Source: an uncultured Chloroflexia bacterium
GTDB taxonomy: Bacteria; Chloroflexota; Limnocylindria; Limnocylindrales; CSP1-4
DNA: 64,000 nucleotides
Reading direction: 5' to 3'
NCBI GenBank assembly: GCA_963754485.1
Contig: CAVWFY010000008.1
Location: 198,754 to 262,753 of the forward strand
A program made the position numbers and the translations under genes. Shown piece after piece: positions 1-64,000 of the stretch (position 1 is the stretch's first letter; each line of letters starts with the position of its first letter). The notes under the pieces were generated by a model. That model was not told the origin of the DNA. It saw only the letters and a program-made list of their open reading frames with translations, and did not search any database.

Positions 1-75
1 CGAGAGGGAGCCCTGCGGCGGCGAGCAGCGCCACGACGCCAGGGACGTCGGCCGGGGTCGACCGCTCGATACGCA

Positions 76-903
76 TCAGCAGCAGCCGTCACCGCCGCAG
101 CAGCCCGAGCTCGCGAGCGGCAGCTCGCCCCTGGTCGAGGCGATTGCCGCCGAAGCCACTGGGACCTCCGACGGGGAGCCGGCTGGCTTGGTCGCCCGCA
201 CGATCGCACTCACCATGCCGTCGGCCACCGCATGCATGGGCGTGAGGGAGACTTCCCTGAGGCCGACGGCCTCCAGCCCCGCCCGGAACTCCGAGAACGA
301 GAGCGCCCCCGCGATGCAGCCTGCGAAGGTGCCGCGCTCCGCCCGCTGGTCGAGCGTGAGGTGGTCCTCGGCCACGATGTCGGTCACGCCCATGCGCCCG
401 CCCGGCCGCAGGACCCGGGCGATCTCCCGGAACACCGCGGGCTTGTCGGCGGCCAGGTTGATGACGCAGTTGCTGATCACGACGTCCACCGACGCCGACG
501 GCAGCGGGATGGACTCGATGTGGCCGCGCAGGAACTCCACGTTGGTGGCGTCGGCCTCGGCCGCGTTGCGCTGGGCCAGGGCGAGCATCTCATCGGTCAT
601 GTCGAGGCCGATGGCCCGCCCGTTGGGACCCACGCGCTTCGCCGACAGGAGGACGTCGATCCCGCCGCCGGATCCCAGGTCCAGCACGCGCTCGCCCTCG
701 TGGAGCTCGGCGACGGCGGTGGGATTGCCGCACCCGAGCGACGCCAGGACGGCCGCATCCGGGAGATCCGCGCGGTCGAGGGCCGTGTACAGCCCGGATC
801 CGAAGGTCTCGGGTTCGGCGGAACAACACGAGCCTTCGCTCGCCTGGACGGCCGCGGCCGCGTAGTGGGCGCGGACCTCGTCGTGGATGGACTCGGTGGT
901 CAT
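76..903 (-). CDS. arsM: Arsenite S-adenosylmethionine methyltransferase
   Basis: SAM motif VLDLGSGGG, SLGCGNP, VISNCVINL, GCIAGA; Cys pairs at both termini (SCC, GCCGGDGCC); divergent from an ArsR gene. Confidence 0.92.
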   Translation of the reverse strand: MTTESIHDEVRAHYAAAAVQASEGSCCSAEPETFGSGLYTALDRADLPDAAVLASLGCGNPTAVAELHEGERVLDLGSGGGIDVLLSAKRVGPNGRAIGLDMTDEMLALAQRNAAEADATNVEFLRGHIESIPLPSASVDVVISNCVINLAADKPAVFREIARVLRPGGRMGVTDIVAEDHLTLDQRAERGTFAGCIAGALSFSEFRAGLEAVGLREVSLTPMHAVADGMVSAIVRATKPAGSPSEVPVASAAIASTRGELPLASSGCCGGDGCC

Positions 904-948
904 TGGTTGCTTCCTTGCGCTGGTCGGTGCCTCGTGGGGCTGTCACGT

Positions 949-986
949 TATTGATACTTGACCATATCGATGTTTGTCAATACCAT
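949..986. promoter_or_regulatory. Putative ArsR operator overlapping the arsR promoter (TTGACC-N17-TACCAT)
   Basis: Inverted repeats TATTGA(949-954)/TCAATA(977-982) and TTGAC(958-962)/GTCAA(976-980) around an ATCGAT core; -35 at 958-963, -10 at 981-986, ATG 7 nt later. Confidence 0.6.
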
Positions 987-993
987 GCGGGGC

Positions 994-1296
994 ATGAAGC
1001 GGCTCGTCGACCCGGATGCCCTGCTGTTGCAGGGAGCGGCGGACCCCACCAGGCTCTCGATCCTGCGCCAGCTCGCGAGCGGCGAGGGTGTCTGCGCCTG
1101 CGACTTCAGTGCCTGCTGCGACGTCGCCCAGCCAACGGTCAGTCACCACCTCAAAGTGCTGCGGGAGGCCGGCTGGGTGCGCTCGGAGCGGCGCGCGTCA
1201 TACGTCTACTACTGGCTCCGGCCGGACGCCGTGGAGCGCTTCAGGACGATCGCCGGGGAGTTCCTGCCGACGATCGGCAGGGTGTCCCGTGGCTGA
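994..1296 (+). CDS. arsR: ArsR/SmtB family As(III)-responsive repressor, probably leaderless
   Basis: ADPTRLSIL, VCACDF metal site, AQPTVSHHLKVLREAGWV wHTH; start chosen from promoter geometry. Confidence 0.88.
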   Translation: MKRLVDPDALLLQGAADPTRLSILRQLASGEGVCACDFSACCDVAQPTVSHHLKVLREAGWVRSERRASYVYYWLRPDAVERFRTIAGEFLPTIGRVSRG

Positions 1297-1615
1297 CCCT
1301 GGGCAATCGCGCGATCGGCGGCTCCAGCTCGCCCTGGGCACCTACGCGGTGCTCGTGTTCGGCGTGCTCTGGGTCGGGTTCGCGTTCGGCCTGATCGCGG
1401 GTGGTCAAGCCTTCGCAGATGCCTGGGCATGGCTGAACGGCCTGGACCCGGTTGCCCGGATCGCGGCATGGGTCCTGTTTCTGCCGATCGCGGTCGGGCT
1501 GTGGGCATGGAATGCGGCCCTTCCGGCGCCGGTCGTTGTCGCTGTCCTCGTCGGCCTCGTCGCGTGGACGCTGGTCGCCGGTGGGAGCCTTGTCCGCGCC
1601 GCCAGGCGACGCTGA
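1289..1615 (+). CDS. Small integral membrane protein of unknown function (108 aa, about 3 TM helices)
   Basis: GTG start overlaps the arsR stop; hydrophobic, Trp-rich, GC3-biased codons. Confidence 0.7.
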   Translation: MADPGQSRDRRLQLALGTYAVLVFGVLWVGFAFGLIAGGQAFADAWAWLNGLDPVARIAAWVLFLPIAVGLWAWNAALPAPVVVAVLVGLVAWTLVAGGSLVRAARRR

Positions 1616-1672
1616 GCGGTACTGCGCCGCGGACGACGCCCGCGACGCAGCGTGATCAGGCGGTGGCTCCCG

Positions 1673-2323
1673 TCAGAACGGGCGGCGGGAGTCGTAGCTG
1701 ACGACCAGGTCCTGCTCCCAAGCCTTGGTCATCTGGATCTGGGCGATGACGCCGGCGGCCGCGACGACGCCCCAGATCAGGATCCAGAACCAGCCCTGGA
1801 GGTAGACCGCCGCGAGCGGTCCCGCCCCCAGCTCGTCCGTCTTGATGATGCCCAGGACCAGCGCGATGCCGGCGGTCAGCCAGGACGCCCCCGCGAAGGC
1901 CGTCAGGATGATCGCGACGTACTTCGGCGCGTTCACCACGAGAGCCACGACCGCGACGGCCACGCCTGCTGCGATCGCGATGATCGCCGTCAGGAAGCCG
2001 TCCGCGTTGAACCCGATGGCCTCGAGCAGGCCGAGCGCGACCGCATAGCCCAGGACTCCGCCGAGCACGGCCACGGCGCCCCACCAGTAGAACCAGCTCA
2101 GCAGCGCGAAGATGACGGCGAACACGACGCCGACGACGATCCCGAGGACGCTGGCCAGGAACCCCTCGCCGAGCAGCAGCGACATCGCGCTGGCGCCGGT
2201 CATGAAGCCGACGAACAGGCCCCAGATCGGCAGCAGCAGCAGGAACCACCGGAACCCGGCGAAGCAGAACACGGCGCCGAGGACGATCCCCAGCAGGCCG
2301 ACGACGATGCCCTCGATCGACAT
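1673..2323 (-). CDS. DUF4203/TM7S3-like multi-pass membrane protein
   Basis: N-terminal GAVFCFAGFRWF-type motif and about 7 Gly-rich TM helices. Confidence 0.72.
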   Translation of the reverse strand: MSIEGIVVGLLGIVLGAVFCFAGFRWFLLLLPIWGLFVGFMTGASAMSLLLGEGFLASVLGIVVGVVFAVIFALLSWFYWWGAVAVLGGVLGYAVALGLLEAIGFNADGFLTAIIAIAAGVAVAVVALVVNAPKYVAIILTAFAGASWLTAGIALVLGIIKTDELGAGPLAAVYLQGWFWILIWGVVAAAGVIAQIQMTKAWEQDLVVSYDSRRPF

Positions 2324-2470
2324 GGATCCATACCCCTCACTCCCGGCCGGTGCCGCCCAACCTGAGGGGACCACCCGCCGCGCGGATCATACCGTCCGCG
2401 ATCAAGCGCTCGGGTGCGTACCCGGCAGGGCGCCCGGCACGGATGGCCGCAACACCCGATCATGGGGCCG

Positions 2471-3040
2471 ATGACCACGCCCGCCGTCCTCGACCCCTGG
2501 CGCTGCCCCCGCTGCGACGCGGACCGAGCCGCCGAGGACGACTTCTGCGGCCGGTGCGGTGCCCGGCGGCCAAGGTCGGACGCGCCGGCTGCCTCCGTCG
2601 GGGCCGCGCCCCAGCGTCCCGAGCGCGACGGCGGCTTCCCGGTGAAGCGGGCCCTCATCCTCAACGGGATCATCCTGGGCGCCGTCCTCGCGGCCGTCGT
2701 GTTCGGCAGCAACGGCGGCCCGGGTGCGATCACGTTCCAGCCCGCCGCGTGGCGCTGCGACGGCTCGGAGCGCGTCTGGACGGCACCCATTCCTGCCCGC
2801 GCGCCGGAGATCCGCATCGAGTGGCGCGTCGGCGGGCCAGAGGGTGAAGTGCGAGCGAGCTCCACGACTACCCGCGCCACCCTCGAGCCCTATCTCACGC
2901 CGGACGGCACCTTCCGCGTCACCACAACGGACACGACGGCCCCCGAGTGCGGGCTGGAGCCTGGCGATTACACGATGACGCTGCGCGACGCAGACTCGAA
3001 CGCGCTCCTCGCCTCGGGGACCGTGGAGCTTGCGCCGTAG
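2471..3040 (+). CDS. Zinc-ribbon, single-TM, extracellular beta-domain protein
   Basis: CPRC...FCGRCG zinc ribbon, TM LILNGIILGAVLAAVVF; GATCAT -10 element 7 nt before the ATG. Confidence 0.7.
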   Translation: MTTPAVLDPWRCPRCDADRAAEDDFCGRCGARRPRSDAPAASVGAAPQRPERDGGFPVKRALILNGIILGAVLAAVVFGSNGGPGAITFQPAAWRCDGSERVWTAPIPARAPEIRIEWRVGGPEGEVRASSTTTRATLEPYLTPDGTFRVTTTDTTAPECGLEPGDYTMTLRDADSNALLASGTVELAP

Positions 3041-3041
3041 G

Positions 3042-4058
3042 TCAGTTGACGGGGATGAGCGCCAGGAACTTGCCGTCGCGGCCTGGGTACCGGCCCTCGG
3101 GACGCTTCCAGGGCAGGTAGTTGCGCTTCATCTCGGCCGCATCCTGGAACACTCCGGCCTTGTCCGACCGCCCCCAGATCCGGGAGACGCGCGGGTACCA
3201 CGGGTCGATGATGTAGGCCCCGGTGACTTTGGCGTTGGCGAAGACCGTCGGGTCCGCGTCGGCCCTGTAGCCCGTCATAACCCATGCGTGGGCACCACGC
3301 CAGGCGAGGAGGATCGCCGCGTGACCGGTCTGCTTGATCGCCTTCGCGGAGGCACGCAGGGCCTCCGCCCGCGTGTCATAGATGCGCAGCTCGTAGTCGA
3401 CCTTGCCCAACTCCTCGAGCGAGGCGACCATGCCCAGCGGGCCTGCGCCGCCGTTTCGGCTGTCCTTGCGCGTCGTCAGGTCGACCTGCAACTCGCGGAT
3501 CCGCGCCTGTCGGGGACGCGAGGTGTCGATACGGCCGGCCGGGCCGTTGACGTTGAGGGCGATCTGGACCGCCGCCGCGGCACACCACGTGTTCTTCGCC
3601 TCGGACACGAACGCAGCGGCGGGCTTGGGCTCGATCTTCACGTTCACGGGCTTGCGGGCGGGCTTGGGGGTCGGCGTGGGCGACGGGACCACCGATGGGG
3701 AGGCCGGGGCCGGCGGCGAGGCCGCCGTGGATGCGCTGGGGGCCGGGCGGGGCGATCGCGAGCCGATGACCGCGACGGGCTGGGTCGCCTTCGGGCTGAA
3801 CGCCTCGCTCGTGAAGGCGCCGGCGACATTCCATGTGATGAGGCCGATGATGAGGGCGGCCATCACGAACGCGACGAAGCCGAGGTCCTTGCGCATCGCC
3901 GGGTCGCCGTGAATCCGGGGCGGCGGCGGGGGCTCGTAGACCACCCCAGGCTCCACGACGGGGCGCGGCACGGCACCGGGGGCGTGGCCGCCGCCGGTGG
4001 GTCGCCGCTTGGGGACGGGCAGATCCGCCCTCGGGTCGTGGTCGGTCAATTCGAGCAT
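3042..4058 (-). CDS. Membrane-anchored C39-like (papain-fold) cysteine peptidase
   Basis: TM helix, Pro/Ser/Thr linker, then WCAAAA...GAHAWVMTGY...IIDPW, giving a Cys-His-Asp triad. Confidence 0.72.
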   Translation of the reverse strand: MLELTDHDPRADLPVPKRRPTGGGHAPGAVPRPVVEPGVVYEPPPPPRIHGDPAMRKDLGFVAFVMAALIIGLITWNVAGAFTSEAFSPKATQPVAVIGSRSPRPAPSASTAASPPAPASPSVVPSPTPTPKPARKPVNVKIEPKPAAAFVSEAKNTWCAAAAVQIALNVNGPAGRIDTSRPRQARIRELQVDLTTRKDSRNGGAGPLGMVASLEELGKVDYELRIYDTRAEALRASAKAIKQTGHAAILLAWRGAHAWVMTGYRADADPTVFANAKVTGAYIIDPWYPRVSRIWGRSDKAGVFQDAAEMKRNYLPWKRPEGRYPGRDGKFLALIPVN

Positions 4059-4197
4059 GCCCCTGCAGGAGCGGAGTATTGCGCGCCATGCGATGTGGTG
4101 CCCCGTGGAGACGCAGAGGGCCGAGACGGTGTGGCGCCGCGGCCGCCGAACTCTGACCGAGCCTCACTGCTGCAGGTTCCCACCGCTATCCATTGTG

Positions 4198-4230
4198 GTA
4201 CTTGCGCAAGTACGCAATAAGCCGTATGGT
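4198..4230 (+). promoter_or_regulatory. 16-bp perfect palindrome GTACTTGCGCAAGTAC overlapping the -35 of a TTGCGC-N17-TATGGT promoter
   Basis: Palindrome 4198-4213; -35 at 4202-4207; -10 at 4225-4230. Confidence 0.6.
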
Positions 4231-4266
4231 GGCGGTCGCCCCACACCACCGGCTGAGAGACAACCC

Positions 4267-4770
4267 GTGCCCGCTTCCTGTCCGCTTCTCGCGCTCCTCG
4301 ACCGGCGCCTCCTGCTCCACGCCGCCTTCTGGACGGTCGTGTCCGGGGTTGCGTTCGGGCTGGTCACGGCGATCATCCCGAACCCCGTGTTCGGGCGGCA
4401 GATCCCGCCCGAGGTGTTTGCGATCGGCGTGTGGCTGGTCTCCGCGCCGCTCATGGGCATCGTCATGGCGACCTACACGGCGCCGGTGACGACGTCGCCC
4501 ATCCGGCTGGTGCCGCTGGGCCCAGCGGAGGCGGCCGCGGCCCGGGGGCGATCCACCACGCTCGGCAGCCTCGCCGGGTTCGGCGCGTTCCTCGCCATCG
4601 GCTGCCCGGTCTGCAACAAGATCGCGCTCGTGCTCCTGGGTACCTCGGGGGCGATGTCGGTCTACGCGCCCATCCAGCCGCTGATCGGCGCCGCGTCCCT
4701 CGCCCTGCTCGTGGTGACCGCCGCCTGGCGCCTCCGGCTGCGGGCCACCGGAGCTGCCTGTCCGGCCTGA
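4267..4770 (+). CDS. Integral membrane protein with intramembrane CPVC motif
   Basis: About 4 TM helices; LAIGCPVCNKIALVLLG; start at GTG 4267 is approximate. Confidence 0.72.
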   Translation: MPASCPLLALLDRRLLLHAAFWTVVSGVAFGLVTAIIPNPVFGRQIPPEVFAIGVWLVSAPLMGIVMATYTAPVTTSPIRLVPLGPAEAAAARGRSTTLGSLAGFGAFLAIGCPVCNKIALVLLGTSGAMSVYAPIQPLIGAASLALLVVTAAWRLRLRATGAACPA

Positions 4771-4777
4771 CCATCCC

Positions 4778-4794
4778 GGCGACCGGGGGTCGCC
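4778..4794. terminator. GC hairpin between convergent genes (possible terminator, no U-tract)
   Basis: GGCGACC-GGG-GGTCGCC inverted repeat. Confidence 0.35.
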
Positions 4795-4799
4795 CCGGT

Positions 4800-6116
4800 T
4801 CAGGTGGCGGGGCGAAGCGTCGCGAGCGGGCCACCCAGACCGGTGTGCGCGAGGACCAGCTCCGCGAACAGCGCGTTGGCCCAGCCGAACCAGGGACGCG
4901 TGAACCGCCGCGGATCCGACGGGTCGAACGACTCGTGCATGAGGCCGGTCCCGCCATGCGTCCACTCCAGGACATCGAGCAGGCGGTCGCGATCGTCGGC
5001 ATCGGGCGCAGTCAGCGCCTCTGCGATGACGCCCAGGTGCCAGACCCAGCCGGGTGGCGTGTGCGGGCTGCCGATGCCGGCGGCAACGGTTCCCCGGGCG
5101 AACCACGGGTTCGCCCCGGACAGGACGAGGCGTCGCGTTGCCCGGTAGACCGGATCGTCCGCCGCGCACCAGCCGAGGTAGGGCAGGGCGAGGAGGCTGG
5201 GAAGGTTGGCATCGTCAGCGAGGAGCGCGCCGCCCTGTCCGTCCACCTCGTAGGCCCAGACCCTGCCGTGATCCGGGTGCTCAACGCAGCCGTGCTCGGC
5301 GATCCCGGCCAGGATCTCCGCACGCAGCGACGTCGCCTCGGCCGCCAGCGGGCTCCGCCCGGTCGCCTCGGCCATCGCCGCCAGGGCCGCCAGGCCCACG
5401 GTCGCAAGCATGTTGCCGGGCACGTGGTACCCGTGGGTGCAGGCGTCGTCGCTCGGCCGGAAGCCGGACCAGGTCATGCCGGTCGGGACGGTGAGCGGAC
5501 CGCGTCCATTCCGGCCGAGGGTGTCGATCGGCGGGGCGCCCGGGCGCAGGAACCGGTATGCGGATCGTCGCTCGTGGTCCTGCTCGGTCCGCCATGTCGC
5601 GAGGATCTGGGCTGAGGCGTCCGCGAAGCCCTGGCCGAGGTGCCCCGTGCGGCCCGTCGCCCGCCACAGGTCGTGGGCGAGGAGCAGCGGCCACGACAGC
5701 GAGTCCACCTCGTACTTGCGCTCCCAGACCTCCGGGTGGGGCAGCGGCCGGTCGCGACGGTCGCCCGGTGGTCCGGGCATGACGTTGAACGCGTTCGCGT
5801 ACGGGTCCAGGCAGACGAACGCCAGCTGGCGCCGGACGACGGCCTCGAGCAGATCGGCGATCCACGCGTCCGTGGCAGCCAGCGCCAGGTACGGCCGGAC
5901 CTGCGCCGCGGAGTCTCGGAGCCACATCGCCGGGATGTCCCCAGTGAGGACGAAGGCCGTCCCGTCCGGGAGGCGGCACACCGTCGTCTCCAGCGCGTTC
6001 CGGAAGCAGGCGCGGAACATCCGCGCGAGCATCGGGCGGCCGGGGAGCGCGCGGGCCACGTCGGCCGACAGGTCGTCGATCGACTCGGGGACCGGCTGGT
6101 GCTGGCGGGAATCCAT
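4800..6116 (-). CDS. Glycoside hydrolase family 125 (exo-alpha-1,6-mannosidase-like)
   Basis: FVLTGDIPAMWLRDS, DPYANAFN, WERKYEVDSL, DDANLPSLL, MHESF, FTRPWFGWANALF; TACCAT -10 7 nt upstream. Confidence 0.92.
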   Translation of the reverse strand: MDSRQHQPVPESIDDLSADVARALPGRPMLARMFRACFRNALETTVCRLPDGTAFVLTGDIPAMWLRDSAAQVRPYLALAATDAWIADLLEAVVRRQLAFVCLDPYANAFNVMPGPPGDRRDRPLPHPEVWERKYEVDSLSWPLLLAHDLWRATGRTGHLGQGFADASAQILATWRTEQDHERRSAYRFLRPGAPPIDTLGRNGRGPLTVPTGMTWSGFRPSDDACTHGYHVPGNMLATVGLAALAAMAEATGRSPLAAEATSLRAEILAGIAEHGCVEHPDHGRVWAYEVDGQGGALLADDANLPSLLALPYLGWCAADDPVYRATRRLVLSGANPWFARGTVAAGIGSPHTPPGWVWHLGVIAEALTAPDADDRDRLLDVLEWTHGGTGLMHESFDPSDPRRFTRPWFGWANALFAELVLAHTGLGGPLATLRPAT

Positions 6117-6183
6117 GGTTCCGATGGTAGGCGCCGGATCCCAACCCCGATAATCGACCCCATCAGCCAACGAGGAGACCATC

Positions 6184-7203
6184 GTGGATCGCTTGCGCGT
6201 CGCGCTCATCGGACCGGGCTTCATCGCCCAGCGCCATCTCGAGGTGCTCAGCACGGAGCCCGGGGCGGAGCTGGTCGGGATCGCGTCCCGCAGCCTGCCG
6301 AAGGCCGAAGCCGCCGCCGCCCGGTTCGGAGGGCGCCCGTACGACGACCTCGAGCGGCTACTGGACACGGAGCGGCCGGACGCGGTCTGGGTCTGCGTCA
6401 CTCCCGACGCCCACGGCGCGCTGGAGTTGGGGCTCATCGAGCGCGGGGTCCACCTGTTCGTGGAGAAGCCGCTCGCCGCCGACGCTGCAACGCCGGAGCG
6501 CATCAGCGCCGCGGTCGACGCCGCCGGCCTCATCGCGGGCGTCGCCTACCACTGGCGCGCGATGGACACGCTCCGCGAGCTGGAGGACGTGATCGCGAGC
6601 CGTCCGGTCAAGCTGCTCAACGGCCACTGGCACGACAACCTCCCGGGCGTCGCGTGGTGGCGCGACATCGCGACCAGCGGCGGTCAGATGGTGGAGCAGG
6701 CGACCCACCTCGTGGACCTCTCGCGCAGGCTCCTGGGCGAGGCGACGGTCGTGGCCGCCACCGCCGACCTGCACCCCCACCCGGACTTCCCCGAGATGGA
6801 CGTCCCGGACGTCAGCACCGCCATCCTCCGCTACGACGCAGGGCAGGTCGGGACGTTCACTGCCACGTGCATCCTCGGTGGGACCAGCGCGCAGGAGATC
6901 CGCCTCTTCGCCGATGACCTCGCGATCACGGTCCGCCAGCAGGGGGTCCTGTACGAGGACGCCCGGACGAAGGCGGTCACCGCGACGGACGGGTTCACGG
7001 GCAGCCGCCTGTGGGGCGTGACCGCGACCCGTTATGTGCCCACCGGCAACGACCCGTTCCGCGACGAGAACCGCGCCTTCCTGGACGCCATCCGCCACGG
7101 CGACGCCTCGCGGCTGTTCAGCTCCTACCGGGACGCGCTCCGCACGCACCGCCTGACGTGCGCGATCCGTGATGCCGCCGGGGGCGTCGCACCGGCCGTC
7201 TGA
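6184..7203 (+). CDS. Gfo/Idh/MocA family oxidoreductase
   Basis: VALIGPGFIA Rossmann motif, HLFVEKPLA, GGQMVEQATH; SD GAGGAG upstream. Confidence 0.9.
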   Translation: MDRLRVALIGPGFIAQRHLEVLSTEPGAELVGIASRSLPKAEAAAARFGGRPYDDLERLLDTERPDAVWVCVTPDAHGALELGLIERGVHLFVEKPLAADAATPERISAAVDAAGLIAGVAYHWRAMDTLRELEDVIASRPVKLLNGHWHDNLPGVAWWRDIATSGGQMVEQATHLVDLSRRLLGEATVVAATADLHPHPDFPEMDVPDVSTAILRYDAGQVGTFTATCILGGTSAQEIRLFADDLAITVRQQGVLYEDARTKAVTATDGFTGSRLWGVTATRYVPTGNDPFRDENRAFLDAIRHGDASRLFSSYRDALRTHRLTCAIRDAAGGVAPAV

Positions 7204-7236
7204 CGATTCCGCGGCCCGCATGCGCCGCGCAGGCCT

Positions 7237-9585
7237 CTATGCGCGCTGCAGGATCGGCTCGGACGCCTCGGGGTGCTCGTCGCCCAACGCCAGGTACAGC
7301 TCCTCCTCCTGGGCCATGTGCAGGCGGAGGATGGCGTCGAGGCCGTACAGGACGCGCCGGAGGTCGGTGAGGTCCTCGGGTCCGGGTCCCTCGGGCGGCA
7401 CCTCGGCCACCAGGCGATCCGTGAACCGGATCAGGTGGAAGATCTCCGTGTGGGTCCTGTGCAGGGCCGCGGTCACGTCGTCATTGCCCACGGCCTTGGC
7501 CAGGAACGGGAAGACGTCGCGGTCCTCGGCCTCCTCGTGCGGGATGAGGGTCTCGAGCAGGAAGGTCCGGGTCCGCTGGAGCTCCACGAGCGCTTCGGCC
7601 GGCGGCAAGGTGCCCAGCCGGTCCGCCAGGGGCCGGATGCGCGCCATGGCGGGCGCCAGCTCGCGGTGCTCGGCGCGCAGCCGGGCGGAGAGCTCCGTCC
7701 AGCCGGGCACCTTGGGCACGCGTTCCGTGCCGCCGGTCAGCGCTCGAAGCGCGTTGAGGATGACGATGACGTCGATGGCCTCCTGGATCATGGCGCCGGC
7801 CACCGGGGGGAGGGCACCGGTCGTGGCGAAGAGCATCGCGACCAGCGACAGGCCCATGCCCACAATCACGCTCTGGAGCGCGATCGAGCGGGCGCGGCGC
7901 GCGATCAGGATGGCCTCCGGGAGGCGGTCGAGCCTGTCCACCGTGATGACGATGTCGGCGGCCTCGGAGCTGGCCGTCGCGCCCCGGGCCCCCATCGCCA
8001 CGCCGACGTCCGCGTTCGCGAGCGCAGGCGCATCGTTGATACCGTCGCCCACCATCACGAGGATCCCGTTGGCGTCGGCCTTCTCCTGCGCAACCGCGTC
8101 CACCTTGTCGGTGGGGGTGCGCTCGGCCAGCACCGCGTCAACGCCGATGGCGGCCGCGACGATGTCGGCGACGCCGTGGTGGTCGCCGGTGACCATGACC
8201 ATGCGCTGGACGCCGGCCCGGCGCAGGGAGCGGATCACGCGCGGCGTCTCGGGCCGGATCGGATCGTCCAGCACGAGGGCCCCGACCAGCACGCCGTCCA
8301 CACCGACGTACACGCCGGTCGCCCCCTCCAGGTTCACCCGCCGGCGGACGTCACGCGCCCAGGCCGGCAGCGGACCCCCGTCGGTGGCAAAGTCGGCGGT
8401 GCCGACATGGACGAGCCGTCCGTCCACGCGCCCGGTGATCCCGGCACCCGGCACCTCCTCGGCCTCCTCGGGGAGGGCGAGGGTCACGCCTCGTTCGCGG
8501 GCGCCGGACACGATCGACGACGCCAGGACGTGCGGTGAGACCTGCTCCAGCGAGCCCGCGTAGCGCAGCACCTCCTCGGGCGTCCGGTCCGGCGCCGCCG
8601 CGACGTCGGCGAGGTGCGGCCGACCGGCGGTGAGGGTGCCGGTCTTGTCGAACAGGAGGACGCGTGCCCGCGCGATGGCCTCGAGGGCGCCGCCGCCCTT
8701 GACGATGATCCCCCGCTTCGCAGAGCGACTGATCCCGGCCACGATCGCGATGGGCGCCGCGAGGAGCAGCGGGCAGGGCGTCGCCACGACCAGCACGGAC
8801 AGAGCGCGCACCGGGTCGCCCGAGGTCACCCAGGCATAGCCCGCGATGACCAGCGTCAGGGGCACGAACAGGAGCGCGTAGCGGTCGGCGAGGCGCACGA
8901 AGGGCGCCTTGGACGACTGGGCCTCCTCGACGAGACGGACGATGCCGGCGTAGGTGCTGTGCTCCGCGGTGGCGGTCGCCACCAGGTCGAACGGGGCGCC
9001 GGCGTTCACGGTGCCGGAGCTGACGGGATCGCCGGCATCGCGGGTCGCGAGGCGGGCCTCGCCGGTCAGCGCGGACTCGTCGAGGGTCGCTGCGGCGCCC
9101 ATCACGTTGCCGTCGACAGGCACGACCTCGCCGGGCTTGACGAGCAGACGGTCGCCGACCGCGACGTCCGCGATGCCCCGGTCCGCGATGGACCCGTCCT
9201 CATGCCGGTGGACGATGCGCGGGGCGCGCGACACGAGCGCCGAGAGCTCACGGTGGGCGCGGCCCTCCGCGTAGCGTTCCAGCCAGTCTCCGGTCGCCAG
9301 CATGACCGCGATGACGGACGCGGTCAGCGACTCATCCAGCAGCAGGGCCCCGCCGATCGCCATGACCGCGATCACGTCGACGCCGGCATGACCCTTGAGG
9401 AGGTCGCGGACGATCGAGATGGCGAGCCACAGCCCCACCAGGACGGCAGGCACCGTCCAGCACCACCACGCCAGCTCATCGTTGCCAGCGACCTTGGCAG
9501 CCAGCCCGACGACGAGACCCAGCACGGTGAGGGGCAGCATGAGGCGCTCGGTGACGGCGTCGAACGCAGCGAGAGCTCGGGTCAT
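7237..9585 (-). CDS. Heavy-metal P1B-5-type ATPase with C-terminal hemerythrin domain
   Basis: ATPCP TM motif, DKTGT, LTGE, GDGINDAP, QEAID; C-terminal EH...HEEAE...H...HMAQEE hemerythrin pattern. Confidence 0.9.
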   Translation of the reverse strand: MTRALAAFDAVTERLMLPLTVLGLVVGLAAKVAGNDELAWWCWTVPAVLVGLWLAISIVRDLLKGHAGVDVIAVMAIGGALLLDESLTASVIAVMLATGDWLERYAEGRAHRELSALVSRAPRIVHRHEDGSIADRGIADVAVGDRLLVKPGEVVPVDGNVMGAAATLDESALTGEARLATRDAGDPVSSGTVNAGAPFDLVATATAEHSTYAGIVRLVEEAQSSKAPFVRLADRYALLFVPLTLVIAGYAWVTSGDPVRALSVLVVATPCPLLLAAPIAIVAGISRSAKRGIIVKGGGALEAIARARVLLFDKTGTLTAGRPHLADVAAAPDRTPEEVLRYAGSLEQVSPHVLASSIVSGARERGVTLALPEEAEEVPGAGITGRVDGRLVHVGTADFATDGGPLPAWARDVRRRVNLEGATGVYVGVDGVLVGALVLDDPIRPETPRVIRSLRRAGVQRMVMVTGDHHGVADIVAAAIGVDAVLAERTPTDKVDAVAQEKADANGILVMVGDGINDAPALANADVGVAMGARGATASSEAADIVITVDRLDRLPEAILIARRARSIALQSVIVGMGLSLVAMLFATTGALPPVAGAMIQEAIDVIVILNALRALTGGTERVPKVPGWTELSARLRAEHRELAPAMARIRPLADRLGTLPPAEALVELQRTRTFLLETLIPHEEAEDRDVFPFLAKAVGNDDVTAALHRTHTEIFHLIRFTDRLVAEVPPEGPGPEDLTDLRRVLYGLDAILRLHMAQEEELYLALGDEHPEASEPILQRA

Positions 9586-10334
9586 GGCCTCGATCGTACC
9601 GGCCGCCCTCCGGCACCGGCCGTGCCGATCGGACCGGTCCGCGGACCGCGGGAGCCCACTGTCGCTGGGACCGTCCCGGCTCGGCGTGACGGACGGCCCA
9701 GCAGGTCATCCGCCCAGGCTCCGACGCCTGGCCAGACCCGCTCCACCCCCACGCCGCGGAATGCCTCGGGGGACATCGTGGTCCCGACCGCCACGAACGC
9801 GGCACCGGCCGCCATGGTCATCTCGAGGTCGACGATGGTGTCGCCCACGTAGACGGTGTCGCCTGCGGCCACGCCCAGGTCGTCCAGCGCGCGGATCAAC
9901 GCCTCGGGGTGGGGCTTGGAGAACTCGACGTCGTCCGCGTACCAGGCCGTCTGGAACACGCCTGCGAGGTTGAGGCGCTCGATGCTGGGCTCCACCACGC
10001 CGCGTGTGGATGCCGTCACGAGGCCTACCTTCACGCCGTGGCGGCGCAGGTCGCGGAGTGCGCCGCGGGCCCAGGGCATCGCGCGGGGCCGCATGCGGGA
10101 CATCTCGGCGGCCCACCGGCCGGCCATCTCGTCCCACAGGTGTTCCGGGATCCCGAGCTCCTGGTAACCGCGGCGCCAGTCGGGCGTGTACTGCTCGCGG
10201 AACCACTCCCGGCTCATCGTCAGGCCGTAGTGGCGCAGCGAGGCCACGTTGGCGCGGTAGATCATCGCCATCGTGTCGGCGAGCGTGCCGTCCCAGTCGA
10301 AGACGGCGGCGGCGGGGAGACGGCGGGCGGGCAT
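9582..10334 (-). CDS. HAD superfamily hydrolase (Gph/PPaX-like)
   Basis: FDWDGTLAD, VTAS, SKPHPE, YVGDTIVD. Confidence 0.88.
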   Translation of the reverse strand: MPARRLPAAAVFDWDGTLADTMAMIYRANVASLRHYGLTMSREWFREQYTPDWRRGYQELGIPEHLWDEMAGRWAAEMSRMRPRAMPWARGALRDLRRHGVKVGLVTASTRGVVEPSIERLNLAGVFQTAWYADDVEFSKPHPEALIRALDDLGVAAGDTVYVGDTIVDLEMTMAAGAAFVAVGTTMSPEAFRGVGVERVWPGVGAWADDLLGRPSRRAGTVPATVGSRGPRTGPIGTAGAGGRPVRSRP

Positions 10335-10405
10335 GCACCGATCGTAGGGGAGGCGCCGGAAGCGTGGGTCGCCGGCGCGTCAACCCGCCGGCGTCAGCGC
10401 GGGAC

Positions 10406-11038
10406 TCAGCCCGCCAGGCCGATGGCGATCGCGATGACCCCGAACGCACCGATCGCGACGGCCGACACGATGTTCAGCCAGCGGACCACGCCCGGCGTCA
10501 GGCGGGCGCGCAGGCCTGCCACGAGCCCGGTCAGGAGCGCCCACCAGGCCACGGAACCCAGGAACACGCCCGCCACCACCGCCACGGCGCCAAACGCGCC
10601 TCCCGTCCCGGCCCCGATGCTCGCGAACAGTGCCGCGAAGGCGAGGATCGTGGCCGGGTTCGTCAGCGTGAGGCCCAGCATGGACGCCCAGCCGGCGATC
10701 GGACCCCTGACCCGCGTTTCGTCCGAGAGCGCTGCGGTATCACCGGTGGCGGTGAGGGCCGAGCGCAGGGACCGCACCGCGAGCACCACCAGGACGGCGC
10801 CACCGATGATCCCGAGAGCCCGGTCGACACCCACCAGGAGCTCGGTGACGGCGGTGAGGCCGAAGGCCGCGATGGCGCCATACATGGCGTCGGCCGTGGC
10901 GACGCCCACGCCGGACAGGAAGCCGTAGGACCAGCCACGGTCGATCGTCCGGCGGATCACGAGGAGGCCGATAGGCCCCAGCGCGAACGCGACGGCGAAG
11001 CCGATCGCCAGGCCGCGGAGGAAGAGGTCGAAGGTCAC
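10406..11038 (-). CDS. LysE family translocator
   Basis: GFAVAFALGPIGLLVIRRT, GVATADAMYG, LTLTNPATI. Confidence 0.88.
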   Translation of the reverse strand: MTFDLFLRGLAIGFAVAFALGPIGLLVIRRTIDRGWSYGFLSGVGVATADAMYGAIAAFGLTAVTELLVGVDRALGIIGGAVLVVLAVRSLRSALTATGDTAALSDETRVRGPIAGWASMLGLTLTNPATILAFAALFASIGAGTGGAFGAVAVVAGVFLGSVAWWALLTGLVAGLRARLTPGVVRWLNIVSAVAIGAFGVIAIAIGLAG

Positions 11039-12603
11039 CGGCGAACCGCTGCCCGCAGGATCATCCCCTCGTCGCCGCGCAGCACCAGGGTGGGGTCGGC
11101 CGGCAAGCCCGGCTCCCGGTCCAGCGCTGTCGAGAGCTCGATCGCCCATGCCCCGTCCAGGAGCACGGCGGCGGGGTCTCCCGTGAGGTTGAGCAGGACC
11201 AGGAACCGCGTCCCACCGTGCTCGCGCGCGTAGGCGACCACGCCCGCGGGTGCGGCCAAGCCCTCCCATGAGCCAAGGTGCAACGCCGGTTCGGCACGCC
11301 GCAGCGCGAGGAGCCGCCGGTGCAGAGCGAGCATCGAGGCCGGCGCGCGCTCCTGGGCCTCGACGCTGAACAGGCCCGGGTTGTCCGTGATCGGCAGCCA
11401 GGGGACGCCCCCCGTGAAGCCGGCGTTGGAGCCCGAGGTCCAGGGCATCGGCGAGCGTTCCGGGTCCCGCCCGGCGACATCCACGGCCCGGTCGGGCGGC
11501 ACGACAACGTCCGGGAGCCCCAGTTCGTCGCCGTAGTACAGCGTGGGGGTGCCCCGGAGCGTGAGCAGCAGCATGGCCGCCACGCGGGCCTGCGCGGCAC
11601 CGAGGCGTGTCGCCACCCGCGACTGGTCGTGGTTGCCCAGGACCCAGGTCGGCCAGGCAGCGTCCGGGAGCGCCGACTCGTACGCCTCGACCGCTGCGCG
11701 GATCGCCCCGGCAGTCCAGGGCAACGTGATGAGAGCCGTGTTGAACGGGAGGTGCGCGCCGTGTCCGCCGGGGCCGTAGTAGCGCACGACCCGGCGCGGC
11801 TCCATGTAGACCTCGCCGATCAGCACCCGGTCCGGATACTCGTCGGCGACGTCGCGCAGCTCGCGAAGCCACTCGTCCATCGCCGGCCCATCGCCGTGCT
11901 CGAGGGCGTTCCGGGGGTCGCCGCCGAAGCCGGACGGCGCGTCCGCCACGGGTCCGTCGCGCCACGGGGCGTCGTCCTTGGCGATCATCCACAGGACGTC
12001 GATCCGGAACCCGTCCACGCCCCGGTCGAACCAGAAGCGCAGGTTGTCGAGCATCGCGGCCCGGACGGCCGGGTTGCGCCAGTCAAGGTCGGGTTGCCCG
12101 GGCAGGAACGAGTGATACCAGTACTGGCCCGAAACCCTGTCCAGCGTCCAGGCCGGCCCGCCGAACTGGGCGACGAGGTCGTTGGGCGGGCCGCCGCCGG
12201 GGGCAGGGTCGCGCCAGACGTACCAGTCCCTGTGCGCAGCGTCCCGCGATGACCTGGCGTCAAGGAACCACGGGTGATCCGAGGAGGTGTGGTTGGGCAC
12301 GAAGTCCAGCACCACGCGGATGCCCCGCTCGTGGGCTGCGGCGATCAGCCTGTCCGCATCCTCGAGCGTGCCGAATAGCGGGTCCACGTCGCGGTAGTCG
12401 GCGACGTCATACCCGAAGTCACGCATCGGCGAACGGAAGATCGGCGACAGCCAGAGGGCGTCGACGCCGAGTGCCACCAGGTAGTCCAGCCGCCCGGTGA
12501 TTCCGGGGAGATCGCCGATCCCGTCCCCGTCCGAGTCCGCGAACGACCGCGGGTAGACCTGGTACACGACGCCGCGCTGCCACCACGGCGCGTTGGACCG
12601 CAT
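11035..12603 (-). CDS. GH13 alpha-glucosidase/oligo-1,6-glucosidase-like enzyme
   Basis: WWQRGVVYQVYPRSFADS, DFVPNHTS, GVDGFRIDV, LIGE, LGNHD, DPERSPMPW. Confidence 0.92.
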   Translation of the reverse strand: MRSNAPWWQRGVVYQVYPRSFADSDGDGIGDLPGITGRLDYLVALGVDALWLSPIFRSPMRDFGYDVADYRDVDPLFGTLEDADRLIAAAHERGIRVVLDFVPNHTSSDHPWFLDARSSRDAAHRDWYVWRDPAPGGGPPNDLVAQFGGPAWTLDRVSGQYWYHSFLPGQPDLDWRNPAVRAAMLDNLRFWFDRGVDGFRIDVLWMIAKDDAPWRDGPVADAPSGFGGDPRNALEHGDGPAMDEWLRELRDVADEYPDRVLIGEVYMEPRRVVRYYGPGGHGAHLPFNTALITLPWTAGAIRAAVEAYESALPDAAWPTWVLGNHDQSRVATRLGAAQARVAAMLLLTLRGTPTLYYGDELGLPDVVVPPDRAVDVAGRDPERSPMPWTSGSNAGFTGGVPWLPITDNPGLFSVEAQERAPASMLALHRRLLALRRAEPALHLGSWEGLAAPAGVVAYAREHGGTRFLVLLNLTGDPAAVLLDGAWAIELSTALDREPGLPADPTLVLRGDEGMILRAAVRR

Positions 12604-12625
12604 CAGGCGACGCGAGCGGGCGGGG

Positions 12626-14497
12626 CTACGGGGTGGCGGATGGGCTGGGCTTGGGCGCGACGGCGCCCTTGCCCTTGAGGAGGATGCCGGTCACGGTCGC
12701 GTAGTGCGTGAAGTAGGTCTTCGAGCGCAGCTTCTTGCCGTTCTCGTAGACCGTGACCGTCCGCCACACGTCGAAGCCGTTCACCGGGTACTCGACCCGC
12801 TCCGACTGGCCAGCGCGGAGGCTGGACGTGTACTGCACGGTGTCCGTCGCCGTGCGCCGGTTCTTGATGGTGGGGACGCTGATCGCGACCCTCCGCCCAA
12901 CCGGCACGCTGTACAGCTGGAACGTCACGTACCCCCTGTTGCCCTTGCGGGTGTTGATGCCGCGGATGAGCACCGGGTACTCGGTGTCATTGGTCCAGCT
13001 CATGGTCTGCTTGGAGCCACCCCCGGAGATGAACACCGTGGCGTCCAGGCCGACCGGGTAGCGGTCGATGTAGTAGTAGTGGTTGCGGCGGGCTTCCATC
13101 CTGTAGCCGGCGCGAAGGGCCGCGTTGAACAGCGTGGTGGAGCAGGAGCAGATGCCGCCGGCCAGCGCACCCAGCGGCTCGGTCCGGCCGTTGATGATCG
13201 CGCCACCGGACTTGTAGCCCTGCGCGCGGGTCACCGGACCCACGGCCTTCCAGAAGTCGAACTTCTCGCCAGGGGCGACGACGTAGCCGTTGATCAGCTT
13301 GGCCGGGATCCAGATGTTGGCGCCGAAACCGTTGCGCTCGTAGACCTGGAACGGCGTCGTCCACCTGCCCTGGGGCAGCGCCTTCATCTTCGGGGCAGCG
13401 GCCTTGGCCTCGGCCGTCGTGAGGGCAGGCTCGGTCACGGCCACCACGGGCTCGAACGTGCCGTCGGGGGTCCCAGCCTGACGCGCGGCAAGCGCGCCGG
13501 TGACGAGCGCGCGGGTCGCCTCGACATCGAGCTTGCGGCCTTCCTTGCTCCCGGCGCCCACCACGATTCGTCCACCGGACAGCTTGAGGCCGGCGTTCGC
13601 GACCTTCTGGTTCACATCCTTGGCAATCGGCTTGATCAGCGGGTCGATCCCCATCTCGTCGACGACCGGCACGAAGCCGCCGTCCGCGGTCGGTGAGAAC
13701 GAGATCAGCTCGCGGAGCTTCGCGCCCGACAGCGTCCACGTCTGGTCGCCGCGCGTGAGCACGAGGTCCTGGGCCATCCGGTCGGCGGCGGCGGTCGCGG
13801 CATCGACGTCGGCCGTCTCCGTGTCCGGAGTCTGCGTGGTGAACGGGATGTCCGCGCGGATCTCGCCCGGCGCACCCAGCTCCGAGAGCTGCTCGTCGAG
13901 CGAGGCAATGAGTGCGGCCTGGTCGACGGTGCGCCCCACCACCGATCCGGTCGTCGCGTAGGAACCGTCCTTGTTGACCGCCAGGGTGGCACTCACTGGC
14001 TCGCGGTCGATGGACCTGGCGATGGCGGCGACGGCCGTCTCGAGGGCGGTGGGGTCATAGGTCACAATCGCGTCCACGCTCGCGCCACGGAGGGCGGTCT
14101 GCGGAGCCGCGATGAGGTCCGCGACGGGCTGGCCCTGGCGCCCGGCCGCGAGGGCCGCCGCGAGCATCGCCAGCGTGTCCGGTCCGCGCCCGATCTCCTC
14201 GTAGCCGATGGTCGCCTCGCCATCGGGACCAGCGAGCGTGATCGCACCCGCGCCCAGCGACGCGTACGCGTCGGCGATGGCAGCAGTGGCGGCCTCGGGC
14301 GTCAGGCCCGAGAGGTCGACCCCGCCGGCCAGGACGCCGGGCAGGACCTTGCCGGTGTACTGCTGGCCGTACGCGTAGAGGCTGGCGCTGCCGACGCCGA
14401 CCACGAGCACGACCCCGAGCAGGAACGCGATCGCGAACCTTGCCACCATCGATCGGCCGCGGGGCGAGGGAGAGGCGAGGACGGGTTCGTCGGTCAT
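12626..14497 (-). CDS. VanW-like domain protein (N-terminal TM, PG-binding repeats, VanW, G5-like)
   Basis: GGICSCSTTLFNA, RRNHYY, YPVGLDATV, NDTEYPVLI. Confidence 0.85.
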   Translation of the reverse strand: MTDEPVLASPSPRGRSMVARFAIAFLLGVVLVVGVGSASLYAYGQQYTGKVLPGVLAGGVDLSGLTPEAATAAIADAYASLGAGAITLAGPDGEATIGYEEIGRGPDTLAMLAAALAAGRQGQPVADLIAAPQTALRGASVDAIVTYDPTALETAVAAIARSIDREPVSATLAVNKDGSYATTGSVVGRTVDQAALIASLDEQLSELGAPGEIRADIPFTTQTPDTETADVDAATAAADRMAQDLVLTRGDQTWTLSGAKLRELISFSPTADGGFVPVVDEMGIDPLIKPIAKDVNQKVANAGLKLSGGRIVVGAGSKEGRKLDVEATRALVTGALAARQAGTPDGTFEPVVAVTEPALTTAEAKAAAPKMKALPQGRWTTPFQVYERNGFGANIWIPAKLINGYVVAPGEKFDFWKAVGPVTRAQGYKSGGAIINGRTEPLGALAGGICSCSTTLFNAALRAGYRMEARRNHYYYIDRYPVGLDATVFISGGGSKQTMSWTNDTEYPVLIRGINTRKGNRGYVTFQLYSVPVGRRVAISVPTIKNRRTATDTVQYTSSLRAGQSERVEYPVNGFDVWRTVTVYENGKKLRSKTYFTHYATVTGILLKGKGAVAPKPSPSATP

Positions 14498-14550
14498 CGG
14501 GTCGGTCTCAAGCTGGAACGGAGGCGGATCGTAGCAGGGTCCCCGGAGCT

Positions 14551-14574
14551 GGGGCCGGGAGCGGGGCCGGGAGC
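14551..14574. repeat. 12-nt tandem direct repeat GGGGCCGGGAGC x2
   Basis: Read directly in the jag-vanW intergenic region. Confidence 0.7.
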
Positions 14575-14609
14575 AGCCCCCTGGTTCCCGTTACGACGCG
14601 GGACCGCTC

Positions 14610-15650
14610 CTAGACGTTTCGCGGCAGGACGACAACGCGGCGGTTCGGCTCCTCGCCGATCGACTGCGTCGAGACGTCGGGGTTGTTGCGCAGGGCCAGG
14701 TGGATCCAGCGCCGCTCGAGGGCCGGCATCGGCTCGAGCTGGAGCATCTTGCCGGTCTCGACGACGCGGCCCGCGGCACGTGCGGCAAGGTCCTCGAGCT
14801 GGCGCTCACGGCGGCCCCGGTAGTCCTCGACGTCCACGAGGACGCGGGTCCACTGGCCGGTGCGGCGCGACAGCATCAGGTTGACGAGGTGCTGGAGGGC
14901 CGAGAGGCGCTCGCCCTTGCGACCGATCAACGAGCCGAGGGCCTCACGGTCGGGGCCGTCGCCGACGACGTTGAGCCGGCTCGTCTCGCCCTCGCGGATC
15001 TCGACCGTCACGCTCTCGAAGCCGAGGTGGTGCATCACGGTCTCGAGGATCTCCTTGCCGGCGGCCAGCGCCTCGGGGGTCGCCTCCGCAGCCTCGAGCT
15101 CGGCACGCTCCATGGCGAGCGAGCCGCGCGCCGTCGCGACGGCCGCGACCTCGGCCGCGGAGAGCTCGGAACCACCCTTGTTCGGGACGGCGTCGCGCCG
15201 GGGGCCACGATCGTCGCGGCGAGGGGGCCGATCACCGGCGGGACGGTCGCCGTACTCGCGGCGGGGGGGCCGATCACCAGCCGGGCGGTCGTCGCGGCGC
15301 GGGGGGCGGTCGCCGGCAGGTCGGTCACCGTAGTCGCGGCGCGGGGGGCGGTCGCGATCGCCCGACGAGGGACGATCACCGTACTCGCGGCGCGGGCCGC
15401 GGTCCTCGCGGGGCGGCGGGGTCGGCAGGGGCTTGGACTCGGCCGCCTCGCGCTTGGGAGCCGTGCCCCCGAGGGCGCTGCGCGGCGCGGCCACGATCCG
15501 GGCGAGCTCGGCGCCCATGCCCAGGACCCCGCGGCTACCGGGGGTGAGGATCTCGAAGTCGAGGTCAGCAAGACCGACCCCGAACTGGTCGCAGGCGCCC
15601 TTGATGGCCTCTTCGACCGACTTGCCGGTGAATTCCTGGTACTCGCTCAT
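14610..15650 (-). CDS. jag: Jag/EloR/KhpB RNA-binding protein
   Basis: N-terminal GKSVEEAI domain, KH LIGRKGERLSALQ, R3H ERRWIH; follows yidC. Confidence 0.93.
   Translation of the reverse strand: MSEYQEFTGKSVEEAIKGACDQFGVGLADLDFEILTPGSRGVLGMGAELARIVAAPRSALGGTAPKREAAESKPLPTPPPREDRGPRREYGDRPSSGDRDRPPRRDYGDRPAGDRPPRRDDRPAGDRPPRREYGDRPAGDRPPRRDDRGPRRDAVPNKGGSELSAAEVAAVATARGSLAMERAELEAAEATPEALAAGKEILETVMHHLGFESVTVEIREGETSRLNVVGDGPDREALGSLIGRKGERLSALQHLVNLMLSRRTGQWTRVLVDVEDYRGRRERQLEDLAARAAGRVVETGKMLQLEPMPALERRWIHLALRNNPDVSTQSIGEEPNRRVVVLPRNV
15210..15410 (-). repeat. Imperfect coding tandem repeats GDRPPRR(D/E)(YGD)RPA in the Jag linker
   Basis: About 5 degenerate units visible in the translation. 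Confidence 0.8.
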
Positions 15651-15652
15651 GT

Positions 15653-16849
15653 CTAGCGTCGTCTCCCGCGTCGGCCGCTCCGCGTGCGGTTGGGCCTGAT
15701 CGTCGACTGGACCGAGAGGTCTCGGTCGAGGGCCTTCGAGCGCTCCGCCGCGCTCGTGGGTGTGCCGGGCTCGATGGGTTTGGGCTCGGGCAGGGTCACG
15801 TGGTAGCGCGGGGTGTGGTTCCGCGCGAACTCGGGGTACCAGCCGAACAGCGGGAACGTCCCGCCGAAGCCCATCACGAGGAACTGCTGGCCGACCTGGA
15901 TGATCGACGAGAAGATCCAGTAGAGGAACAGGCCGGCCGGCAGAAAGCCGCCGTACACGATTGAGATCAGCGGCAGGAAGTAGGCCATCTGGCGCTGGAC
16001 CTTGACGTTGGCGTCGTCGGCCATGCGCGGGTCGAGCGGGGCCAGCATCTGGCGGGAGGCGACCAGCTGGATCAGGGACGAGATGATCGCCAGGATGCTG
16101 ATCCCGAAGCCCATGATCTGGAGGCCGGTGGTGACCGGCTCCGGGTATGACCAGTTGATGCCGAAGGCGATCGGGTTGAGGCACGGGTTGGTGACCTGGC
16201 CCGCGGCGTTGAAGATCGGCGCCGGGTCGCAGACGATGCCCAGCGGCACCGCGAGGTTGAACCCGAACACCTGGAGCATCGGCGTGATGTCGTAGTTGGT
16301 GAGGCCCTGGCTGATGACCGAGTACATCGGGATCAGCAGGCCCATCGTGAGCAGCGCCGGGAGACAGCCACCGGCCGGATTGATGCCGCGCTGCTTGTAG
16401 AACTCCTGCGTGGCGGCCTGCTGCTTGACGCGGTCGCCCTTGTACTTGCGCTGGATGTCCTTGATCTCGGGCTGCAGCAGCTGGGTCTGGCGCGACGAGA
16501 CGAGCTGCTTCTTCGTGATCGGGGTCGTGGCGACCTTGAGGATGACCGTGAGCAGGATGATCGCGATGGCGATGTTGCCCTCGGACCAGATCACCTTCGT
16601 CGCCGTGTCGAGCACCACCAGGACGATGAACAGCGCCTGGAAGATCGGCGTGAACAGCCACGCCAGGAGGTCCATCGGGTTGCCCGTCAGCTGGGCGGGC
16701 GCCAGGGGCGCCTGGCTGAAGCTGGGCGATGCGCCGTCCGAGGCACCCGGGGCCGTCGTGCCCGGAACACAGGCGCTGACGATCATGGCGATGCCGACGA
16801 GGAACAGGAGCGGCGCCAGCCGGACGAGGAGCTGCTGGAGGCGGGTCAC
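15653..16849 (-). CDS. yidC: YidC/Oxa1 membrane protein insertase (lipoprotein-type signal VSAC)
   Basis: LQPEIKDIQRKYK, GINPAGGCLP, AGLFLYW; position in the rnpA-yidD-yidC-jag cluster. Confidence 0.95.
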   Translation of the reverse strand: MTRLQQLLVRLAPLLFLVGIAMIVSACVPGTTAPGASDGASPSFSQAPLAPAQLTGNPMDLLAWLFTPIFQALFIVLVVLDTATKVIWSEGNIAIAIILLTVILKVATTPITKKQLVSSRQTQLLQPEIKDIQRKYKGDRVKQQAATQEFYKQRGINPAGGCLPALLTMGLLIPMYSVISQGLTNYDITPMLQVFGFNLAVPLGIVCDPAPIFNAAGQVTNPCLNPIAFGINWSYPEPVTTGLQIMGFGISILAIISSLIQLVASRQMLAPLDPRMADDANVKVQRQMAYFLPLISIVYGGFLPAGLFLYWIFSSIIQVGQQFLVMGFGGTFPLFGWYPEFARNHTPRYHVTLPEPKPIEPGTPTSAAERSKALDRDLSVQSTIRPNRTRSGRRGRRR

Positions 16850-16865
16850 GCGGTTCTTCTATCCA

Positions 16866-17084
16866 TTAGGGGACCGGGTCGTAGCCGCCCGGGTTCCAGG
16901 GATGGCACCGGCCGATGCGCCTGGCTCCCATCCAGGAGCCTCGCAGCAGCCCGTATTTCCGGATCGCCTGCTCGGTGTAGCGCGAGCAGGAGGGTTCGAA
17001 CCGGCAGCTGGAGGGCAGCCACGCGAACACGAGCCGGTACAGGTGGATCAAGCCCACCCCGACCGCGACGCCGATCTGGCTCAC
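16866..17084 (-). CDS. yidD: Membrane protein insertion efficiency factor YidD
   Basis: [28 protein letters not shown]. Confidence 0.95.
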
Positions 17085-17416
17085 GACTCCGTCAGACCTC
17101 CGAGCACGCCCCCCGAACGGAGGACCCGGTCCAATGCCCCGACCAGTGCGTCCTGGTCGGCCCCGACGATCGCGGGCCGGGCAATGATGAGGACGTCCCA
17201 GCCGGGCTGGAACGAGGGCGCCATCACCCTTAGCACCTCGCGGATCCGGCGCCGGGCGCGGTTCCGGACAACGGCTCCTCCGAGCCGCTTGCCGGTCGCG
17301 AACCCGAACCGGGTCTGGTCAAGGTCGGTCCGGACGAAGCGCCCGACCAGCAGCGGGTGCGCCCTTGCGACGCCACCTTCCGCGAGCCTGGCGAAGTCGC
17401 CCGGGCGGGAGAGCAT
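17081..17416 (-). CDS. rnpA: Ribonuclease P protein component
   Basis: [25 protein letters not shown] (RNR motif); start approximate. Confidence 0.93.
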
Positions 17417-17451
17417 GACGAGCCGCAGCGAGTTGTGACTGCGACCGCCGG

Positions 17452-17589
17452 TCAGGCCGAGAGCTTCTCGCGGCCCCGAGCGCGCCGGTGCGCGAGCACG
17501 CGTCGCCCGCCCGCCGTCTTCATGCGGGCGCGGAACCCGTGCTCCTTTGCGCGATGGCGCTTCTTGGGCTGAAACGTCGGCTTGCCCAT
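17452..17589 (-). CDS. rpmH: 50S ribosomal protein L34 (45 aa; not in the ORF track)
   Basis: Manual translation [45 protein letters not shown]. Confidence 0.97.
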
Positions 17590-17963
17590 CGGGACTGTCC
17601 GTGATCCTCTCCATCAGCCTTGGGACCCGGAAGCTCCGACCCCTAGAGGCACGCAAACGCGCCGAGCGCCTGGAGGCGCGACGGCGCGTGTTCGTCGGGC
17701 GGGATGATATGGCGCCGGCGGCAGGTTCGTCAAACGTCACCCCACCTCCCGGTGGCAGCACCAGGTGCCGCGTGGCGGAGCACGCGTTCCGCGCCGTGGA
17801 CGATCGCCAGCAGGGTCCCCGATGGGCCGCGCCGCGCCCGCCCGGTGGCATCATGCGGGACGTGTGGCGTCCGCGGACCGTGCGTTCGTCCTCCCGGCGG
17901 GCCGCTTGCGGCCGAATCCCCATCGTCCTGCACGATACCCCTAGGGAGTATGCCGGAATCACC

Positions 17964-17993
17964 TTGCGACGCCTCGCCGGGCCGGTGTATGGT
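17964..17993 (+). promoter_or_regulatory. Candidate dnaA promoter TTGCGA-N18-TATGGT
   Basis: Sigma70-like hexamers about 165 nt upstream of the dnaA ATG. Confidence 0.4.
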
Positions 17994-18158
17994 TCCCGAG
18001 CCCTGAGGCACCGGGACGCCAGCGGGGAGCCTCCCCGGAGGACCCGCAGCACTCCTCGGGACGGCGCCCCGGGGCTCGTCCCGCGGTGTCTCTTCCGGTT
18101 GCGCTCGCATTCAAACGCCATCCACCACCGCCCGTCAAGCAGGAACCCGATCGAACGA

Positions 18159-19523
18159 ATGGACGCGAAGCAGGTCTGGCGCGCGGCCCTTGGCGAGCTG
18201 CAGGTTTCCCTGTCGCCCGCCAACTTCGAGACGTGGCTGCGCGACACCTACCTCGTGGACGTCGATGATCAGCGGTTCCGGATCGCGGTCCCCAATGGGT
18301 TCGCCAAGGACTGGCTCGAGACCCGCTACCGCTCCCTGATCTCGCAGACGCTGGCCCGGGTGGTGGGCTACAGCGTCCAGGTCGAGTTCGTCGTAGCGGG
18401 TGCCGGCGAGGCGCAGACACAGGCCGCCGCGGTCGCCGCGCAGCCCGTCCGTGTGGAGCCCACGCGGGTCGGCGCGCCCGAGGGCCCCGCGGGCGGCGCG
18501 ACCAACCTCAACGTCCGCTACACCTTCTCGAACTTCATCGTGGGGTCCGCCAACCGCCTCGCCCACGCGGCGTCGCTGTCGGTCGCGGAGCGCCCGGGCC
18601 ACGCCTACAACCCCCTCTTCCTGTACGGCGGCGTCGGCCTCGGCAAGACCCACCTGATGCACGCGATCGGCAACGCGGTCGCGGCGAAGTTCCCGCGCAA
18701 GCGGGTCGTCTATGCGACCAGCGAGAAGTTCACCAACGAGTTCATCACCAGCATCCAACAGGGCAGGATCGACGAGTTCCGCACGCGCTACCGCCGGATC
18801 GACCTGCTGCTGATCGACGACATCCAGTTCATCGCGGACAAGGAACGGACCCAGGAAGAGTTCTTCCACACGTTCAACGCGATCCACGAGGACGGCAAGC
18901 AGATCGTCCTGTCCTCGGACCGGCCGCCGAAGGCCATCCTGACCCTTGAGGAGCGCCTCCGCTCGCGGTTCGAGTGGGGCCTCATCGCGGACCTCACGGC
19001 CCCGGATCTCGAGACGCGGATCGCCATCCTCCGCGCCAAGGCCGAGGAGCAGGGTACGCCGATCGCCTCCGACGTCATGGAGTTCATCGCGCGCAAGGTC
19101 GTGTCCAACATCCGTGAGCTCGAGGGCGCCCTTAACCGGATCGTCGCCTACGCGTCCATGGGCGCCCAGCCGATCTCCATCGAGCTCGCCCAGGCCGTCC
19201 TGTCGAACGTGCTCTACAACCCCAAGAAGCGCCAGATCACCCCGGAGCGGATCGCCAGGGCGGTGTCGGAGTACTACGGGGTGGGCATGGACGCCCTCCA
19301 GGGCCAGAAGCGCGAGAAGAGCATCGTCGTGCCGCGCCAGATCGCGATGTACCTGATGCGCGAGGAGACGGATGTCTCGCTCCTGCGGATCGGCGCGGAG
19401 CTGGGCGGGCGGGATCACTCCACGGTCCTCCACGCCTGCGGCAAGATCAACCGCGAGATGCAGGTCAACGACGAGATGCGTCGCGAGGTCGCAGCCGTCC
19501 GGGAGCTGATCTACTCCGAGTGA
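18159..19523 (+). CDS. dnaA: Chromosomal replication initiator DnaA
   Basis: YNPLFLYGGVGLGKTHL Walker A, LLIDDIQF, QEEFFHTFN, GGRDHSTVLH. Confidence 0.99.
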   Translation: MDAKQVWRAALGELQVSLSPANFETWLRDTYLVDVDDQRFRIAVPNGFAKDWLETRYRSLISQTLARVVGYSVQVEFVVAGAGEAQTQAAAVAAQPVRVEPTRVGAPEGPAGGATNLNVRYTFSNFIVGSANRLAHAASLSVAERPGHAYNPLFLYGGVGLGKTHLMHAIGNAVAAKFPRKRVVYATSEKFTNEFITSIQQGRIDEFRTRYRRIDLLLIDDIQFIADKERTQEEFFHTFNAIHEDGKQIVLSSDRPPKAILTLEERLRSRFEWGLIADLTAPDLETRIAILRAKAEEQGTPIASDVMEFIARKVVSNIRELEGALNRIVAYASMGAQPISIELAQAVLSNVLYNPKKRQITPERIARAVSEYYGVGMDALQGQKREKSIVVPRQIAMYLMREETDVSLLRIGAELGGRDHSTVLHACGKINREMQVNDEMRREVAAVRELIYSE

Positions 19524-20056
19524 CCCGGGCTGGGCAGTCCATCGTGGCGGGCGATCTCGGGCGGTTCCTGAGCCTGAAGCGGGAGACGCGCCGGCCGTGG
19601 CGGTTGGCCGGCGGGGGCCTGGTGCCGTAGCGCCCCTATCGCCCGCCGCCCGCTGTGGACGGGTGCCCGAAGGGGTGGAGAACCGCCTCGGAACGTGGAC
19701 GGCGGGCGGCGGATCGGGGATGGGCGCGTTGGCGATTGCGGCCTGCCGGCCGACGCGGTGGACGCCCGGCCGGCGGCGTCCCGTTCCATCCACGCTGGTG
19801 CCGCTGGCCCGTCCCCCGGTCCTGCCTGATGATCCACAGATACGCCCGGCCCGCCGACACCGCTGGCCCTCACGAATGAGCGTCACAATCACCCGTATCC
19901 ACGGCAATATGACGGTGATGACGGAGTGAGAAGATAAGGTGATCACTCCACCAAAGATCCACCCCGCGCGGGAGGTGGTCCGCCCACCGACTTGTCGGCA
20001 AACCCGGTGAAGGACCCGACCCGCGGCGCTTCGTCCGCAACTGGAGACAACCCGAC
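19524..20056. other. oriC: Probable oriC (dnaA-dnaN intergenic) with degenerate DnaA boxes and a DnaA-trio-like tract
   Basis: TGATCCACA 19830-19838, GTATCCACG 19895-19903, AGATCCACC 19955-19963, reverse boxes near 19654-19700; TAT GAC GGT GAT GAC at 19908-19922. Confidence 0.75.
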
Positions 20057-21172
20057 GTGAAACTCTCGGTCATGCAGGAGAACCTGGCCCGCGGCCTGTC
20101 CGTGGTCTCGCGGGCGGTCTCCAGCCGCAGCACCCTGCCCGTGCTGGCCAATGTCCTGCTCCGCACCGAGGATGCCGGTCTCAAGCTGACCGCGACCAAC
20201 CTCGAGATCGGGATCACCTACTGGGTGCCGGGCAAGATCGAGACTGACGGCGCCACCACCGTGCCGGCCCGGCTCCTGACCGACCTGGTCTCGAGCCTGC
20301 CCGGCTCCGAGAAGGTGGACCTCGAGCTCCAGGGAACGGACACGTTGCACCTCCGCTGTGGCCGCTTCGCGACACACGTGAAGGGCATCGACGCGGACGA
20401 GTTCCCCACGATCCAGACCGCCGGCGAGCGCCCCACCACGCGGATCAGCCAGAAGATCCTCAAGAAGGCGCTGGAGGAGACGATCTTCGCGGCGGCCAGC
20501 GACGAGGCACGGCCGATCCTGACCGGCGTTCTGGCCCGCTTCGAGGGCAGCCGCCTGACGCTCGCAGCCGCCGACAACTACCGGATCGCCGTCCGGACGA
20601 TCGACATCCTTGATCCCGTCGAGGCGGTCTCGGTCGTCATCCCGGCCCGCGCCCTGACCGAGCTGAGCCGGATCCTTGCCGACACCGAGGACGCCGTGGA
20701 GCTGGTGCTCGCCCAGGCCCGCAACCAGGTGCTGTTCCACGTCGACGGAATCGATCTCGTCTCCCGGCTGATCGACGGCCAGTTCCCGAACTACCAGCAG
20801 GTCCTTCCGGCGAGCCACACGAGCCACGCCGAGTTCGACCGCGAGGAGCTCCTGCGGGCGGTCCGCCCCGCGGCACTGATCGCCAGCTCGTCGGCCAACA
20901 TCGTCAAGCTCGAGGTGGGCGGTGACGGCGCGGCGGTCACGGTCACGGCAACGGCCGAGGTGGGCGACTACACCGGGGACGTGGAAGGCACGGTCGAGGG
21001 CGACCCGACCACCATCGCCTTCAATGCCCGCTACCTGGCCGACGTGCTGGGCAACGTGGGTGCCGACCGGTTCTCGCTCGAGCTGAACGGGCCCCTCTCG
21101 CCGGGCGTCTTCCGGCCGGTGGGCGACGCGGACTACGTCCACGTCGTGATGCCCGTGCGGACGACCTCCTGA
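20057..21172 (+). CDS. dnaN: DNA polymerase III beta sliding clamp
   Basis: LPVLANVLL, LTATNLEI, SRLIDGQFPNY, IAFNARYL, HVVMPVR. Confidence 0.99.
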   Translation: MKLSVMQENLARGLSVVSRAVSSRSTLPVLANVLLRTEDAGLKLTATNLEIGITYWVPGKIETDGATTVPARLLTDLVSSLPGSEKVDLELQGTDTLHLRCGRFATHVKGIDADEFPTIQTAGERPTTRISQKILKKALEETIFAAASDEARPILTGVLARFEGSRLTLAAADNYRIAVRTIDILDPVEAVSVVIPARALTELSRILADTEDAVELVLAQARNQVLFHVDGIDLVSRLIDGQFPNYQQVLPASHTSHAEFDREELLRAVRPAALIASSSANIVKLEVGGDGAAVTVTATAEVGDYTGDVEGTVEGDPTTIAFNARYLADVLGNVGADRFSLELNGPLSPGVFRPVGDADYVHVVMPVRTTS

Positions 21173-22374
21173 CGGACCCGGCGACCGCCCCGATCCAGTC
21201 GGAGGAGCGGGACGCCCCGATCCTCCGGGGTCTGTCCGTCCGCGACCTGCGTGCGTACGCAGCGCTCGACACCATGTTCGACACCGGCCCGCAGCTGGTG
21301 TGGGGCCCCAACGCGGCCGGCAAGACGAGCCTGCTCGAGGCCATCGTCCTTGTGGCCTGGGGTCGTTCGCACCGGACGAGCACCGACGGCGAGCTCGTGC
21401 GCTGGGGCCGCGAGCTGGCCCGCGTGGAGGCGCGGGTGGGTCGGGCCGGGACGCCGCCCGACGAGCGTGACGCCCTCGAGGTCGCGCTCGTGAAGACCGC
21501 GGGCGGAAGCGTTCGCAAGCGGATCCGCGTGAACGGGGTCGCGCGCCGGTCCGCCGCACTCACGGGCGTGCTCCGGACCGTGCTGTTCGCCCCCGAGGAG
21601 ATGCTGCTCGTCGCGGGCTCCCCGTCGCTGCGCAGGGAGGCCCTCGACCGCGTGGCCGGCCAGCGCTCGCCGGCCTACGGCCGGGACCTCGCGGCCTACG
21701 GGCGGGCCCTCCAGCAGCGCAACGGTCTGCTCCGGCTCATCCGCGAGGAGCAGGCGACGCGCGCCGAGCTGCGCTTCTGGGACGCTGCCCTGCTCGAGGC
21801 CGGCACGGCCGTGCGGGAGGAGCGCCACCGGCTGCTCGCCGAGATGGCTGGCCCTCTCGCCGCCGCCCACGCCGAGATCGCCCCCGACGAAGCCGCCACG
21901 GGGAGCCTCGCGCTCGTGTACTCGACCAATGCGCCGCAGCACGCGGGCGAGTCCGTCCGTGACGCCCTGGGCCGACGCCTCGCGGAGACGGCCGACAAGG
22001 AGGTGTGGAACGGCTCGACGCTCATCGGTCCCCACCGCGACGACATCGTGTTCGAGATGGGCGGTCGGGCGCTCGCGTCGTTCGCGTCCCGCGGTCAGCA
22101 GCGGACGGCGATCCTGGCCTTCAAGCTGGCGGAGGTCGACCTGCTCACGGCGTTGGACGGCCGCCCGCCGCTGCTCCTGCTCGACGACGTCTTCTCGGAG
22201 CTGGACCCGGAGCGGCGGGCCCACCTGGTGAGGCGGATCGCCGCGCTGCCGCAGGCGTTCGTGACCACGACCACGCTCGAGGACCTGGACCCCGGCCTGC
22301 GCTCGGTCGGGACGGCCTGGGCGGTCACGACGGCCGAGGACGGGGCCGCGCACCTGGAGCGGAGCGGACGATGA
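21169..22374 (+). CDS. recF: DNA replication/repair protein RecF (non-canonical start likely; first ATG at 21274)
   Basis: ILRGLSVRDLRAY N-terminal strand upstream of the first ATG, GPNAAGKTS, GPHRDD, SRGQQR, LLLLDDVFSELD. Confidence 0.93.
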   Translation: MTDPATAPIQSEERDAPILRGLSVRDLRAYAALDTMFDTGPQLVWGPNAAGKTSLLEAIVLVAWGRSHRTSTDGELVRWGRELARVEARVGRAGTPPDERDALEVALVKTAGGSVRKRIRVNGVARRSAALTGVLRTVLFAPEEMLLVAGSPSLRREALDRVAGQRSPAYGRDLAAYGRALQQRNGLLRLIREEQATRAELRFWDAALLEAGTAVREERHRLLAEMAGPLAAAHAEIAPDEAATGSLALVYSTNAPQHAGESVRDALGRRLAETADKEVWNGSTLIGPHRDDIVFEMGGRALASFASRGQQRTAILAFKLAEVDLLTALDGRPPLLLLDDVFSELDPERRAHLVRRIAALPQAFVTTTTLEDLDPGLRSVGTAWAVTTAEDGAAHLERSGR

Positions 22375-22757
22375 CGCCGGGTCGCGATCGCGGGGCGGAC
22401 CCCGAGGCCCCCGGCAGGCGCCGGCGGCCCGACCGCATCGGCGACCTCCTGCCCGAGGCGGCCCGCCAGCTCGGACTCGAGGACGAGCTGCGGCTCGCGC
22501 GCGCGATCGCGACGTGGGACGCCCTCGTGGCCGAGCACGTGCCGCCCGCCGCGGGTGCGTGCCGGCTCGTTCGGTTGGAGCCCGGGGCCATCGTCGTGGC
22601 GGTGGACGAGCCGATCGTGGCGGCCGAGCTGCGGATGCGGGCGGTGGAGCTCCTCGCTGCCTTCGCAGCCGCGCCGGGAGGCGCAAGCGTACGGTTCCTG
22701 CGGCTGGCGGGCGAGCCAGGGCGCGACTCCCGGGGACCACGACCGCCGCGCGTATAA
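22371..22757 (+). CDS. dciA: DciA/DUF721 helicase-loader-like protein
   Basis: ATGA overlap with recF; IGDLL...W..LV..H...AAEL pattern; standard position after recF. Confidence 0.75.
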   Translation: MTPGRDRGADPEAPGRRRRPDRIGDLLPEAARQLGLEDELRLARAIATWDALVAEHVPPAAGACRLVRLEPGAIVVAVDEPIVAAELRMRAVELLAAFAAAPGGASVRFLRLAGEPGRDSRGPRPPRV

Positions 22758-22758
22758 T
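22753..22758 (+). promoter_or_regulatory. Consensus -10 TATAAT upstream of the PP2C-like/rhomboid genes
   Basis: Perfect TATAAT overlapping the dciA stop codon. Confidence 0.55.
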
Positions 22759-22830
22759 CTGCTCCCGCTGTCGAGGGGGAGCGTCACGAGTTGCCCCCGC
22801 GCGCGTCGCTCAACCCATGAGGCTCGCTTC

Positions 22831-25116
22831 TTGCCCGCCCGTCTCCAGCTGAAGCTCGGCGCCGTCACCGATCAGGACCGGCTACCCGACTCGCCCGACA
22901 CGATCGTGGTGGTCGAGCCGTCGGTGGGATCCGTCGGGCGCACCAAGGGCAACCTGTACCTGCTCGTGACCAGCACCATCCCGGGCAATCGGGCGCGCGA
23001 GGCGACCCGGATGGTCGCGGACACGATCAGGAACGAGTACTACTACGACGAGTCGGCCGGCATCCGGCAGTGCCTGACCAAGGTCCTGGGTGTCGCCAAC
23101 AAGCGCCTCGCGCACCAGCGCGACAAGTACGGCCTGGCGCAGGCTGTCGACGGCGCGGGCCCGATCGGGGTGGCGGTGGCGGTCGTCCGCGGCCGCGAGC
23201 TCTACGTCGCGACCGTCGGCCCGGCCGAGGCCTACCTCATCCGCCAGGCCCGCCTCTCCACCCTGCCCGACCCGAACCGGGAGCGCGGGCTCCCCGCCGA
23301 GGGCCTGGAGCCCGAGGTCTGGCGTGGGGAGCTCCAGGTGGGCGACTCGCTGAGCCTCGTCTCGGCCAACGTGATGGGCAGGATCGGGTCGGACGCTCTC
23401 AAGGACGCTCTCGTCACGCTCCACCCGCAGTCGGCGATCGAGCACCTCCACGCGCGCTTCGTGGCCGCGGACGGCAAGGGGTCGGACGGCGCGTTCGCCT
23501 TCGAGGCCAGCGAGGTGGGGGCCACCTACAAGGCCCGGTCGCTCGTGCCGGTCCGCCCGGCCGAGCCTCTCGCCGGCGCACCGGACAAGGGCCCCATCCC
23601 GCTGGCCGACTCAGCCGTTGGCGCCGCGGCCGCCATGGGCGTCGGGGCCGCCAGGGCCCGTGACGCGGCCGGCAGCGGCTTCGGGCGCTTCGTCTGGTCG
23701 ATCCAGGACATGCTGCCGCACCGCAGGCCCGGAACGCGCAAGGTCACGGCCGCGACGAGCCGCATGGAGACCCAGCGACGCGCGGCCGTCGCCGTCCTCG
23801 CGTTCATCGCCGTGGCCGGAGGGCTCGTCCTGGGCGTGTACGCCGTCGCGGGACAGCAATCGCCCACCGAGCCACTCCGGAGCCTTTCCGTGGCCCAGCG
23901 GGCCTTCCAGGAGGCGGAGGAGGCCGCTGCGAGCGTGTCCGGACCCGGCGTGGACCTGATCGCCGACGATCCGTCCAAGGCGCTCGAGCTCCTGACCGCG
24001 GCCTACGGCAAGCTGGACGAGGCCCAGGCCGCCGGCTATCCAGCCGTCGAGGTCAGCGCGCTGCGCGCCGAGGTCAGCGAGGGCCTCGACCGCCTCTACG
24101 GCGTCGTCCCGGTCCGCTCCAGCACCGCCTTCACCTTCCCGTCCGACACGCCCGTGCTGCTCGAGGGCCTGGTCCGCGGGAACGACGGCGCCCCGTACGT
24201 GCTCGACAGCGCCGGCAAGACCGTCTGGCGCATCGACCTCGCCAAGCAGACCGCCTCCCCTGTCGCCGCGTCCGGACAGAAGGCATCGGGCGCCAGGGTC
24301 GCGGACCCCAAGGTCATCACGACGGGCGGTCCCGACGTCGTGTTCCTGGACACGAAGAACAACCTGTGGCGCTGGCGACCGCTGCCCAACAAGGGCAAGG
24401 GGACGCTCGCGAAGATCAACGTCGAGGACTCGGCCACCTGGGGCGATGACATCGAGGTGATGTCGACGTTCGTGGCCAACTTCGATGCCGCGCTCTACAA
24501 GCTCTACGTCGTCGATCCTTCCGAGCAGAACATCATGGTCGTCTCACCCTCGAGCGACGGATCGGGCTACCAGGGGAAGCCGACGCGCCGACTCCCGACC
24601 GACCGCCCGGTGGACGGCATCACCGACCTGCTCCTCGACGGCGACATCTTCGTGGCCGAGAACGGCGCGGTCTCGCGCGTGATCCCGGCATCGGGCTGGA
24701 GCGTCTCGGAGCCCGAGGACACGCAGGTCCGGCCCAACCCGAGCTACGTGCTCCTCTCGTCGCCGGACCTGCCCGACGGCTCGTCGAGCAAGCGCGCCGG
24801 CCTGCTGTACGCCTTCGACCGCACCAACCACCGGATCGTCGCCTTCAACAAGGCCGACGGGAAGTACGTGGCGCAGTACCAGCTGGCCGACGGCGACCAG
24901 GGCTGGCGCGACCTGCGGGACATGGTCGTGCTGCCCGGAGCAGACGAAGAGGCACCGGCCACGGCCTGGTGGATCTCCAGCAACGGACTCCACAGCGCCG
25001 TGCTGACGCCCGCCGAGGGCCCCGCCGCCACGCCGACGCCCGCCCCGACCGCCACGGCCAGCCCGACACCCAAGCCCACGAAGACGCCCAGGCCCAAGAA
25101 GACGCCCAAGCCGTGA
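22831..25116 (+). CDS. PP2C-fold (apparently inactive) cytoplasmic domain, TM helix, extracellular beta-propeller-like domain (761 aa)
   Basis: TTG start with GAGG SD; LKLGAVTD, LYVATVGPAEAYLIR, GDSLSLVS resemble PP2C motifs; TM AVAVLAFIAVAGGLVLGVYAV; repeated beta-strand motifs; Pro/Thr/Lys tail. Confidence 0.7.
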   Translation: MPARLQLKLGAVTDQDRLPDSPDTIVVVEPSVGSVGRTKGNLYLLVTSTIPGNRAREATRMVADTIRNEYYYDESAGIRQCLTKVLGVANKRLAHQRDKYGLAQAVDGAGPIGVAVAVVRGRELYVATVGPAEAYLIRQARLSTLPDPNRERGLPAEGLEPEVWRGELQVGDSLSLVSANVMGRIGSDALKDALVTLHPQSAIEHLHARFVAADGKGSDGAFAFEASEVGATYKARSLVPVRPAEPLAGAPDKGPIPLADSAVGAAAAMGVGAARARDAAGSGFGRFVWSIQDMLPHRRPGTRKVTAATSRMETQRRAAVAVLAFIAVAGGLVLGVYAVAGQQSPTEPLRSLSVAQRAFQEAEEAAASVSGPGVDLIADDPSKALELLTAAYGKLDEAQAAGYPAVEVSALRAEVSEGLDRLYGVVPVRSSTAFTFPSDTPVLLEGLVRGNDGAPYVLDSAGKTVWRIDLAKQTASPVAASGQKASGARVADPKVITTGGPDVVFLDTKNNLWRWRPLPNKGKGTLAKINVEDSATWGDDIEVMSTFVANFDAALYKLYVVDPSEQNIMVVSPSSDGSGYQGKPTRRLPTDRPVDGITDLLLDGDIFVAENGAVSRVIPASGWSVSEPEDTQVRPNPSYVLLSSPDLPDGSSSKRAGLLYAFDRTNHRIVAFNKADGKYVAQYQLADGDQGWRDLRDMVVLPGADEEAPATAWWISSNGLHSAVLTPAEGPAATPTPAPTATASPTPKPTKTPRPKKTPKP

Positions 25117-25142
25117 CGCGCCCGGGCGCCTGACCCACCGAG

Positions 25143-25937
25143 GTGCTGCCGCTCCGCGACGCACGGCCCCCTCGCCGGACCCCGGTGGTGACGGCGGCGA
25201 TCCTGGCCATGTGCTGCATCGCCTTCGGGTGGGAGCTGGTGCTGCTCGCCCAGGGCGGCGACGCGGCACTCGCCCGGTTCTTCGAGCGACGCGGGCTGGT
25301 GCCGGCGGATCTCGTGGCCGCGCTCCAGGCGGGCGACTACCTGTCGGGACCGACGCTGGACCTGTTCACCCACGTCTTCCTGCACGGGAGCTGGCTGCAC
25401 CTGATGGGCAACATGCTGTTCCTCTGGATCTTCGCGGTGAACGTGGAGGACCGGCTGGGGCGCCCGGTGTTCGTCGCCTTCTTCCTGGTCGGGGGGATTG
25501 CGGCCGCCGCCGGGCACGTGCTCGTGGAGCCGACGAGCGAGATCCCGATGATCGGTGCGTCGGGCGCGATCTCGGCGGTGCTGGGCGCGTACCTGGTGCT
25601 GTTTCCCGGGGCCCGCATCCAGTCCCTGGTGTTCCTGGTCTTCTTCTACGAGCTGATCGCCGTGCCCGCGATCATCGTGCTCGGCTTCTGGTTCGTGCTG
25701 CAGCTGATGGACGGGCTTGTCTCGCTGGGGCCTGCCGCGGGAACGGATGTCGGAATCGCGTTCTGGGCGCACATCGGCGGGTTCCTGGCCGGCGCGGCCA
25801 TGGCGATCCCATTGCGCTACCGCCGGGGCGCAGGCGCGCCGGATCCGGCGCCCGGTCGCGCGGCTGAGCCCGCGCCCATCTCGAGACCCGACGCTGGCCC
25901 TCCGCCCCCGCCACCCCCGTCGCCTGCTCTCCGCTGA
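25143..25937 (+). CDS. Rhomboid family intramembrane serine protease
   Basis: FLHGSWLHLMGNM, GASGAIS (catalytic Ser), AHIGGF (catalytic His). Confidence 0.93.
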   Translation: MLPLRDARPPRRTPVVTAAILAMCCIAFGWELVLLAQGGDAALARFFERRGLVPADLVAALQAGDYLSGPTLDLFTHVFLHGSWLHLMGNMLFLWIFAVNVEDRLGRPVFVAFFLVGGIAAAAGHVLVEPTSEIPMIGASGAISAVLGAYLVLFPGARIQSLVFLVFFYELIAVPAIIVLGFWFVLQLMDGLVSLGPAAGTDVGIAFWAHIGGFLAGAAMAIPLRYRRGAGAPDPAPGRAAEPAPISRPDAGPPPPPPPSPALR

Positions 25938-26007
25938 CGGGCGCCCTGCCCCGAGCCTCGCCACCGCCTCGAACCCCGAGGCGGTCCATGCGTGGGATAA
26001 TCCCGCC

Positions 26008-26637
26008 ATGGCGGCCGACCGCGCACCCGAACTCGAGATGATCGTCGAGAGCGTCCGCGTCCACATGCGAACGGGCCGCCACGTGCTCCTGCTCAAGGAG
26101 GTTGGCGCCGGCCGCATCCTTCCCGTGTGGATTGGCCCCTGGGAGGCCCAGGCCATCGCGATGCGCCTGCAGGGGGTCTCCGCGGAGCGGCCCCTGACCC
26201 ACGACCTCTTCGTCGCCACCCTGGCCTCGCTCGGCGTGCGCATCGACCGCGTCGTCATCGCGTCGCTCGCCGACGAGACGTTCCATGCCCGACTGGAACT
26301 GGTCGCGGCGGACAGCCGTCAGGACGTGGACGCCCGGCCCTCGGACGCGATCGCGCTCGCGGTGCGGCTCGAGTGCCCGATCTACGCGTCGGCGCAGGTG
26401 CTGGACCAGGCCGCGGCGCTGCCCGACGACGAGGGCGACGACGACGAGGGCGACGAAGGGTCGGTCGCTCGCGAGGAGGCCCGGGATGCACGCAGGAGCC
26501 GGCTTGCGGCGGGCTCGCTCGAGGCGACGGGAGAGCTTCTCGACCCCATGAAGCTCGACATCTTCCGCGAGTTCGTCAACAGTCTCGAGCCGGATGGCGG
26601 CGATCCCCGCGGCGGCGGGGCCAGCTCGTCCGGCTAG
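26008..26637 (+). CDS. Bifunctional nuclease family protein (DUF151), leaderless
   Basis: LPVWIGPWEAQAI, RPLTHDL, DARPSDAIALAVR; TGG-GATAAT 6 nt before the ATG. Confidence 0.9.
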   Translation: MAADRAPELEMIVESVRVHMRTGRHVLLLKEVGAGRILPVWIGPWEAQAIAMRLQGVSAERPLTHDLFVATLASLGVRIDRVVIASLADETFHARLELVAADSRQDVDARPSDAIALAVRLECPIYASAQVLDQAAALPDDEGDDDEGDEGSVAREEARDARRSRLAAGSLEATGELLDPMKLDIFREFVNSLEPDGGDPRGGGASSSG

Positions 26638-27428
26638 CCGCCCAGGATCGGACTGCCCCGGCGCCGGGCCCGGTCCGCGTTCGCCCAGAGGCGCAGCCGC
26701 AGCATCCAGAAGTCCTTCACGGCCCGCCCGATGACCGACGGTCGGGCACCCGTCGGCGAGCCGGCGGTGCGCGCGTAGTGGGGGACGCCGACCTCGACGA
26801 CCGAGCGGCCCTGCTCCGCGATCTTGACCAGGAGCTCCGCGGAGAAGAAGGCCCCGCCGGACTCGACCCGGACGCCCTCGAGCGCCTCGCGGCGGAACAG
26901 CTTGCAGGCGCAGTCCACGTCGCGCACCCGCAGGCCGTAGAAGATCCGGTTGGCCAGCTTGTACGTCCGCGCATACACGATCCGGATGATCGGGTCGGCC
27001 CGCTTGATCCGGTACCCGACGACCACATCCGGGCGGTCGGCGGCGGCGAGGCGCTCGGTCAGGCGGGCGATGTCCGCGACCCGGAACTGGCGGTCGCCGT
27101 CGGTGAAGGCGAGGAGCTCGTAGCGCGAGGCCTCGAAGCCGGAGCGCAGCGCACCGCCGTAGCCGCGGTTGACGTCGTGGTGGACGGCCCGCACGACGCC
27201 CGGGTGCTCGGCGGCGAGGCGGTCCGCGATCTCGCGGGTGCGATCCCTCGATCCGTCGTTGACGGCGATGATCTCGAAGGTCTCGGCGATGGAGGGCAGC
27301 GTCTCGAGGGCCTCCTGGACCAGCCCCTCGAGATTCGCCTCCTCGTTGTGGGCCGGGAAGAAGTACGACAGGCGCGCGACCCGATGGGGCGCGGCGGCCG
27401 TGCCGGGGGCTGCTGCGGGGGCGGTCAT
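26634..27428 (-). CDS. GT2 glycosyltransferase, polyprenol-phosphate mannose/glucose synthase-like
   Basis: FFPAHNEE, VNDGSRD, NRGYGGAL, FTDGD, DVDCACKLFRR. Confidence 0.88.
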   Translation of the reverse strand: MTAPAAAPGTAAAPHRVARLSYFFPAHNEEANLEGLVQEALETLPSIAETFEIIAVNDGSRDRTREIADRLAAEHPGVVRAVHHDVNRGYGGALRSGFEASRYELLAFTDGDRQFRVADIARLTERLAAADRPDVVVGYRIKRADPIIRIVYARTYKLANRIFYGLRVRDVDCACKLFRREALEGVRVESGGAFFSAELLVKIAEQGRSVVEVGVPHYARTAGSPTGARPSVIGRAVKDFWMLRLRLWANADRARRRGSPILGG

Positions 27429-28996
27429 GGCTGGGTCTCCAGGGTTCCCGTGACGCGGTAGACGCCCGTCGGCCGGCCGACGGGTTCCAGGACATAGCGT
27501 AGGGCCAGTGCCTCGAGGTCTGCGGTGGTGGCCCGGATGACGTAGACGGGCCGGATGCCGAGATAGTGGTCGATCACGTCCTCGACGCTGCCCAGGCTCT
27601 CGTTCACGATGTCGCTGTCGTCCACGACCAGCAGGTCCGGTCGGCGGCCCTCGACGAGGGTGCCGTACCAGAGGGGCGTGGAGTACGACCACCACGAGAC
27701 CACGACGGCATCCCGGGCCAGGCCGCCCATGGCATCGTCGAGCCAGGTTGCCATGGCCGTGTCCCCGGAGCGGTCTGCGGCCCGCCACCGTTCCTCCAGC
27801 CCGAGGCCGGTTGGGACCAGCAGGGCCAGCGCCATGGCCAGGGCGACCGACGTGCGGACCCCGAGACGGCCGGTGCCGGATGGACGCCGTGCTCGGGCGA
27901 GGACGGCCTCGACGATCGTGCCGGCCGCGATCGCGAGCCACGACCAGGCGAACAGCGCCGGGCCCAGGTAGTAGCGGCCGATGCTGGCATTCACGTAGGA
28001 CGCAGCGAACACGGAGGTGACCGCGACGGCGACGCCCGACAGCAGTGCGTAGCGCGGGAGGCGCAGGGCGGTCACGACGAACGCGGGCGGCACGAGCCAG
28101 GCGAGGATGCCCAGTTCTGACGCGGCGAACCGGGCGAGGGCCGCCGCCCTGGCCGGCAGGTCCGCGAGCCCCTGGATGTCCCCCTGGAACTGGCGGGCCA
28201 GCACGATGTCCCAGAAGCCGCTCCAGGTCTCGGGATGCCCGTAGACCAGGGGCGCCGGGAACGGCCCCGCACGGAGCGGCAGCTCCAGGTACAGCAGCCC
28301 CGCAATCCCGAAGCAGGCCGCCAGGGCGGCGGCGACCAGGCGGGGCCGGCGCACGACCTCCGGGTCCACCGCGAGGACGTACAGCCCCACGGCGGGGATC
28401 AGCAGGATCGCCAGGCCGTGGTTGGCCAGCGCCACGCCGAACAGGGCGGCGGCCAGGACGATCCCACGGTCCGCGCGGCGCGCCGCCGCCGGATCGCCCG
28501 GTGTCGCGTTCCGCCTGGCCACCAGGCCGTCCCAGCGCACGAGGGCGATGACGAGGAGGGCGACGAGGAGCAGGTGCAGGGCGTGAGCGTCGGCGGCAGC
28601 CGAGATCCCCCAGGCGATGGGCGTGAGCGCCAGGCCCACGGCACCCGCCACCGCCAGCGGCAGGGGCACGCCGAGCCGGCGCAGCAGGTGGACGGTGACC
28701 CCCGCCGCACCCGCAACGAGCAACGCGGACAGCACGTTCATGCGGAAGGCCTCGTCGCCCAGCGGCTGCAGGACGACGGACGCCAGCCAGCCCACGAGGA
28801 CGTAAGCCGGGAAGCCCGTGGGGTGCATCGTGCCCATGAGCGGCAGCACGGTCTGGGCCTCGGCCGTGTCCCAGGCGAAGACCCCGGGCAGGAGCGTGGA
28901 CCAGTAGACCAGCAGGGCTGCCCCTGCGACGAGCAGCCCTGCGAGGAGGGTCTCGACCGGCGCGCTCAGCCGTCCGCCCGGCGGGCTACCAGCCAA
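27425..28996 (-). CDS. DUF2723 (TMEM260-like) GT-C membrane glycosyltransferase
   Basis: WDTAEAQ...MHPTGFPAY N-terminal motif, LYLELPLRA, multiple TM helices. Confidence 0.82.
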   Translation of the reverse strand: MAGSPPGGRLSAPVETLLAGLLVAGAALLVYWSTLLPGVFAWDTAEAQTVLPLMGTMHPTGFPAYVLVGWLASVVLQPLGDEAFRMNVLSALLVAGAAGVTVHLLRRLGVPLPLAVAGAVGLALTPIAWGISAAADAHALHLLLVALLVIALVRWDGLVARRNATPGDPAAARRADRGIVLAAALFGVALANHGLAILLIPAVGLYVLAVDPEVVRRPRLVAAALAACFGIAGLLYLELPLRAGPFPAPLVYGHPETWSGFWDIVLARQFQGDIQGLADLPARAAALARFAASELGILAWLVPPAFVVTALRLPRYALLSGVAVAVTSVFAASYVNASIGRYYLGPALFAWSWLAIAAGTIVEAVLARARRPSGTGRLGVRTSVALAMALALLVPTGLGLEERWRAADRSGDTAMATWLDDAMGGLARDAVVVSWWSYSTPLWYGTLVEGRRPDLLVVDDSDIVNESLGSVEDVIDHYLGIRPVYVIRATTADLEALALRYVLEPVGRPTGVYRVTGTLETQP

Positions 28997-30401
28997 GGAG
29001 CTGGCCCCAGGTCACGCCCCACAGGTTGATCAGCCCGCCCGCCACCAGCAGCACGATTGCGATCAGCCGAGGACGCCCATCGGTGGGTCGCGCGGCTCCC
29101 AGCGCAACCATCGGCAGGAGGAAGGGCAGGAAGTCGAGCGAGAACCGGTAACCCCACTGCACCCAGCCCTGCGAGAAGTGGCTGAGGTTGAAGACGGCGA
29201 TCAGGCCGACCGCGACCGCGGTGCCGATACCCAGGCGGGTCCGCCCACGCCGGCGGAAGGCAAAGAGCGCGAGGAGCAGCGCCGGGGCGGAGAGGAGGAT
29301 GCTGGTCCCGAGATCGACGGGGATCACGAGGGGACAGTCGATGTCGAACAGCGAGCGCTGCGCTCCGGGATCGGTGCACAGCGGGACGTCCTCGGCGATG
29401 CCCAGCGTGTTCGGCAACTTGTCCGGGGACACCTCGGGCAGTGCCCCGAGCATGATCTGGAGGTTCTGTGGCACGTAGCGCGGATCCTCCACCGACCAGG
29501 CGGGGTTGTAGCCCAGCGTCGGATACCCCTCGGCCTCCAGCCGGTACTGGTAGTCGTAGCCCGGGTGCAGGAGCGAGCCCGTCGTCAGAAACGTGTAGCC
29601 GAGCAGGACCACCACGGGCAGGAACCCGCCCACGGCGGCCGAGGCCAGGCGCCGCCCGCGCGTCCCGCCGCCGCCCACCATGACGAAGAACGGCGCGGCG
29701 AAGATCAGCGGCAGCCGGGCGGTGACCGCGAGGCCGAGCAGGAACCCGACGAGCACCTGGGAGCGGTCGAGGGGCCACACGGAGCGACGCACGCGGCCCG
29801 CTACCGAGTCCGTCGGATCGTTGTCCTCGGGGACAGCCTCGTCCCAGGGGCGCTCGTCGGCGGCCGTCGGATCCCGGCGCAGGGCGATCCCCACGGCGAT
29901 GAGCGCGATATCGGCGGCCACGAGGTGGGCGAGGTACCAGGTGCTGCCCACGGCCGACGCCCACCACCAGACGGTGCCGGTGGCGAAGATCCCTGTCGTG
30001 AGCGCCCGGACGGACGCGCGCAGCCGCAGCCCGCCCAGCATCCACCAGGCCAGACCGACGCCCAGGCCCCCGAGGCCGATGGCGATCGCCTCCTGGTCGG
30101 CAGCAAGCCCCCAGGCCGCGACGAACGGCAGCAGCAGGATCGCCGGCAGGGGGGGGAACGGGAGCAGGACGCGCCCGTCCGGTGTCCCGTCCGGGAGTGT
30201 CAGTGGGTACACGTCCTGCAGGTACCAGTTCTCGGGCAGGTCGTCGCCCGCGAGCACCGGGTGCGGGAACCAGACGCGCCCCTGGAGGTAGGCGTCGGCC
30301 TGCCAGACGAAATGGTTGTATAGGTTGTAGTGCTCGGGGTTCGAGACCCAGTACAGGGCGAAGGCGGCCAGCACGAAGCCCAGCCCGATGAGCCAGCTCA
30401 C
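28986..30401 (-). CDS. Uncharacterised GT-C-fold multi-pass membrane glycosyltransferase
   Basis: HFVWQADAYLQGR loop, LLPFPPLPAILL, TWYLAH, GWVQWGYRFSLD; start approximate. Confidence 0.7.
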   Translation of the reverse strand: MSWLIGLGFVLAAFALYWVSNPEHYNLYNHFVWQADAYLQGRVWFPHPVLAGDDLPENWYLQDVYPLTLPDGTPDGRVLLPFPPLPAILLLPFVAAWGLAADQEAIAIGLGGLGVGLAWWMLGGLRLRASVRALTTGIFATGTVWWWASAVGSTWYLAHLVAADIALIAVGIALRRDPTAADERPWDEAVPEDNDPTDSVAGRVRRSVWPLDRSQVLVGFLLGLAVTARLPLIFAAPFFVMVGGGGTRGRRLASAAVGGFLPVVVLLGYTFLTTGSLLHPGYDYQYRLEAEGYPTLGYNPAWSVEDPRYVPQNLQIMLGALPEVSPDKLPNTLGIAEDVPLCTDPGAQRSLFDIDCPLVIPVDLGTSILLSAPALLLALFAFRRRGRTRLGIGTAVAVGLIAVFNLSHFSQGWVQWGYRFSLDFLPFLLPMVALGAARPTDGRPRLIAIVLLVAGGLINLWGVTWGQLLGW

Positions 30402-30452
30402 CGGGTTGTGGATGGCAGGAGTGACCCCGGGGGTCCTCTCGGGCCCCTCGGC

Positions 30453-30458
30453 TATACT
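30453..30458 (+). promoter_or_regulatory. -10 element TATACT for the giant GT-C gene (SD AGGAGG at 30481)
   Basis: Read directly in the divergent intergenic region. Confidence 0.55.
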
Positions 30459-30492
30459 CGGCGGCACCTTCACCTTGCGTAGGAGGCTCCCC

Positions 30493-33400
30493 GTGACCGC
30501 TCTGGGTTCGGGTATGCCCGACCGGGAGTCAACGACGGACGACGCCCCCCGGCGAGGCATCGGCCTGCAGATCGCGACGATCATGGCGATCGGCCTGATC
30601 TTCAGGCTGATTCTGGCATACGGCATCGATGGACTCCGCGGCTCCGGGTTTGGAGCAGACCTCGGGCTGTTCAACTACTGGGCCGACACCCTCGCCCAGC
30701 ACGGCCCGTGGGGCTTCTACGCCAACGCCTCGTACGCCGACTACACGCCCGGCTACCTCTACGCCCTGTGGCCCATCGGGGCCCTGCGCGAGGTCCTCGG
30801 CGCCGCGGGCCTGGCCACGGACATCACCGACAGCCTGATCAAGCTGCCGGCGATCATCACGGACGTCCTGCTCGGCTACCTCGTGGCGTCCATGGCGCTG
30901 GAGCTGGGTGTGACCCGGCGCCGCGCGCTGATCGCCGCCGCGGTCGTCATCTTCAACCCGATCACCTGGTTCGACTCGGTGATCTGGGGCCAGGTGGACA
31001 GCTTCGGGACGCTGTTCCTGCTCCTCGGCGTGCGCGAGCTGTGGCGGGGCCGCCATGAGCGTGCCGCCGTCCTCGCGGTGGTCGCCGCCCTCATCAAGCC
31101 CCAGCTGGCGATCCTGGTGCCGATCGTGGCCGTCGTCGTGATCCGGCGGGCGCTGTGGCCGAAGGGCGGCTACGGCGACGAGGGCGAGCCGGCCAGGCGC
31201 GGGTTCTCCTTCGAGTTCCGGGACATCGGGTGGCTGCGCATCCTGACCACCGGCGCGGCGGGGTTCCTGACCACCGTCGCGCTGTCGGCGCCGTTCGGGC
31301 TCACGGTCGTCGGGGTCTCATCGACCGCCCCCTTCCTCGACAGCTCGCTCCTCCGGCTCGTGTTCAGCACGGCCGCGACCTACCCCTACCTGTCGGTGAA
31401 CGCCTACAACTGGTGGGCCCTGTTCCCGGTCGACGGCCAGAGCGTGGCCACCGCCGGTGGGGCGCTCTGGATGCCGGACTCGCCGGTGCCGGACGCGGCG
31501 GCCTGGGGCGCGGTTGGCCCGGTCCCGGCCGCGCTGGTGGGCGCGGCGCTGCTCCTGGGCACGGCCGCGGTCGTCGCCTGGGTGGTGGCGCGCCATCCGG
31601 ACCGCCTGACGATCCTGGTCGGCGTCAGCGTGCTCGCCCTGGCCTTCTTCGCCGCCCCGACGCGCGTCCACGAGCGTTACCTGTTCCCATTCTTCGGCCT
31701 GGCGGCCATCCTGTTCGCCTTCTCGATGCGCTGGCGGGTCGCCTACGTCGTGGCCGGGATCGCGACGTTCCTGAACATGTACGTGGTCCTCGTCGCGCTC
31801 TACCCGGACAACCCCGGGGTCTCGGACTGGCTGGGGATCGGCGGGGCGATCCGATCGCCGTTCGGCGTGACGACGGTGGCCCTGCTCCACTCGGCGGCGT
31901 TCATCTGGGGCGTCCTCCAGCTGCGTCCGGGCGCGCGCCGGGCGCTTGCCGCCCAGCTGGAGCGCGGCCGGGTCGAGGATGAGTCCCTCGCGCCAGGGCC
32001 GGAGACGCGTCAGCTGCTCGCGACCGATCCCGGCATTTCCGCTGCGGGTGCCGCGGGTGCCGCGCTGGGCGAGGGCGCCGCGGGGGAGGTCGTCCCTGCC
32101 GATGGCCCGGATGCCGCCCCCGCCGCAGGCGGCCAACCAGTGCGCGCGGCACCCGTTGCCGCAACCCGCCTCGTGCCCGCGTGGTACGACCGACCGTCCT
32201 GGACGGAGATGGGACCGATCGCGTGGCTGCGCGCCCGCGTGGGTGAGACGCCCTTCCGCCCCGACCGATCTGCGAGCCTCGACCGCGAGCCACGAGGGCG
32301 CCTGGACAGGCTGGACCTGTTCCTCCTCATCGTGTTCGTGGTCGGTGCATTGGTCCTGCGCACGTACCGGCTGGGCGAACCCGCGCGGATGCACTTCGAC
32401 GAGGTCTATCACGCGCGCACCGCCACGGAGTTCCTCCAGTCCTGGCGCTACGACATCTCGCACGACATCTACGAGTGGACCCACCCACACCTCGCCAAGT
32501 ACGCGATGGCCGCCGGGATCGTCGCCTTCGCGGGCCACGACGTGGCGTCTGCGAGCGACCTGGGCGTGCCCGTGCGGGACGCCGCGATCGAGCCGCGCCG
32601 CGAGGAGCCGTCCGGCTCTGGCGACCGTGCGGGTGATCGCGTCTGGGTGGCGACCGGCTCGGAGCTCGTCGCCTTCGACACCACCACCCGGGGCGTCGTT
32701 GCGCGCTGGGCTCTGCCGGGCGCGAGCGCGGTCACCTTCGACGAGACCGGACTGCAGGCGCTGGTCGGGACGGACGCGGGCGACCTGTATGCCATCGACG
32801 CCACCGCGCTCGACGCCGACCCCGGGGCCGACCCGGAGAACCCCGAGATCACGCCGTTCCCGGTGACCACGGTCGGGGCACCCGTGACCCGGCTTGCCGC
32901 CTACCGCGATGGCTCCCACGCGGCGGTCATCCTGGCGGACGGCACCGTGGTGGTCGTGGACCTGGACGCGGCGGAGGTCGTCGGCACGGCGGTCCTTGCG
33001 GGCGCCAGGGACCTGGCGGCCGTGGACGACGTGACCGCCCTCCTCGTCCTGCCCGCGGCCGTGGAGGACCCGGAGGCGGCGGCCGCGAAGCTGGCCGAGA
33101 TCCTGGGCGGCGACCAGGCGACATACCTCGCCGATCTCAGGATGGCCGACGAGGAGACCGTCAGGCTCGACGTCGTCACGACGACCGAGGAGCGCACGGC
33201 TCTCAAGGTCGCCATGGATGCGGGCGAGCTCGCGGGCGTGGAGTTCCAGCCGGTCTCCACGATGGCCGTTGCGGACGGCGCTGGCGTCACGTTCGTCGAC
33301 GTCGCCGCCGCGACGACCGCGACGGTGGAGCTCGAGGGCGGCGCCGCCGGCCTGGCCCAGGTCAGCGGCGTCGACGACGGGACGCAGCTGTACGTCACGT

Positions 33401-35937
33401 CGACGGACGACACGACCGGCGACCCCGAGATCACCGTGATCTCGATCACCGGCGACCGCGCGGAGAACGGGCCCGAGGTCCGCGAGGACTTCCCGCTGCC
33501 AGGGAGCGGCACGCGGGTCATCTACGACGCCGCGGCGGAGCTCGTGTACGTGCTGGGGACGACGCCCGACGATGCCGGGACGACCGCGTACGTCATCGAG
33601 CCGCATGGGAAGAGCGTCTTCGCGGACCACCGGCTGCCGTTCGCGCCGACGGCGATGGTCCTGGATCACAACAAGGACTTCCCTTCCACAAGCCATGGCT
33701 CGCTGCTCCCATTCGAGGCCGGCGGCAAGGCCGTCTCGCTCGACGTCGGGTCGTACGCCTTTGCGTGGCGGCTGCCGGGCGTGATCATGGGCGCGCTCAC
33801 GGTGGCGGTCCTGTTCCTGCTGGCGCGGGTCCTCTTCCGCCGCCGTACGGTCGGCGTGCTGGTCGGGCTGTTCGCGCTCCTGGACGGAATGCTCTTCGTC
33901 CAGAGCAGGATCGCGATGAACGACGTGTACACGGCCTTCTTCATCCTGGCCGCCTACCTGCTGTTCGCGTGGCTGTGGCTGGAACCCGAACGCGTCAAGC
34001 GCTCGTTCTGGGTCGTGATGCCCGCCATGGGCGTCCTCCTGGGCCTGGCACTCGCATCCAAGTGGGTCGCCGCCTACGCGATCGGCGCGCTGGGGATCCT
34101 CGTGCTCATCCGCTCGGCCCTCGGCCGGATCCTGCTCATCGTCGGCATGATCGGGATCACCGGCGTCCTCGGCTGGATGGGCCTCGCCGTGCCCGTGGAC
34201 AGCGGTGGGGCCGGGAACCTGCCGTTCATCCTGATCATGATCGGCCTCACCCTGGCGACGGTCGTGCTGACGGTCTACCGCCCGGTCGCCTGGTCGGACG
34301 ACGAGATGCGCTTCGCCGTCGCCGCACCGGCCGCGGCGGGGATCCTCATCGCTCTCACCGGGATGGCCATGGGCAGGGCGGAGGAGAACATCGTCCTGGG
34401 CCCGGTCCAGTTCAGCGCGGTCCAGGCAGGCTTCGCGCTCGTGCTGGTCGGCCTGCTGGCGTACGCCGCGTTCAACGTGGGTGGGAGGCTCGGGGTTGGC
34501 CCCATGAAGCCGGCTCCCGACCCCGACGCCGTCGGGGGTCCGCCGCCGGCCTCGCCCGCTCCCGAAGGCTGGGTTCGCCTTGGCTGGGGTCTCGGCCTGC
34601 CGGCCGCGTGGCTGGCGGCGTGCCTGCTCGTGATCCCGCTGGCGGTCTACGTCCTCACGTATGTGCCGTGGGCCCTGATCGAGAACCACCGGATCGTCGA
34701 CGGCTGGCCCGCCGGCAACACGGGCGAGACGCTCGTCGAGCTCACCAGGCGGATGTACGAGTACCACAACAACCTGACCGCGGCACATGCCGCCAGCTCG
34801 CCGTGGTGGGCCTGGCCGCTCAACCTCAAGCCCGTGTGGTTCTACCAGGGCTCCTACGCCTACTCCACCTCGGCCGCCATCTACGACGCGGGCAACACGG
34901 TGATCTGGTGGCTGGGTATCCCGGCGATGGCGTTCGTGGCGTTCCAGGCCTACCGGCGCCGAAGTCTCGCCCTGGCACTGATCCTGATCGCGTTCCTGGC
35001 CCAGTGGGTCTCGTGGGCCCGCATCGACCGAGCGGCCTTCCAGTACCACTACTACACGAGCCTGCCGTTCGTGATCATGGCCCTCGGCTACTTCGTCGCG
35101 GAGATCTGGCACGGGGCCTCGCGGCGGACGTGGCTCCTGGTCCGGGCGTCGGCGGCCGTGGCAATCATGGGCCCGGTGATCCTGTGGCTGCTGCGCTACC
35201 CGCTGTGTGCGCTCGCGGGGGTGGAGTCGGTCAATGCCGGCTCGCAGGCCTGCAACGGGAACCCGGGCAACCTGGTCGTGACCCCGGCGACCGCCGCCAT
35301 GGTGGTCGTGTCGGTGATCACCGTGCTGGCGCTGGTGTGGATGCTGATCGCTCTCGGGCGACCGCGACCCAGCAGTCGGCCGATGACCATCCATGACCTC
35401 CTGCCGCTCGTCCTGACCGCTGCCGCGGGAGGCGCCGCACTGGCCGTCTCGCGCCTCCTCCCGGACGGCGATCCGCTGTTCACCATCAACGGAGTCGTCC
35501 CCGAGATCATCGCGCTCATCGTGGCCGTCCCCCTGGGTCTCATGGCGATCCAGGTCCTGACGGCGCGCGACGCGCGCAGGTTCGTGGCCGGGCTGCTCGC
35601 GGTGACGGCGGCGTGGTTCGTGATCCTCTACCCGAACATCTCGGCGCTCGCGATGCCGTCCACGATCGTCAACGCCTACCAGGGGCTGCTGCCCACCTAC
35701 CTCTACGCGTTCCAGTTCAGCGTGGACACGATCGACCGCGCCAAGGCGATCTCGTTCGCGGACCCCAAGTTCGCGATCCTGATGGTGTTCCTGGTCGTGG
35801 CCAGCGGCGTCGTGGCCTACTCCGCATGGGCATGGCGCCAGGCGGCCGCTCCGGGCACCGGGGAGGATGGGGAGGGCGACGGTCCCGCGGGTCCCATCGA
35901 CGCCGCCTGTCCCAGTGGGGAGGCCGGTCCCGGTTGA
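30493..35937 (+). CDS. 1814-aa fusion: GT87/PIG-M-like GT-C plus protein O-mannosyltransferase (PMT/GT39) carrying a beta-propeller-like insertion
   Basis: N-module DYTPGY, KLPAII, WGQVDS, IKPQ, RVHERY; PMT module FDEVYH, HPHLAK, AWRLPG, SRIAMND, SKW, SPWWAWP, FQYHYY. Confidence 0.85.
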   Translation: MTALGSGMPDRESTTDDAPRRGIGLQIATIMAIGLIFRLILAYGIDGLRGSGFGADLGLFNYWADTLAQHGPWGFYANASYADYTPGYLYALWPIGALREVLGAAGLATDITDSLIKLPAIITDVLLGYLVASMALELGVTRRRALIAAAVVIFNPITWFDSVIWGQVDSFGTLFLLLGVRELWRGRHERAAVLAVVAALIKPQLAILVPIVAVVVIRRALWPKGGYGDEGEPARRGFSFEFRDIGWLRILTTGAAGFLTTVALSAPFGLTVVGVSSTAPFLDSSLLRLVFSTAATYPYLSVNAYNWWALFPVDGQSVATAGGALWMPDSPVPDAAAWGAVGPVPAALVGAALLLGTAAVVAWVVARHPDRLTILVGVSVLALAFFAAPTRVHERYLFPFFGLAAILFAFSMRWRVAYVVAGIATFLNMYVVLVALYPDNPGVSDWLGIGGAIRSPFGVTTVALLHSAAFIWGVLQLRPGARRALAAQLERGRVEDESLAPGPETRQLLATDPGISAAGAAGAALGEGAAGEVVPADGPDAAPAAGGQPVRAAPVAATRLVPAWYDRPSWTEMGPIAWLRARVGETPFRPDRSASLDREPRGRLDRLDLFLLIVFVVGALVLRTYRLGEPARMHFDEVYHARTATEFLQSWRYDISHDIYEWTHPHLAKYAMAAGIVAFAGHDVASASDLGVPVRDAAIEPRREEPSGSGDRAGDRVWVATGSELVAFDTTTRGVVARWALPGASAVTFDETGLQALVGTDAGDLYAIDATALDADPGADPENPEITPFPVTTVGAPVTRLAAYRDGSHAAVILADGTVVVVDLDAAEVVGTAVLAGARDLAAVDDVTALLVLPAAVEDPEAAAAKLAEILGGDQATYLADLRMADEETVRLDVVTTTEERTALKVAMDAGELAGVEFQPVSTMAVADGAGVTFVDVAAATTATVELEGGAAGLAQVSGVDDGTQLYVTSTDDTTGDPEITVISITGDRAENGPEVREDFPLPGSGTRVIYDAAAELVYVLGTTPDDAGTTAYVIEPHGKSVFADHRLPFAPTAMVLDHNKDFPSTSHGSLLPFEAGGKAVSLDVGSYAFAWRLPGVIMGALTVAVLFLLARVLFRRRTVGVLVGLFALLDGMLFVQSRIAMNDVYTAFFILAAYLLFAWLWLEPERVKRSFWVVMPAMGVLLGLALASKWVAAYAIGALGILVLIRSALGRILLIVGMIGITGVLGWMGLAVPVDSGGAGNLPFILIMIGLTLATVVLTVYRPVAWSDDEMRFAVAAPAAAGILIALTGMAMGRAEENIVLGPVQFSAVQAGFALVLVGLLAYAAFNVGGRLGVGPMKPAPDPDAVGGPPPASPAPEGWVRLGWGLGLPAAWLAACLLVIPLAVYVLTYVPWALIENHRIVDGWPAGNTGETLVELTRRMYEYHNNLTAAHAASSPWWAWPLNLKPVWFYQGSYAYSTSAAIYDAGNTVIWWLGIPAMAFVAFQAYRRRSLALALILIAFLAQWVSWARIDRAAFQYHYYTSLPFVIMALGYFVAEIWHGASRRTWLLVRASAAVAIMGPVILWLLRYPLCALAGVESVNAGSQACNGNPGNLVVTPATAAMVVVSVITVLALVWMLIALGRPRPSSRPMTIHDLLPLVLTAAAGGAALAVSRLLPDGDPLFTINGVVPEIIALIVAVPLGLMAIQVLTARDARRFVAGLLAVTAAWFVILYPNISALAMPSTIVNAYQGLLPTYLYAFQFSVDTIDRAKAISFADPKFAILMVFLVVASGVVAYSAWAWRQAAAPGTGEDGEGDGPAGPIDAACPSGEAGPG

Positions 35938-35958
35938 GCAGGCCTCGAGGACGGAGCC

Positions 35959-37143
35959 TCAGCCCGCGCCCGAAGCGGCCCGTGGTGACGGCGGGATCGG
36001 CGCGCTGAAGTGGGCAGGCAGGGCGCCCGTGGCGGCGAGCCGGCGGATCACGAAGCCGTAGTACTCGTCCACCTTGGCGGTCACGCGCGGCCAGCTGAAC
36101 TCCTCGGCGCGCACGAGGCCCGACGCCGCCATGGACGCCGCCAACTCGCGGTCCCGGAGGAGGCGGCCCAGGGCCGCCGCGAGCTCCTTGTGATCCTTGG
36201 GCGGGACGAGGAGTGCCTCACGCCCACGCCGGACCACGCCCTTGTAGCCGTGGATGTCGGAGGCGACAATGGGCGCTCCCGCCGCCATCGCCTCGAGCAG
36301 GACGATCCCGAACGACTCCCGTCCCGTGGCCGGCGAGCAGAAGACGTCGGCGGTCCGGAACAACTGGTTCCGTTCGTCGTCCGAGACGCGGCCGAGGAAC
36401 TCGACGCCCTGCAATCGCCGCGTGGCCACGTAGCGCCGCGCCTCGCGCTCCTGCGGCCCTCCGCCCACGAGAAGCAGCCGGCAGTCGTAGCCGGTCCGGC
36501 GCAGGATCCGGTAGGCCTTGAGCAGGTCCAGCACACCCTTGCGGGGTTCGAACCGGCCCACGAACAGGATGTTCCGGGTGCCGTCCTGCCACCGTGTCAG
36601 CGGCACGGCGCCCCGGAAGCGCGTCATGTCCACGCCGTTGGGGATCACCTTGTAGTCACCCGGGAAGTAGCGGTCGATGAAGTGGCGCGCCGCCGCCGAC
36701 ACCGCGATCCGCCCATGCAGCCGGTCCGCGTACCCGCGCAGCGCCCGGGCCCCGAACTCGTAGGCCGGCGACCAGCCACCGTACGCATGGAAGGTGCCGA
36801 TGTTGACGCTCTGGCTCTGGTTGAGGAGCACCAGCGACAGGAACGGCACGAACGGCTCGTGGAAGTGGAGGACGTCGAACCGCTCCCGCTCCAGCAGATC
36901 GTGCGCCTGGGACACGTAGCGCGGCGAGAGCGTGATCGTCCCCACGGATCCATTGGCCGGCATCGAGAAGCCCTTGCCCAGGCGGATGACGTCCCCCTCG
37001 GATGAACGCTGGAGGCCGTGCGACGAGGTCAGGATCCGGACCTCGTGGCCGCGCAGGCGGAGGTTCTCGTAGAGGAACCGGACGTGCTGGGTGACGCCGC
37101 CCGGCAGCGGGTAGACGTACGGCGAGACCAGGCCGATCTTCAC
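35959..37143 (-). CDS. pimA: GT4 phosphatidyl-myo-inositol mannosyltransferase PimA-like
   Basis: MKIGLVSPY..PGGVTQH, LHFHEPFVP, GRFEPRKG, ESFGIVLLEAMAAG; operon context. Confidence 0.8.
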   Translation of the reverse strand: MKIGLVSPYVYPLPGGVTQHVRFLYENLRLRGHEVRILTSSHGLQRSSEGDVIRLGKGFSMPANGSVGTITLSPRYVSQAHDLLERERFDVLHFHEPFVPFLSLVLLNQSQSVNIGTFHAYGGWSPAYEFGARALRGYADRLHGRIAVSAAARHFIDRYFPGDYKVIPNGVDMTRFRGAVPLTRWQDGTRNILFVGRFEPRKGVLDLLKAYRILRRTGYDCRLLLVGGGPQEREARRYVATRRLQGVEFLGRVSDDERNQLFRTADVFCSPATGRESFGIVLLEAMAAGAPIVASDIHGYKGVVRRGREALLVPPKDHKELAAALGRLLRDRELAASMAASGLVRAEEFSWPRVTAKVDEYYGFVIRRLAATGALPAHFSAPIPPSPRAASGAG

Positions 37144-37970
37144 GCTCCGTCACCCTCGGGTCCCATGGACGGATCGTAGCGCGGCGGACGCAGGGTGCCG
37201 CCGGGGTATCCGAGATCCCGGCCCGTCCCATCGCGGCGCACCTGGCCGCCGATCGTTGCCCGCCACCCGCGCGCGTACTTGCGCAGCTGTCGCCCGTACA
37301 CCCCCACCTGGTCGAACGAGCCGTGGAAGCCGCCATGGTGCGCCGTCAGACCCGACGCGAGGGCCCGGCGGTAGTCCTCCGGCGTCCGGCCCGGGAACGT
37401 GGTCCAGCAGGCGCCGATCGCCGAGGTGGCATGCGCGTCACTGTTGCCGGCATGCGGCAGACGATGCTCGTCCGCGAAGCGCACCACCGCATCGTGGCGG
37501 TACTTGCCCAGCGCCGTGGGATTGAGGGTCTCGATGGTGTCCGGGCGGACGGCCGGGTCGTCGCTGGCCAGCAGGCGCCGCAGCACGGAGCCCTGGGCGC
37601 ACATCGGGAAGGGCACGAGCGGGTGGGCGGCGATGGCGATCCCGCCCTGGTCGTGGACGGCCTCGATGGACCACGCGAGCGCCTTGAGCGAGGGGATCGG
37701 CCGCTCGAGGAACAGGCCGAGCAGGTGGCCGCCGCGCGTGCTGATCTCCTCGCCCACGACGACGTGGGTGCGCAGGCCGCGGTCCTCGGCCATGTGCCTC
37801 GCGGCGACTGCCGCGTCGATCCGCTCGTGGTCGGCGATGGCGATGACGTCCAGAAAGCCCTGCGCCTCCACGTGGTCCAGGATCTCCGGAACCGACGACG
37901 TGCCGTCCGACGCGAGCGTGTGGATGTGCATGTCGGCGCGGCCCAGCCGGACGAGGGGCTCGTGGGTCAA
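37140..37970 (-). CDS. PHP-domain metallo-phosphoesterase
   Basis: DMHIHTLASDG, IADHE, GEEIS, HLLG, AHP, GNSDAH; TTG start overlaps the upstream stop. Confidence 0.88.
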   Translation of the reverse strand: MTHEPLVRLGRADMHIHTLASDGTSSVPEILDHVEAQGFLDVIAIADHERIDAAVAARHMAEDRGLRTHVVVGEEISTRGGHLLGLFLERPIPSLKALAWSIEAVHDQGGIAIAAHPLVPFPMCAQGSVLRRLLASDDPAVRPDTIETLNPTALGKYRHDAVVRFADEHRLPHAGNSDAHATSAIGACWTTFPGRTPEDYRRALASGLTAHHGGFHGSFDQVGVYGRQLRKYARGWRATIGGQVRRDGTGRDLGYPGGTLRPPRYDPSMGPEGDGA

Positions 37971-39022
37971 GGGGCGGTCTCCGACCGGTCGGAGGCTGGC
38001 GGCGCGTGGCCCGTCTCGCCGACGGACCCGTGGCCGGACCCGCCCTCGGCCCCGCTGCCGGACCCGACGACGAGGTCTGGCCAGATCGGGTGGAACGCTG
38101 CCCACCACTGCTCGGGCGCATCGGCCAGGATGGTCTCGTAGGCTGCGGCGATGGCGGCGGTGAGCGCGACCATGCGCTCACGGCGGGTGCCCTCGACCGG
38201 CAACGGGACGGCGATCACCTTGCCCGCGTAGCGCCCTCCGCTGATCCGCCGCGCGGCGGCCGCGTAGACCGGCGTGCCGGTCTCGATTGCCAGCAGCGCT
38301 GGGCCGGGCGACATCGGTGCCGGGCTGCCGAAGAAGGGCACCGGGATCCCGGAGCCCGAGATGTCGCGGTCGTTGACCATGCCGACGGATTCGCCCCGGC
38401 GCAGGGCGGCGAGGAGAGTCCGTCGCGCGTTCCGAACCGGGACGATGGTGACCCCGACCCGGCCCCGCGTGGTCTCGAACCAGCGCTGGATCGCGGGATC
38501 GGCCACCGTCTCCATAGGACCGCTGACTCGATGGCCGACGAGATGGGCGACCACGATTGCCGGCAACTCGATGCCCCCGAAGTGCATGCCCACCACCACC
38601 ACCGGCCGGCCGGTCTGCAGCGCCTCGCGGACGGTGTCGGGCGTCTCGACGACGACCCGGTCCAGGGCCTGCTGGAGGTCCACGCCGCCGATCCGCGCGA
38701 CCTCGAGGTAGTAGCGGACGGTGTGGCGGAAGCAGCGTCGGACCAGCAGCTCGAGTGCGTCCGGGTCGGTGGCGGCACGGCGCGCGAGGCGACTGCCGCG
38801 CCCCTGCGCACCCAGTCCCTCGCACACACGGCGCAGGTTGGCGCGTGCCTGGGCGGCCCGACCGGGCGCGAGCCGGTACCAGAGTTCACCAATGCTCTCG
38901 GCCGCGGCGACAAGGGGCGCCTCGGGGAGGGCAGCCACGATCCGGGTGGCGGCCAGGAGCAGCGTTCCACGCAGCGTCCTCGAGCCTGCGGCCGGGGCGG
39001 CCTGCTTCCCGCTGCCGGTCAC
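37967..39022 (-). CDS. PatA/LpxL-family lipid acyltransferase (copy 2)
   Basis: GMHFGGIE, NDRDISGSGIPVPFFG, GPALLA, PEQW. Confidence 0.85.
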   Translation of the reverse strand: MTGSGKQAAPAAGSRTLRGTLLLAATRIVAALPEAPLVAAAESIGELWYRLAPGRAAQARANLRRVCEGLGAQGRGSRLARRAATDPDALELLVRRCFRHTVRYYLEVARIGGVDLQQALDRVVVETPDTVREALQTGRPVVVVGMHFGGIELPAIVVAHLVGHRVSGPMETVADPAIQRWFETTRGRVGVTIVPVRNARRTLLAALRRGESVGMVNDRDISGSGIPVPFFGSPAPMSPGPALLAIETGTPVYAAAARRISGGRYAGKVIAVPLPVEGTRRERMVALTAAIAAAYETILADAPEQWWAAFHPIWPDLVVGSGSGAEGGSGHGSVGETGHAPPASDRSETAP

Positions 39023-40068
39023 GACGCGCCGGCTCCGTCCGGGCTCGCCGGGCCAGGGGCCGGCAGCCGCGATGGACCCGGATCCGGGCGTCCGGCCATC
39101 ATCTCCCGGGCCCTGGCCTCCAGGTCCACGGCCTCGGCCGGGTCCGTGGGCCACACTGGCTTGAAGCTGTACCACTGGGTGGGCGCGGAGCCGACGATGG
39201 TCTCGAGGGCCGCGGCGATGCGCTGCGTGGCCCGCTGCAGCTCCGCCGGGTCCGACGAGTCGACGGTGAAGCTCCCGGGCGCCTCGATGCGGAACTTGCC
39301 GCCCTTCGTCCGCCGGATCGCCATCGGCGCGATTATCGCGCCCGTCTTGGCGGCCAGCGTGGCGGGTCCGGCGGGGAGCGCGGTCCAGGACCCGAACAGC
39401 TTCACGGGGATCCCGTCGCTGCGATAGCCCCAGTCCACCAGCAGGGCCACGATCTCCTTCCGGCGCAGGACGGTGAACAGCTCGCGCAGGTTGCGCCACG
39501 GGATGATGTGGACACCCCAGGACTCACGCTGCTGGCGAAGGATCTCGAAGATCTCGGGGAAGGAGGAGTCGTCCGCGACGACGTTGGCGGGGAGACCGCG
39601 GCTGGCGATGGCGGCGGCGACCGCCTCGTTGTTGCCGACGTGCCCGGCAATCACGATCATCGCGCGACCCGAGTCCTCCCAGTAGCCGACGATCCTGTCG
39701 ACGCCATCGCCCTCGATGCCGTCGGCCAGCTCCTCCATGGGCCTGCTCGGGAGCCGCATGAGCTCCACCATGTAGCGGGCGTACTCCCGGTAGGCACGCA
39801 GTGCCATCCGCATGACCCTCGGGTCGGACGGCGGCAGGCCCAGCACGTGCCCGAAGTTGATGTTGGACGACCGGCGCTTGGCCGGCCAGGCGAGATACGA
39901 GAGCTGCGACGCGCCGCCGATCACGCCGCGCGAGATCGCGGGCGGCACGAGCGCAAGGACGGCGGACCCCGACCGATAGCCGATGACCGCCGCCTTCTCG
40001 ACAAAGCGCGGGGGCGTGGCCTCGAGGCGCCGGTGGGGCGCCTCGAGCTGCCGCTTGGATTGGGTCAC
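39019..40068 (-). CDS. PatA/LpxL-family phosphatidylinositol-mannoside acyltransferase (copy 1)
   Basis: [47 protein letters not shown]. Confidence 0.85.
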
Positions 40069-41258
40069 TTGGTGGCGGGAGCCTTCGTCCTCGCTGCGGT
40101 CGCGAGCGCCTTGGCGTCCTTCCTGGACACCTCGGTCCCCGTGAGCGTCTCGTTGTCCTCGCCCCGGATGAAGGCTTCGACCCGCTCGCGCGCCACGTCG
40201 TCGTGAAGCTGGAGCGGCGGGCTCTTCATGAAGTAGGACGAGGGTGCGACAAGGGTACCCTTCAGGCCGCGATCAAGCCCGATCTTGAGGCACCGGACGG
40301 CATCGATGATGACGCCCGCGCTGTTGGGGCTGTCCCAGACCTCGAGCTTGAGCTCGGCCTTCAGCGGAACGTCTCCGAACGTGGTGCCCTCCATGACGAT
40401 GTAGCAGTACTTGCGGTCCTTGAGCCACGGGACGTAGTCCGACGGGCCGACGTGGACGTCGCCGGGCGCCATCTCGTAGTCCAGCATGGACGTCACCGCG
40501 TTGGTCTTGGAGATCTTCTTCGACTCCAGCCGCTCGCGTTCGAGCATGTTCATGAAGTCCGTGTTGCCGCCGAAGTTGAGCTGGTACGTCCGGTCCAGGC
40601 GGACGCCGCGGTCCATGAACAGGCGGGTCAGCACGCGGTGGGAGATCGTCGCGCCGACCTGGCTCTTGATGTCGTCGCCGATGATCGGCAGGCCCTTCTC
40701 GGCGAAGCGGCGCTGCCAGTATGGCTCACGGCCGATGAACACCGGGATGGCGTTGACAAAGCCCACGCCGGCCGCGAGGGCCTGCTCCGCGTACCACTTC
40801 GTGGCCTCCTCGCTACCCACGGGCAGGTACGAGACCATGACGTCGACCTGGCGATCCCGCAGGATGCCCACGATGTCGGCCGTTGGGCCGGGTGCCTTCT
40901 CGATCACCTGGGACAGGTACTTGCCCAGCCCGTCGTGGGTCATGCCACGGTCCACGGTCACGCCCATGTGGGGCACGTCCATGAACTTGATCGTGTTGTT
41001 CTGGCCCGAGAAGATCGCCTCGGAGACGTCCTTGCCGACCTTCTCCCTGTCGATGTCGAACGCGGCCACGAACTCCACGTCGCGGATGTGGTAGTCGCCC
41101 AGCTTCACGTGCATCAGCCCGGGGATGGAGTCGGTGGGCTTTGCGTTCTCGTAGTAGTAGCGGCCCTGGATGAGGCTGCTTGCGCAGTTGCCGACGCCGA
41201 CGACGGCGACGCGCACCGTGCGGTCCGCCTTGGCGGGCGCGGTCTCGTTCTTGGTCAC
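40065..41258 (-). CDS. ino1: myo-inositol-1-phosphate synthase
   Basis: [70 protein letters not shown]; GTG start with GGAG SD. Confidence 0.97.
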
Positions 41259-41280
41259 TGGGTACTCCATGGGTCGACCG

Positions 41281-41907
41281 CTACTCGGCGAGGGATGCCT
41301 GCCGGAGCGTGACGAGGATGCGCTGGACGGTGGTGATCGCGGCGAGCACCGTGATCAGGCCGAGGGTGAACCCGAGAATCCCGATGTTCACGCCCGCGAG
41401 GCAGACGCCGATGGTGAGGATCACGAGACGGACCTCGCGCGGGGCGAGGCCAACGGCGGCCATCCCGGAGCCGGGGGCGAACCCCAGGCTCTCGGCACGG
41501 GCGCGGGTGTAGCTGACCATGAACGCACAGGCCATGGCCGCGGCGGACAGGATCACACCGAGGTCGAAGCCGGCGAACAGACAGCCGGCGGCGAGCCCGA
41601 CGTAGACGACGCCTTCACCCCACCGGTCGAAGGTGGAGTCCATGAAGGCACCGGCCTTGCTGGTCTTCCCGGTAGCTCGGGCGACCATGCCGTCGAACAT
41701 GTCGAAGATGCCGCCGAAGATGATCAGCAGTCCGGCAGGGAGCCAGGCCTGCAGGCCGGCCACCACGGCAGCCACGACGGCGATGCCGAAGCCGATGACG
41801 GTGATCGCGTTGGGGGAGAGCCCGAGGCGGACGAAGAGCCGGCCCACGGGCTCCGCGAGGCCGCGGACCTTCGCCCGCAGTTCGGGGGAGACGAACGACC
41901 CGCTCAC
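41281..41907 (-). CDS. pgsA: CDP-alcohol phosphatidyltransferase, phosphatidylinositol-phosphate synthase-like
   Basis: [27 protein letters not shown] signature; VSYTRARAE; next to ino1. Confidence 0.9.
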
Positions 41908-42266
41908 GAGACCGATCCGTTCCGGGTCAGGGCTGTCCCCAGCCCGAGGGCCCTGGCCTGGCGGTTGGCGAACATCGCGAATGCCTCCGGTTCGATGGTG
42001 TGGATGGTCTCCCGGCCGTTCCGCTGCGCGGAGACCAGCCCGACCTCGCGCAGCTTGGAGAGATGCCAGGAGACAAGAGGCTGGGAGAGCCCGACGCGGT
42101 CGATGAGCTCGGTGACCGTGGCGGGACCCTCCGCCAGCACGCGGCAGATTCGCAGCCGGTTGACGTCCGCCAGCACCTTGTGGAAGCGGCGCAGCTCGCG
42201 GAGGTCGTCTGGCTGGTCGACGGCCGCTGCGAGGGTGCTCCGGATCCGCGCGGGGGAGGGGGACAT
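41904..42266 (-). CDS. ArsR/SmtB family transcriptional regulator heading the inositol-lipid operon
   Basis: LADVNRLRI, LSQPLVSWHLSKLREVGLV; GTGA overlap with pgsA. Confidence 0.88.
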   Translation of the reverse strand: MSPSPARIRSTLAAAVDQPDDLRELRRFHKVLADVNRLRICRVLAEGPATVTELIDRVGLSQPLVSWHLSKLREVGLVSAQRNGRETIHTIEPEAFAMFANRQARALGLGTALTRNGSVS

Positions 42267-42290
42267 GCGCCGGTGGGACCTGCGATGGCG

Positions 42291-42338
42291 GTTGACGTCC
42301 CGACGTATCAACGCCGGTTTATATCAACGGGCGTTGAT
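42291..42338. promoter_or_regulatory. ATCAACG repeat array (putative operator)
   Basis: ATCAACG at 42307 and 42323; palindrome ATCAACG-GG-CGTTGAT 42323-42338; GTTGAC at 42291. Confidence 0.6.
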
Positions 42339-42640
42339 GCTATGGACCGGTGGGTCGCTTGTCAACTCGGGTCTCCCGCCGTGGGCGAGTGCATGGCGGA
42401 CCCCGATCTCATCCGTTCGTGGATCGCGGAGCTGGGGCGTGTTCGCGGTTCGAGCAGCGGGTGGGGCGCCTGCCCGGACGGACCGGGTCATCGCAGGTGA
42501 GGTCAGGAACCTCGTACCCAAAGGGAAACCGCGTCGGTTCCCTATGACACGGTGACAATCTGACCTAGAAGGCGTTGAATAGTAGGCGAGGTGGATACCT
42601 CAGTAGCCGCAAGACTACGAATCGCAACCTGGAACGTCCC

Positions 42641-42760
42641 ATGCTCTACGACATCGCAATCAGCTCCATCGTCACCCTCATCGCCATCGCCCCGATGGCC
42701 TTCGCCGCCTGGTATGACGGCAAGCTGGAGATCCAGCCGGACTCCCAGCCCGAGGGCTGA
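42641..42760 (+). CDS. 39-aa single-TM small protein
   Basis: MLYDIAISSIVTLIAIAPMAFAAWYDGKLEIQPDSQPEG; strong GC3 bias; followed by a UUCG hairpin. Confidence 0.65.
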   Translation: MLYDIAISSIVTLIAIAPMAFAAWYDGKLEIQPDSQPEG

Positions 42761-42819
42761 TCGCCGGACCGCAACCAGCCCCGCGGGGCCTTCGGGCTCG
42801 CGCCCCGTACACTCGCAGG

Positions 42820-44481
42820 GTGGACCGGCTCTCGCGGCGCGACTCGCTCATCCTCCTCGCCATTCTCGGGACCGGGGTCTTCCTCGCCGGCCTCGAGCTG
42901 ATGATCACGGCGGTGGCCCTGCCGGCCATCGTCGCGGACCTCGCGGACTGGACCCGCCTGCGCGAGGCGTCCTGGATCATCAACGGCTACCTCCTGGTCT
43001 ACGTGGTCACGATGCCCGTGGCCGGCCGGCTGGCGGACCTCTATGGCGCCAGGCGCCTCTTCCTCTGGGCTCTCGTGATCTTCACGCTGGGCTCGTTCCT
43101 CGCCGGTGCCGCACCCTCGCTCGAGCTCCTCATCGTCGCGCGCCTCGTGCAGGCCGTGGGTGGTGGTGCGCTCGTGCCGGTGGCAACCTCCGCGGCGTCC
43201 CACCTGTTCACGGGCGCATCCCGTCCCCGCGCGCTGGGTGTCGTTGGTGCCCTCACGTTCCTGGGCATGGCCGCGGGCCCCGTCCTCGGGGCGGCGATCC
43301 TGGGCGCCCTGCACCCTGAGGCCGCGCTCTCGCGCATGGGGTTCGAGCCCCAGTCGGCTGCCGCCGGGCTGCTTGCCCCGGCCTGGCGATGGGTGTTCTA
43401 CGTGAACGTGCCCGTCGGCCTCGCGGCACTGGTCGTGGCCTGGGCTGCGAGCAGCGGCTGGGAGACCCCGCGGCGCGAGGGCCGGGTGGACCTGGTTGGG
43501 GCGGTCCTGTTCTCAGCGTTCCTGGTAGGTGCCCTGGGTGCCCTCACGCTCCTGGGGTCGCAGGCGAGTCCGGACGGCGGCGTGGACCCGGCCACGATCT
43601 CGCTCGTCCTGGTGGTCGTGGCGGTGATCGCCGGCCCCGCGACGATCGTGCGCGGTCTCCGTGTCCCCGACCCGTTCCTGGACCCGCGGCTGTTCCGGTC
43701 TGCGTCGTTCTCCTCGGCGGCGCTCGTCTCGCTGCTCACGGGGTACGGCTTCGCCACCGCGATCGTAGGCGCCGCGGTGTTCGTGGACCGGGTGCTGTAC
43801 GGCGGACCCGACGAGCAGCGGCTGGCGCTGGGTGCGCTGGCGGGAGCGACGGCCGTGGGAGCACTGCTGTCGGGGTTCGCTGTGCGGATCCTGTCGCTCA
43901 AGCTGGTGACGGTCGTCGGGCTGGGCGCCAGCATCGTCGGGCTGTGGCAGATGGCGGGTTGGACACCCGCCACCACCGTCGAGAGCGCTGCCCTCTCGCT
44001 CGGGTTGTTCGGGTTCGGCTTCGGGCTCACGGTCACGCCCCGGTCAACGGCAGCCGTCGAGGCGGTGGCCGTGCACGCGTACGGCGCGGCCTCGTCCACG
44101 GTGACGGTCGCCCGCATGATCGGCATGGCCGTGGGCCTCGCGATCCTGACGGCATACGGCTCCACCACCATCGACCGCCTGTACGACCAGGTGTACGCGT
44201 CGGCGGATGCGTACCTGCGCTACATCCCCGAGACCCTGCGCGACCGCCCGCTGCGGGACGGGCTGGTCGTGGAGGCGCTGGAGCAGTGGGCCGCCGGCGA
44301 GGCCGCGCGGATCATGGTCGGGATCTTCATGGTCGCAGCCCTCGTCACGGCCGCGGCGATCCCGCCGTCGCTCCTGCTGGGCCGGCGGCGGCGTATGCTC
44401 GGCGCGGCCGGGCGTGAGCCGGTCCCGAGCGGAGCAACGGAGCCCGATGGAGCCACTGACCACGACCCTGCGCGAGCCTGA
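42820..44481 (+). CDS. MFS transporter, DHA2 (14-TM drug:H+ antiporter)-like, leaderless
   Basis: GRLADLYGARR motif A, ARLVQAVGGG, WRWVFYVNVPVG; TACACT 6 nt before the GTG. Confidence 0.9.
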   Translation: MDRLSRRDSLILLAILGTGVFLAGLELMITAVALPAIVADLADWTRLREASWIINGYLLVYVVTMPVAGRLADLYGARRLFLWALVIFTLGSFLAGAAPSLELLIVARLVQAVGGGALVPVATSAASHLFTGASRPRALGVVGALTFLGMAAGPVLGAAILGALHPEAALSRMGFEPQSAAAGLLAPAWRWVFYVNVPVGLAALVVAWAASSGWETPRREGRVDLVGAVLFSAFLVGALGALTLLGSQASPDGGVDPATISLVLVVVAVIAGPATIVRGLRVPDPFLDPRLFRSASFSSAALVSLLTGYGFATAIVGAAVFVDRVLYGGPDEQRLALGALAGATAVGALLSGFAVRILSLKLVTVVGLGASIVGLWQMAGWTPATTVESAALSLGLFGFGFGLTVTPRSTAAVEAVAVHAYGAASSTVTVARMIGMAVGLAILTAYGSTTIDRLYDQVYASADAYLRYIPETLRDRPLRDGLVVEALEQWAAGEAARIMVGIFMVAALVTAAAIPPSLLLGRRRRMLGAAGREPVPSGATEPDGATDHDPARA

Positions 44482-45451
44482 CGCCGACTGGCCGCGGATC
44501 CGGGGCGTCGCCTGGTCGCCTGCAGGCACCCGGGTCATCGCGAGTCGCGACGACGTGGCCGCCTGCCTGGCCGACCCCGAGGCGCTCCTGTGGGTGGACG
44601 TCACCGCCCCATCCCATATCCAGGTCAATGAGGTCGCGGACCTGCTCGCGCTCCATCCGCTGATCGCGGAGGACATCGCAGAGCGCAACCAGCGTGCCAA
44701 GGTGGAGGAGATCGAGGGGGCCATCCACATCGTGATCTTCGCAATCGCCTACGAGGGCGAGATCACGGAGGTGGAGATCGACATGGTGCTCAACCACCGG
44801 TCCCTGCTCACGGTCCACGAACCGGGCTGGGATCCGTTCACCCTCCCCCAGCTTCGCGGCGACCCGGCGAACGTGCTTCGCCGCGGCCCCGACTTCCTGC
44901 TCTACGCCCTCACGGACGGCATCGTGGACGACTACTTCCCGGTGCTGGACGCCATCGAGGACGAGATCGACGCCCTCCAGGACGACGTCATCGAGAAGCC
45001 CACCAAGTGGACCCTGGAGCGGCTGTTCGCGCTCAAGCGCCAGCTCATCGGCCTGCGGCGGGCGATGTCGCCCGCCCGCGAGATCTTCAACCAGCTGACC
45101 AACCGGGACCTCGACCTCGTCAAGCCGGAGCACATCATCTACTTCCGCGATGTCTACGACCACCTGATCCGCGTCACGGACGAGCTGGACAACGACCGCG
45201 AGCTCGTTGCCGGCACGCTCGAGGTCTACCTCTCGACGATCAACAACAATCTCTCGACGATCATGAAGCGCCTCACCGGCGTCACCGTGATCCTCGCGGG
45301 CATCGGGGCGGTGGGCGGGCTCTTCGGCATGAGCGAGGCCGGTCCGGCGCTCGCCGGTGGTGAGGCGGGCGGGTTCTGGACGGTCGTCGCGTTCGTGGTC
45401 GCGGGGGCGGTGGCGACGGCCGTCTTCCTGCGGCGGATCGACTGGATCTAG
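44447..45451 (+). CDS. CorA-like divalent cation transporter (GMS instead of GMN)
   Basis: LWVDV, LHPLIAED, DGIVDDYFPVL, YFRDVYDHL, NNLSTIMKRLT, GLFGMS. Confidence 0.88.
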   Translation: MEPLTTTLREPDADWPRIRGVAWSPAGTRVIASRDDVAACLADPEALLWVDVTAPSHIQVNEVADLLALHPLIAEDIAERNQRAKVEEIEGAIHIVIFAIAYEGEITEVEIDMVLNHRSLLTVHEPGWDPFTLPQLRGDPANVLRRGPDFLLYALTDGIVDDYFPVLDAIEDEIDALQDDVIEKPTKWTLERLFALKRQLIGLRRAMSPAREIFNQLTNRDLDLVKPEHIIYFRDVYDHLIRVTDELDNDRELVAGTLEVYLSTINNNLSTIMKRLTGVTVILAGIGAVGGLFGMSEAGPALAGGEAGGFWTVVAFVVAGAVATAVFLRRIDWI

Positions 45452-45485
45452 CGCAGATCGGGTCCGCGCGCCCGCGCGCCATCGC

Positions 45486-46265
45486 TCAGCCGCACTTCAC
45501 CGGCCTGGGCTTGCGAAGGGCGTCCTCGCGGTCGGCATCCGCGACCGAGATCGGCACGGCCCGCAGCTGCGTCTTGCCGCGCGTGCCCTTGGGTCCCTCG
45601 GACGTCTGAAGCCAGAGCTCCTCGCCGGTGGCGGACAGCGGGCCATCGAGGTCCGTCGCGTGCAGCCGGTACTCGCGAATCTCGTACAGGTGGACCTTGA
45701 GGTCGCTGGTGTAGACCTGGACCATCATCCCGAGCATCTTCTTGGCCTGCTTCTTCTGGATCGCGAGCTCGTAGATCGGGCCGAACATCCCGTCACGGGC
45801 ATGGCCGTACAGGTACGTCGCCCTTCCCTCGCCCGGCTGGCCGAAGGCGTCCTTGTCCTCCGCGTCGTCGGTGTGCAGGTACATGGCGACGTTGCAGAAC
45901 GGATAGCCGTCGTTGCCCTTCATCACCGGGAGATCGATCTCGAGCGCGGGGACGACAACCCGCGTGGCGAAGGCCCGATCGGCCTTCGGCGTCGGATCCG
46001 GGACGATCGATGCGGGTGGCGTGCCTGCTGGCGAGGCGCTGGGCGAGACTGGCCCCGACGGGCTGCTGGCCGGCAGGGACGGCGACGGGCTGACAACCGC
46101 CTCGGGAGGGTCCAGCGTTTCGACGACCGCGGGCTCGACGGGCGCACCCCCCGCGACGGTCGGGTCGGCGTAGGAGAGGAGGCCGCCGGTGATCAGCACC
46201 ACCCCGGCCGCGGTCAGCAGCGCGGGGACGAGGCGTGTCCCGATGGCGGAGAGGGCGGAGATCAT
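45486..46265 (-). CDS. Membrane-anchored sortase-fold protein with Ser at the catalytic Cys position
   Basis: RVVVPALEIDLPV, PGEG..YLYGHA, LWLQTS, KTQLRA. Confidence 0.78.
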   Translation of the reverse strand: MISALSAIGTRLVPALLTAAGVVLITGGLLSYADPTVAGGAPVEPAVVETLDPPEAVVSPSPSLPASSPSGPVSPSASPAGTPPASIVPDPTPKADRAFATRVVVPALEIDLPVMKGNDGYPFCNVAMYLHTDDAEDKDAFGQPGEGRATYLYGHARDGMFGPIYELAIQKKQAKKMLGMMVQVYTSDLKVHLYEIREYRLHATDLDGPLSATGEELWLQTSEGPKGTRGKTQLRAVPISVADADREDALRKPRPVKCG

Positions 46266-46333
46266 GGCCGGCGAATCCTAGTCGAGCGTTGCAAACCCTG
46301 CTCCTATCCGTTCGTGCTGGTACGCTCGAACGG

Positions 46334-47037
46334 ATGGGCGGGAAGACGGTCATTGCGCTGGGTCTCATGGCCGGCCTCGTGGTCGGCGGGCTGATCGTGG
46401 GCGGTGTCATCGCGCTGGTGCCCAGCCCCGCGGCTGCCACGCCGGCGCCCGCAGCCTCGACCGTGCCCGCGCGGCGACGCCCGCGCCCGCAGCCTCGACC
46501 ACGCCGCCCGAGTCACCCGTCGTGCCGACGCCGATACCGGCTGCCTCGACCATGCCGCCCGCGGCCGAGTCCCAGGCGGCCCCGAGCCAGGCCGAGGCAT
46601 TCGGTATCGGGGAACCCGCCCCGCCGCTCATCCTGCCGCTGGCCGGCGGCGGCACCGTCGACCTCGCCGACTACCGGGGCAAGCCCGTGTGGGTCAACTT
46701 CATGGCCACCTGGTGCCCGTCCTGCGTGGACGAGTTGCCGGCCATGGCCGGCTTCGGGGCGCGCTACGAGGACACGGGCCTCGTGATCCTCCCGGTCGAC
46801 GTGCGCGAGGACGAGGCGGCGGTGGCAGCCTTCTACAAGGATCTTGGGCTCGCGTTGCCGGTTGGTCTCGACAGCGACGGCAAGGCCTCGGCCGAGTGGG
46901 CTGCGATCGCGCTGCCGGTCCACTTCTGGATCGACGAAGAGGGGATCGTGCGGGACGGGGCACTGGGCGGCATCGGCCCCGACATCATGGCCCGGGGGCT
47001 GCAGACGATCCTGCCGGGGGTCACGGTCACACCCTAG
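46334..47037 (+). CDS. TlpA/ResA-like membrane-anchored thioredoxin; 1-nt frameshift near 46470
   Basis: TM anchor in ORF 46235-46786; LADYRGKPVWVNFMATWCPSC and LPVHFWID in ORF 46522-47037; TGG-TACGCT 7 nt before the ATG. Confidence 0.82.
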
Positions 47038-47095
47038 CGGCCCGACGCCGGATCACGGCGCTCGATCCCGTCCCGGCCAGACCGGGCTCCGTACG

Positions 47096-48556
47096 CTAGA
47101 TCGCGGCCGCTGCCACCCCGACGATCTCGAGCAGGAGGTTCGGGAACACACCCAGGATGATCGTGAGGAACGTGCTGACCGCGAGGCCAGCCCACAGGAG
47201 GCGTCCGTGGCGCAGCCGCGGGAGCTCCCCGGCCGGGTCACGCATGAACATGTAGACCACGACGCGCAGGTAGTAGAAGGCCGCGACCGCGGCGTTGAGG
47301 ACGGTCAGGATCGCGAGCGCCGTCAGCGGGCCGCCGACCTCGACCGCCGCCGAGATCACGAGGAACTTGCCGAAGAAGCCCACGGTCGGCGGGATACCGG
47401 TCAGGCTGAGCAGGAACAGCGTCAGCAGCCAGGCCATCGCCGGCTCGCGGCGAACCAGCCCCGCGAAGGTGGACAGGTTGCTGGTGACGCCCGTCCGCCG
47501 CTGGAGCGCGGCGACCACGGCGAACGCGCCCAGGTTCATGAACGCGTACGCGGCGCCGTAGAACAGCAGGGCCTCCATACCAGCGACATTCCCGGCGCCG
47601 TAGGCGGCGAACCCGACCAGCATGTAGCCGGTGTGCGCGATGGACGAGTACGCGAGCATCCGCTTCACGTTGTCCTGCTGGAGCGCGACCAGGTTGCCGA
47701 GCGTCATCGTGAGGGCCGCCAGGGCCATGAACACGATGTTCCAGTCGATCGCGAGGTCCGCGAGGCCCTCGGCGAACAGCCGGATGATCAGCGCGAACGC
47801 CCCGATCTTGGGGCCGACGGAGAGGTATCCCGTGACCGGGGTCGGGGAGCCCTGGTACGCGTCCGGCGTCCAGTAGTGGAACGGCACCGCGGCGATCTTG
47901 AAGGCGACGCCCGTGGTCATGAACGCGAGGGCCAGGCCGAGGCCCGGCGACATCGGGATAGCCCCGCCGGCCACCTGACCCATGAAGCCCGCGACTTCGG
48001 AGATGTTCGTGGTTCCGGTGATGCCCCAGACGAACGCGAGGCCGAACAGGAAGATCGCGCTCGAGAACGACCCGAGCAGGAAGTACTTGATCGCACCCTC
48101 GGTGCTGTACCCGTCGGTCTTGTGGTAGCCGGCCAGGACGTAGCCCGGCAGCACCATGAGCTCGAGCCCCAGGAACAGGACCAGCAGGTCCCCTGCGGCG
48201 GCCAGGAGCATCGCGCCCGACATCGCAAACACGAGCAGGGCGGCGAACTCCGGCACCGGCAGCCCCCGCTCCTCGAGGTAGTCCGGGGCGAAGGCCATCG
48301 TGAGCGCGATGATCGAGACGAACAGCAGGTCGAGGAACGTGGTCAGCGGGTCCACGTCGTAGGCGCCGCCGAAGGCCTCGAACGTGCTCTGACCGGTGAT
48401 CAGCACCAGGACGGCGATCAGCGCCAGGCCCATGAACGTCGTGATCAGGGCCGGGGCCTTGCGACCCGGGAAGATGAAGTCGACCGTGAGAATCGCGAGG
48501 GCGACCAGGATGGCGGCGATGAACGGCGCCAACACGGTGGCGTCCTGGAAGGTCAC
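47096..48556 (-). CDS. nuoN: NADH-quinone oxidoreductase subunit N
   Basis: EGAIKYFLLG, FKIAAVPFHYWTPDAYQG, KRMLAYSSIAH, GIPPTVGF. Confidence 0.96.
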   Translation of the reverse strand: MTFQDATVLAPFIAAILVALAILTVDFIFPGRKAPALITTFMGLALIAVLVLITGQSTFEAFGGAYDVDPLTTFLDLLFVSIIALTMAFAPDYLEERGLPVPEFAALLVFAMSGAMLLAAAGDLLVLFLGLELMVLPGYVLAGYHKTDGYSTEGAIKYFLLGSFSSAIFLFGLAFVWGITGTTNISEVAGFMGQVAGGAIPMSPGLGLALAFMTTGVAFKIAAVPFHYWTPDAYQGSPTPVTGYLSVGPKIGAFALIIRLFAEGLADLAIDWNIVFMALAALTMTLGNLVALQQDNVKRMLAYSSIAHTGYMLVGFAAYGAGNVAGMEALLFYGAAYAFMNLGAFAVVAALQRRTGVTSNLSTFAGLVRREPAMAWLLTLFLLSLTGIPPTVGFFGKFLVISAAVEVGGPLTALAILTVLNAAVAAFYYLRVVVYMFMRDPAGELPRLRHGRLLWAGLAVSTFLTIILGVFPNLLLEIVGVAAAAI

Positions 48557-48566
48557 GGGTGTCCTC

Positions 48567-50120
48567 CTACCGCCACAGGCCGAGGGCGACGGGTGCGGCC
48601 TGCGAGACGGCGGCGAGCGCGTTGTCGACGGAGCCGGCGATCAGGTCGAGAATCAGGCCCGGCCACAGGCCGAAGACCACGACGAGGACCCCGAGCGGCA
48701 CCAGCGTCAGTGCTTCGACGGGGCGCATGTCGGTCAGGTGGCTTCCCAGGCCCTTCAGGAAGTCCGAGAGCTCGCCGAACAGCACTCGCTGGAGCATCCA
48801 GAGCAGGTAGCCGGCGGCGAGGATCATCACGAACGTTGCGACTGCCGCCGCAGCCGGGTTGGCCGCGAACGTGCCCACCAGGGTCAGGAACTCGCCCACG
48901 AAGCCGGACAGGCCCGGCAGGCCCACCGAGGCGAAGACGAAGAACCCGAATGCCGCCGCGTAGACCGGGACCGCGCTGCCCAGGCCGCCCATCTTGGCGA
49001 TGGTGCGGTCATGGGTGCGCTCGTAGATCACGCCTACGAGGAGGAACAGGGCGCCGGTGATGAGGCCGTGGTTGACCATCTGCAGGATCGCGCCCTGCAT
49101 GCCCTGCTCCTGGAACACGAAGATACCGAGGGTCACGAAGCCCATGTGCGAGACGGACGAGTACGCGACCAGCTTCTTGAGGTCGGGCTGGACGAGCGCA
49201 ACGATGGCGCCGTAGATGATCGCGATCAGGCTCAGGACGATGATCAGCGGGGCCCAGGCCTGCGCCGCCTCGGGAAAGAACGGCAGGGCGAACCGGATGA
49301 ACCCGTAGCCGCCCAGCTTGAGCAGCACGCCGGCCAGGATGACCGAGCCGGCCGTCGGCGCCTCGACGTGCGCGTCGGGCAGCCAGGTATGGAACGGGAA
49401 CATCGGGACCTTGATCGCGAACGCCAGGAAGAACGCACCGAAGGCGATCAGCCCGAAGGTGCCGCCGAACGCGCCCGTCGCCGCGTAGTCGGCCAGCGCC
49501 TGCACGTCGAAGGCGCCCTCCCAGCTGCCGCCGTGCCCGCTCTGGTAGGTGTACGCGGTCGCCAGGATCGCGACCAGCATCAGCAGTGAGCCGACCAGCG
49601 TGTAGAGGACGAACTTGATCGTGGCGTAGATGCGGTTCTTGCCGCCCCAGATCCCGATGATCAGGTACATCGGCACGAGGACCAGCTCCCAGAAGATGTA
49701 GAACAGGAACAGGTCCATCGCCACGAATACGCCGATCATGCCGACTTCCAGGACGAGGAAGGAGATCATGTACTCCTTGACCCGGTACTGGATCGGCCCG
49801 AACGAGGCCAGGATGCTGATCCAGGTCAGCGTCGTCGTCAGGACGACGAGCACGATCGAGAGCCCGTCCACGCCCACGGCATAGTTGATCCCGAAGGTCG
49901 GGATCCAGGCCAGCGACTCCGTGAACTGGAAGGCGGGGTCGCTGGCGACGAAGCCCGCCAGCATGACCAGCGAGACGACCCAGGCCGCCAGCGCGAAGCC
50001 CAGCGCCAGGTAGCGCGCCATGTTCGGGCGGCCCGTGGGCGTGAAGGCGATGACGAGCGCACCGAGGGCCGGCAGGAACGTGACGAGGGTGACCATCGGG
50101 AGGTCGTTGAGCCAGGTCAT
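48567..50120 (-). CDS. nuoM: NADH-quinone oxidoreductase subunit M
   Basis: GVDGLS, YIFWELVL, IKVPMFPFHTWLPDAHVEAP, KKLVAYSSVSH, GLPGLSGFVGEF. Confidence 0.96.
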   Translation of the reverse strand: MTWLNDLPMVTLVTFLPALGALVIAFTPTGRPNMARYLALGFALAAWVVSLVMLAGFVASDPAFQFTESLAWIPTFGINYAVGVDGLSIVLVVLTTTLTWISILASFGPIQYRVKEYMISFLVLEVGMIGVFVAMDLFLFYIFWELVLVPMYLIIGIWGGKNRIYATIKFVLYTLVGSLLMLVAILATAYTYQSGHGGSWEGAFDVQALADYAATGAFGGTFGLIAFGAFFLAFAIKVPMFPFHTWLPDAHVEAPTAGSVILAGVLLKLGGYGFIRFALPFFPEAAQAWAPLIIVLSLIAIIYGAIVALVQPDLKKLVAYSSVSHMGFVTLGIFVFQEQGMQGAILQMVNHGLITGALFLLVGVIYERTHDRTIAKMGGLGSAVPVYAAAFGFFVFASVGLPGLSGFVGEFLTLVGTFAANPAAAAVATFVMILAAGYLLWMLQRVLFGELSDFLKGLGSHLTDMRPVEALTLVPLGVLVVVFGLWPGLILDLIAGSVDNALAAVSQAAPVALGLWR

Positions 50121-52165
50121 CGCGGCTGCCCCACGATCAGCAGGAACGAGCCGGCCATCACGAGCAGGCCGATCGCGATGCCCAGCGCGTAGTTCTGCAC
50201 CCGCCCGGTCTGGATCTTCCGCAGCCCCCCGCCGGCGTCCTTGACGACGGTCCCAATGCCATTGACGGTGCCGTCCACGATCCTGGTGTCGAACCACCAG
50301 AGCGCGGCGGCGACCCGTCCGCCGATGCGGATGAACAGCAGGTCGTTGAGCTCGTCGAACCACCACTTGTTGAGCGAGGCGCGGTACAGGAACCTCGTCG
50401 CGCCGTTGGCGTTCACGAGCGCGTCGATGCGCTCCTGCTTGACGCGGCGCTTGCCCACGCCGAACAGGTAGATGCCGGCGACCAGGCCGAGCGTGGCGAC
50501 GAACACGCTGGACAGGATCAGGTAGCCGTCGATGCCGAACAGCTGGTAGGTCGCGGCCTCGCCGTGCTGGTAGAGCTCCGACTCGATGAACACCGGCTCG
50601 AGCCAGTGCTTGATCGTCGAGGCCCCGAGCGGCAGCCCGAGGGCGATGCCCAGGAACGCCGACGGGATGGCGAGCAGGATCAGCGGCAGGGTCATCGTCC
50701 ACGGAGACTCGTGGACGTGCGGCTCCACGTGCGGGTCGACGCGCGACTCGCCGTAGAACGTCTTGCCCATCAGGCGCCACATGTAGAAGGCGGTCATCCC
50801 CGCCACGACGACACCGATGCCCCAGACCCAGTAGTCGCCGAACTTGAAGGCCTCGCCCAGGATCTCGTCCTTGGAGAAGAAGCCCGCGAACAGTGGGATG
50901 CCGGAGATCGCCAGGGTGCCGATGAGCATCGTGACGTGGGTGATGGGGATCTTCCGCCACAGGCCGCCCATCCGGTTCATGTCCTGCTCGCCGTCCACCG
51001 CGTGGATCACGGAGCCTGAACCGAGGAACAGCAGGCCCTTGAAGAAGCCGTGGGCCATGAGGTGGAAGATGGCGGCCACCCAGGCGCCGATGCCGAGGGC
51101 CGCGAACATGTAGCCCAGCTGCGAGAGCGTCGAGTAGGCGAGGACGCGCTTGATGTCCGTCTGGGTCAGCGCGATCGACGCGGCGAGGATGGCCGTGAAG
51201 ATGCCGATGGCCGCGACCACGACCATCGCCTCCTGCGCGTGGGCGAACAGCGGGTTGGCGCGGGCCACGAGGTACACGCCGGCGTTGACCATGGTGGCCG
51301 CGTGAATGAGGGCGGACACCGGTGTCGGGCCCTCCATCGCGTCCGGCAGCCAGACGTGGAGCGGGAACTGGGCGCTCTTGCCCATCGCGCCGGCGAAGAC
51401 CAGCAGCGCGACCACGACGATCGGGATCACGTTCGTGGCATCCGGCGCGATCAGCTTCTCGAGGGAGTCGGCGATGTTGAGCGTCCCGGTGTTGACGAAG
51501 ATCGCCATGATCCCGAGCGCGAACCCGACGTCGCCGACCCGGTTGACGATGAACGCCTTCTTGGCGGCCAGCGCCGCGGACCGCTTCTGGTACCAGAACC
51601 CGATCAGGCTGTACGACGACAGGCCCACCAGCTCCCAGCCGGCGAACACGAGCAGCCAGTTGTCCGCCAGGACCAGGACCAGCATCGAGAACATGAACAG
51701 GTTGAGGTAGGCGAAGAAGCGCCACGTGGCGTTGTCGTGCGCCATGTAGCCGACCGAGTACAGGTGCACGAGCATGCCGATCGTCGTGACGACGATCAGG
51801 AGGCAGGCGGTCAGGGCGTCCACGTGGAAGCCCATGTCGACCACGAAGTCGCCGGCGGGGATCCAGGTCCACAGGGTGATGTCCAGGCCGTGCTCGCCGA
51901 AGGGCTCGGCGTGCGTCAGAGCCGGGATCACCACGGCCATCGCGATGATCCACACCGCGACCACGGTCGCCAGCGGGACGATCTCGGCGGCCGTGCGCCC
52001 GAAGCGCATTTGCAGGCGGCGCCCGAACAGGGCCGTGAAGGCGAAGCCCAGGATGGGCAGGAGTGGGATCAGCGGGATCAGGATCCCGTAGATGCCGGGA
52101 TCCGCGGCCACGCCGACGGGCTCGGCCTCGACCGCCGCGAAGATCAGGCTCGGGAGGACGTGCAT
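50117..52165 (-). CDS. nuoL: NADH-quinone oxidoreductase subunit L
   Basis: GKSAQFPLHVWLPDAMEGPTPVSALIHAATMV, DIKRVLAYSTLSQLG, GFFSKD. Confidence 0.97.
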   Translation of the reverse strand: MHVLPSLIFAAVEAEPVGVAADPGIYGILIPLIPLLPILGFAFTALFGRRLQMRFGRTAAEIVPLATVVAVWIIAMAVVIPALTHAEPFGEHGLDITLWTWIPAGDFVVDMGFHVDALTACLLIVVTTIGMLVHLYSVGYMAHDNATWRFFAYLNLFMFSMLVLVLADNWLLVFAGWELVGLSSYSLIGFWYQKRSAALAAKKAFIVNRVGDVGFALGIMAIFVNTGTLNIADSLEKLIAPDATNVIPIVVVALLVFAGAMGKSAQFPLHVWLPDAMEGPTPVSALIHAATMVNAGVYLVARANPLFAHAQEAMVVVAAIGIFTAILAASIALTQTDIKRVLAYSTLSQLGYMFAALGIGAWVAAIFHLMAHGFFKGLLFLGSGSVIHAVDGEQDMNRMGGLWRKIPITHVTMLIGTLAISGIPLFAGFFSKDEILGEAFKFGDYWVWGIGVVVAGMTAFYMWRLMGKTFYGESRVDPHVEPHVHESPWTMTLPLILLAIPSAFLGIALGLPLGASTIKHWLEPVFIESELYQHGEAATYQLFGIDGYLILSSVFVATLGLVAGIYLFGVGKRRVKQERIDALVNANGATRFLYRASLNKWWFDELNDLLFIRIGGRVAAALWWFDTRIVDGTVNGIGTVVKDAGGGLRKIQTGRVQNYALGIAIGLLVMAGSFLLIVGQPR

Positions 52166-52177
52166 TTCGATCGCCGC

Positions 52178-52510
52178 CTACTGCCGCATCGCGTCGTACT
52201 CGTCGACGAGTGGCGTCTTCTTGTTGCGGAAGATCGCGATCACGATCGCGAGGCCCACCGTGGCCTCCGCCGCCGCGGCTGCGATGACGATCAGCGCGAT
52301 GGCGGACGCGTCCACGGTCAGCTTGAGCGTGAAGGCCCCGAACGCGATGATCGCGAGGTTGACGGCGTTGAGCATCAGCTCGATGGACATGAGCATGCTG
52401 ATCGCGTTGCGCCGGGCCAGGAAGCCGAAGGCGCCGATCGCGAACAGGAGGCAGGCGAGGACGAGGTAGGCGTCCAGGCTCTGCGAGATGCCGTCGAAGC
52501 CGGAGAGCAT
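52178..52510 (-). CDS. nuoK: NADH-quinone oxidoreductase subunit K
   Basis: RRNAISMLMSIELMLNA, AAAEATVGLAI. Confidence 0.96.
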   Translation of the reverse strand: MLSGFDGISQSLDAYLVLACLLFAIGAFGFLARRNAISMLMSIELMLNAVNLAIIAFGAFTLKLTVDASAIALIVIAAAAAEATVGLAIVIAIFRNKKTPLVDEYDAMRQ

Positions 52511-53046
52511 CAGTCGGTGCTCCCCGTCTCGCGCTTGGCGAGGAAGACCCCGCCGATCACCGCCGCCAGGAGCAGCACGCTCACGATCTCGAAGGGCAGC
52601 GTGTAGTCCGTGAACAGCGTCTGGGCCAGGTCGTTCGCGTTGGTCGCGATGCGCCTGCCGGTCTCACCCCAGTCGGTCGAGGCCACGACGACCGCCATCA
52701 GGAGGGCCAGCACCGCCGCGGCGATGGCGGCCGGGAAAGCCTGCGTCTGGAACACCAGGGACGCTGGTCCAGCCTTGGTCTGGGTCAGCATGATGGCGAA
52801 CAGGACGAGCACGCTGATGGCGCCGATGTAGACCAGCACCTGCGCGGCGGCGACCACCGTCGCGCCCGCGAACACGTACAGGCCCGCGAGCGCCGCGAAG
52901 CAGATGATCATCGCCAGGCCGCAGCGGATGATGTCCTTCATCACCACGACCAGCAGGGCCGACCCGACCATGATGGCGGCGAAGGTCATGAACAGCAGGT
53001 CATCCCACCCGAACCCAAGCAGCGGGATCGTCTCCGGCAGCGTCAC
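52510..53046 (-). CDS. nuoJ: NADH-quinone oxidoreductase subunit J
   Basis: QVLVYIGAISVLVLFAIM, YTLPFEIVSVLLLAAVIG. Confidence 0.95.
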   Translation of the reverse strand: MTLPETIPLLGFGWDDLLFMTFAAIMVGSALLVVVMKDIIRCGLAMIICFAALAGLYVFAGATVVAAAQVLVYIGAISVLVLFAIMLTQTKAGPASLVFQTQAFPAAIAAAVLALLMAVVVASTDWGETGRRIATNANDLAQTLFTDYTLPFEIVSVLLLAAVIGGVFLAKRETGSTD

Positions 53047-53055
53047 GCGGTCCTC

Positions 53056-55710
53056 TCAGCGTTCCTGGGCGTGGGCGGACCCGTTCGCGGACCCGTGGTG
53101 GTGTCCGTTCCCGGTTCCGTTTCCGTTCCCGTTCCCGGTCGCGAGCGAGGCGGGGAGGACGGGGAGCAGCCGGGCCTCGTCGAGGATGCGTCCCTCGGCC
53201 CGTGCACGCTCCGCCCAGTCGCGCTCGCGGCGGATGTAGCTCATCTCCGTCTCGCGCTCGACCGCGGCCAGCGCGAGGAGGTCGATCATCGGCTCTTCGC
53301 GGGACGTGTGGCTGAGCTCGAACTGGTCGCTGTCGCGGACGGCGTCGTACGGGCAGGCGTCGACGCAGATGCCGCACAGGATGCAGCGGCTCTCGTCGAC
53401 CTCGTACTTCTGCAGGACCCGCGGCTTGGGCATCAGCGCGCCGGTGGGGCACGTCTCGGCACAGCGTCCACAGGACACGCAGGGCGTGTCGTTGAGGCTC
53501 ATGTCCAGCGGCGTCGTCACGAGGGTGTCGAAGCCGATGCGCATGAAGTCGTAGCAGGCGGCGCCCACGACCTCGGCGCACACGTTGGCGCACCGGCCGC
53601 AGTCGATGCAGCGGGCCGGCTCGCGCAGGATGAACGCGTGGCTGTCGTCGCGGACGTAGTCGTGGTTGACGCCCGTGAACCGGTTCTCGGTGACGGACCG
53701 GTAGCCGGCGCCCTGGTGGAAGTTCTTCTCCAGGGTCTTGAGCGTCGTGCCGTACTCGATGCCCAGGCGGCGCAGGTCGCAGAACCCGATGGCCTCACAG
53801 GTGCACTGGAGGCAGCGGGTGGACTCGGCCACGGCCTCGTCGCGGGAGTACGGGATCTCGTACTCGAGGTAGCTGGCGTTGCGGGCCTCGGCCTCGAGCG
53901 CCTTGAGGCGGTAGCGCGGCTCCTTGATCTCGCCCGTGAACGGCACGATCGAGAGGAACTCCGGCTGCGGCTCGGCGAGCGTCTGGCGGGTCCGGATGGC
54001 GGCGAGGTCGTTGCCCCGCAGGTAGGCGTCCACCGCGTAGGCGGCGCGACGGCCCTCGGCGATGGCCTGGACCACGGTCGCGGCGCCGATCCGGACGTCG
54101 CCGCTGGCGAACACGCCCGGGCGCCCGGTCTCGAAGGTGACGGCGTCGGCCTGGAGGCGCCGGTTGCGGGTGGCCGAGAGACCCTCGTTGCCGGGACCGA
54201 ACCAACGCAGGTCAGGACCCTGGCCGATGGCGAGCAGGACGCGGTCGCAGGGGATGATGAACTCGGTGCCCGCGGCCGGCTCCGGGCGGCGACGACCGGA
54301 CGCATCGGGCTCGCCCAGCTGCATCCGGATGAACTCGATGCCCGTCGTGGTGCCGTTCTCGTCCTTGATCACGCGCGTCGGGCCGGCCTGGAAGATGGTG
54401 GTGACACCCTCCTCGATGGCCTCGTGGACCTCGCTGGACGCGGGCATGTCCTTCATGTCGCGGCGGTAGACGAGCGTCACCTCGCCGGCGCCCTGGCGGA
54501 CCGAGGTGCGGACGCAGTCCATCGCGGTGAAGCCGCCGCCCACGACCACGACCCGGGTGCCGACGTGACCCGGGTAGGGCAGGCCGAGCGTGGCCGTGCG
54601 CAGGTACTCCAGCCCGTCGATGACGCCGTCGGCATCCTCGTCCGGGATGCCCAGCTTGTTGGTGTCGTAGCAGCCGATGGCGATGACGACGCTGTCGAAC
54701 CCCTGGTTCTGGAGGTCGTCGAGCGTGAAGTCCCGGCCCAGCTCCATGTTGCAGCGCATCTTCCCGCCCAGGCGGGTGACGGACTCGTACTCGGCCTCGA
54801 GGACCTCCACCTTGGGCAGGCGGTACTGCGGGATGCCGTAGCGGAGCATGCCGCCGGGCGCCGGGTCGCGCTCGAAGATCGTCACGTCGTGGCCGGAGAG
54901 CAGCAGGTAGAAGGCCGCGCTCATGCCGGCCGGCCCGGACCCGATGACCGCCGCGCGCCGGCCCGACGGGGCCTGCTTCTCGAACGGCAGCGGCGGGTCG
55001 ATGCCCTCGTCGAGCATCGCCTTGATCACCTGGTCGCCGGCGTAGCGATGGCTGTCGCGGATCGCGATCGCCTCGTCCACCTCGTCGCGCCGGCAGTGCT
55101 CCTCGCACGGGGCGGGGCACACGCGACCGAGCACGCTGGGGAACGGGATCGTGCGCTTGAAGATGCGCACCGACTCGCGCCACTCGGCCTCCGCGTTCGC
55201 CTTGAGGAAGCCGGGGATGTCGATGTGGCTGGGGCACTTGTTCTGGCACGGCGGCAGGCAGTACGCGTTGTGGTCGCTGAAGATCAGCTCGAGGTTGGTC
55301 TTGCGGATCCGGCGCAGCTCGTCGGTCTGGGTGCGGACCACCATGTCCGCCTCGGCCGCGCGGGAGCAGGAGATGGGAGGCTGGTCCTCGCCCTCGACCT
55401 CGACCACGCACATCCGGCAGGCGCCGAAGCCCGGCAGCTTGGGCTCGTAGCACAGCGTCGGGATCTCGATGTCGTTGTCGCGACAGACCTCGAGGATCGT
55501 CTGGCCCTCGAAGCCCTCCACGACCCGCCCGTCGACCTCGATCCGGATCCGGGGCGTGCTCTGCGGTCGCTGCGGCGACTGCGTCGTGATGAGCTGCTCG
55601 GCGAGGGAGTCCTCGCGCGGCGTCGTGGTGTCGTAGACGCGCGGGGTGTCCGGGCGGACCTCCCGGGGACGGTCGAGCGGCGTCTCGGGACGGATGATGA
55701 GGTCGGCCAT
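53056..55710 (-). CDS. 884-aa fusion: NuoG-type Fe-S N-terminus, inserted GltD/NfnB-like FAD/NADPH domain, 2x[4Fe-4S] domain, C-terminal half of NuoI
   Basis: IPTLCY..GACRMC, HNAYC, PCQNKCP, GRVCPAPCEEHC, GSGPAG, GGGFTAMD, YRR, RCLQCTC, CIDCGRC, CVSCGRCAETCP, YEVDESRCILCGICVDACP. Confidence 0.88.
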   Translation of the reverse strand: MADLIIRPETPLDRPREVRPDTPRVYDTTTPREDSLAEQLITTQSPQRPQSTPRIRIEVDGRVVEGFEGQTILEVCRDNDIEIPTLCYEPKLPGFGACRMCVVEVEGEDQPPISCSRAAEADMVVRTQTDELRRIRKTNLELIFSDHNAYCLPPCQNKCPSHIDIPGFLKANAEAEWRESVRIFKRTIPFPSVLGRVCPAPCEEHCRRDEVDEAIAIRDSHRYAGDQVIKAMLDEGIDPPLPFEKQAPSGRRAAVIGSGPAGMSAAFYLLLSGHDVTIFERDPAPGGMLRYGIPQYRLPKVEVLEAEYESVTRLGGKMRCNMELGRDFTLDDLQNQGFDSVVIAIGCYDTNKLGIPDEDADGVIDGLEYLRTATLGLPYPGHVGTRVVVVGGGFTAMDCVRTSVRQGAGEVTLVYRRDMKDMPASSEVHEAIEEGVTTIFQAGPTRVIKDENGTTTGIEFIRMQLGEPDASGRRRPEPAAGTEFIIPCDRVLLAIGQGPDLRWFGPGNEGLSATRNRRLQADAVTFETGRPGVFASGDVRIGAATVVQAIAEGRRAAYAVDAYLRGNDLAAIRTRQTLAEPQPEFLSIVPFTGEIKEPRYRLKALEAEARNASYLEYEIPYSRDEAVAESTRCLQCTCEAIGFCDLRRLGIEYGTTLKTLEKNFHQGAGYRSVTENRFTGVNHDYVRDDSHAFILREPARCIDCGRCANVCAEVVGAACYDFMRIGFDTLVTTPLDMSLNDTPCVSCGRCAETCPTGALMPKPRVLQKYEVDESRCILCGICVDACPYDAVRDSDQFELSHTSREEPMIDLLALAAVERETEMSYIRRERDWAERARAEGRILDEARLLPVLPASLATGNGNGNGTGNGHHHGSANGSAHAQER

Positions 55711-57050
55711 CAGCTGGATCCTGCTGCGGTCGCACCGGCGCCCACCGCGATCGGCGTGCAGACGCCGGCCGGGCAGGTGGAGCGAAGGAGGTGGTCGTCG
55801 AGCTCGGACCGGAAGTATCGCATTGCGCTGGTGAAGGGCAGGGTGGCCAGCCGCTCGTGGTCGCACAGCGCCGAAGCCGCGATGTCGTGCGCGAGGTCGA
55901 CCAGCAGGGCCGGGTCGGTCGGCTTCGGCGTGCCGCCGGCGATGCGGTCGCCGATCTCGTACAGGCGGCGCAGGCCGATCCGGCAGGGGATGGACTTGCC
56001 GCAGGCGGCGTCCGCCGAGAACTTCGTCAGGAGCCGGGCGAGGTCCACGATGCAGGCCCGCTCGTCGGCGATGACCACGGATCCGGAGCCCACGTGGGCG
56101 CCCGCCTCGCGCAGCGCGTCGAACTCGTACGGGGTGTCCAGGAGGTCCGGGGGCAGGATGCCGCCGGTGGGTCCGCCCACCAGGATGGCCTTGAGCTCGC
56201 GACCCCCGGTGCCGCCCGCGAGCCGCACCAGCTCGCGCAGGGGCGTGCCCAGCGGGACCTCGGCGATCCCGCCACCCTCGGGGCCGCGCAGCTGGACGAG
56301 GACCGTGCCGGGGCTGGACGCTGCGCCGATCGCGGCGAATGCCTCGCGGCCGTTGACCATGATCCACGGGACCGCGGCCAGGGTCTGCACGTTGTTGACG
56401 ACGGTGGGCCTGTCGAACAGCCCCTTCTCGGTGGGGTACGGCGGGCGCTGGTCGGGCTGGCCCCGCTTGCCCTCGAGGGCCTTGATGAGGACCGTCTCCT
56501 CGCCCAGCATGTAGGCGCCCTGGACCGGGCGGACCGTCACGTTCACACGGTGGCCGGACCCGGCCGCGTCCTCGCCCAGGAAGCCCGCCTCCTCGGCCGC
56601 GAGGACCGCGCCCTCGAGCATCGTGACCAGCGCCGGGTCGTCGGCCCGCACGGCCAGAATCGCCTCGCTGGCGCCGATCGCGAAGGCCGCGATCGCGAGC
56701 CCTTCGATCACGGCGTACGGGTCGGCGGCGAGCAGCGCCGCGTCGGCCTGGACCGCCGGGTCTGCGCCGTAGCCGTTGGCGATCACGTAGCGCTGGTCGG
56801 CGGGTTGCGCGGCGGCGGCGCGCCACTTCTCGCCGGTCGGGAAGCCGGCCCCGCCGCGGCCCCGGAGACCGGAGCCGGCGATCGTGGCGATGCTCCCGAT
56901 GGCGCCATGGTCCCTGACCGCCCGCCGGAGACCCTCGAAGGCGCCGGCACGGACGGCGGCGTCGAGGTCGGACGGGTCGGCGGCGACGGCGGCCACACGC
57001 TCGAGCAGGACGCTCGGCCAATCACCCGGCGTGGCGAGGAAGCTGCCCAT
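55710..57050 (-). CDS. nuoF: NuoF/HydB-like flavoprotein subunit with degenerate motifs
   Basis: SGLRGRGGAGFPTG, GEET, PTVVNNVQT, GGPTGG, GSGSVV, CGKSIPCR, CPAGVC. Confidence 0.85.
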   Translation of the reverse strand: MGSFLATPGDWPSVLLERVAAVAADPSDLDAAVRAGAFEGLRRAVRDHGAIGSIATIAGSGLRGRGGAGFPTGEKWRAAAAQPADQRYVIANGYGADPAVQADAALLAADPYAVIEGLAIAAFAIGASEAILAVRADDPALVTMLEGAVLAAEEAGFLGEDAAGSGHRVNVTVRPVQGAYMLGEETVLIKALEGKRGQPDQRPPYPTEKGLFDRPTVVNNVQTLAAVPWIMVNGREAFAAIGAASSPGTVLVQLRGPEGGGIAEVPLGTPLRELVRLAGGTGGRELKAILVGGPTGGILPPDLLDTPYEFDALREAGAHVGSGSVVIADERACIVDLARLLTKFSADAACGKSIPCRIGLRRLYEIGDRIAGGTPKPTDPALLVDLAHDIAASALCDHERLATLPFTSAMRYFRSELDDHLLRSTCPAGVCTPIAVGAGATAAGSS

Positions 57051-57709
57051 CAGTTGGCCCGCCCCCCGTAGCCCAGGGAGACGTCCAACGCGGAGCGGAA
57101 CGCCGTCTCGTCGGCGCGGTGCGCCTCGCCGGCCACGGGTGCCTCAACAGCGGGCGGCTCGAAGCGCAGGTGGCGGTAGTAGCTCGCGGTGCCGTAGATC
57201 ATCGCGTACCAGGCGCCGGTCACCCGGGAGATGTGCTTGAGCGCGGCAACCGGGAGGTACCCGTACTCCGCCTGGGTCTCCTCGAGGATGGCCAGCATCT
57301 GCTTCGGGTCGTAGTCATGGGCCTCGAGGATCGCGTCCAGGGGCTCGAGGTCGATGCCGTCGAAGCGGATGAATGCGGGGTCGGCCACCGGTCGGCCGGA
57401 CCGCCGGAGCGCGGACTCCTCGCGACGCTCGCCGTAGGTCTCCGGGGCGCCCCAGTGGACGTGGAAGCGGCCCTTGGTGTCCACGCCGCCCATGTCGATG
57501 CACTCGATGGGGCAGGCCTGGGCGCACTGGAAGCACGTCTCGCACTTGAGCGTGCCGTACTCGTCGTAGAGCAGCTGCAGGCGGCCGCGGAACCTGGGCG
57601 CGACGTCGGCGTGCTGCTCGGGCCACATGATGGTGGCCTTGGGCTGGAAGAACCGCCGCAGGGTCAGGCTCATGCCGCGGACCAGGCCCATGCCGGGAAT
57701 GACGCTCAT
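57050..57709 (-). CDS. Fusion of NuoI N-terminal half and NuoE N-terminal helical domain
   Basis: GMSLTLRRFF...WPE...RFRGR...CETCFQCAQACP (NuoI), then LAILEETQAEYGYLP...IYGTASYY (NuoE); no [2Fe-2S] cysteines. Confidence 0.87.
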   Translation of the reverse strand: MSVIPGMGLVRGMSLTLRRFFQPKATIMWPEQHADVAPRFRGRLQLLYDEYGTLKCETCFQCAQACPIECIDMGGVDTKGRFHVHWGAPETYGERREESALRRSGRPVADPAFIRFDGIDLEPLDAILEAHDYDPKQMLAILEETQAEYGYLPVAALKHISRVTGAWYAMIYGTASYYRHLRFEPPAVEAPVAGEAHRADETAFRSALDVSLGYGGRAN

Positions 57710-57716
57710 CGGACGC

Positions 57717-59088
57717 TCACAGGCTCTTCACGACGACGATCGCCGTCGCGGTCAGGAACAGGTTGAAGAGCGCGGCGGGCAGGAGCCACTTCCACGCGAA
57801 GCCCATCAGGTGGTCGATGCGCACTCGTGGGAAGGTGCCCCGCATCCAGACGAACACGAACACGAAGATGAACGACTTGACCATGAACCAGATCAGCCCG
57901 GCGAACCAGTCCCAGCCGATGTAGGCCAGCGCCATGGCGCCGCCAATGGCCACCAGGTTGAACAGGAGGAAGCCGATGATCAGCGCCTGCCAGGCGGGCA
58001 TGTGGCTGCGGGTCAGGTAGAACGGCAGGGCGAAGAGCACGGTCAGGGCGAGGGGCATGGCCGCCACCAGGATCAGGAGGCCGACGCCCAGCGAGGCTGG
58101 GTCCAGCGCAACCGTGGGCGGCTGGAGCCCGACGAGCGCGAACAGGTCGTTGGTGTTGATCGGCGCGTTCCACGCCCCGAAGAACAGGGTGACCAGCAGC
58201 GCCGAGACGATGAACACGTTCACGTACTCGGCGAAGAACAGGAACCCGAAGCGCATGCCCGAGTATTCGGTCGCGAAGCCGGCGACGATCTCGGAGTCCG
58301 CCTCGGTCAGGTCGAACGGCGTCCGGTTCGCCTCCGCCGTGGCGGCGATGAAGAAGATCAGCGCGCCCAGCGGCTGGCGGAAGACGAACCAGTTCGTGAA
58401 CCAGCCTTCCTGCTGCTCCGCGATGCCGTTGAGGCTCATCGTGCCGGCAAGCAGGATCAGGCCCACGACCGACAGGGTGAGCGGGCAGCTCGTAGGAGAT
58501 CGACTGGGCCGCGGAGCGGATGCCGCCCAGCAGCGAGTACTTGTTGAACGACGACCAGCCCGCCAGGAGCAGGCCCACGACGGTCATGCCGCCCACCGCG
58601 AACAGGTAGAGCAGGCCGATGTTGAAGTCCTGGCCCACGAGTCCCGGCCCGAACGGGATGACCATGAACACCATCACCGCGGTGAGGAACACGAGCACGG
58701 GCGCCCAGGTGAAGACGATCCGGTCCGCGTTGGCGGGGGAGAAGTCCTCCTTGGACAGCACCTTGAGGCCGGCGACCAGGGAGTGGGCAGCGCCACCCGG
58801 CCCGACCCGGTTGGGTCCGACCCGGGTGTTCATGTAGGCGATGACCTTGAGCTCCATGTAGATGATGATGAACGCGGCCGGGATGCTGAACAGCAGGATG
58901 GCCGTGATCGCCACCACGAACCGCACGACCCCCATGTTCGACCCGAGCACGTCCAGCACGAACGGGCCGACGTAGACCGCGCCGAGGACCGTCAGGAACG
59001 GCCCGATCACGAGGACCAGGAGCAGCAGGGGCACGATGACCTTGCCCAGGGTCGTGAGGCCGCGGCTGGGGGGGTTGAGGGTCGTCAT
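57717..59088 (-). CDS. nuoH: NADH-quinone oxidoreductase subunit H; +1 frameshift at 58483-58485
   Basis: RVGPNRVG, KVLSKED, SLLGGIRSAAQSISYELP in one frame; AEANRTPFDLTEADSE, TEYSG, RGTFPRVRID in another. Confidence 0.93.
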
Positions 59089-59119
59089 CGCATCGCGCCC
59101 AGCCGTCGCAGCGCGGGCA

Positions 59120-60358
59120 TCACTTGTCGATGCCGCCCATGACCGGGTCGATCGACGCCATGACGGCCATCGTGTCCGCGATCAGGTTGCCCTTCATGAG
59201 CATGCCCACGAGCTGCATGTTGACGAAGGACGGGTCGTGGATCTTCATCCGGAACGGCTGGTCCGTGCCGTCCGAGATGGCGTACGTGCCGTACAGCCCG
59301 CGCGGGGCCTCGACGGCCGCCCAGGCCCGGCCCGGCCGCGGGCGGAGCAGGCGCGGGAGGCGCGCCATGACCGGCCCGTCGGGCATGCTGTGGAGGCACT
59401 GGTCGATGATCCGGATGCTCTCCCGGACCTCGTCGAGGCGGAGCAGGTAACGGTCCAGCGAGTCGCCTCCGTCCCTGGTGCCACGGACCGGGATGTCGAA
59501 CTCGAGCTCCGGGTAGACGGAGTAGGGATGCGCGCGGCGGACGTCGAACGGGACGCCGGCGGCGCGCAGGTTCGGGCCGGTGACGGCCATGCGCAGGGCG
59601 GTGTCCCTGTCCAGCTTGCCGATGCCGCGCATGCGCCGGACGAAGATCTCGTTCTCGTTGAGCAGCCCGATGCTGGCCTCGTGCTGCTTGGCGGCACGGC
59701 TCATCCAGTCGCCCAGGCGGGACATGAACTCGTGGTTGAGGTCGCCGTTCACGCCGCCGATGCGGAAGTAGTTGAACAGCATCCGCTGGCCGGTGATCGC
59801 CGCCAGCATCTCCACGATCTCGTCGCGCTCGATGAAGCTGTACAGGATGGGCGTGAGCCCGCCGAGGTCCAGCGCCATCCAGCCCTGGTAGAGGGCGTGG
59901 CTGGAGACGCGGAGCAGCTCGCCGGTGAGCACGCGGATGTACTCGGCGCGGCGCGGGACCCCCACGTCCAGGAGCTTCTCGAACGCCATCACCGGCGCCC
60001 ACTCCATGAACAGCGAGCTCACGTACTCGAGCGGGTCCACCTGGCTGATGATGTGGTGGTAGTCCGAGGTCTCGCACAGCTTCTCCACGCCGCGGTGGAG
60101 GTAGCCGAGGACCGGGTCCAGGTCCACGACCTGCTCGCCGTTGATCTTGAGCACGACCCGCAGGACTCCGTGCGTGGACGGGTGCTGGGGTCCCATGTTG
60201 AGGAACATCTCGCCGTCGCGGAGGCTGTAGAACTCGGCCTCGCGCTCGGTGCGCGGTGGGTACGGCGGGACGGCCTCGAACGCACCGATCTGGTTGTCGA
60301 GCATGATCCGGGGATCGTCCTCGGACGCGTGCTGGCCGATGGGCGAGTGTGTCGTCAT
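59120..60358 (-). CDS. nuoD: NADH-quinone oxidoreductase subunit D
   Basis: LNMGPQHPSTHGVLR, GYLHRGVEK, EAPRG, DPVMGGIDK (no Ni-binding CxxC). Confidence 0.97.
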   Translation of the reverse strand: MTTHSPIGQHASEDDPRIMLDNQIGAFEAVPPYPPRTEREAEFYSLRDGEMFLNMGPQHPSTHGVLRVVLKINGEQVVDLDPVLGYLHRGVEKLCETSDYHHIISQVDPLEYVSSLFMEWAPVMAFEKLLDVGVPRRAEYIRVLTGELLRVSSHALYQGWMALDLGGLTPILYSFIERDEIVEMLAAITGQRMLFNYFRIGGVNGDLNHEFMSRLGDWMSRAAKQHEASIGLLNENEIFVRRMRGIGKLDRDTALRMAVTGPNLRAAGVPFDVRRAHPYSVYPELEFDIPVRGTRDGGDSLDRYLLRLDEVRESIRIIDQCLHSMPDGPVMARLPRLLRPRPGRAWAAVEAPRGLYGTYAISDGTDQPFRMKIHDPSFVNMQLVGMLMKGNLIADTMAVMASIDPVMGGIDK

Positions 60359-60361
60359 CGC

Positions 60362-60910
60362 TCAGGCCTTCACGGTGCGGCGGACCACGCGCTCCGTCGC
60401 CTGCGACGGGGCGTGCGTCTGCTCCATGTGGCGGACCCCGCCGCCCGGGGACCGCGCCGCGTCGTCGGCAAGGTAGAAGTCCTTGCGCAGCGGGAAGCTC
60501 GTGTAATCGGGGGGCATGTAGATCCGGCGCAGATCGCGGTTGCCCTCGAAGATGATCCCGAACATGTCGTATGTCTCGCGCTCCATCCACTCGGCACCGG
60601 GCCACAGGCCGGTGAGGGTGGCGATCCGCGGGTTGTCGCGCGGCAGGCCGTCGGCGATCACGCGCAACCAGTCCGGCGTCGTCGCCGACCAGAGGTGGTA
60701 GGCGACCTGCATCTGGTTGCCGGTGTCCACGCCGGCGAGGTCGGCCAGGACCGCGAAGTCCAGCTCCGGCTCGTCGTGCAGGGCCGTCATCACCTCGGTC
60801 AGGTCGGCGGCCCCGATCCGGAGCTCGGTCTCGTCGTGGCGCTGGCGCACGGGGCCCGTGACCCTGTCGGCGAAGCGCGCCTCGAGGCGTCTGCGCAACT
60901 GGCGGTCCAT
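60362..60910 (-). CDS. nuoC: NADH-quinone oxidoreductase subunit C
   Basis: LWPGAEWMERETYDMFGI.FEG...LRRI, FPLRKDF. Confidence 0.95.
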   Translation of the reverse strand: MDRQLRRRLEARFADRVTGPVRQRHDETELRIGAADLTEVMTALHDEPELDFAVLADLAGVDTGNQMQVAYHLWSATTPDWLRVIADGLPRDNPRIATLTGLWPGAEWMERETYDMFGIIFEGNRDLRRIYMPPDYTSFPLRKDFYLADDAARSPGGGVRHMEQTHAPSQATERVVRRTVKA

Positions 60911-60912
60911 GC

Positions 60913-61686
60913 CTAGACGTCCTGGGGCACGTTGGGGCCGATGGGCCGGTCCGGCCACTGGCCGCGCCGCTCCTTGACGAGCTGGCCCAGCTTCATCATC
61001 CCGTAGATCAGGCCCTCGGGGCGCGGCGGGCAGCCGGGGACGTACACGTCCACCGGCATGAGCCGGTCGATGCCCTCGATGGTCGAGTAGCTGCGCTTGT
61101 AGCGGCCCCCGGAGCACGTGCAGTCGCCCATCGCGACGCACCACTTGGGTTCCGGCATCTGCTCCCAGAGACGGACGAGCGGGCCGGCCATCTTGGTGGT
61201 CAGCGTACCGGCGACGATCAGCACGTCCGCCTGGCGGGGGCTCGCCCGGAACGGGAACATGCCCCAGCGGTCCATGTCGTTCTTGGACGTGGCCGCGGAC
61301 ATCATCTCGATGGCGCAGCAGGCCAGGCCCGACAGGAGCGGCCAGAGGCTGTTCATCCGGATGAGATCGACGAGCAGGTCCGCCTTGGTGGGGATGACCT
61401 CGAGCTGGCCCCAGCGCGCGGTGTCGGCGTTGGCGAGCTCGTCGTGGGCGAGCTCCCGCAGGTGCGTGAAGGCAGGCGCCGTGCTTGCGTAGGAGCCCGG
61501 GCTGGCCGAGGTCCACAGGGTGTTGGGGACCACGATGGGGGCCATGAGGTCGGCCGGGGAGGCGGCGACGAGGGACGCCGGGTGCACGCGCTCGTCGGGG
61601 GGCGCCTGGAGGCCGGCCTCGGGCCCGACGTCCAGGCCCGTGCCCTCGTCCGTGCCCTCGTCCGGGCCGTCAGGCGTCAACGCCAC
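60913..61686 (-). CDS. nuoB: NADH-quinone oxidoreductase subunit B (acidic N-terminal extension)
   Basis: GLACCAIEM, ASPRQAD, PEPKWCVAMGDC, VDVYVPGCPPRPE. Confidence 0.97.
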   Translation of the reverse strand: MALTPDGPDEGTDEGTGLDVGPEAGLQAPPDERVHPASLVAASPADLMAPIVVPNTLWTSASPGSYASTAPAFTHLRELAHDELANADTARWGQLEVIPTKADLLVDLIRMNSLWPLLSGLACCAIEMMSAATSKNDMDRWGMFPFRASPRQADVLIVAGTLTTKMAGPLVRLWEQMPEPKWCVAMGDCTCSGGRYKRSYSTIEGIDRLMPVDVYVPGCPPRPEGLIYGMMKLGQLVKERRGQWPDRPIGPNVPQDV

Positions 61687-62039
61687 GTGAGCACCCCCTT
61701 GCGCCAGGCGTAGGCGAGCCCGAAGAGCAGGATCACGACGAAGACGAGCATGGTGACGAAGAGTCGCAGCGGGTCCTGGGCCTGCTGGAAGATGAGCGCC
61801 CACAGGAAGATGAAGATCACCTCGATGTCGAAGGCGACGAACATCAGGGCGTAGATGTAGAACGAGATGCCGAAGCGGGCGTGGGTGTCGCCGTAGGTGT
61901 CGATGCCCGACTCGTACGGATAGCCCTTGTGCGCATCGCCGCGGGTACGGTGTGAGATCAGCCAGGCGAGCCCGATCGTGCCGAACACGAACAGCGTGCC
62001 GGCGACAACGAACCCGACGACGTACCAGATCCCGGTCAC
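61677..62039 (-). CDS. nuoA: NADH-quinone oxidoreductase subunit A
   Basis: YPYESG, FYIYALMFVAFDIEVIF, YAWRKGVLTW. Confidence 0.96.
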   Translation of the reverse strand: MTGIWYVVGFVVAGTLFVFGTIGLAWLISHRTRGDAHKGYPYESGIDTYGDTHARFGISFYIYALMFVAFDIEVIFIFLWALIFQQAQDPLRLFVTMLVFVVILLFGLAYAWRKGVLTWR

Positions 62040-62096
62040 GAGGTCCTCGAGGGCGTGGCAATGATCCCGCCCGCGGAGACGCGGCACGGCGCGGTC

Positions 62097-62102
62097 ATTC
62101 TA
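62097..62102 (-). promoter_or_regulatory. Extended -10 (TGC-TAGAAT) upstream of nuoA
   Basis: Reverse complement of ATTCTA at 62097-62102, with TG upstream. Confidence 0.55.
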
Positions 62103-62236
62103 GCAGCGCCCGTGGGCGAGGAGGATCCGTCCGGCGAGGCCGTCCGGCCCGTTGTCGGACCCGTCATCCGTGCGGCGCCGCCCACGTTTCCAGCGTCCGG
62201 CAGCTCGTCCGGTGCCCCATCCCGATGAGCAGGATG

Positions 62237-63463
62237 TCATGCGCCGGGGCGCGGCACGCGCTCGAGCGACGCCAGCGAGAGGCCATCGGGCAGCCCGCGA
62301 CCGAAGACGAGCACGCGGAACCCACCCATGCCGCGGGTGTCCATGAGCCGGGCGACCGCAGACCGCAGGGCGAGCGCGTCCTGGAGGGTGGCTCCGGGCC
62401 GACGCAGGTACGCGTTGGTCAGGTCGATCGTGCCCGCCCGGGCGAGGAGTTCCGCCTGCGTCGTCTCGCCGATCGGGACCAGGCCGGCGTGCTGGGCGGC
62501 CGACCGGACCGAGGCCAGGTCCACGGTGGCGGTGAGGTCCTGGCGGCCGATGTGGCGGAACGGGTCCGAGCCAACCGCGTGGCGGGCGAACGCCCGGAGG
62601 GTACCGGTGGGGTGCGCGGCGCCGTGGAGTTCCGCGGGCTCGGCGGCGTAGTCCACGAGGACCAGCAGGCCGGTGGCCAGGTGGCGGGTGGCGTCCACGA
62701 GCCAGGCGTCCAGGGCGAGGCAGACCTCGGTGACGTGTCCATCGCCCAGGGCCACGCCCTCCGCGGCGAGACGCTCCGCGAGGGCCGGCGTAGTGGGCTC
62801 GGCCTCGAGCCAGGCGAAGTCACCCCTTGGGTCCAGCGTGACCAGGAGCTCGCGCAGCCCACCGTCCCGGCCAACGACCCGGTGGACCGGGAGCGCGTCG
62901 AGGACCTCGTTCGCGACCACCGCGCCCGTCCTGGCTTCGGCGCCGTCATGACCGCCGTTCATCGCCAGGGGCCCGTCCAGCTCGTCGGCGGCCAGGCGCT
63001 CGCGCAGCGTGTCGATGCGGGCCGGCTCCACCTCGACCGGGCGGTACCGGATGGCCTCGTACAACGGTGAGCCAAGGTCGCGCAGCCCGCCCAGCAGCCC
63101 CGACGCCAGCGCCCCGGTGCCGGCACCGGGTTCCGTGACCGTGAACGGTGTGGGGCGACCCAGCGCGTCCCACGCCTGCTCGAGCAGCCGGCCGATCGCC
63201 GCGCCGAAGATCGGATGGGCCTCCGGGGCGGTCAGGAAGTCGGCACCGACGGTCCCGGGTCCCGGCACCGGTCGGCGGTAGTAGCCGTGGCCGGGCTCGT
63301 AGAGGGCCCGTTCCATGAATTGCGCGAAGGTGATGGGGCCGCGCTCCGAGATCTCTTCGCGGATCGCGTCGGCCAGCACGGTGTCCTCGCCGACGGCCTC
63401 GGGATCCGGCAGCGCCTCGCGCCGGTAGGCGGCAGCGACGGATGGGTGGTCGACGTGATCCAT
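62237..63463 (-). CDS. NDUFAF7/MidA-family SAM-dependent methyltransferase, leaderless
   Basis: GPITFAQFMERALY..GYY, DFLTAPE, EPGAGTG, ANEVLDALP, DYA, DLTATVD; TAGGAT 7 nt before the ATG. Confidence 0.88.
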   Translation of the reverse strand: MDHVDHPSVAAAYRREALPDPEAVGEDTVLADAIREEISERGPITFAQFMERALYEPGHGYYRRPVPGPGTVGADFLTAPEAHPIFGAAIGRLLEQAWDALGRPTPFTVTEPGAGTGALASGLLGGLRDLGSPLYEAIRYRPVEVEPARIDTLRERLAADELDGPLAMNGGHDGAEARTGAVVANEVLDALPVHRVVGRDGGLRELLVTLDPRGDFAWLEAEPTTPALAERLAAEGVALGDGHVTEVCLALDAWLVDATRHLATGLLVLVDYAAEPAELHGAAHPTGTLRAFARHAVGSDPFRHIGRQDLTATVDLASVRSAAQHAGLVPIGETTQAELLARAGTIDLTNAYLRRPGATLQDALALRSAVARLMDTRGMGGFRVLVFGRGLPDGLSLASLERVPRPGA

Positions 63464-63473
63464 CGTGGGGATC

Positions 63474-64000
63474 CTAGCCCCGGCGCCGATCCCGAGCCCG
63501 GGCCCAGCCTCGATCCCCGCCACGGGTGCCCAGCCCGAGCGCGAGGCGGAGGCCCGGACCGACCAGTCCGTGCCCGCCGAGCAGGACGGGGACCGGCGCC
63601 TCCACGGCCGCAGCCGTCAGTTCGGCCAGCCACGGGTCGCGCACCCTGTCGGAGAGGAGGAGGTCGCTCGCGAATCGATCCTCGGCGGGCGGCCAGCCGC
63701 GCTCGTCGCCCCCGTAGTGGTGGGCCATCAGCACGCGGCTGTCCAGGAGCGCGCCTTCACACAGCGCGGCCGTGAGCCGGCCCAGGCTCCCGGGTCCATC
63801 CCTGTCGAGAAGGTCGCCGAGGAGACTCCGGGGCGGGCGGCGGTTGGGGCGGCCCACGGTCGCGCCGATCCCCGCGGTTCGCAGGCCCCGCTCCTCGACG
63901 AGCGCGCGCGTCCGGGAGCGGGTCGACCGCTCCAGCCAGCGCAGGTCCGCGGCGGACGTTCGACCCGCGATCAGGAGCTCGGCCCCGAGGTCGGCAGCGA
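63474..64000 (-). CDS. C-terminal part of a conserved hypothetical protein (runs off the window)
   Basis: Open frame to the window edge; VEERG, DSRVL, EDRFASD, PVLLGGH motifs; function not recognised. Confidence 0.6.
   Translation of the reverse strand, partial: AADLGAELLIAGRTSAADLRWLERSTRSRTRALVEERGLRTAGIGATVGRPNRRPPRSLLGDLLDRDGPGSLGRLTAALCEGALLDSRVLMAHHYGGDERGWPPAEDRFASDLLLSDRVRDPWLAELTAAAVEAPVPVLLGGHGLVGPGLRLALGLGTRGGDRGWARARDRRRG

Follow-up and report, generated by a model that had tools for sequence, protein, structure and literature searches.

Operons of the complex I family with an unusual electron-input module have been described before. In the predicted 'Nuo-Bfu' complex I of Geobacter, Deferribacteres, Planctomycetes and Nitrospirae, the operon encodes 14 subunits and includes a complete BfuABC, and confurcation of NADH and ferredoxin was proposed (Schut et al. 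2022, PMC9304861). In the Mbx-like operons of Thermotoga and proteobacteria, a GltD-type flavoprotein replaces the NuoI homologue (Degli Esposti 2015, PMC4758237). The NfnABC and Stn enzymes have a dead-end A2-A4-A5 branch in their A subunit, a B1-FMN-C1 bifurcation site, and anchoring by the N-terminal domain of NfnC (PMC10482914, PMC11829005). The C1 2Fe-2S cluster and extra B-subunit domains are held to define true bifurcating Bfu members (PMC9304861, PMC11829005). The Fdh-like domain of the Bfu A subunit mediates tetramerisation. Here we describe a soil Chloroflexota bacterium which, like hundreds of its relatives, has a split NuoI, the halves of which are fused to the ends of an inserted, putatively NAD(P)H-oxidising module, a proton-pump wiring that is unreported as far as we searched.

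Results

Gene order of the locus

The window analysed here, 64,000 nucleotides in length, comes from a MAG that is 57% complete. NCBIfam and Pfam scans identified a complex I operon with all genes on the minus strand, in the order nuoA-B-C-D-H-[NuoI N-half::NuoE N-domain]-[NuoF-like]-[2Fe2S-GltD-NuoG-like FeS::NuoI C-half]-J-K-L-M-N:

62237..63523, minus strand: NDUFAF7/MidA-type methyltransferase gene, 5' of nuoA (Pfam PF02636, E 9.5e-48; complex I assembly factor family)
61677..62087, minus strand: nuoA (NCBIfam NF005839, E 5e-25)
60913..61500, minus strand: nuoB, N2 subunit; 5' end approximate, within a longer open frame, 60913-62061 (TIGR01957, 210 bits, above cut-off)
60362..60950, minus strand: nuoC; 5' end approximate, within ORF 60362-61516 (TIGR01961, E 4e-30)
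59120..60358, minus strand: nuoD (NF004739, 404 bits, above cut-off)
57717..59088, minus strand: nuoH; apparent 1-nt frameshift near 58483-58490, true stop 57717-57719
57050..57709, minus strand: P0001 gene, 219-aa fusion of a NuoI N-half and a NuoE/NfnC N-terminal anchoring domain
55710..57050, minus strand: P0003 gene, NuoF/NfnB-like flavoprotein core, 446 aa
53056..55710, minus strand: P0002 gene, 884 aa, with 2Fe-2S, GltD/NfnL-type FAD-NAD(P)H, NuoG/HydA-like Fe-S and NuoI C-half parts and a tail
52510..53046, minus strand: nuoJ (NF005163, E 1e-34)
52178..52510, minus strand: nuoK (NF004320, 100 bits, above cut-off)
50117..52165, minus strand: nuoL (NF005141, 728 bits)
48567..50117, minus strand: nuoM (TIGR01972, 592 bits)
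47096..48556, minus strand: nuoN (TIGR01770, 426 bits)

All core complex I subunits (A-D, H-N) are thus encoded, the complex-I-specific NuoA included, with NuoI present as two halves. The N- and C-terminal halves of nuoH lie in two different frames in this assembly, and in five relatives (L028, L033, L029, L044 and L046) the gene is one intact frame of 456 aa. A member of the NDUFAF7/MidA family also adjoins the peripheral-arm cluster in family f3 (L026); f2, f3 and f4 are our working labels for families of the class Limnocylindria.

Two complementary halves of NuoI

The two parts of NuoI and the ferredoxin motif in each are located as follows:

57455..57709, minus strand: NuoI N-half, P0001 residues 1-85, with the NuoI-specific N-terminal segment (PRFRGR) and the first ferredoxin motif
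57509..57544, minus strand: motif CETCFQCAQACP (C56, C59, C62, C66, P67), P0001 residues 56-67, the sole such motif in P0001
53281..53421, minus strand: NuoI C-half, P0002 about residues 764-810, with a NuoI-type FE(L) segment (TIGR01971 positions 71-116, E 1e-11)
53350..53385, minus strand: motif CILCGICVDACP (C776, C779, C782, C786, P787), P0002 residues 776-787, all these residues invariant

The original prediction placed a cassette between nuoH and nuoJ, with a 219-aa protein that starts like NuoI, has one motif and turns NuoE-like, and an 884-aa protein with three motifs that ends in the second half of NuoI. The scans gave the same gene order, and profile matches agree for both proteins. 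P0001 residues 8-83 match positions 1-65 of the 121 in TIGR01971 (E 2e-13) and 12-88 of the 180 in NF004536; the P0002 match begins at position 71 of the former, and the N-terminal part of the NuoE model PF01257 is found in P0001. NuoI is normally a single polypeptide of ~150-200 aa with both CxxCxxCxxxCP motifs; here P0001 has the first and P0002 the second, and the scores of the halves (50.3 and 43.9 bits) remain below the curated TIGR01971 cut-off of 113 bits even when summed.

The match to NuoI extends beyond the motifs. P0001 residues 9-73 align to residues 23-87 of TYKY (7ar7_I), including LSLTLKYFF..PRFRG, and the C-half aligns to residues 99-147 of the same chain, with the post-motif segment beyond generic Fer4 included. 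The halves fall on complementary, non-overlapping parts of the E. coli (7awt_I, 14-88 and 92-133) and Thermus (2fug_9, 6-69 and 86-123) subunits, and are likewise complementary on the canonical NuoI of other Chloroflexota (3-67 and 76-121). They also take the place of nuoI in the operon, the N-half directly after nuoH and the C-half directly before nuoJ, in ~80 loci. Motif CETCFQCAQACP is invariant in 69 sequences from Limnocylindria and Ktedonobacteria, and from one class to the other, at ~25-45% overall identity, the eight cluster Cys and both Pro of the two halves are invariant.

In a 2x[4Fe-4S] ferredoxin fold, three of the Cys that bind a cluster belong to one motif and the remaining one to its partner motif. 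We consider it likely that the operon encodes a real and functional complex I of a lineage-specific type, in which the NuoI halves would rebuild the N6a/N6b ferredoxin fold in trans, joined to a trimmed Nfn/Stn-type module. It is improbable that they rebuild no common fold, with either no more than a single cluster per half, its fourth ligand being water or a residue other than Cys, or homodimers of the N+N and C+C kind, and a shorter or rearranged wire to N2. The ferredoxin fold itself goes back to a duplicated half, and homodimers of halves are conceivable in principle; AlphaFold also gives no confident fold for either half, with low pLDDT over the Fe-S parts (about 25 for P0002 residues 578-884, 38-53 for the P0001 N-half). 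However, invariance of eight Cys and both Pro over such distances is expected only if all are ligands, and in the canonical fold the fourth Cys of each motif is directed at the opposite cluster. Moreover, each half specifically resembles its own half of NuoI, flanks included, and complex I has one NuoI site.

A trimmed Nfn/Stn-type module between the halves

The remaining domains of P0001 and P0002 are the following:

57152..57337, minus strand: NuoE/NfnC-type N-terminal helical domain, P0001 residues 125-186 (PF01257 positions 2-63 of 145)
55324..55551, minus strand: N1b-type 2Fe-2S domain, P0002 residues 54-129 (PF13510, E 4e-20; C87, C98, C101 and C115 invariant)
54001..55260, minus strand: GltD/NfnB(L)-type domain with two 4Fe-4S sites and FAD/NAD(P)H folds, P0002 about residues 151-570 (PF14691, PF07992, TIGR01318)
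53431..53814, minus strand: NuoG/HydA-like Fe-S domain, P0002 residues 633-760, with CLQCTC..C (633-644), motif A (701-711) and motif B (744-755)

The helical domain of P0001 is modelled by AF2 with a pLDDT of 75-97, and Foldseek matched it to the N-terminal domains of NfnC (9bp5_C), StnA (8oh5_A), FdsG and HydC (rmsd 1.0-1.8 Å over ~65 residues). The thioredoxin-like 2Fe-2S domain was not found in P0001, which has no 2Fe-2S Cys after the helical domain; in families f2 and f4 this domain is still present and its second Cys pair is gone. P0003 scores 326 bits with TIGR01959, below the cut-off of 559, and its best PDB matches are NfnB (9n5u_B, 9bov_B), HydB and StnB (8oh5_B, residues 113-527 of 584). 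Compared with the bifurcating BfuB, the cluster domains at both termini are missing, its NADH-site motif is altered (NGYGADPAVQ versus the classical N(A)DE(S/G)EPGT.KDR) and in its N3 motif, CGKSIPC, the second Cys is replaced by Ser, a three-Cys N3 being found in the NuoF-like subunit of Limnocylindrales.

P0002 contains three CxxCxxCxxxC motifs, A, B and, at 776-787, C. It has the 2Fe-2S, NfnL/GltD and NuoG-like cluster regions of a Bfu/NfnABC-Stn A subunit, and aligns to NfnA (9bov_A, 4-700, E 6e-165) and StnC (8oh5_C, 3-701, E 6e-143). C151/155/159 and C198/202/206 of the GltD-type domain are invariant, as are all Cys of the NuoG/HydA-like domain. The NfnA/StnC alignments run through motif C, and an NfnA-derived cluster motif may contribute to the C-half. 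No Fdh-like C-terminal domain was found in P0002, which has 884 aa versus 1172-1178 aa and for which the alignment stops at about target residue 700; the NuoI C-half occupies its place. The C1 2Fe-2S cluster and the extra B2-B5 cluster/Zn domains of the Bfu BC core are likewise missing from P0001 and P0003.

A classical NuoEFG N-module, with the N1a 2Fe-2S domain in NuoE, a four-Cys N3 in NuoF and a molybdopterin-like domain in NuoG, was considered and rejected: the E part ends after the helical domain, the F site and N3 are altered, and P0002 carries a GltD insert but lacks a Mo-like domain. The earlier labelling of the 884-aa protein as a NuoG variant did not hold, as it is overall of the NfnA/StnC type, with the GltD domain lying within the NuoG-like Fe-S domain and no formate-dehydrogenase-like domain. 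An electron-input cassette inside nuoI had also been proposed; this part stood, and its type is refined, with no contradiction. What lies between the NuoI halves is a trimmed NfnABC/Stn (Bfu-type) module and not a NuoEFG one. As it lacks the Fdh-like, C1 and B cluster domains, and has an altered NAD site and a Ser in B1/N3, the module should not bifurcate by published criteria. By analogy, its flavoprotein probably oxidises NADPH, given its homology to StnC/NfnA and a YRR motif, which we take as a sign of NADPH specificity.

The partner of motif C can be approached from the other motifs. It was conceivable that B and C pair in cis, with the P0001 motif pairing with A or staying single, so that NuoI would have been replaced and not split: the Pfam dicluster models Fer4_7 and Fer4_9 cover residues 744-790, the 31-residue B-C spacing is that of clostridial ferredoxins, and polyferredoxin chains align across B plus C. 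Yet A and B have their counterpart in the domain that carries two clusters in solved [FeFe]-hydrogenase/NuoG-type proteins, and align as a unit both to the Nqo3-type ferredoxin domain (PF22117 Fer4_Nqo3, P0002 694-759) and to residues 131-210 of CpI hydrogenase (P0002 684-764), where FS4A and FS4B pair. The motif C segment scores best with NuoI families, post-motif FE(L) included, and cis pairing would leave motif A, with its four invariant Cys, partnerless, so that we regard it as very unlikely. With A and B assigned to each other in this way, motif C is left an orphan in P0002, as is the P0001 motif in its own chain. The case for the preferred trans pairing is built on homology together with the exclusion of other partners.

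Distribution and search for another NuoI

The same operon order was found in ~80 independent Limnocylindrales assemblies, closed chromosomes among them, with junctions of 1-4 nt overlap or gaps of at most 18 nt. The fusion is carried by 59/61 close relatives, 147/151 sampled class genomes (all 147 with full-length P0001 orthologues) and 35/35 genera, and both fusion proteins align with relatives over their whole length in one frame.

No intact nuoI serving the operon was found elsewhere. All 61 class genomes that are at least 92% complete have two NuoI half-matches ~4.3 kb apart, and none has a NuoI match above the curated cut-off, an insensitive threshold that was passed by just 7 of 14 control genomes. 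In family f4, 21 of 25 genomes have no NuoI-like match besides the two halves. A NuoA search with a clean control detected one nuoA in 56 of the 61 near-complete genomes and a second nuoA in five. In the 57% complete source genome, the sole full-span NuoI-like frame (G000:C14) is a HycF-type ferredoxin in a group-4 [NiFe]-hydrogenase operon.

The genes are also found dispersed, as A-C-H-J-K-L-M-N plus B-D-[I-N::E-N]-F-[G*::I-C]-x-MidA in family f3, and in Ktedonobacteria as three clusters, A-C-D-H, B-[I-N::E-N]-F-[G*::I-C] and J-K-L-M-N; each version sums to exactly one subunit set. Ktedonobacteria, the cultured Thermogemmatispora carboxidivorans included, have the split NuoI alongside a canonical nuo operon. 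Another reading would be that the cassette codes for a soluble transhydrogenase of the Nfn/Stn kind, only co-transcribed with an 11-subunit ferredoxin-type membrane complex that works without it. The module is indeed homologous to soluble NfnABC/Stn, and 11-subunit complexes are common among Chloroflexota (PMC3144371). However, without P0001 and P0002 such a complex would have no NuoI, the parts needed for bifurcation and the Fdh-like tetramerisation domain are absent from the module, and nuoB travels with it in the dispersed genomes (nuoB, nuoD and MidA in f3), which together make this explanation very unlikely.

Neither misassembly nor pseudogene formation accounts for the split NuoI: the 57% complete MAG and its one indel-type frameshift, in nuoH, could point to an assembly error, a chimeric bin or a nuoI in decay or with a frameshift, but identical junctions in ~80 assemblies from many studies, closed chromosomes and a cultured isolate, and full-length, single-frame alignment of P0001 and P0002 with strong residue conservation, reduce the chance of such an artefact to almost nil. 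Of the observations named as refuting with the original prediction, those covered here (an intact nuoI for the operon, a misassembly, relatives without the split) were all decided in its favour.

Discussion

NuoI is cut here within the loop that joins its two CxxCxxCxxxCP motifs; its N-half is fused to the NuoE/NfnC-type N-terminal anchoring domain, its C-half to the C-terminus of an NfnA/StnC-type protein, and the gene for the NuoF/NfnB-like flavoprotein stands in the middle. We propose that the half-domains meet in trans. Each cubane would then be ligated by three Cys of one polypeptide and a single Cys of its partner, and the rebuilt ferredoxin domain would be located at the NuoI site, with the NuoG-like clusters on one side and N2 of NuoB on the other. 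In this way, the dead-end Fe-S branch of NfnA, directed toward the former Fdh domain, may have been extended into a path through NuoI and N2 to menaquinone. Electrons from NADPH oxidised at the GltD-type FAD would reach the quinone by way of the NfnA-type clusters, N6a/N6b and N2, and drive the A/H/J-N proton-pumping arm. The NuoF-like subunit could serve as another point of entry, for NADH, or have a mainly structural role.

The nested order H-[I-N..I-C]-J suggests as the simplest origin an in-frame insertion of a three-gene cassette into nuoI of an 11-subunit-type A-B-C-D-H-I-J-K-L-M-N operon. However, f3 and Ktedonobacteria have the same genes dispersed, and the polarity of this evolution is inferred.

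Within the searchable literature, we found no published description of a complex I with a split NuoI, in line with the original impression that none of this architecture had been described. The 'Nuo-Bfu' operons are similar in that a Bfu-type input module stands in a complex I operon instead of the classical NuoEFG; however, no GltD domain, split NuoI or fusions are mentioned in their description (PMC9304861). In the Mbx-like operons, too, an enzyme of the complex I family has a NAD(P)H flavoprotein of the GltD type attached where NuoI belongs, but these operons are hydrogenase-related and NuoI is substituted, whereas here it is kept but split, in a true nuo operon with NuoA and an additional NuoF-like subunit.

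With NfnABC/StnABC (C. saccharolyticus 9BOV/9BP5, S. ovata 8OH5, T. sibiricus 9N5U; PMC11829005, PMC10482914, PMC9304861), the locus shares the gene order C-B-A, the domains and Cys motifs of the A subunit, the flavoprotein core of B and the N-terminal anchoring domain of C (rmsd 1.3-1.8 Å). It differs in that A has no Fdh-like domain, C has no thioredoxin-like 2Fe-2S (C1) domain in the source genus, and B lacks its N- and C-terminal cluster domains and has an altered NAD site and a Ser in the B1/N3 motif. Unlike the soluble enzymes, the module is predicted to be wired to a membrane quinone reductase via the NuoI halves. Finally, the halves share with canonical NuoI/Nqo9/TYKY (NDUFS8; 4HEA/2FUG chain 9, 7AWT chain I, 7AR7 chain I) the N-terminal segment, the two CxxCxxCxxxCP motifs with NuoI-type flanks, the operon site between nuoH and nuoJ and, presumably, the role of a wire from NuoG-type clusters to N2. 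In contrast to the canonical subunit, NuoI here is made of two polypeptides, cut between the motifs, with ~4.3 kb and a flavoprotein module between them, and each half is fused to a subunit of that module.

Results

The window has a G+C content of 70% and carries every gene of interest on its minus strand, where family scans gave the order nuoA, B, C, D, H, three unusual genes, and nuoJ, K, L, M, N. The unusual genes encode the proteins P0001, P0003, and P0002, and are located, with one ferredoxin motif each of P0001 and P0002, as follows:

57050-57709, minus strand: gene of P0001 (219 aa), with a NuoI-like start
57509-57544, minus strand: single motif of P0001, CETCFQCAQACP
55710-57050, minus strand: gene of P0003 (446 aa), NuoF-like, scoring 326 bits against an equivalog cut-off of 559
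53056-55710, minus strand: gene of P0002 (884 aa)
53350-53385, minus strand: last ferredoxin motif of P0002, CILCGICVDACP

The coordinates and sequences quoted in the original prediction, in which nuoI is split by an inserted dehydrogenase module, proved exact. In the profile scan, P0001 residues 8-83 matched positions 1-65 of the 121 of TIGR01971 (E 2e-13) and positions 12-88 of the 180 of NF004536. Residues 125-186 matched the NuoE family PF01257 at positions 2-63 of 145 only, and downstream of them the 2Fe-2S cysteines are absent. P0002 is composed of a 2Fe-2S domain, a GltD-type FAD/NAD(P)H domain, a NuoG/HydA-type Fe-S domain, and the last ferredoxin motif, in that order; scanned alone, its last region found TIGR01971 as the best family, at positions 71-116 (E 1e-11). 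Run on both proteins, the profile check thus returned a NuoI start and a partial NuoE for P0001 and the second half of NuoI for the end of P0002. The C-terminus of P0002 (residues ~853-884, window 53056-53150) is a low-complexity Gly/Asn/His-rich tail, GNGNGNGTGNGHHHGSANGSAHAQER, which varies among relatives. Elsewhere, the minus strand at 45486-46265 gave a weak sortase-domain match (PF04203, E 2.5e-5, under the gathering score).

The claim that NuoI is carried as two halves on two proteins was borne out by complementary matches to TIGR01971 and to solved NuoI chains. In Arabidopsis TYKY (7ar7_I), residues 23-87 align with P0001 residues 9-73 and residues 99-147 with the P0002 tail; by alignment to solved structures, the two halves cover E. 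coli NuoI at 14-88 and 92-133 and Thermus Nqo9 at 6-69 and 86-123. The canonical NuoI of other Chloroflexota is covered at 3-67 and 76-121, which puts the cut between the two motifs, in their connecting loop. Unlike generic ferredoxins, the N-half still has the N-terminal segment specific to NuoI (..LTL..FF.PK.T..YP....L.PRFRG).

The rest of the genome was searched for an intact nuoI that could serve this operon. The only full-span NuoI-like frame found in the metagenome-assembled genome of the window, which is 57% complete, is at G000:C14:21391-21672, on another contig, and it was rejected as a spare nuoI: it sits in a HyfB/HycE/HycF/HycG-type group-4 [NiFe]-hydrogenase operon with HyfB-like, HycE-like (CGVC...ELCYACTDR), and HycG-like genes. 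This formate-hydrogenlyase-like region (G000:C14:14695-22256) contains HyfB-type antiporter subunits, a HycE-type large subunit with Ni-Fe Cys motifs, a HycF-type ferredoxin, and a HycG-type small subunit, with HypE-like and transporter genes nearby.

The survey of related Chloroflexota found the split to be widespread and no artefact of a single assembly. Across the class Limnocylindria, 147 of 151 sampled genomes and 35 of 35 genera have full-length relatives of P0001; among close genomes, the count was 59 of 61. A scan of species-representative genomes yielded 498 relatives, the best 80 of which come from Limnocylindrales/Chloroflexota MAGs of many studies and include closed chromosomes; nearly all best-80 loci on a long enough contig keep the order A-B-C-D-H-[I-N::E-N]-F-[G*::I-C]-J-K-L-M-N, where the bracketed fusions correspond to P0001 and P0002. 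Junctions in the conserved loci are overlaps of 1-4 nt or gaps of at most 18 nt. Open frames of ~700 aa had suggested in-frame I-E-F fusions, but none was found in 57 loci, and these are alternative frames of GC-rich DNA.

Among class genomes at least 92% complete, all 61 gave both half-hits on one strand, ~4.3 kb apart, and none gave a NuoI hit over the TIGR01971 cut-off, a weak test of absence in that only 7 of 14 control genomes pass it. Because half of the controls fail it, the span pattern of the hits and the copies of nuoA were also examined, with a nuoA model that was positive in exactly the nine control genomes having complex I. The halves are the only NuoI-like signal in 21 of the 25 genomes of one family, and nuoA is present in one copy in 56 of the 61 genomes and in two copies in five. 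The single nuoA and the half-hit pattern mean that most of the class has no complex I other than the split enzyme.

The nuoH gene of the window is interrupted by an apparent 1-nt frameshift near 58483-58490 (window 58470-58500, minus strand): the frame changes after ..SISYELP, and beyond that point the C-terminal half (LTLSVVG..VVVKSL) is read in a different frame, up to a stop at 57717-57719. Since five relatives have a single intact frame of 456 aa, the likeliest cause is an assembly indel of 1 nt in a C-run, not decay to a pseudogene. Other frameshifts were seen in the nuoH of locus L027 (a different one) and in the G* gene of locus L024. At ~456 aa, the NuoH of this lineage (window 57717-59088) exceeds the usual length by ~110 aa, and conserved NuoH segments flank an extra hydrophobic stretch in it (about residues 300-400 once the two halves are joined).

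P0002 has three CxxCxxCxxxC motifs. Motifs A (residues 701-711) and B (744-755) align jointly to PF22117, the Nqo3-type ferredoxin domain, and to CpI hydrogenase residues 131-210, where the equivalent motifs hold the FS4A/FS4B cluster pair. With A and B so matched, neither the NuoI-type motif C nor the single motif of P0001 has a partner in its own chain. A 2x[4Fe-4S] fold is cross-ligated, each motif giving its fourth Cys to the cluster of the other. C56, C59, C62, C66, and P67 of P0001 are invariant in 69 sequences, as are C776, C779, C782, C786, and P787 of P0002 in 45, across relatives down to 24-46% overall identity. Given the ligation by the fourth Cys, the eight invariant cysteines are explicable only if the halves meet. 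Together with the unpartnered motifs, they lead us to infer strongly, from sequence, that the NuoI halves would reassemble in trans. In AlphaFold2 models, the 2Fe-2S and GltD parts of P0002 (45 orthologues) were good and residues 578-884 had a pLDDT of ~25, too low to bear on the pairing of motifs A, B, and C; in the model of P0001, built with 69 diverse sequences, confidence was confined to the E-type helical domain, and the NuoI half had a pLDDT of 38-53. Overall, we consider it likely that the split NuoI is genuine and functional and that its halves come together in trans.

The genes are also found dispersed. One family of the class (f3) has two loci, A-C-H-J-K-L-M-N and B-D-[I-N::E-N]-F-[G*::I-C]-x-MidA methyltransferase. 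Ktedonobacteria have three, A-C-D-H, B-[I-N::E-N]-F-[G*::I-C], and J-K-L-M-N, and also carry a canonical 14-gene operon with an intact NuoI. These two complex I sets were seen in the cultured Thermogemmatispora carboxidivorans (loci L113, L112, and L115; complete genome), where the fusion protein is WP_052888281.1, a ‘hypothetical protein’, and in L021-L023, L107-L109, L111, and L116; other such genomes are named Ktedonobacterales. The three clusters are inferred to belong together from their complementary subunit counts. The split-type NuoB and NuoD of Ktedonobacteria share 53-58% and 43% identity with those of the window, against 42-47% and 36% for the copies in their own canonical operons, so that the split type looks like one lineage. 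The nesting of the genes in three families would most simply go back to an in-frame insertion into nuoI.

The contig scan and homologue search returned Chloroflexota-type records only, besides two bins with Acidobacteriota-type labels at 72-73% identity. The loci of these two (L062 and L106, in bins labelled Candidatus Sulfomarinibacteraceae and Candidatus Polarisedimenticolia) have the full Limnocylindrales operon order, and their labels probably reflect mis-binning or mislabelling rather than transfer. Just upstream of nuoA, the window encodes an NDUFAF7/MidA-family methyltransferase (PF02636; 62237-63523, minus strand), and in f3 a MidA-family gene (L026:3389-4537) lies just downstream of B-D-[I-N::E-N]-F-[G*::I-C]; the linkage of the complex I assembly factor MidA to peripheral-arm genes is thus repeated.

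The original prediction of an inserted electron-input module stands as regards a three-gene module between the NuoI halves; its type is refined by the comparisons that follow, without contradiction. P0002 is closest to NfnA of Caldicellulosiruptor NfnABC (9bov_A 4-700, E 6e-165) and also matches Sporomusa StnC (8oh5_C 3-701), while P0003 is closest to NfnB, HydB, and StnB, spanning just residues 113-527 of the 584 of StnB. The helical domain of P0001 (model pLDDT 75-97) superposes on the N-terminal domains of NfnC, StnA, FdsG, and HydC at 1.0-1.8 Å over ~65 residues; that of NfnC is the anchor in the cleft between NfnA and NfnB (PMC11829005). By these resemblances to NfnA, NfnB, and NfnC, the cassette is a Bfu-type module in the order C-B-A, not NuoEFG.

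Bifurcation is held to need the C1 2Fe-2S domain, the terminal cluster domains of B, and the Fdh-like domain of A (PMC9304861, PMC11829005); unlike NfnABC and Stn, the module of the window has none of the three. The cluster branch A2-A4-A5 of NfnA, which points to where the Fdh site used to be, ends blindly (PMC11829005), whereas the Fe-S domain of P0002 runs directly on into the NuoI C-half. Electrons would pass from FAD through the NfnA clusters to N6a/N6b of NuoI, N2 of NuoB, and quinone. For NADPH as the main donor, judged from homology, we see about an even chance.

In all split-type enzymes, N(G/A)Y(G/D)ADP.. replaces the canonical N(A/C)DESEPGTFKDR of NuoF; the window has NGYGADPAVQ where the canonical nucleotide-site motif is NADESEPGTFKDR. 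The GLRGRGGAGF flavin loop and GEE(T/S) are retained throughout. Three families of the class have Ser, Thr, or Ala in place of the second Cys of N3, that of the window among them (CGKSIPC against CGKCxPC); a fourth family and Ktedonobacteria keep the Cys. The thioredoxin-like domain of the E-part is degenerate in two families, with the second Cys pair lost, and truncated in the genus of the window. With these changes, the FMN branch looks reduced, though conserved.

Discussion

Little in bioenergetics is as conserved as the 11-14 core subunits of complex I, of which NuoI is regarded as one undivided, invariant unit. In the enzyme of the window, a core Fe-S domain is split, and two clusters of the main wire would have ligands from two polypeptides; the classical NADH module is replaced by a trimmed transhydrogenase module, NADPH-linked by homology. 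This bears on how electron-input modules were recruited to the ancestral 11-subunit core, and would be a natural case of modular rewiring by in-frame insertion. Limnocylindria are abundant in soils and lakes, and the whole class may feed NADPH into respiration, instead of or besides NADH.

Only tentatively do we combine these elements into one reading, an NADPH:menaquinone pump as the only complex I of Limnocylindria, with an obligate-heterodimer N6a/N6b domain, a second nucleotide site, and an independent evolutionary route. If true, the N6a/N6b ferredoxin domain would be an obligate two-chain heterodimer, acting as both electron wire and clasp, and the enzyme would mature only with both ends of the Nfn-derived module in place. 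The retained NuoF-like flavin site would be a second nucleotide site, coupling NADH/NADPH exchange to the quinone pool or, alternatively, allowing NADPH production driven by proton-motive force through reverse electron flow. The enzyme would also mark a second, independent path by which an 11-subunit core evolved into a complex I driven by pyridine nucleotides.

Current annotations name the parts ‘hypothetical protein’, ‘ferredoxin’, ‘NAD(P)H-dependent oxidoreductase subunit E’, or ‘FAD-dependent oxidoreductase’, and such genomes therefore appear to be without nuoI. As the cultured Thermogemmatispora has the same split, the idea is directly testable.

No description of a split NuoI was found in the literature available in full text without subscription. 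Of the two nearest published systems, one is Nuo-Bfu, a predicted complex I whose input module is of the Bfu type (PMC9304861); the other is the Mbx-like operon, where a GltD-type flavoprotein is said to substitute for NuoI (PMC4758237).

Follow-up and report, generated by a model that had tools for sequence, protein, structure and literature searches.

A complex I operon of Limnocylindria carries a GltD-type flavoprotein module at the position of nuoI

A three-gene module lies between nuoH and nuoJ

The window analyzed here is a 64,000-nucleotide stretch of DNA from an uncultured Chloroflexota bacterium of the class Limnocylindria. It carries a nuo operon with the layout nuoABCDH-[I'E'-F-G'GltD-I'']-JKLMN, and all features described below lie on the minus strand. 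The operon begins with nuoA (61677–62087), an open reading frame (ORF) whose product is 86% identical to that of the gene at the nuoA position of a same-genus genome. It is followed by nuoB (60913–61545; PF01058), which retains the N2 ligands in GLACCAIEM, MGDC, and GCPP, by nuoC (60362–60910; PF00329, E 5e-37), and by nuoD (59120–60358; PF00346, E 5e-82), in which HPSTHGVLR and GYLHRG are present. The nuoH gene (57706–59088) is read in two frames, with PF00146 profile positions 4–143 and 149–298 matched in different frames. Nucleotide alignment with an intact same-genus orthologue traces the frameshift to one extra C in CTGCCCGCT near position 58480, and we read this 1-bp change as an assembly error. 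The membrane arm genes nuoJ to nuoN (47096–53046) were assigned from ORFs, Pfam matches (PF00499, PF00361), and synteny: nuoJ at 52510–53046, nuoK at 52178–52510, nuoL at 50117–52165, nuoM at 48567–50120, and nuoN at 47096–48556.

Between nuoH and nuoJ lie three genes that we call IE, F, and GX. As judged from gene order, this module sits exactly at the place of nuoI in what is otherwise an 11-gene-type nuo operon. From nuoH to nuoJ, each gene's stop codon overlaps or adjoins the next start codon, as in a translationally coupled operon. A sequence-only reading of this DNA had proposed that a NuoG-GltD/NfnB fusion is built into the respiratory operon in NuoG's place, and had suggested a search for canonical nuoEFG genes elsewhere. 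The placement is borne out by the coupled operon with its intact NuoB, NuoC, NuoD, and membrane subunits. The host genome has one nuo operon, and no canonical NuoG scored over the cut-off in it or in five additional Limnocylindria genomes from four families. By these searches, the operon is the only complex I operon, and GX the only NuoG substitute, in the host genome and in the class Limnocylindria.

GX joins NuoG-type clusters to a GltD/NfnB-like flavoprotein

The GX gene (53056–55710) encodes an 884-amino-acid fusion protein, which we characterized by translation, Pfam, NCBIfam, and PDB matches, and family alignments. The reading frame starts with an ATG at 55710 that shares letters with the TGA ending the nuoF-like gene just upstream (TGATG), and it runs to a stop codon at 53056–53058; the end previously placed at 53250 falls about 65 codons short. 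An N-terminal extension is followed by a NuoG-type [2Fe-2S] domain, a split His-cluster motif, a GltD/NfnB flavoprotein, a 2x[4Fe-4S] domain, the C-terminal half of NuoI, and a low-complexity tail. Every motif quoted in the sequence-only reading is present in the translation.

The [2Fe-2S] domain of N1b/FS2 type (residues 54–129; 55324–55551) is matched by Fer2_4 (PF13510, E 3.8e-20) and carries C87, C98, C101, and C115. Residues 147–160 (55231–55272), HNAYC-LPPCQNKCP, are collinear with StnC and 9bov_A. Here HNAYC (147–151) corresponds to the first two ligands of an N5-like His cluster, and the first GltD cluster motif, PPCQNKCP (153–160), comes directly after. The NuoG N5 model PF10588 matches residues 136–152 only, corresponding to profile positions 1–17 of 40, so the N5 motif is interrupted, as had been claimed.

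The interrupting GltD/NfnB-like module (residues 151–566; 54013–55260) was assigned from PF14691, PF07992, TIGR01318 (330 bits), PDB matches (NfnB 4ylf_B, 269 bits; GltD, 228 bits), and the family alignment. Fer4_20 matches residues 151–230, beginning at profile position 27, and Pyr_redox_2 matches residues 253–553 (E 1e-31). The module has two [4Fe-4S] motifs (CPAPCEEHC lies at 198–206), an FAD loop (GSGPAG, G257–G262), and a second Rossmann fold (GGGFTAMD, G391–D398) with Y415-R-R417. His221 occupies the ligand position of StnC Lys170 and the NfnL Glu.

The interrupted motif resumes at RCLQCTCEAIGFC (residues 632–644; 53779–53817), which aligns with the corresponding StnC/9bov_A motif and has invariant Cys residues at 633, 636, 638, and 644. 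Its C-x2-C pair completes a GltD cluster, and its C-x5-C pair completes the N5-like cluster. The N5 ligands of NuoG/Nqo3 are spaced H-x3-C-x2-C-x5-C; GX keeps this spacing as H-x3-C ... [GltD] ... C-x5-C, with the insert between ligands 2 and 3.

Residues 694–765 (53416–53631) form a HydA/HoxU-type 2x[4Fe-4S] domain with N4/FS4B-like and FS4A-like clusters. Fer4_Nqo3 (PF22117) matches at 694–759, FeFe-hydrogenase and HoxU models also match, and both CxxCxxCxxxC motifs, RCIDCGRCANVC (700–711) and CVSCGRCAETCP (744–755), are invariant in the family. The large molybdopterin-like domain of NuoG has no Pfam match anywhere in GX, in agreement with its reported absence. The tail (residues 831–884; 53059–53220) is weakly conserved, with a Gly/Asn/His-rich end; it is 23% identical to Ktedonobacteria orthologues and is missing or dissimilar in other families. 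Structure prediction gave pLDDT values below 50 for the Fe-S and C-terminal parts, and cluster-to-cluster distances are thus taken from homologous structures only.

NuoI is divided between GX and IE

Residues 766–830 of GX (53221–53415; QKYEVDESRCILCGICVDACPYDAV...FELS) are the C-terminal half of NuoI, as assigned from TIGR01971, PDB matches, and invariant residues. This piece covers TIGR01971 profile positions 71–116 of 121 (E 1e-11), its top six families are all NuoI, and in the PDB it best matches, over a single stretch, the second halves of NuoI/TYKY. It contains a third CxxCxxCxxxCP motif (residues 776–787) past the dicluster domain. In alignments with Ktedonobacteria orthologues, C776, C779, C782, and C786 and F797-E-L-S800 are invariant. 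The finding in the sequence-only reading mentions neither the NuoI half nor the third motif.

The N-terminal half of NuoI is encoded two genes upstream, in IE (57050–57709), a 219-amino-acid NuoI-N::NuoE-N fusion identified by NuoI models, PF01257, PDB matches, and alignment. Residues 1 to about 85 of IE are the NuoI part, with C56-x2-C-x2-C-x3-C66-P; residues 8–83 match NuoI models at profile positions 12–88 of 180, and TIGR01971 is matched at positions 1–65 of 121. When the IE and GX halves were joined in silico, they gave one continuous NuoI match over positions 1–116 of 121, with the top nine families all NuoI and a score slightly under the curated cut-off (102.5 versus 113 bits). The break falls in the hairpin that separates the two ferredoxin half-motifs. 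The NuoI half carried by GX would link the input and quinone modules both physically and electronically.

The rest of IE is a NuoE remnant: residues ~117 to 187 correspond to the NuoE N-terminal helical domain (PF01257 profile positions 2–63 of 145 only), the thioredoxin-like [2Fe-2S] domain is gone, and alignment reveals no NuoE-type cluster ligands in IE.

F is a NuoF-like core

The gene between IE and GX encodes F (55710–57050), a 446-amino-acid NuoF/BfuB-core protein that contains an FMN fold and a region for an N3-type cluster, as supported by Pfam, TIGR01959, PDB chains, and alignments. TIGR01959 scores 325.6 bits, below its cut-off of 558.65. Among PDB chains, F is closest to NfnB, StnB, and HydB (350–342 bits), compared with 235 bits for Thermus Nqo1, and IE is closest to the N-terminal domains of StnA/NfnC. 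F ends 15 residues beyond a vestigial CPAGVC (residues 426–431). Its FMN loop reads N92-G-Y94-G-A-D97-P, with Tyr94 aligned to NfnB Asp-195 next to FMN, and its N3 motif reads C350-G-K-S353-I-P-C356, with C396-D-H398 downstream.

The architecture is conserved across Limnocylindria and Ktedonobacteria

Members of the class Limnocylindria share this operon layout. All 41 relatives compared, closed genomes included, have the same architecture, as do cultured Ktedonobacteria; the IE fusion is present in all 46 sampled Limnocylindria members. In an alignment of GX with 21 Ktedonobacteria orthologues (42–46% identity), all His/Cys ligands and the GxGxxG loop are invariant, as are Y415 and R417 of YRR, with R416 not among the invariant residues. 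Such invariance at this level of identity is far beyond what would be expected by chance. Gene order is common to the genus and a second family, and between the two families GX is 74–75% identical, NuoD 74%, NuoL 64%, and NuoH 54–56%.

In 1.1–1.4-Mb genomes of the same order, the operon-encoded F is the sole NuoF-family match, and NuoI-specific matches are confined to the two halves. Ktedonobacteria, including cultured strains, have nuoB-I'E'-F-G'GltD as a separate cluster, complemented by a nuoA-C-D-H cluster without nuoB and nuoI. In one family, H-J-K-L-M-N is on a different contig. In every variant context, nuoB adjoins IE-F-GX.

A proton-pumping NAD(P)H:quinone oxidoreductase is the most likely function

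The complex encoded by this operon would be a new variant of complex I. We propose that the NuoI halves of IE and GX assemble into one 2x[4Fe-4S] ferredoxin fold (N6a/N6b), which would dock on NuoB/NuoD as usual. Two covalent tethers would then join the input and quinone modules and may compensate for the absent large NuoG domain. NADPH would be oxidized at the GltD FAD of GX, and electrons would pass through both GltD clusters and then the N5-like cluster with its His ligand to an N4-like junction cluster. The predicted exit is through the FS4A-like cluster to N6a/N6b, N2, and quinone, powering proton pumping by NuoH/J/K/L/M/N. In Stn, the corresponding branch runs into the dead-end clusters C2/C1, and in hydrogenases and formate dehydrogenases it reaches the catalytic site; the Stn side branch is unexplained and lies at the same position of the polypeptide as the proposed exit (PMC10482914).

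Use of NADPH by GX is inferred from a motif rule and homology. The FAD GxGxxG loop, GGMLRYGIP (StnC R239), and the YRR that ends the second Rossmann beta-strand are common to GX and StnC/NfnA, which are NADPH specific by experiment (PMC10482914, PMC12018979). The suggestion that YRR favors NADPH is thus in keeping with a signature conserved among NADPH-specific relatives. NADH can probably still enter at the NuoF-like FMN site, which connects to the N4-like junction through an N3-like cluster and the [2Fe-2S] cluster. The enzyme would then act as a dual NADH/NADPH:quinone oxidoreductase. From these sequence comparisons, a non-bifurcating, proton-pumping NAD(P)H:quinone oxidoreductase is most likely, and we give the full proposal, with dual substrates and no Bfu-type bifurcation, somewhat better than an even chance. 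Counting against it, even 1.1-Mb Limnocylindria genomes encode PntB and so have no evident requirement for an additional NADPH outlet. In place of an ordinary NuoG, this respiratory complex I operon carries a transhydrogenase-derived flavoprotein module with an NADPH-type site.

How far F contributes is the point on which the nearest alternative turns. The flavin/nicotinamide loop NADEGDPG is altered family-wide to N-(A/G)-Y-x-x-D-P, with changes D94Y, E95G, and E97D in Thermus Nqo1 numbering. The N3 motif is C-x2-S-x2-C, and its second Cys is Ser, Thr, or Ala in three lineages of Limnocylindria with the full operon, so this position is not a ligand. F is also the fastest-evolving protein of the module (52% identity between families versus 74% for GX), and its NuoE-like partner lacks a cluster, with the whole domain lost in the host's genus. 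The altered loop, lost Cys, and rapid evolution mean that the FMN site may be dead or disconnected, in which case F would be a scaffold without catalysis and all electrons would enter at the GltD FAD. We regard such an NADPH-only complex I as rather unlikely. F retains the flavin-fold motifs GRGGAGFPTGxKW, GEET, and NNV, and streamlined 1.1-Mb genomes retain its gene. Conservation of the altered loop (NAYDAD in 51 of 74 Ktedonobacteria F proteins, where N3 is intact) looks like remodelling rather than decay. Furthermore, a His lies one or two residues past the fourth N3 Cys in exactly those lineages that lack the second, which suggests a ligand swap. The NuoF-like site thus appears remodelled and its activity uncertain. 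An ordinary NADH:quinone oxidoreductase with an unusual head, in which the GltD-type site took over NADH oxidation, is less probable again. It would suit the sole complex I of aerobic heterotrophs obliged to reoxidize NADH, and PntB could supply NADPH. However, YRR is basic and family-wide (Y415 and R417 strictly invariant), no acidic residue ends beta-2, and the same motif occurs in NADPH-specific StnC, NfnA, NfnB, and GltD. The NDH-2 C-terminal domain was unmatched in four genomes of this order, but the model also missed the E. coli and B. subtilis controls, so its silence means little.

Complex I is reversible, and the same complex could run mainly in reverse, with the proton motive force driving quinol electrons to NADP+ and/or NAD+ for biosynthetic reductant, for example when cells grow on H2, CO, or other donors at the quinone level. 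Several [NiFe] hydrogenase clusters in the host genome and its relatives, and the absence of PntB from module-bearing Ktedonobacteria, are compatible with this option. However, 1.1-Mb Limnocylindria have PntB and, having no canonical complex I, need a forward NAD(P)H dehydrogenase; direction is not readable from sequence, and we judge predominantly reverse operation to be improbable. Still harder to credit is a Stn-like bifurcating/confurcating or energy-coupled transhydrogenase complex linking NADH, NADPH, and quinone, even given descent from Bfu-type enzymes, two nucleotide sites and a quinone exit at one Y-junction, and the confurcating "Nuo-Bfu" complex I predicted in other phyla (PMC9304861). 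The Bfu bifurcation site is defined by the NuoE-type [2Fe-2S] cluster C1, the BfuB C-terminal B3/B4 domain, and Asp-195 (PMC12018979, PMC10482914). Here, three of four flavobicluster parts (C1, B3/B4, and Asp-195, replaced by Tyr94 in F) are missing and B1 is altered (PMC12018979), and electron transfer to quinone is exergonic from both NADH and NADPH, so coupling is not needed. Bifurcation by the Bfu mechanism would thus not occur. The overall interpretation in the sequence-only reading therefore survives for the Stn/Nfn layout, the NuoG substitute, the NADPH signature, and the nuo operon, and is not supported for possible bifurcation.

An assembly artefact or decaying pseudogene cluster was also considered. 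The host assembly has 22 contigs and low estimated completeness, and both nuoH and a nuoF paralogue carry indel errors or real frameshifts. However, GX, F, and IE are all intact ORFs, and this option is refuted by conservation of the architecture and of invariant ligands, which leaves it almost no probability.

Comparison with known systems

The best solved relatives of GX are 9bov_A (554 bits), StnC (8oh5_C, 481 bits), and NfnA (9n5u_A, 477 bits), collinear over residues 55–787, which bears out the proposed Stn-type layout. They belong to the bifurcating StnABC/NfnABC transhydrogenases (Nfn-Bfu; Sporomusa ovata 8oh5, Thermococcus sibiricus 9n5u, 9bov), whose large subunit has the same order as GX: [2Fe-2S], a His-cluster motif split by GltD/NfnB at the same insertion point, RCLxCxC..C, and 2x[4Fe-4S], with the same FAD and NADPH motifs. 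By sequence, GX is a StnC/NfnA-type (BfuA) subunit in which the FdhF-like C-terminal domain (~480 amino acids) is replaced from residue ~765 by the second half of NuoI. GX also has His221 in place of the Lys ligand of cluster A7/C7, kept in all NfnABC, and Ile165 in place of StnC Cys114, within a GltD-like CPxxIDIP. Two BfuB domains have no counterpart in F, the N-terminal [2Fe-2S] domain and the C-terminal 2x[4Fe-4S] ferredoxin domain; F also has Tyr for Asp-195, and the BfuC-like part lacks its [2Fe-2S] cluster. Stn/Nfn enzymes are soluble, whereas this module is encoded inside a membrane-complex operon. The best NCBIfam model for GX, NF009454/PRK12814 ("putative NADPH-dependent glutamate synthase small subunit"; [2Fe-2S]-GltD, ~650 amino acids), matches residues 55–713 at profile positions 4–630 of 657 (557 bits versus a curated cut-off of 916) and lacks the 2x[4Fe-4S] and NuoI-half extension.

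With canonical complex I (NuoA-N; T. thermophilus Nqo1-15, E. coli), the complex shares NuoA, B, C, D, H, J, K, L, M, and N, the N2 ligands and NuoD His/Tyr quinone-site residues, a NuoF-fold flavoprotein, N1b-, N4-, and N5-like motifs, and, in total, the N6a/N6b motifs. It differs in that NuoI is split over two polypeptides, N1a is absent, and the input module genes lie between nuoH and nuoJ. GX lacks the molybdopterin-like domain and N7 of NuoG and adds GltD inside the N5 motif and an FS4A-like cluster; the exit to NuoI, through N5 in the canonical enzyme, would here use the FS4A-like branch.

We found no paper describing a complex I with an NADPH module inserted inside nuoI, and two reported designs come close. 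Schut et al. (2022, PMC9304861) predicted a "Nuo-Bfu" complex I headed by BfuABC in Geobacter and others. In this proton-pumping, menaquinone-reducing enzyme, reported from Deferribacteres, Proteobacteria, Planctomycetes, and Nitrospirae, a Bfu-family module likewise replaces NuoEFG. Unlike the module here, it has a full bifurcating BfuBC core at the nuoEFG position, no GltD/NADPH domain, and an intact nuoI, and the ferredoxin domain that defines BfuB in that survey is absent from F. Mbx-like complexes (Degli Esposti 2015, PMC4758237) also have a GltD-type NAD(P)H flavoprotein at the NuoI position; in that account, GltD stands in for NuoI, and the complex, of hydrogenase origin, reduces NAD(P)+. 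By contrast, the Limnocylindria operon is a true nuo operon that keeps NuoI as two halves and also encodes a NuoF-like subunit and a NuoG-type chain of clusters.

GX combines a NuoG-type module with a GltD/NfnB-type flavoprotein

The sequence-only reading of the window had described a NuoG-GltD fusion in place of NuoG, and every motif that it quoted was located in GX, a protein of 884 aa. GX is indeed one open reading frame at that locus, but the end quoted for it (53250) falls about 65 codons before the true stop. The gene runs on the minus strand, as do all genes around it, from an ATG at 55710 to a stop codon at 53056-53058, and this ATG shares the sequence TGATG with the TGA of the preceding gene. 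Pfam models resolve GX into a [2Fe-2S] domain of the NuoG/HydA type (PF13510, residues 54-129), a match to the NuoG N5 model PF10588 that covers profile positions 1-17 of 40 only (residues 136-152), a GltD/DPD cluster domain matched from profile position 27 on (residues 151-230), a two-Rossmann FAD/NAD(P)H fold (residues 253-553), an Nqo3 ferredoxin-like domain of the N4 type (PF22117, residues 694-759), and a further 4Fe-4S motif (residues 769-791). No Pfam or NCBIfam model matched a molybdopterin-oxidoreductase-like C-terminal domain in GX, which stops 120 residues past the dicluster domain. The protein closes with a low-complexity tail rich in Gly, Asn, and His (GNGNGNGTGNGHHHGSANGSAHAQER, window positions 53059-53140, minus strand) that is seen only in its own genus.

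The His-cluster motif of GX begins as H147-x3-C151 and, after approximately 480 residues of GltD sequence, ends as C638-x5-C644; thus, the contiguous N5 motif H-x3-C-x2-C-x5-C is broken. This is the NuoG N5 spacing with an insert that separates the second ligand from the third. The first GltD cluster is completed by the flanking residues C155/C159 and C633/C636. Two features of NuoG are present in GX, namely the N-terminal [2Fe-2S] (N1b) domain and the N4 ferredoxin-like domain. The NuoG model TIGR01973 gives 85.9 bits (cut-off 470), from the N-terminal 100 or so residues only. The top NCBIfam model is NF009454 (PRK12814), representing [2Fe-2S]-GltD proteins, at 557.2 bits against a cut-off of 916.

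The relatedness order of GX homologues was judged from bit scores and from the common insertion point. The best PDB chains are 9bov_A (554 bits), StnC from Sporomusa ovata (8oh5_C, 481 bits), and NfnA (9n5u_A, 477 bits), all of which are large subunits of Stn/Nfn-Bfu transhydrogenases. NfnB/NfnL (262-269 bits) and GltD (228 bits) align to the flavoprotein part of GX alone. From residue 55 to approximately residue 787, GX is collinear with 9bov_A and 8oh5_C, including all cluster motifs, HxxxCxPPC, RCLxCxC, and the same insertion point. This Stn/Nfn-type collinearity, together with a conserved YRR signature and the lack of any NuoG over the cut-off in the same genome, supports the earlier proposal that an NADPH-type input stands in for NuoG.

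NuoI is divided between two polypeptides

The C-terminus of GX and the neighboring protein IE carry the two halves of NuoI. When the last 124 residues of GX were scanned alone, they matched TIGR01971 at profile positions 71-116 of 121 (E 1e-11, 44.5 bits), and the six top families were all NuoI. Likewise, the best single-stretch PDB matches of this region are the second halves of NuoI/TYKY, and they reach beyond the Cys motif to the F-E-x-S segment. IE (219 aa, 57709-57050, minus strand) consists of the first half of NuoI followed by the N-terminal helical domain of NuoE. Its residues 8-83 correspond to NuoI profile positions 12-88 of 180 and to TIGR01971 positions 1-65 of 121 (49.9 bits), with a single CxxCxxCxxxCP motif. 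The downstream part matches PF01257 at positions 2-63 of 145 and lacks the thioredoxin-like [2Fe-2S] domain. In the family alignment, NuoE cluster ligands are absent from IE everywhere: the domain is deleted in the genus of the window, and IE proteins of the small-genome family and of a further family of the class (f3) keep the NuoE domain but miss the second Cys pair.

Neither IE nor GX alone reaches the TIGR01971 cut-off (113 bits), and the two CxxCxxCxxxCP motifs sit on separate polypeptides. An in-silico join of IE 1-82 with GX 762-839 (78 residues) gave one continuous NuoI match at positions 1-116 of 121, scoring 102.5 bits, which is slightly under the cut-off; the nine best families were all NuoI. 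The break point lies at the hairpin separating the pseudo-symmetric ferredoxin halves. One such motif is insufficient for the usual dicluster fold, and two correspond to N6a and N6b. Because IE and GX contribute one motif each, we infer that the halves assemble across polypeptides, where they would pair into one N6a/N6b dicluster fold. No intact NuoI belonging to the nuo operon was found in the same genome.

The fusion proteins lie in the only nuo operon of the genome

The gene order is nuoA-B-C-D-H-[IE-F-GX]-J-K-L-M-N, with start and stop codons that overlap or abut. Pfam confirms each Nuo subunit, such that the quinone module (NuoB/C/D) and the membrane subunits (NuoA/H/J/K/L/M/N) are encoded in one operon. 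The N2 ligands are retained in NuoB, as are the His/Tyr quinone-site segments in NuoD. Immediately upstream of nuoA and in the same orientation (window 62237-63523, minus strand) lies a gene for a methyltransferase of the MidA/NDUFAF7 family (PF02636, E 1e-47), which in mitochondria acts on the NuoD homologue. Downstream of nuoN lies a gene for a protein with a weak sortase-domain match (24.5 bits, under the Pfam cut-off; window 45486-46265, minus strand), and a clear sortase is encoded upstream of a Ktedonobacterales nuoB-IE-F-GX cluster (L028, 5800-6483). The presence of sortases near both nuo loci is probably a coincidence.

The genome (2.83 Mb, 22 contigs) has a single nuo operon. The sequence-only reading had advised looking for a canonical nuoEFG elsewhere in it; none was found, and no protein scored over the TIGR01973 cut-off genome-wide. 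Three other NuoF paralogues were rejected as parts of a canonical nuoEFG, as their genes lie in a formate-dehydrogenase-like cluster and in two [NiFe] hydrogenase clusters of the Hox type. One of the latter, a soluble cluster (L001; contig 13, 263028-267852), encodes a NuoF-like protein, a HoxU-like protein, the large subunit of a [NiFe] hydrogenase, and a separate GltD-like protein that shares 38% identity with the GltD portion of GX, and is a candidate for an NADP-linked hydrogenase of the Hox type; the second Hox-type cluster is at locus L002. A NuoI-like match on contig 14 was also rejected as a canonical NuoI. It lies among genes for two antiporter-like subunits, a NuoD-like protein (28% identity), and a NuoB-like protein (positions approximately 14900-22200), and this cluster, the source of the sole other NuoI-like match in the genome, probably encodes a group 4 membrane-bound hydrogenase or an Mbx-like complex.

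In this assembly only, nuoH (57706-59088, minus strand) is read in two frames. One extra C is present in CTGCCCGCT at window positions 58470-58490, relative to CT-CCCGCT in the intact same-genus orthologue, and taking out one C restores the reading SYELPLTLSVVGL. The frameshift probably reflects an indel in the assembly rather than a pseudogene. The NuoF paralogue of the formate-dehydrogenase-like cluster (L004, approximately position 1105; contig 13, approximately position 160106) is also split over two frames. The estimated completeness of the assembly is 57% for its 22 contigs, and together these observations suggest indel errors throughout.

F resembles Bfu B subunits but lacks the features of bifurcation

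According to Pfam, F (446 aa, 57050-55710, minus strand) combines the FMN fold of NuoF with the N3 helical domain. Its match to the NuoF model TIGR01959 (325.6 bits) is below the 558-bit cut-off, and it is nearer to Bfu B subunits (NfnB, 350 bits; 9bov_B, 348; HydB, 346; StnB, 342) than to respiratory NuoF chains (Mycobacterium smegmatis, 269 bits; Thermus, 235). Unlike StnB and NfnB (584-602 aa), F covers residues 113-527 only, without the N-terminal domain or the C-terminal 2x[4Fe-4S] ferredoxin domain that holds clusters B3/B4. A vestigial CPAGVC remains 15 residues ahead of the stop.

The flavin loop of F reads N92-G-Y94-G-A-D97-P, compared to NADExEPG in NuoF and NADEGDPG in the paralogues of the same genome. 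Tyr94 occupies the position of Asp-195 in Thermococcus sibiricus NfnB, which has been proposed to stabilize the flavosemiquinone (PMC12018979). This Asp-to-Tyr change is found family-wide, with NAYDAD in 51 of the 74 Ktedonobacteria F proteins. Furthermore, the N3 motif is C350-G-K-S353-I-P-C356, in which the second Cys is replaced by Ser. The second Cys has become Ser, Thr, or Ala only in the Limnocylindria lineages that have the full operon, and its loss coincides with a His located 1-2 residues past the fourth N3 Cys. The two changes are probably a single evolutionary event and may represent a ligand swap.

The suggestion that the complex might bifurcate electrons was not supported by this comparison, as Bfu cluster C1, clusters B3/B4, and Asp-195 are all missing from IE and F. 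Because these features are absent and both half-reactions are exergonic, Bfu-type bifurcation by IE-F-GX appears unlikely.

The arrangement is conserved across Limnocylindria and extends to Ktedonobacteria

All 41 relatives encode a GX-type fusion. Same-genus genomes have the identical full operon order, as does a second family of the order, whose genomes are 1.0-1.4 Mb. In these small genomes, F is the sole NuoF-family match and the two NuoI halves are the sole NuoI-specific matches. Identities between the families are 74-75% for GX, 74% for NuoD, approximately 70% for IE, 64% for NuoL, 58% for NuoN, 54-56% for NuoH, 53% for NuoJ, and 52% for F. Thus, constraint on GX matches that on the best-conserved core subunit, and it is weakest on F. 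Canonical NuoG was absent from the five Limnocylindria genomes searched, which represent four families.

In a sample of 401 genomes of the phylum, an IE fusion spanning both parts was found in all 46 of the Limnocylindria members listed, and at least 16 genomes of other families carry an IE fusion with approximately 30% identity. A library of 1.84 billion cluster representatives yielded only 56 relatives of IE at E<=1e-30; the family is lineage-restricted. When an f3-type IE was used as the protein query, matches came from Limnocylindria and no other group. In public annotation, IE appears as "NAD(P)H-dependent oxidoreductase subunit E" from Candidatus Limnocylindrales/Limnocylindria.

Comparison of GX from the window with 21 Ktedonobacteria orthologues (42-46% identity) showed that the ligands of the [2Fe-2S], His-cluster, GltD, dicluster, and NuoI-half regions are all invariant. 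The FAD GxGxxG loop and GGMLRYGIP are also invariant, and YRR is conserved (Y415 and R417 strictly). Considered separately, the cofactor domains share 47-55% identity with the Ktedonobacteria proteins, and the NuoI half shares 34%.

Several lineages carry the genes in variant contexts. In f3, the operon is full, but a gene for an unrelated metallophosphoesterase-like protein (GNHEY...GHDHDYER) lies between GX and nuoJ (L025, 14730-15776). In another family of the class (f4), nuoB-nuoD-IE-F-GX is on one contig and the single nuoH is on another with J-K-L-M-N. Ktedonobacteria have a stand-alone nuoB-IE-F-GX cluster with unrelated genes on either side, and they additionally hold a canonical operon containing NuoG. 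They also have a second high-scoring nuoH in a four-gene cluster, nuoA-nuoC-nuoD-nuoH, which lacks precisely nuoB and nuoI. The two complementary four-gene clusters occur in Thermogemmatispora carboxidivorans (L096, 5521-10570, and L113, 7086-11587) and in Ktedonobacter racemifer (L108 and L114), which suggests a second complex I isoform. In Dictyobacter aurantiacus, a second GX copy follows directly in tandem after the first (L094, 10805-12721). Across these contexts, IE-F-GX is always co-inherited with NuoB and is complemented by quinone-module genes, and the variants support a role for IE-F-GX in complex I.

Proposed electron path

The results described here establish the architecture and operon context of the module, the lack of alternatives to it, and the action of purifying selection. 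The steps of electron transfer were derived by homology with the solved structures of StnABC, NfnABC, CpI hydrogenase, and Nqo3. The dicluster-domain cluster that NuoG retains as N4 would form a Y-junction. One arm from this junction would reach the FMN of F via the [2Fe-2S] cluster and an N3-like cluster, and another would reach the FAD of GX via the His cluster and both GltD clusters. A third arm would use an FS4A-like cluster, lost from canonical NuoG, to enter the next part of the polypeptide, and in the GX complex, it would continue via N6a/N6b to N2 and quinone. Two covalent tethers, one to each NuoI half, plausibly take over the docking function of the large NuoG domain, which is missing. 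AlphaFold gave a mean pLDDT of 33 for GX from the single sequence and 54 with a 22-sequence alignment; in the latter, the [2Fe-2S] and Rossmann parts were confident and residues 579-884 were below 50.

The FAD of GX is the predicted site of NADPH oxidation. This assignment is supported by a basic YRR that closes the second beta-alpha-beta unit and is shared with StnC, NfnA, NfnB, and GltD, all of which are NADPH-specific. The GltD site may instead use NADH. The FMN of F probably oxidizes NADH, and both inputs would then reduce quinone with proton pumping, but F, the protein with the replaced Asp and N3 Cys residues and the lowest identity between families, may alternatively be inactive. We consider it quite improbable that the complex goes further and operates as a three-terminal machine, in which an NAD(H) flavin, an NADP(H) flavin, and a quinone/proton-pump exit meet at one Fe-S Y-junction and reductant is exchanged between the pyridine-nucleotide pools under the control of the quinone pool and the pmf. 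Such a machine would be a new energy-linked transhydrogenase or confurcating complex I, derived from an 11-subunit complex I that captured a soluble Stn/Nfn-type operon by insertion in nuoI.

We also considered whether IE-F-GX substitutes for a missing transhydrogenase. This idea was rejected because all tested Limnocylindria have PntB, and the Ktedonobacteria that also have IE-F-GX lack it. With PntB present in Limnocylindria, an NADPH inlet offers no obvious physiological benefit. The model PF22366 for NDH-2, considered as an alternative NADH outlet, had no match in the order of the window, but the control run also missed the Escherichia coli and Bacillus subtilis proteins.

Significance and relation to known systems

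In textbooks, neither the NADH-input module of complex I nor the single-subunit nature of NuoI varies. The IE-F-GX arrangement is a new variant of complex I. An entire class that is abundant in soil and fresh water apparently runs its sole complex I on a transhydrogenase-derived head, with an NADPH-type site and a core subunit made from two polypeptides. If NADPH is oxidized with proton pumping, then this would be the first natural complex I-type proton-pumping NADPH:quinone oxidoreductase, and models of redox balance and energy yield in Limnocylindria would change. The system is also a natural experiment in modular evolution that shows how complex I can gain an N-module. It is directly testable because cultured Ktedonobacteria carry the module, including Ktedonobacter racemifer DSM 44963, Thermogemmatispora carboxidivorans, Thermosporothrix hazakensis, and Dictyobacter aurantiacus.

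Full-text searches of the literature found no description of the IE-F-GX arrangement. The nearest precedents are a predicted "Nuo-Bfu" complex I in Geobacter and others, in which a complete BfuABC head occupies the nuoEFG position and confurcation of NADH and ferredoxin has been proposed (PMC9304861), and Mbx-like operons in which the place of NuoI is taken by a GltD-related flavoprotein (PMC4758237). Spero et al. reported that many Chloroflexi genomes have 13 of the 14 complex I subunits and are "missing only NuoG" (PMC4453560). The IE-F-GX architecture probably explains these scores.

By their defining features, GX falls outside NuoG, StnC/NfnA, and NuoI, though it clearly descends from them. 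As in StnC and NfnA, a HydA/NuoG-type N-terminal module has its His-cluster motif interrupted by a GltD/NfnB flavoprotein. At the FAD-proximal cluster, all NfnABC complexes use Lys as the non-Cys ligand (K170 in S. ovata, K165 in T. sibiricus), and NfnL uses Glu (PMC12018979), whereas the corresponding position in GX is His221, which is invariant throughout the GX family. In StnC, the chain FAD-C7-C6-C5-C4-C3 supplies the flavoprotein StnB, and clusters C2 and C1 lead to a catalytically dead FdhF-like domain that has been termed a non-functional evolutionary remnant (PMC10482914). This unexplained relic side branch would gain a function in the IE-F-GX complex. Unlike StnC and NfnA, GX has no FdhF/NuoG-like C-domain: the alignment ends at approximately residue 787, equivalent to approximately residue 700 of the 1172-1178 residues of those chains. 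GX departs from StnC exactly at the start of the FdhF-like domain, and the NuoI half follows. The third arm, which leads to the H-cluster domain in HydA and to the pterin domain in Fdh and Stn, would lead in GX toward quinone.
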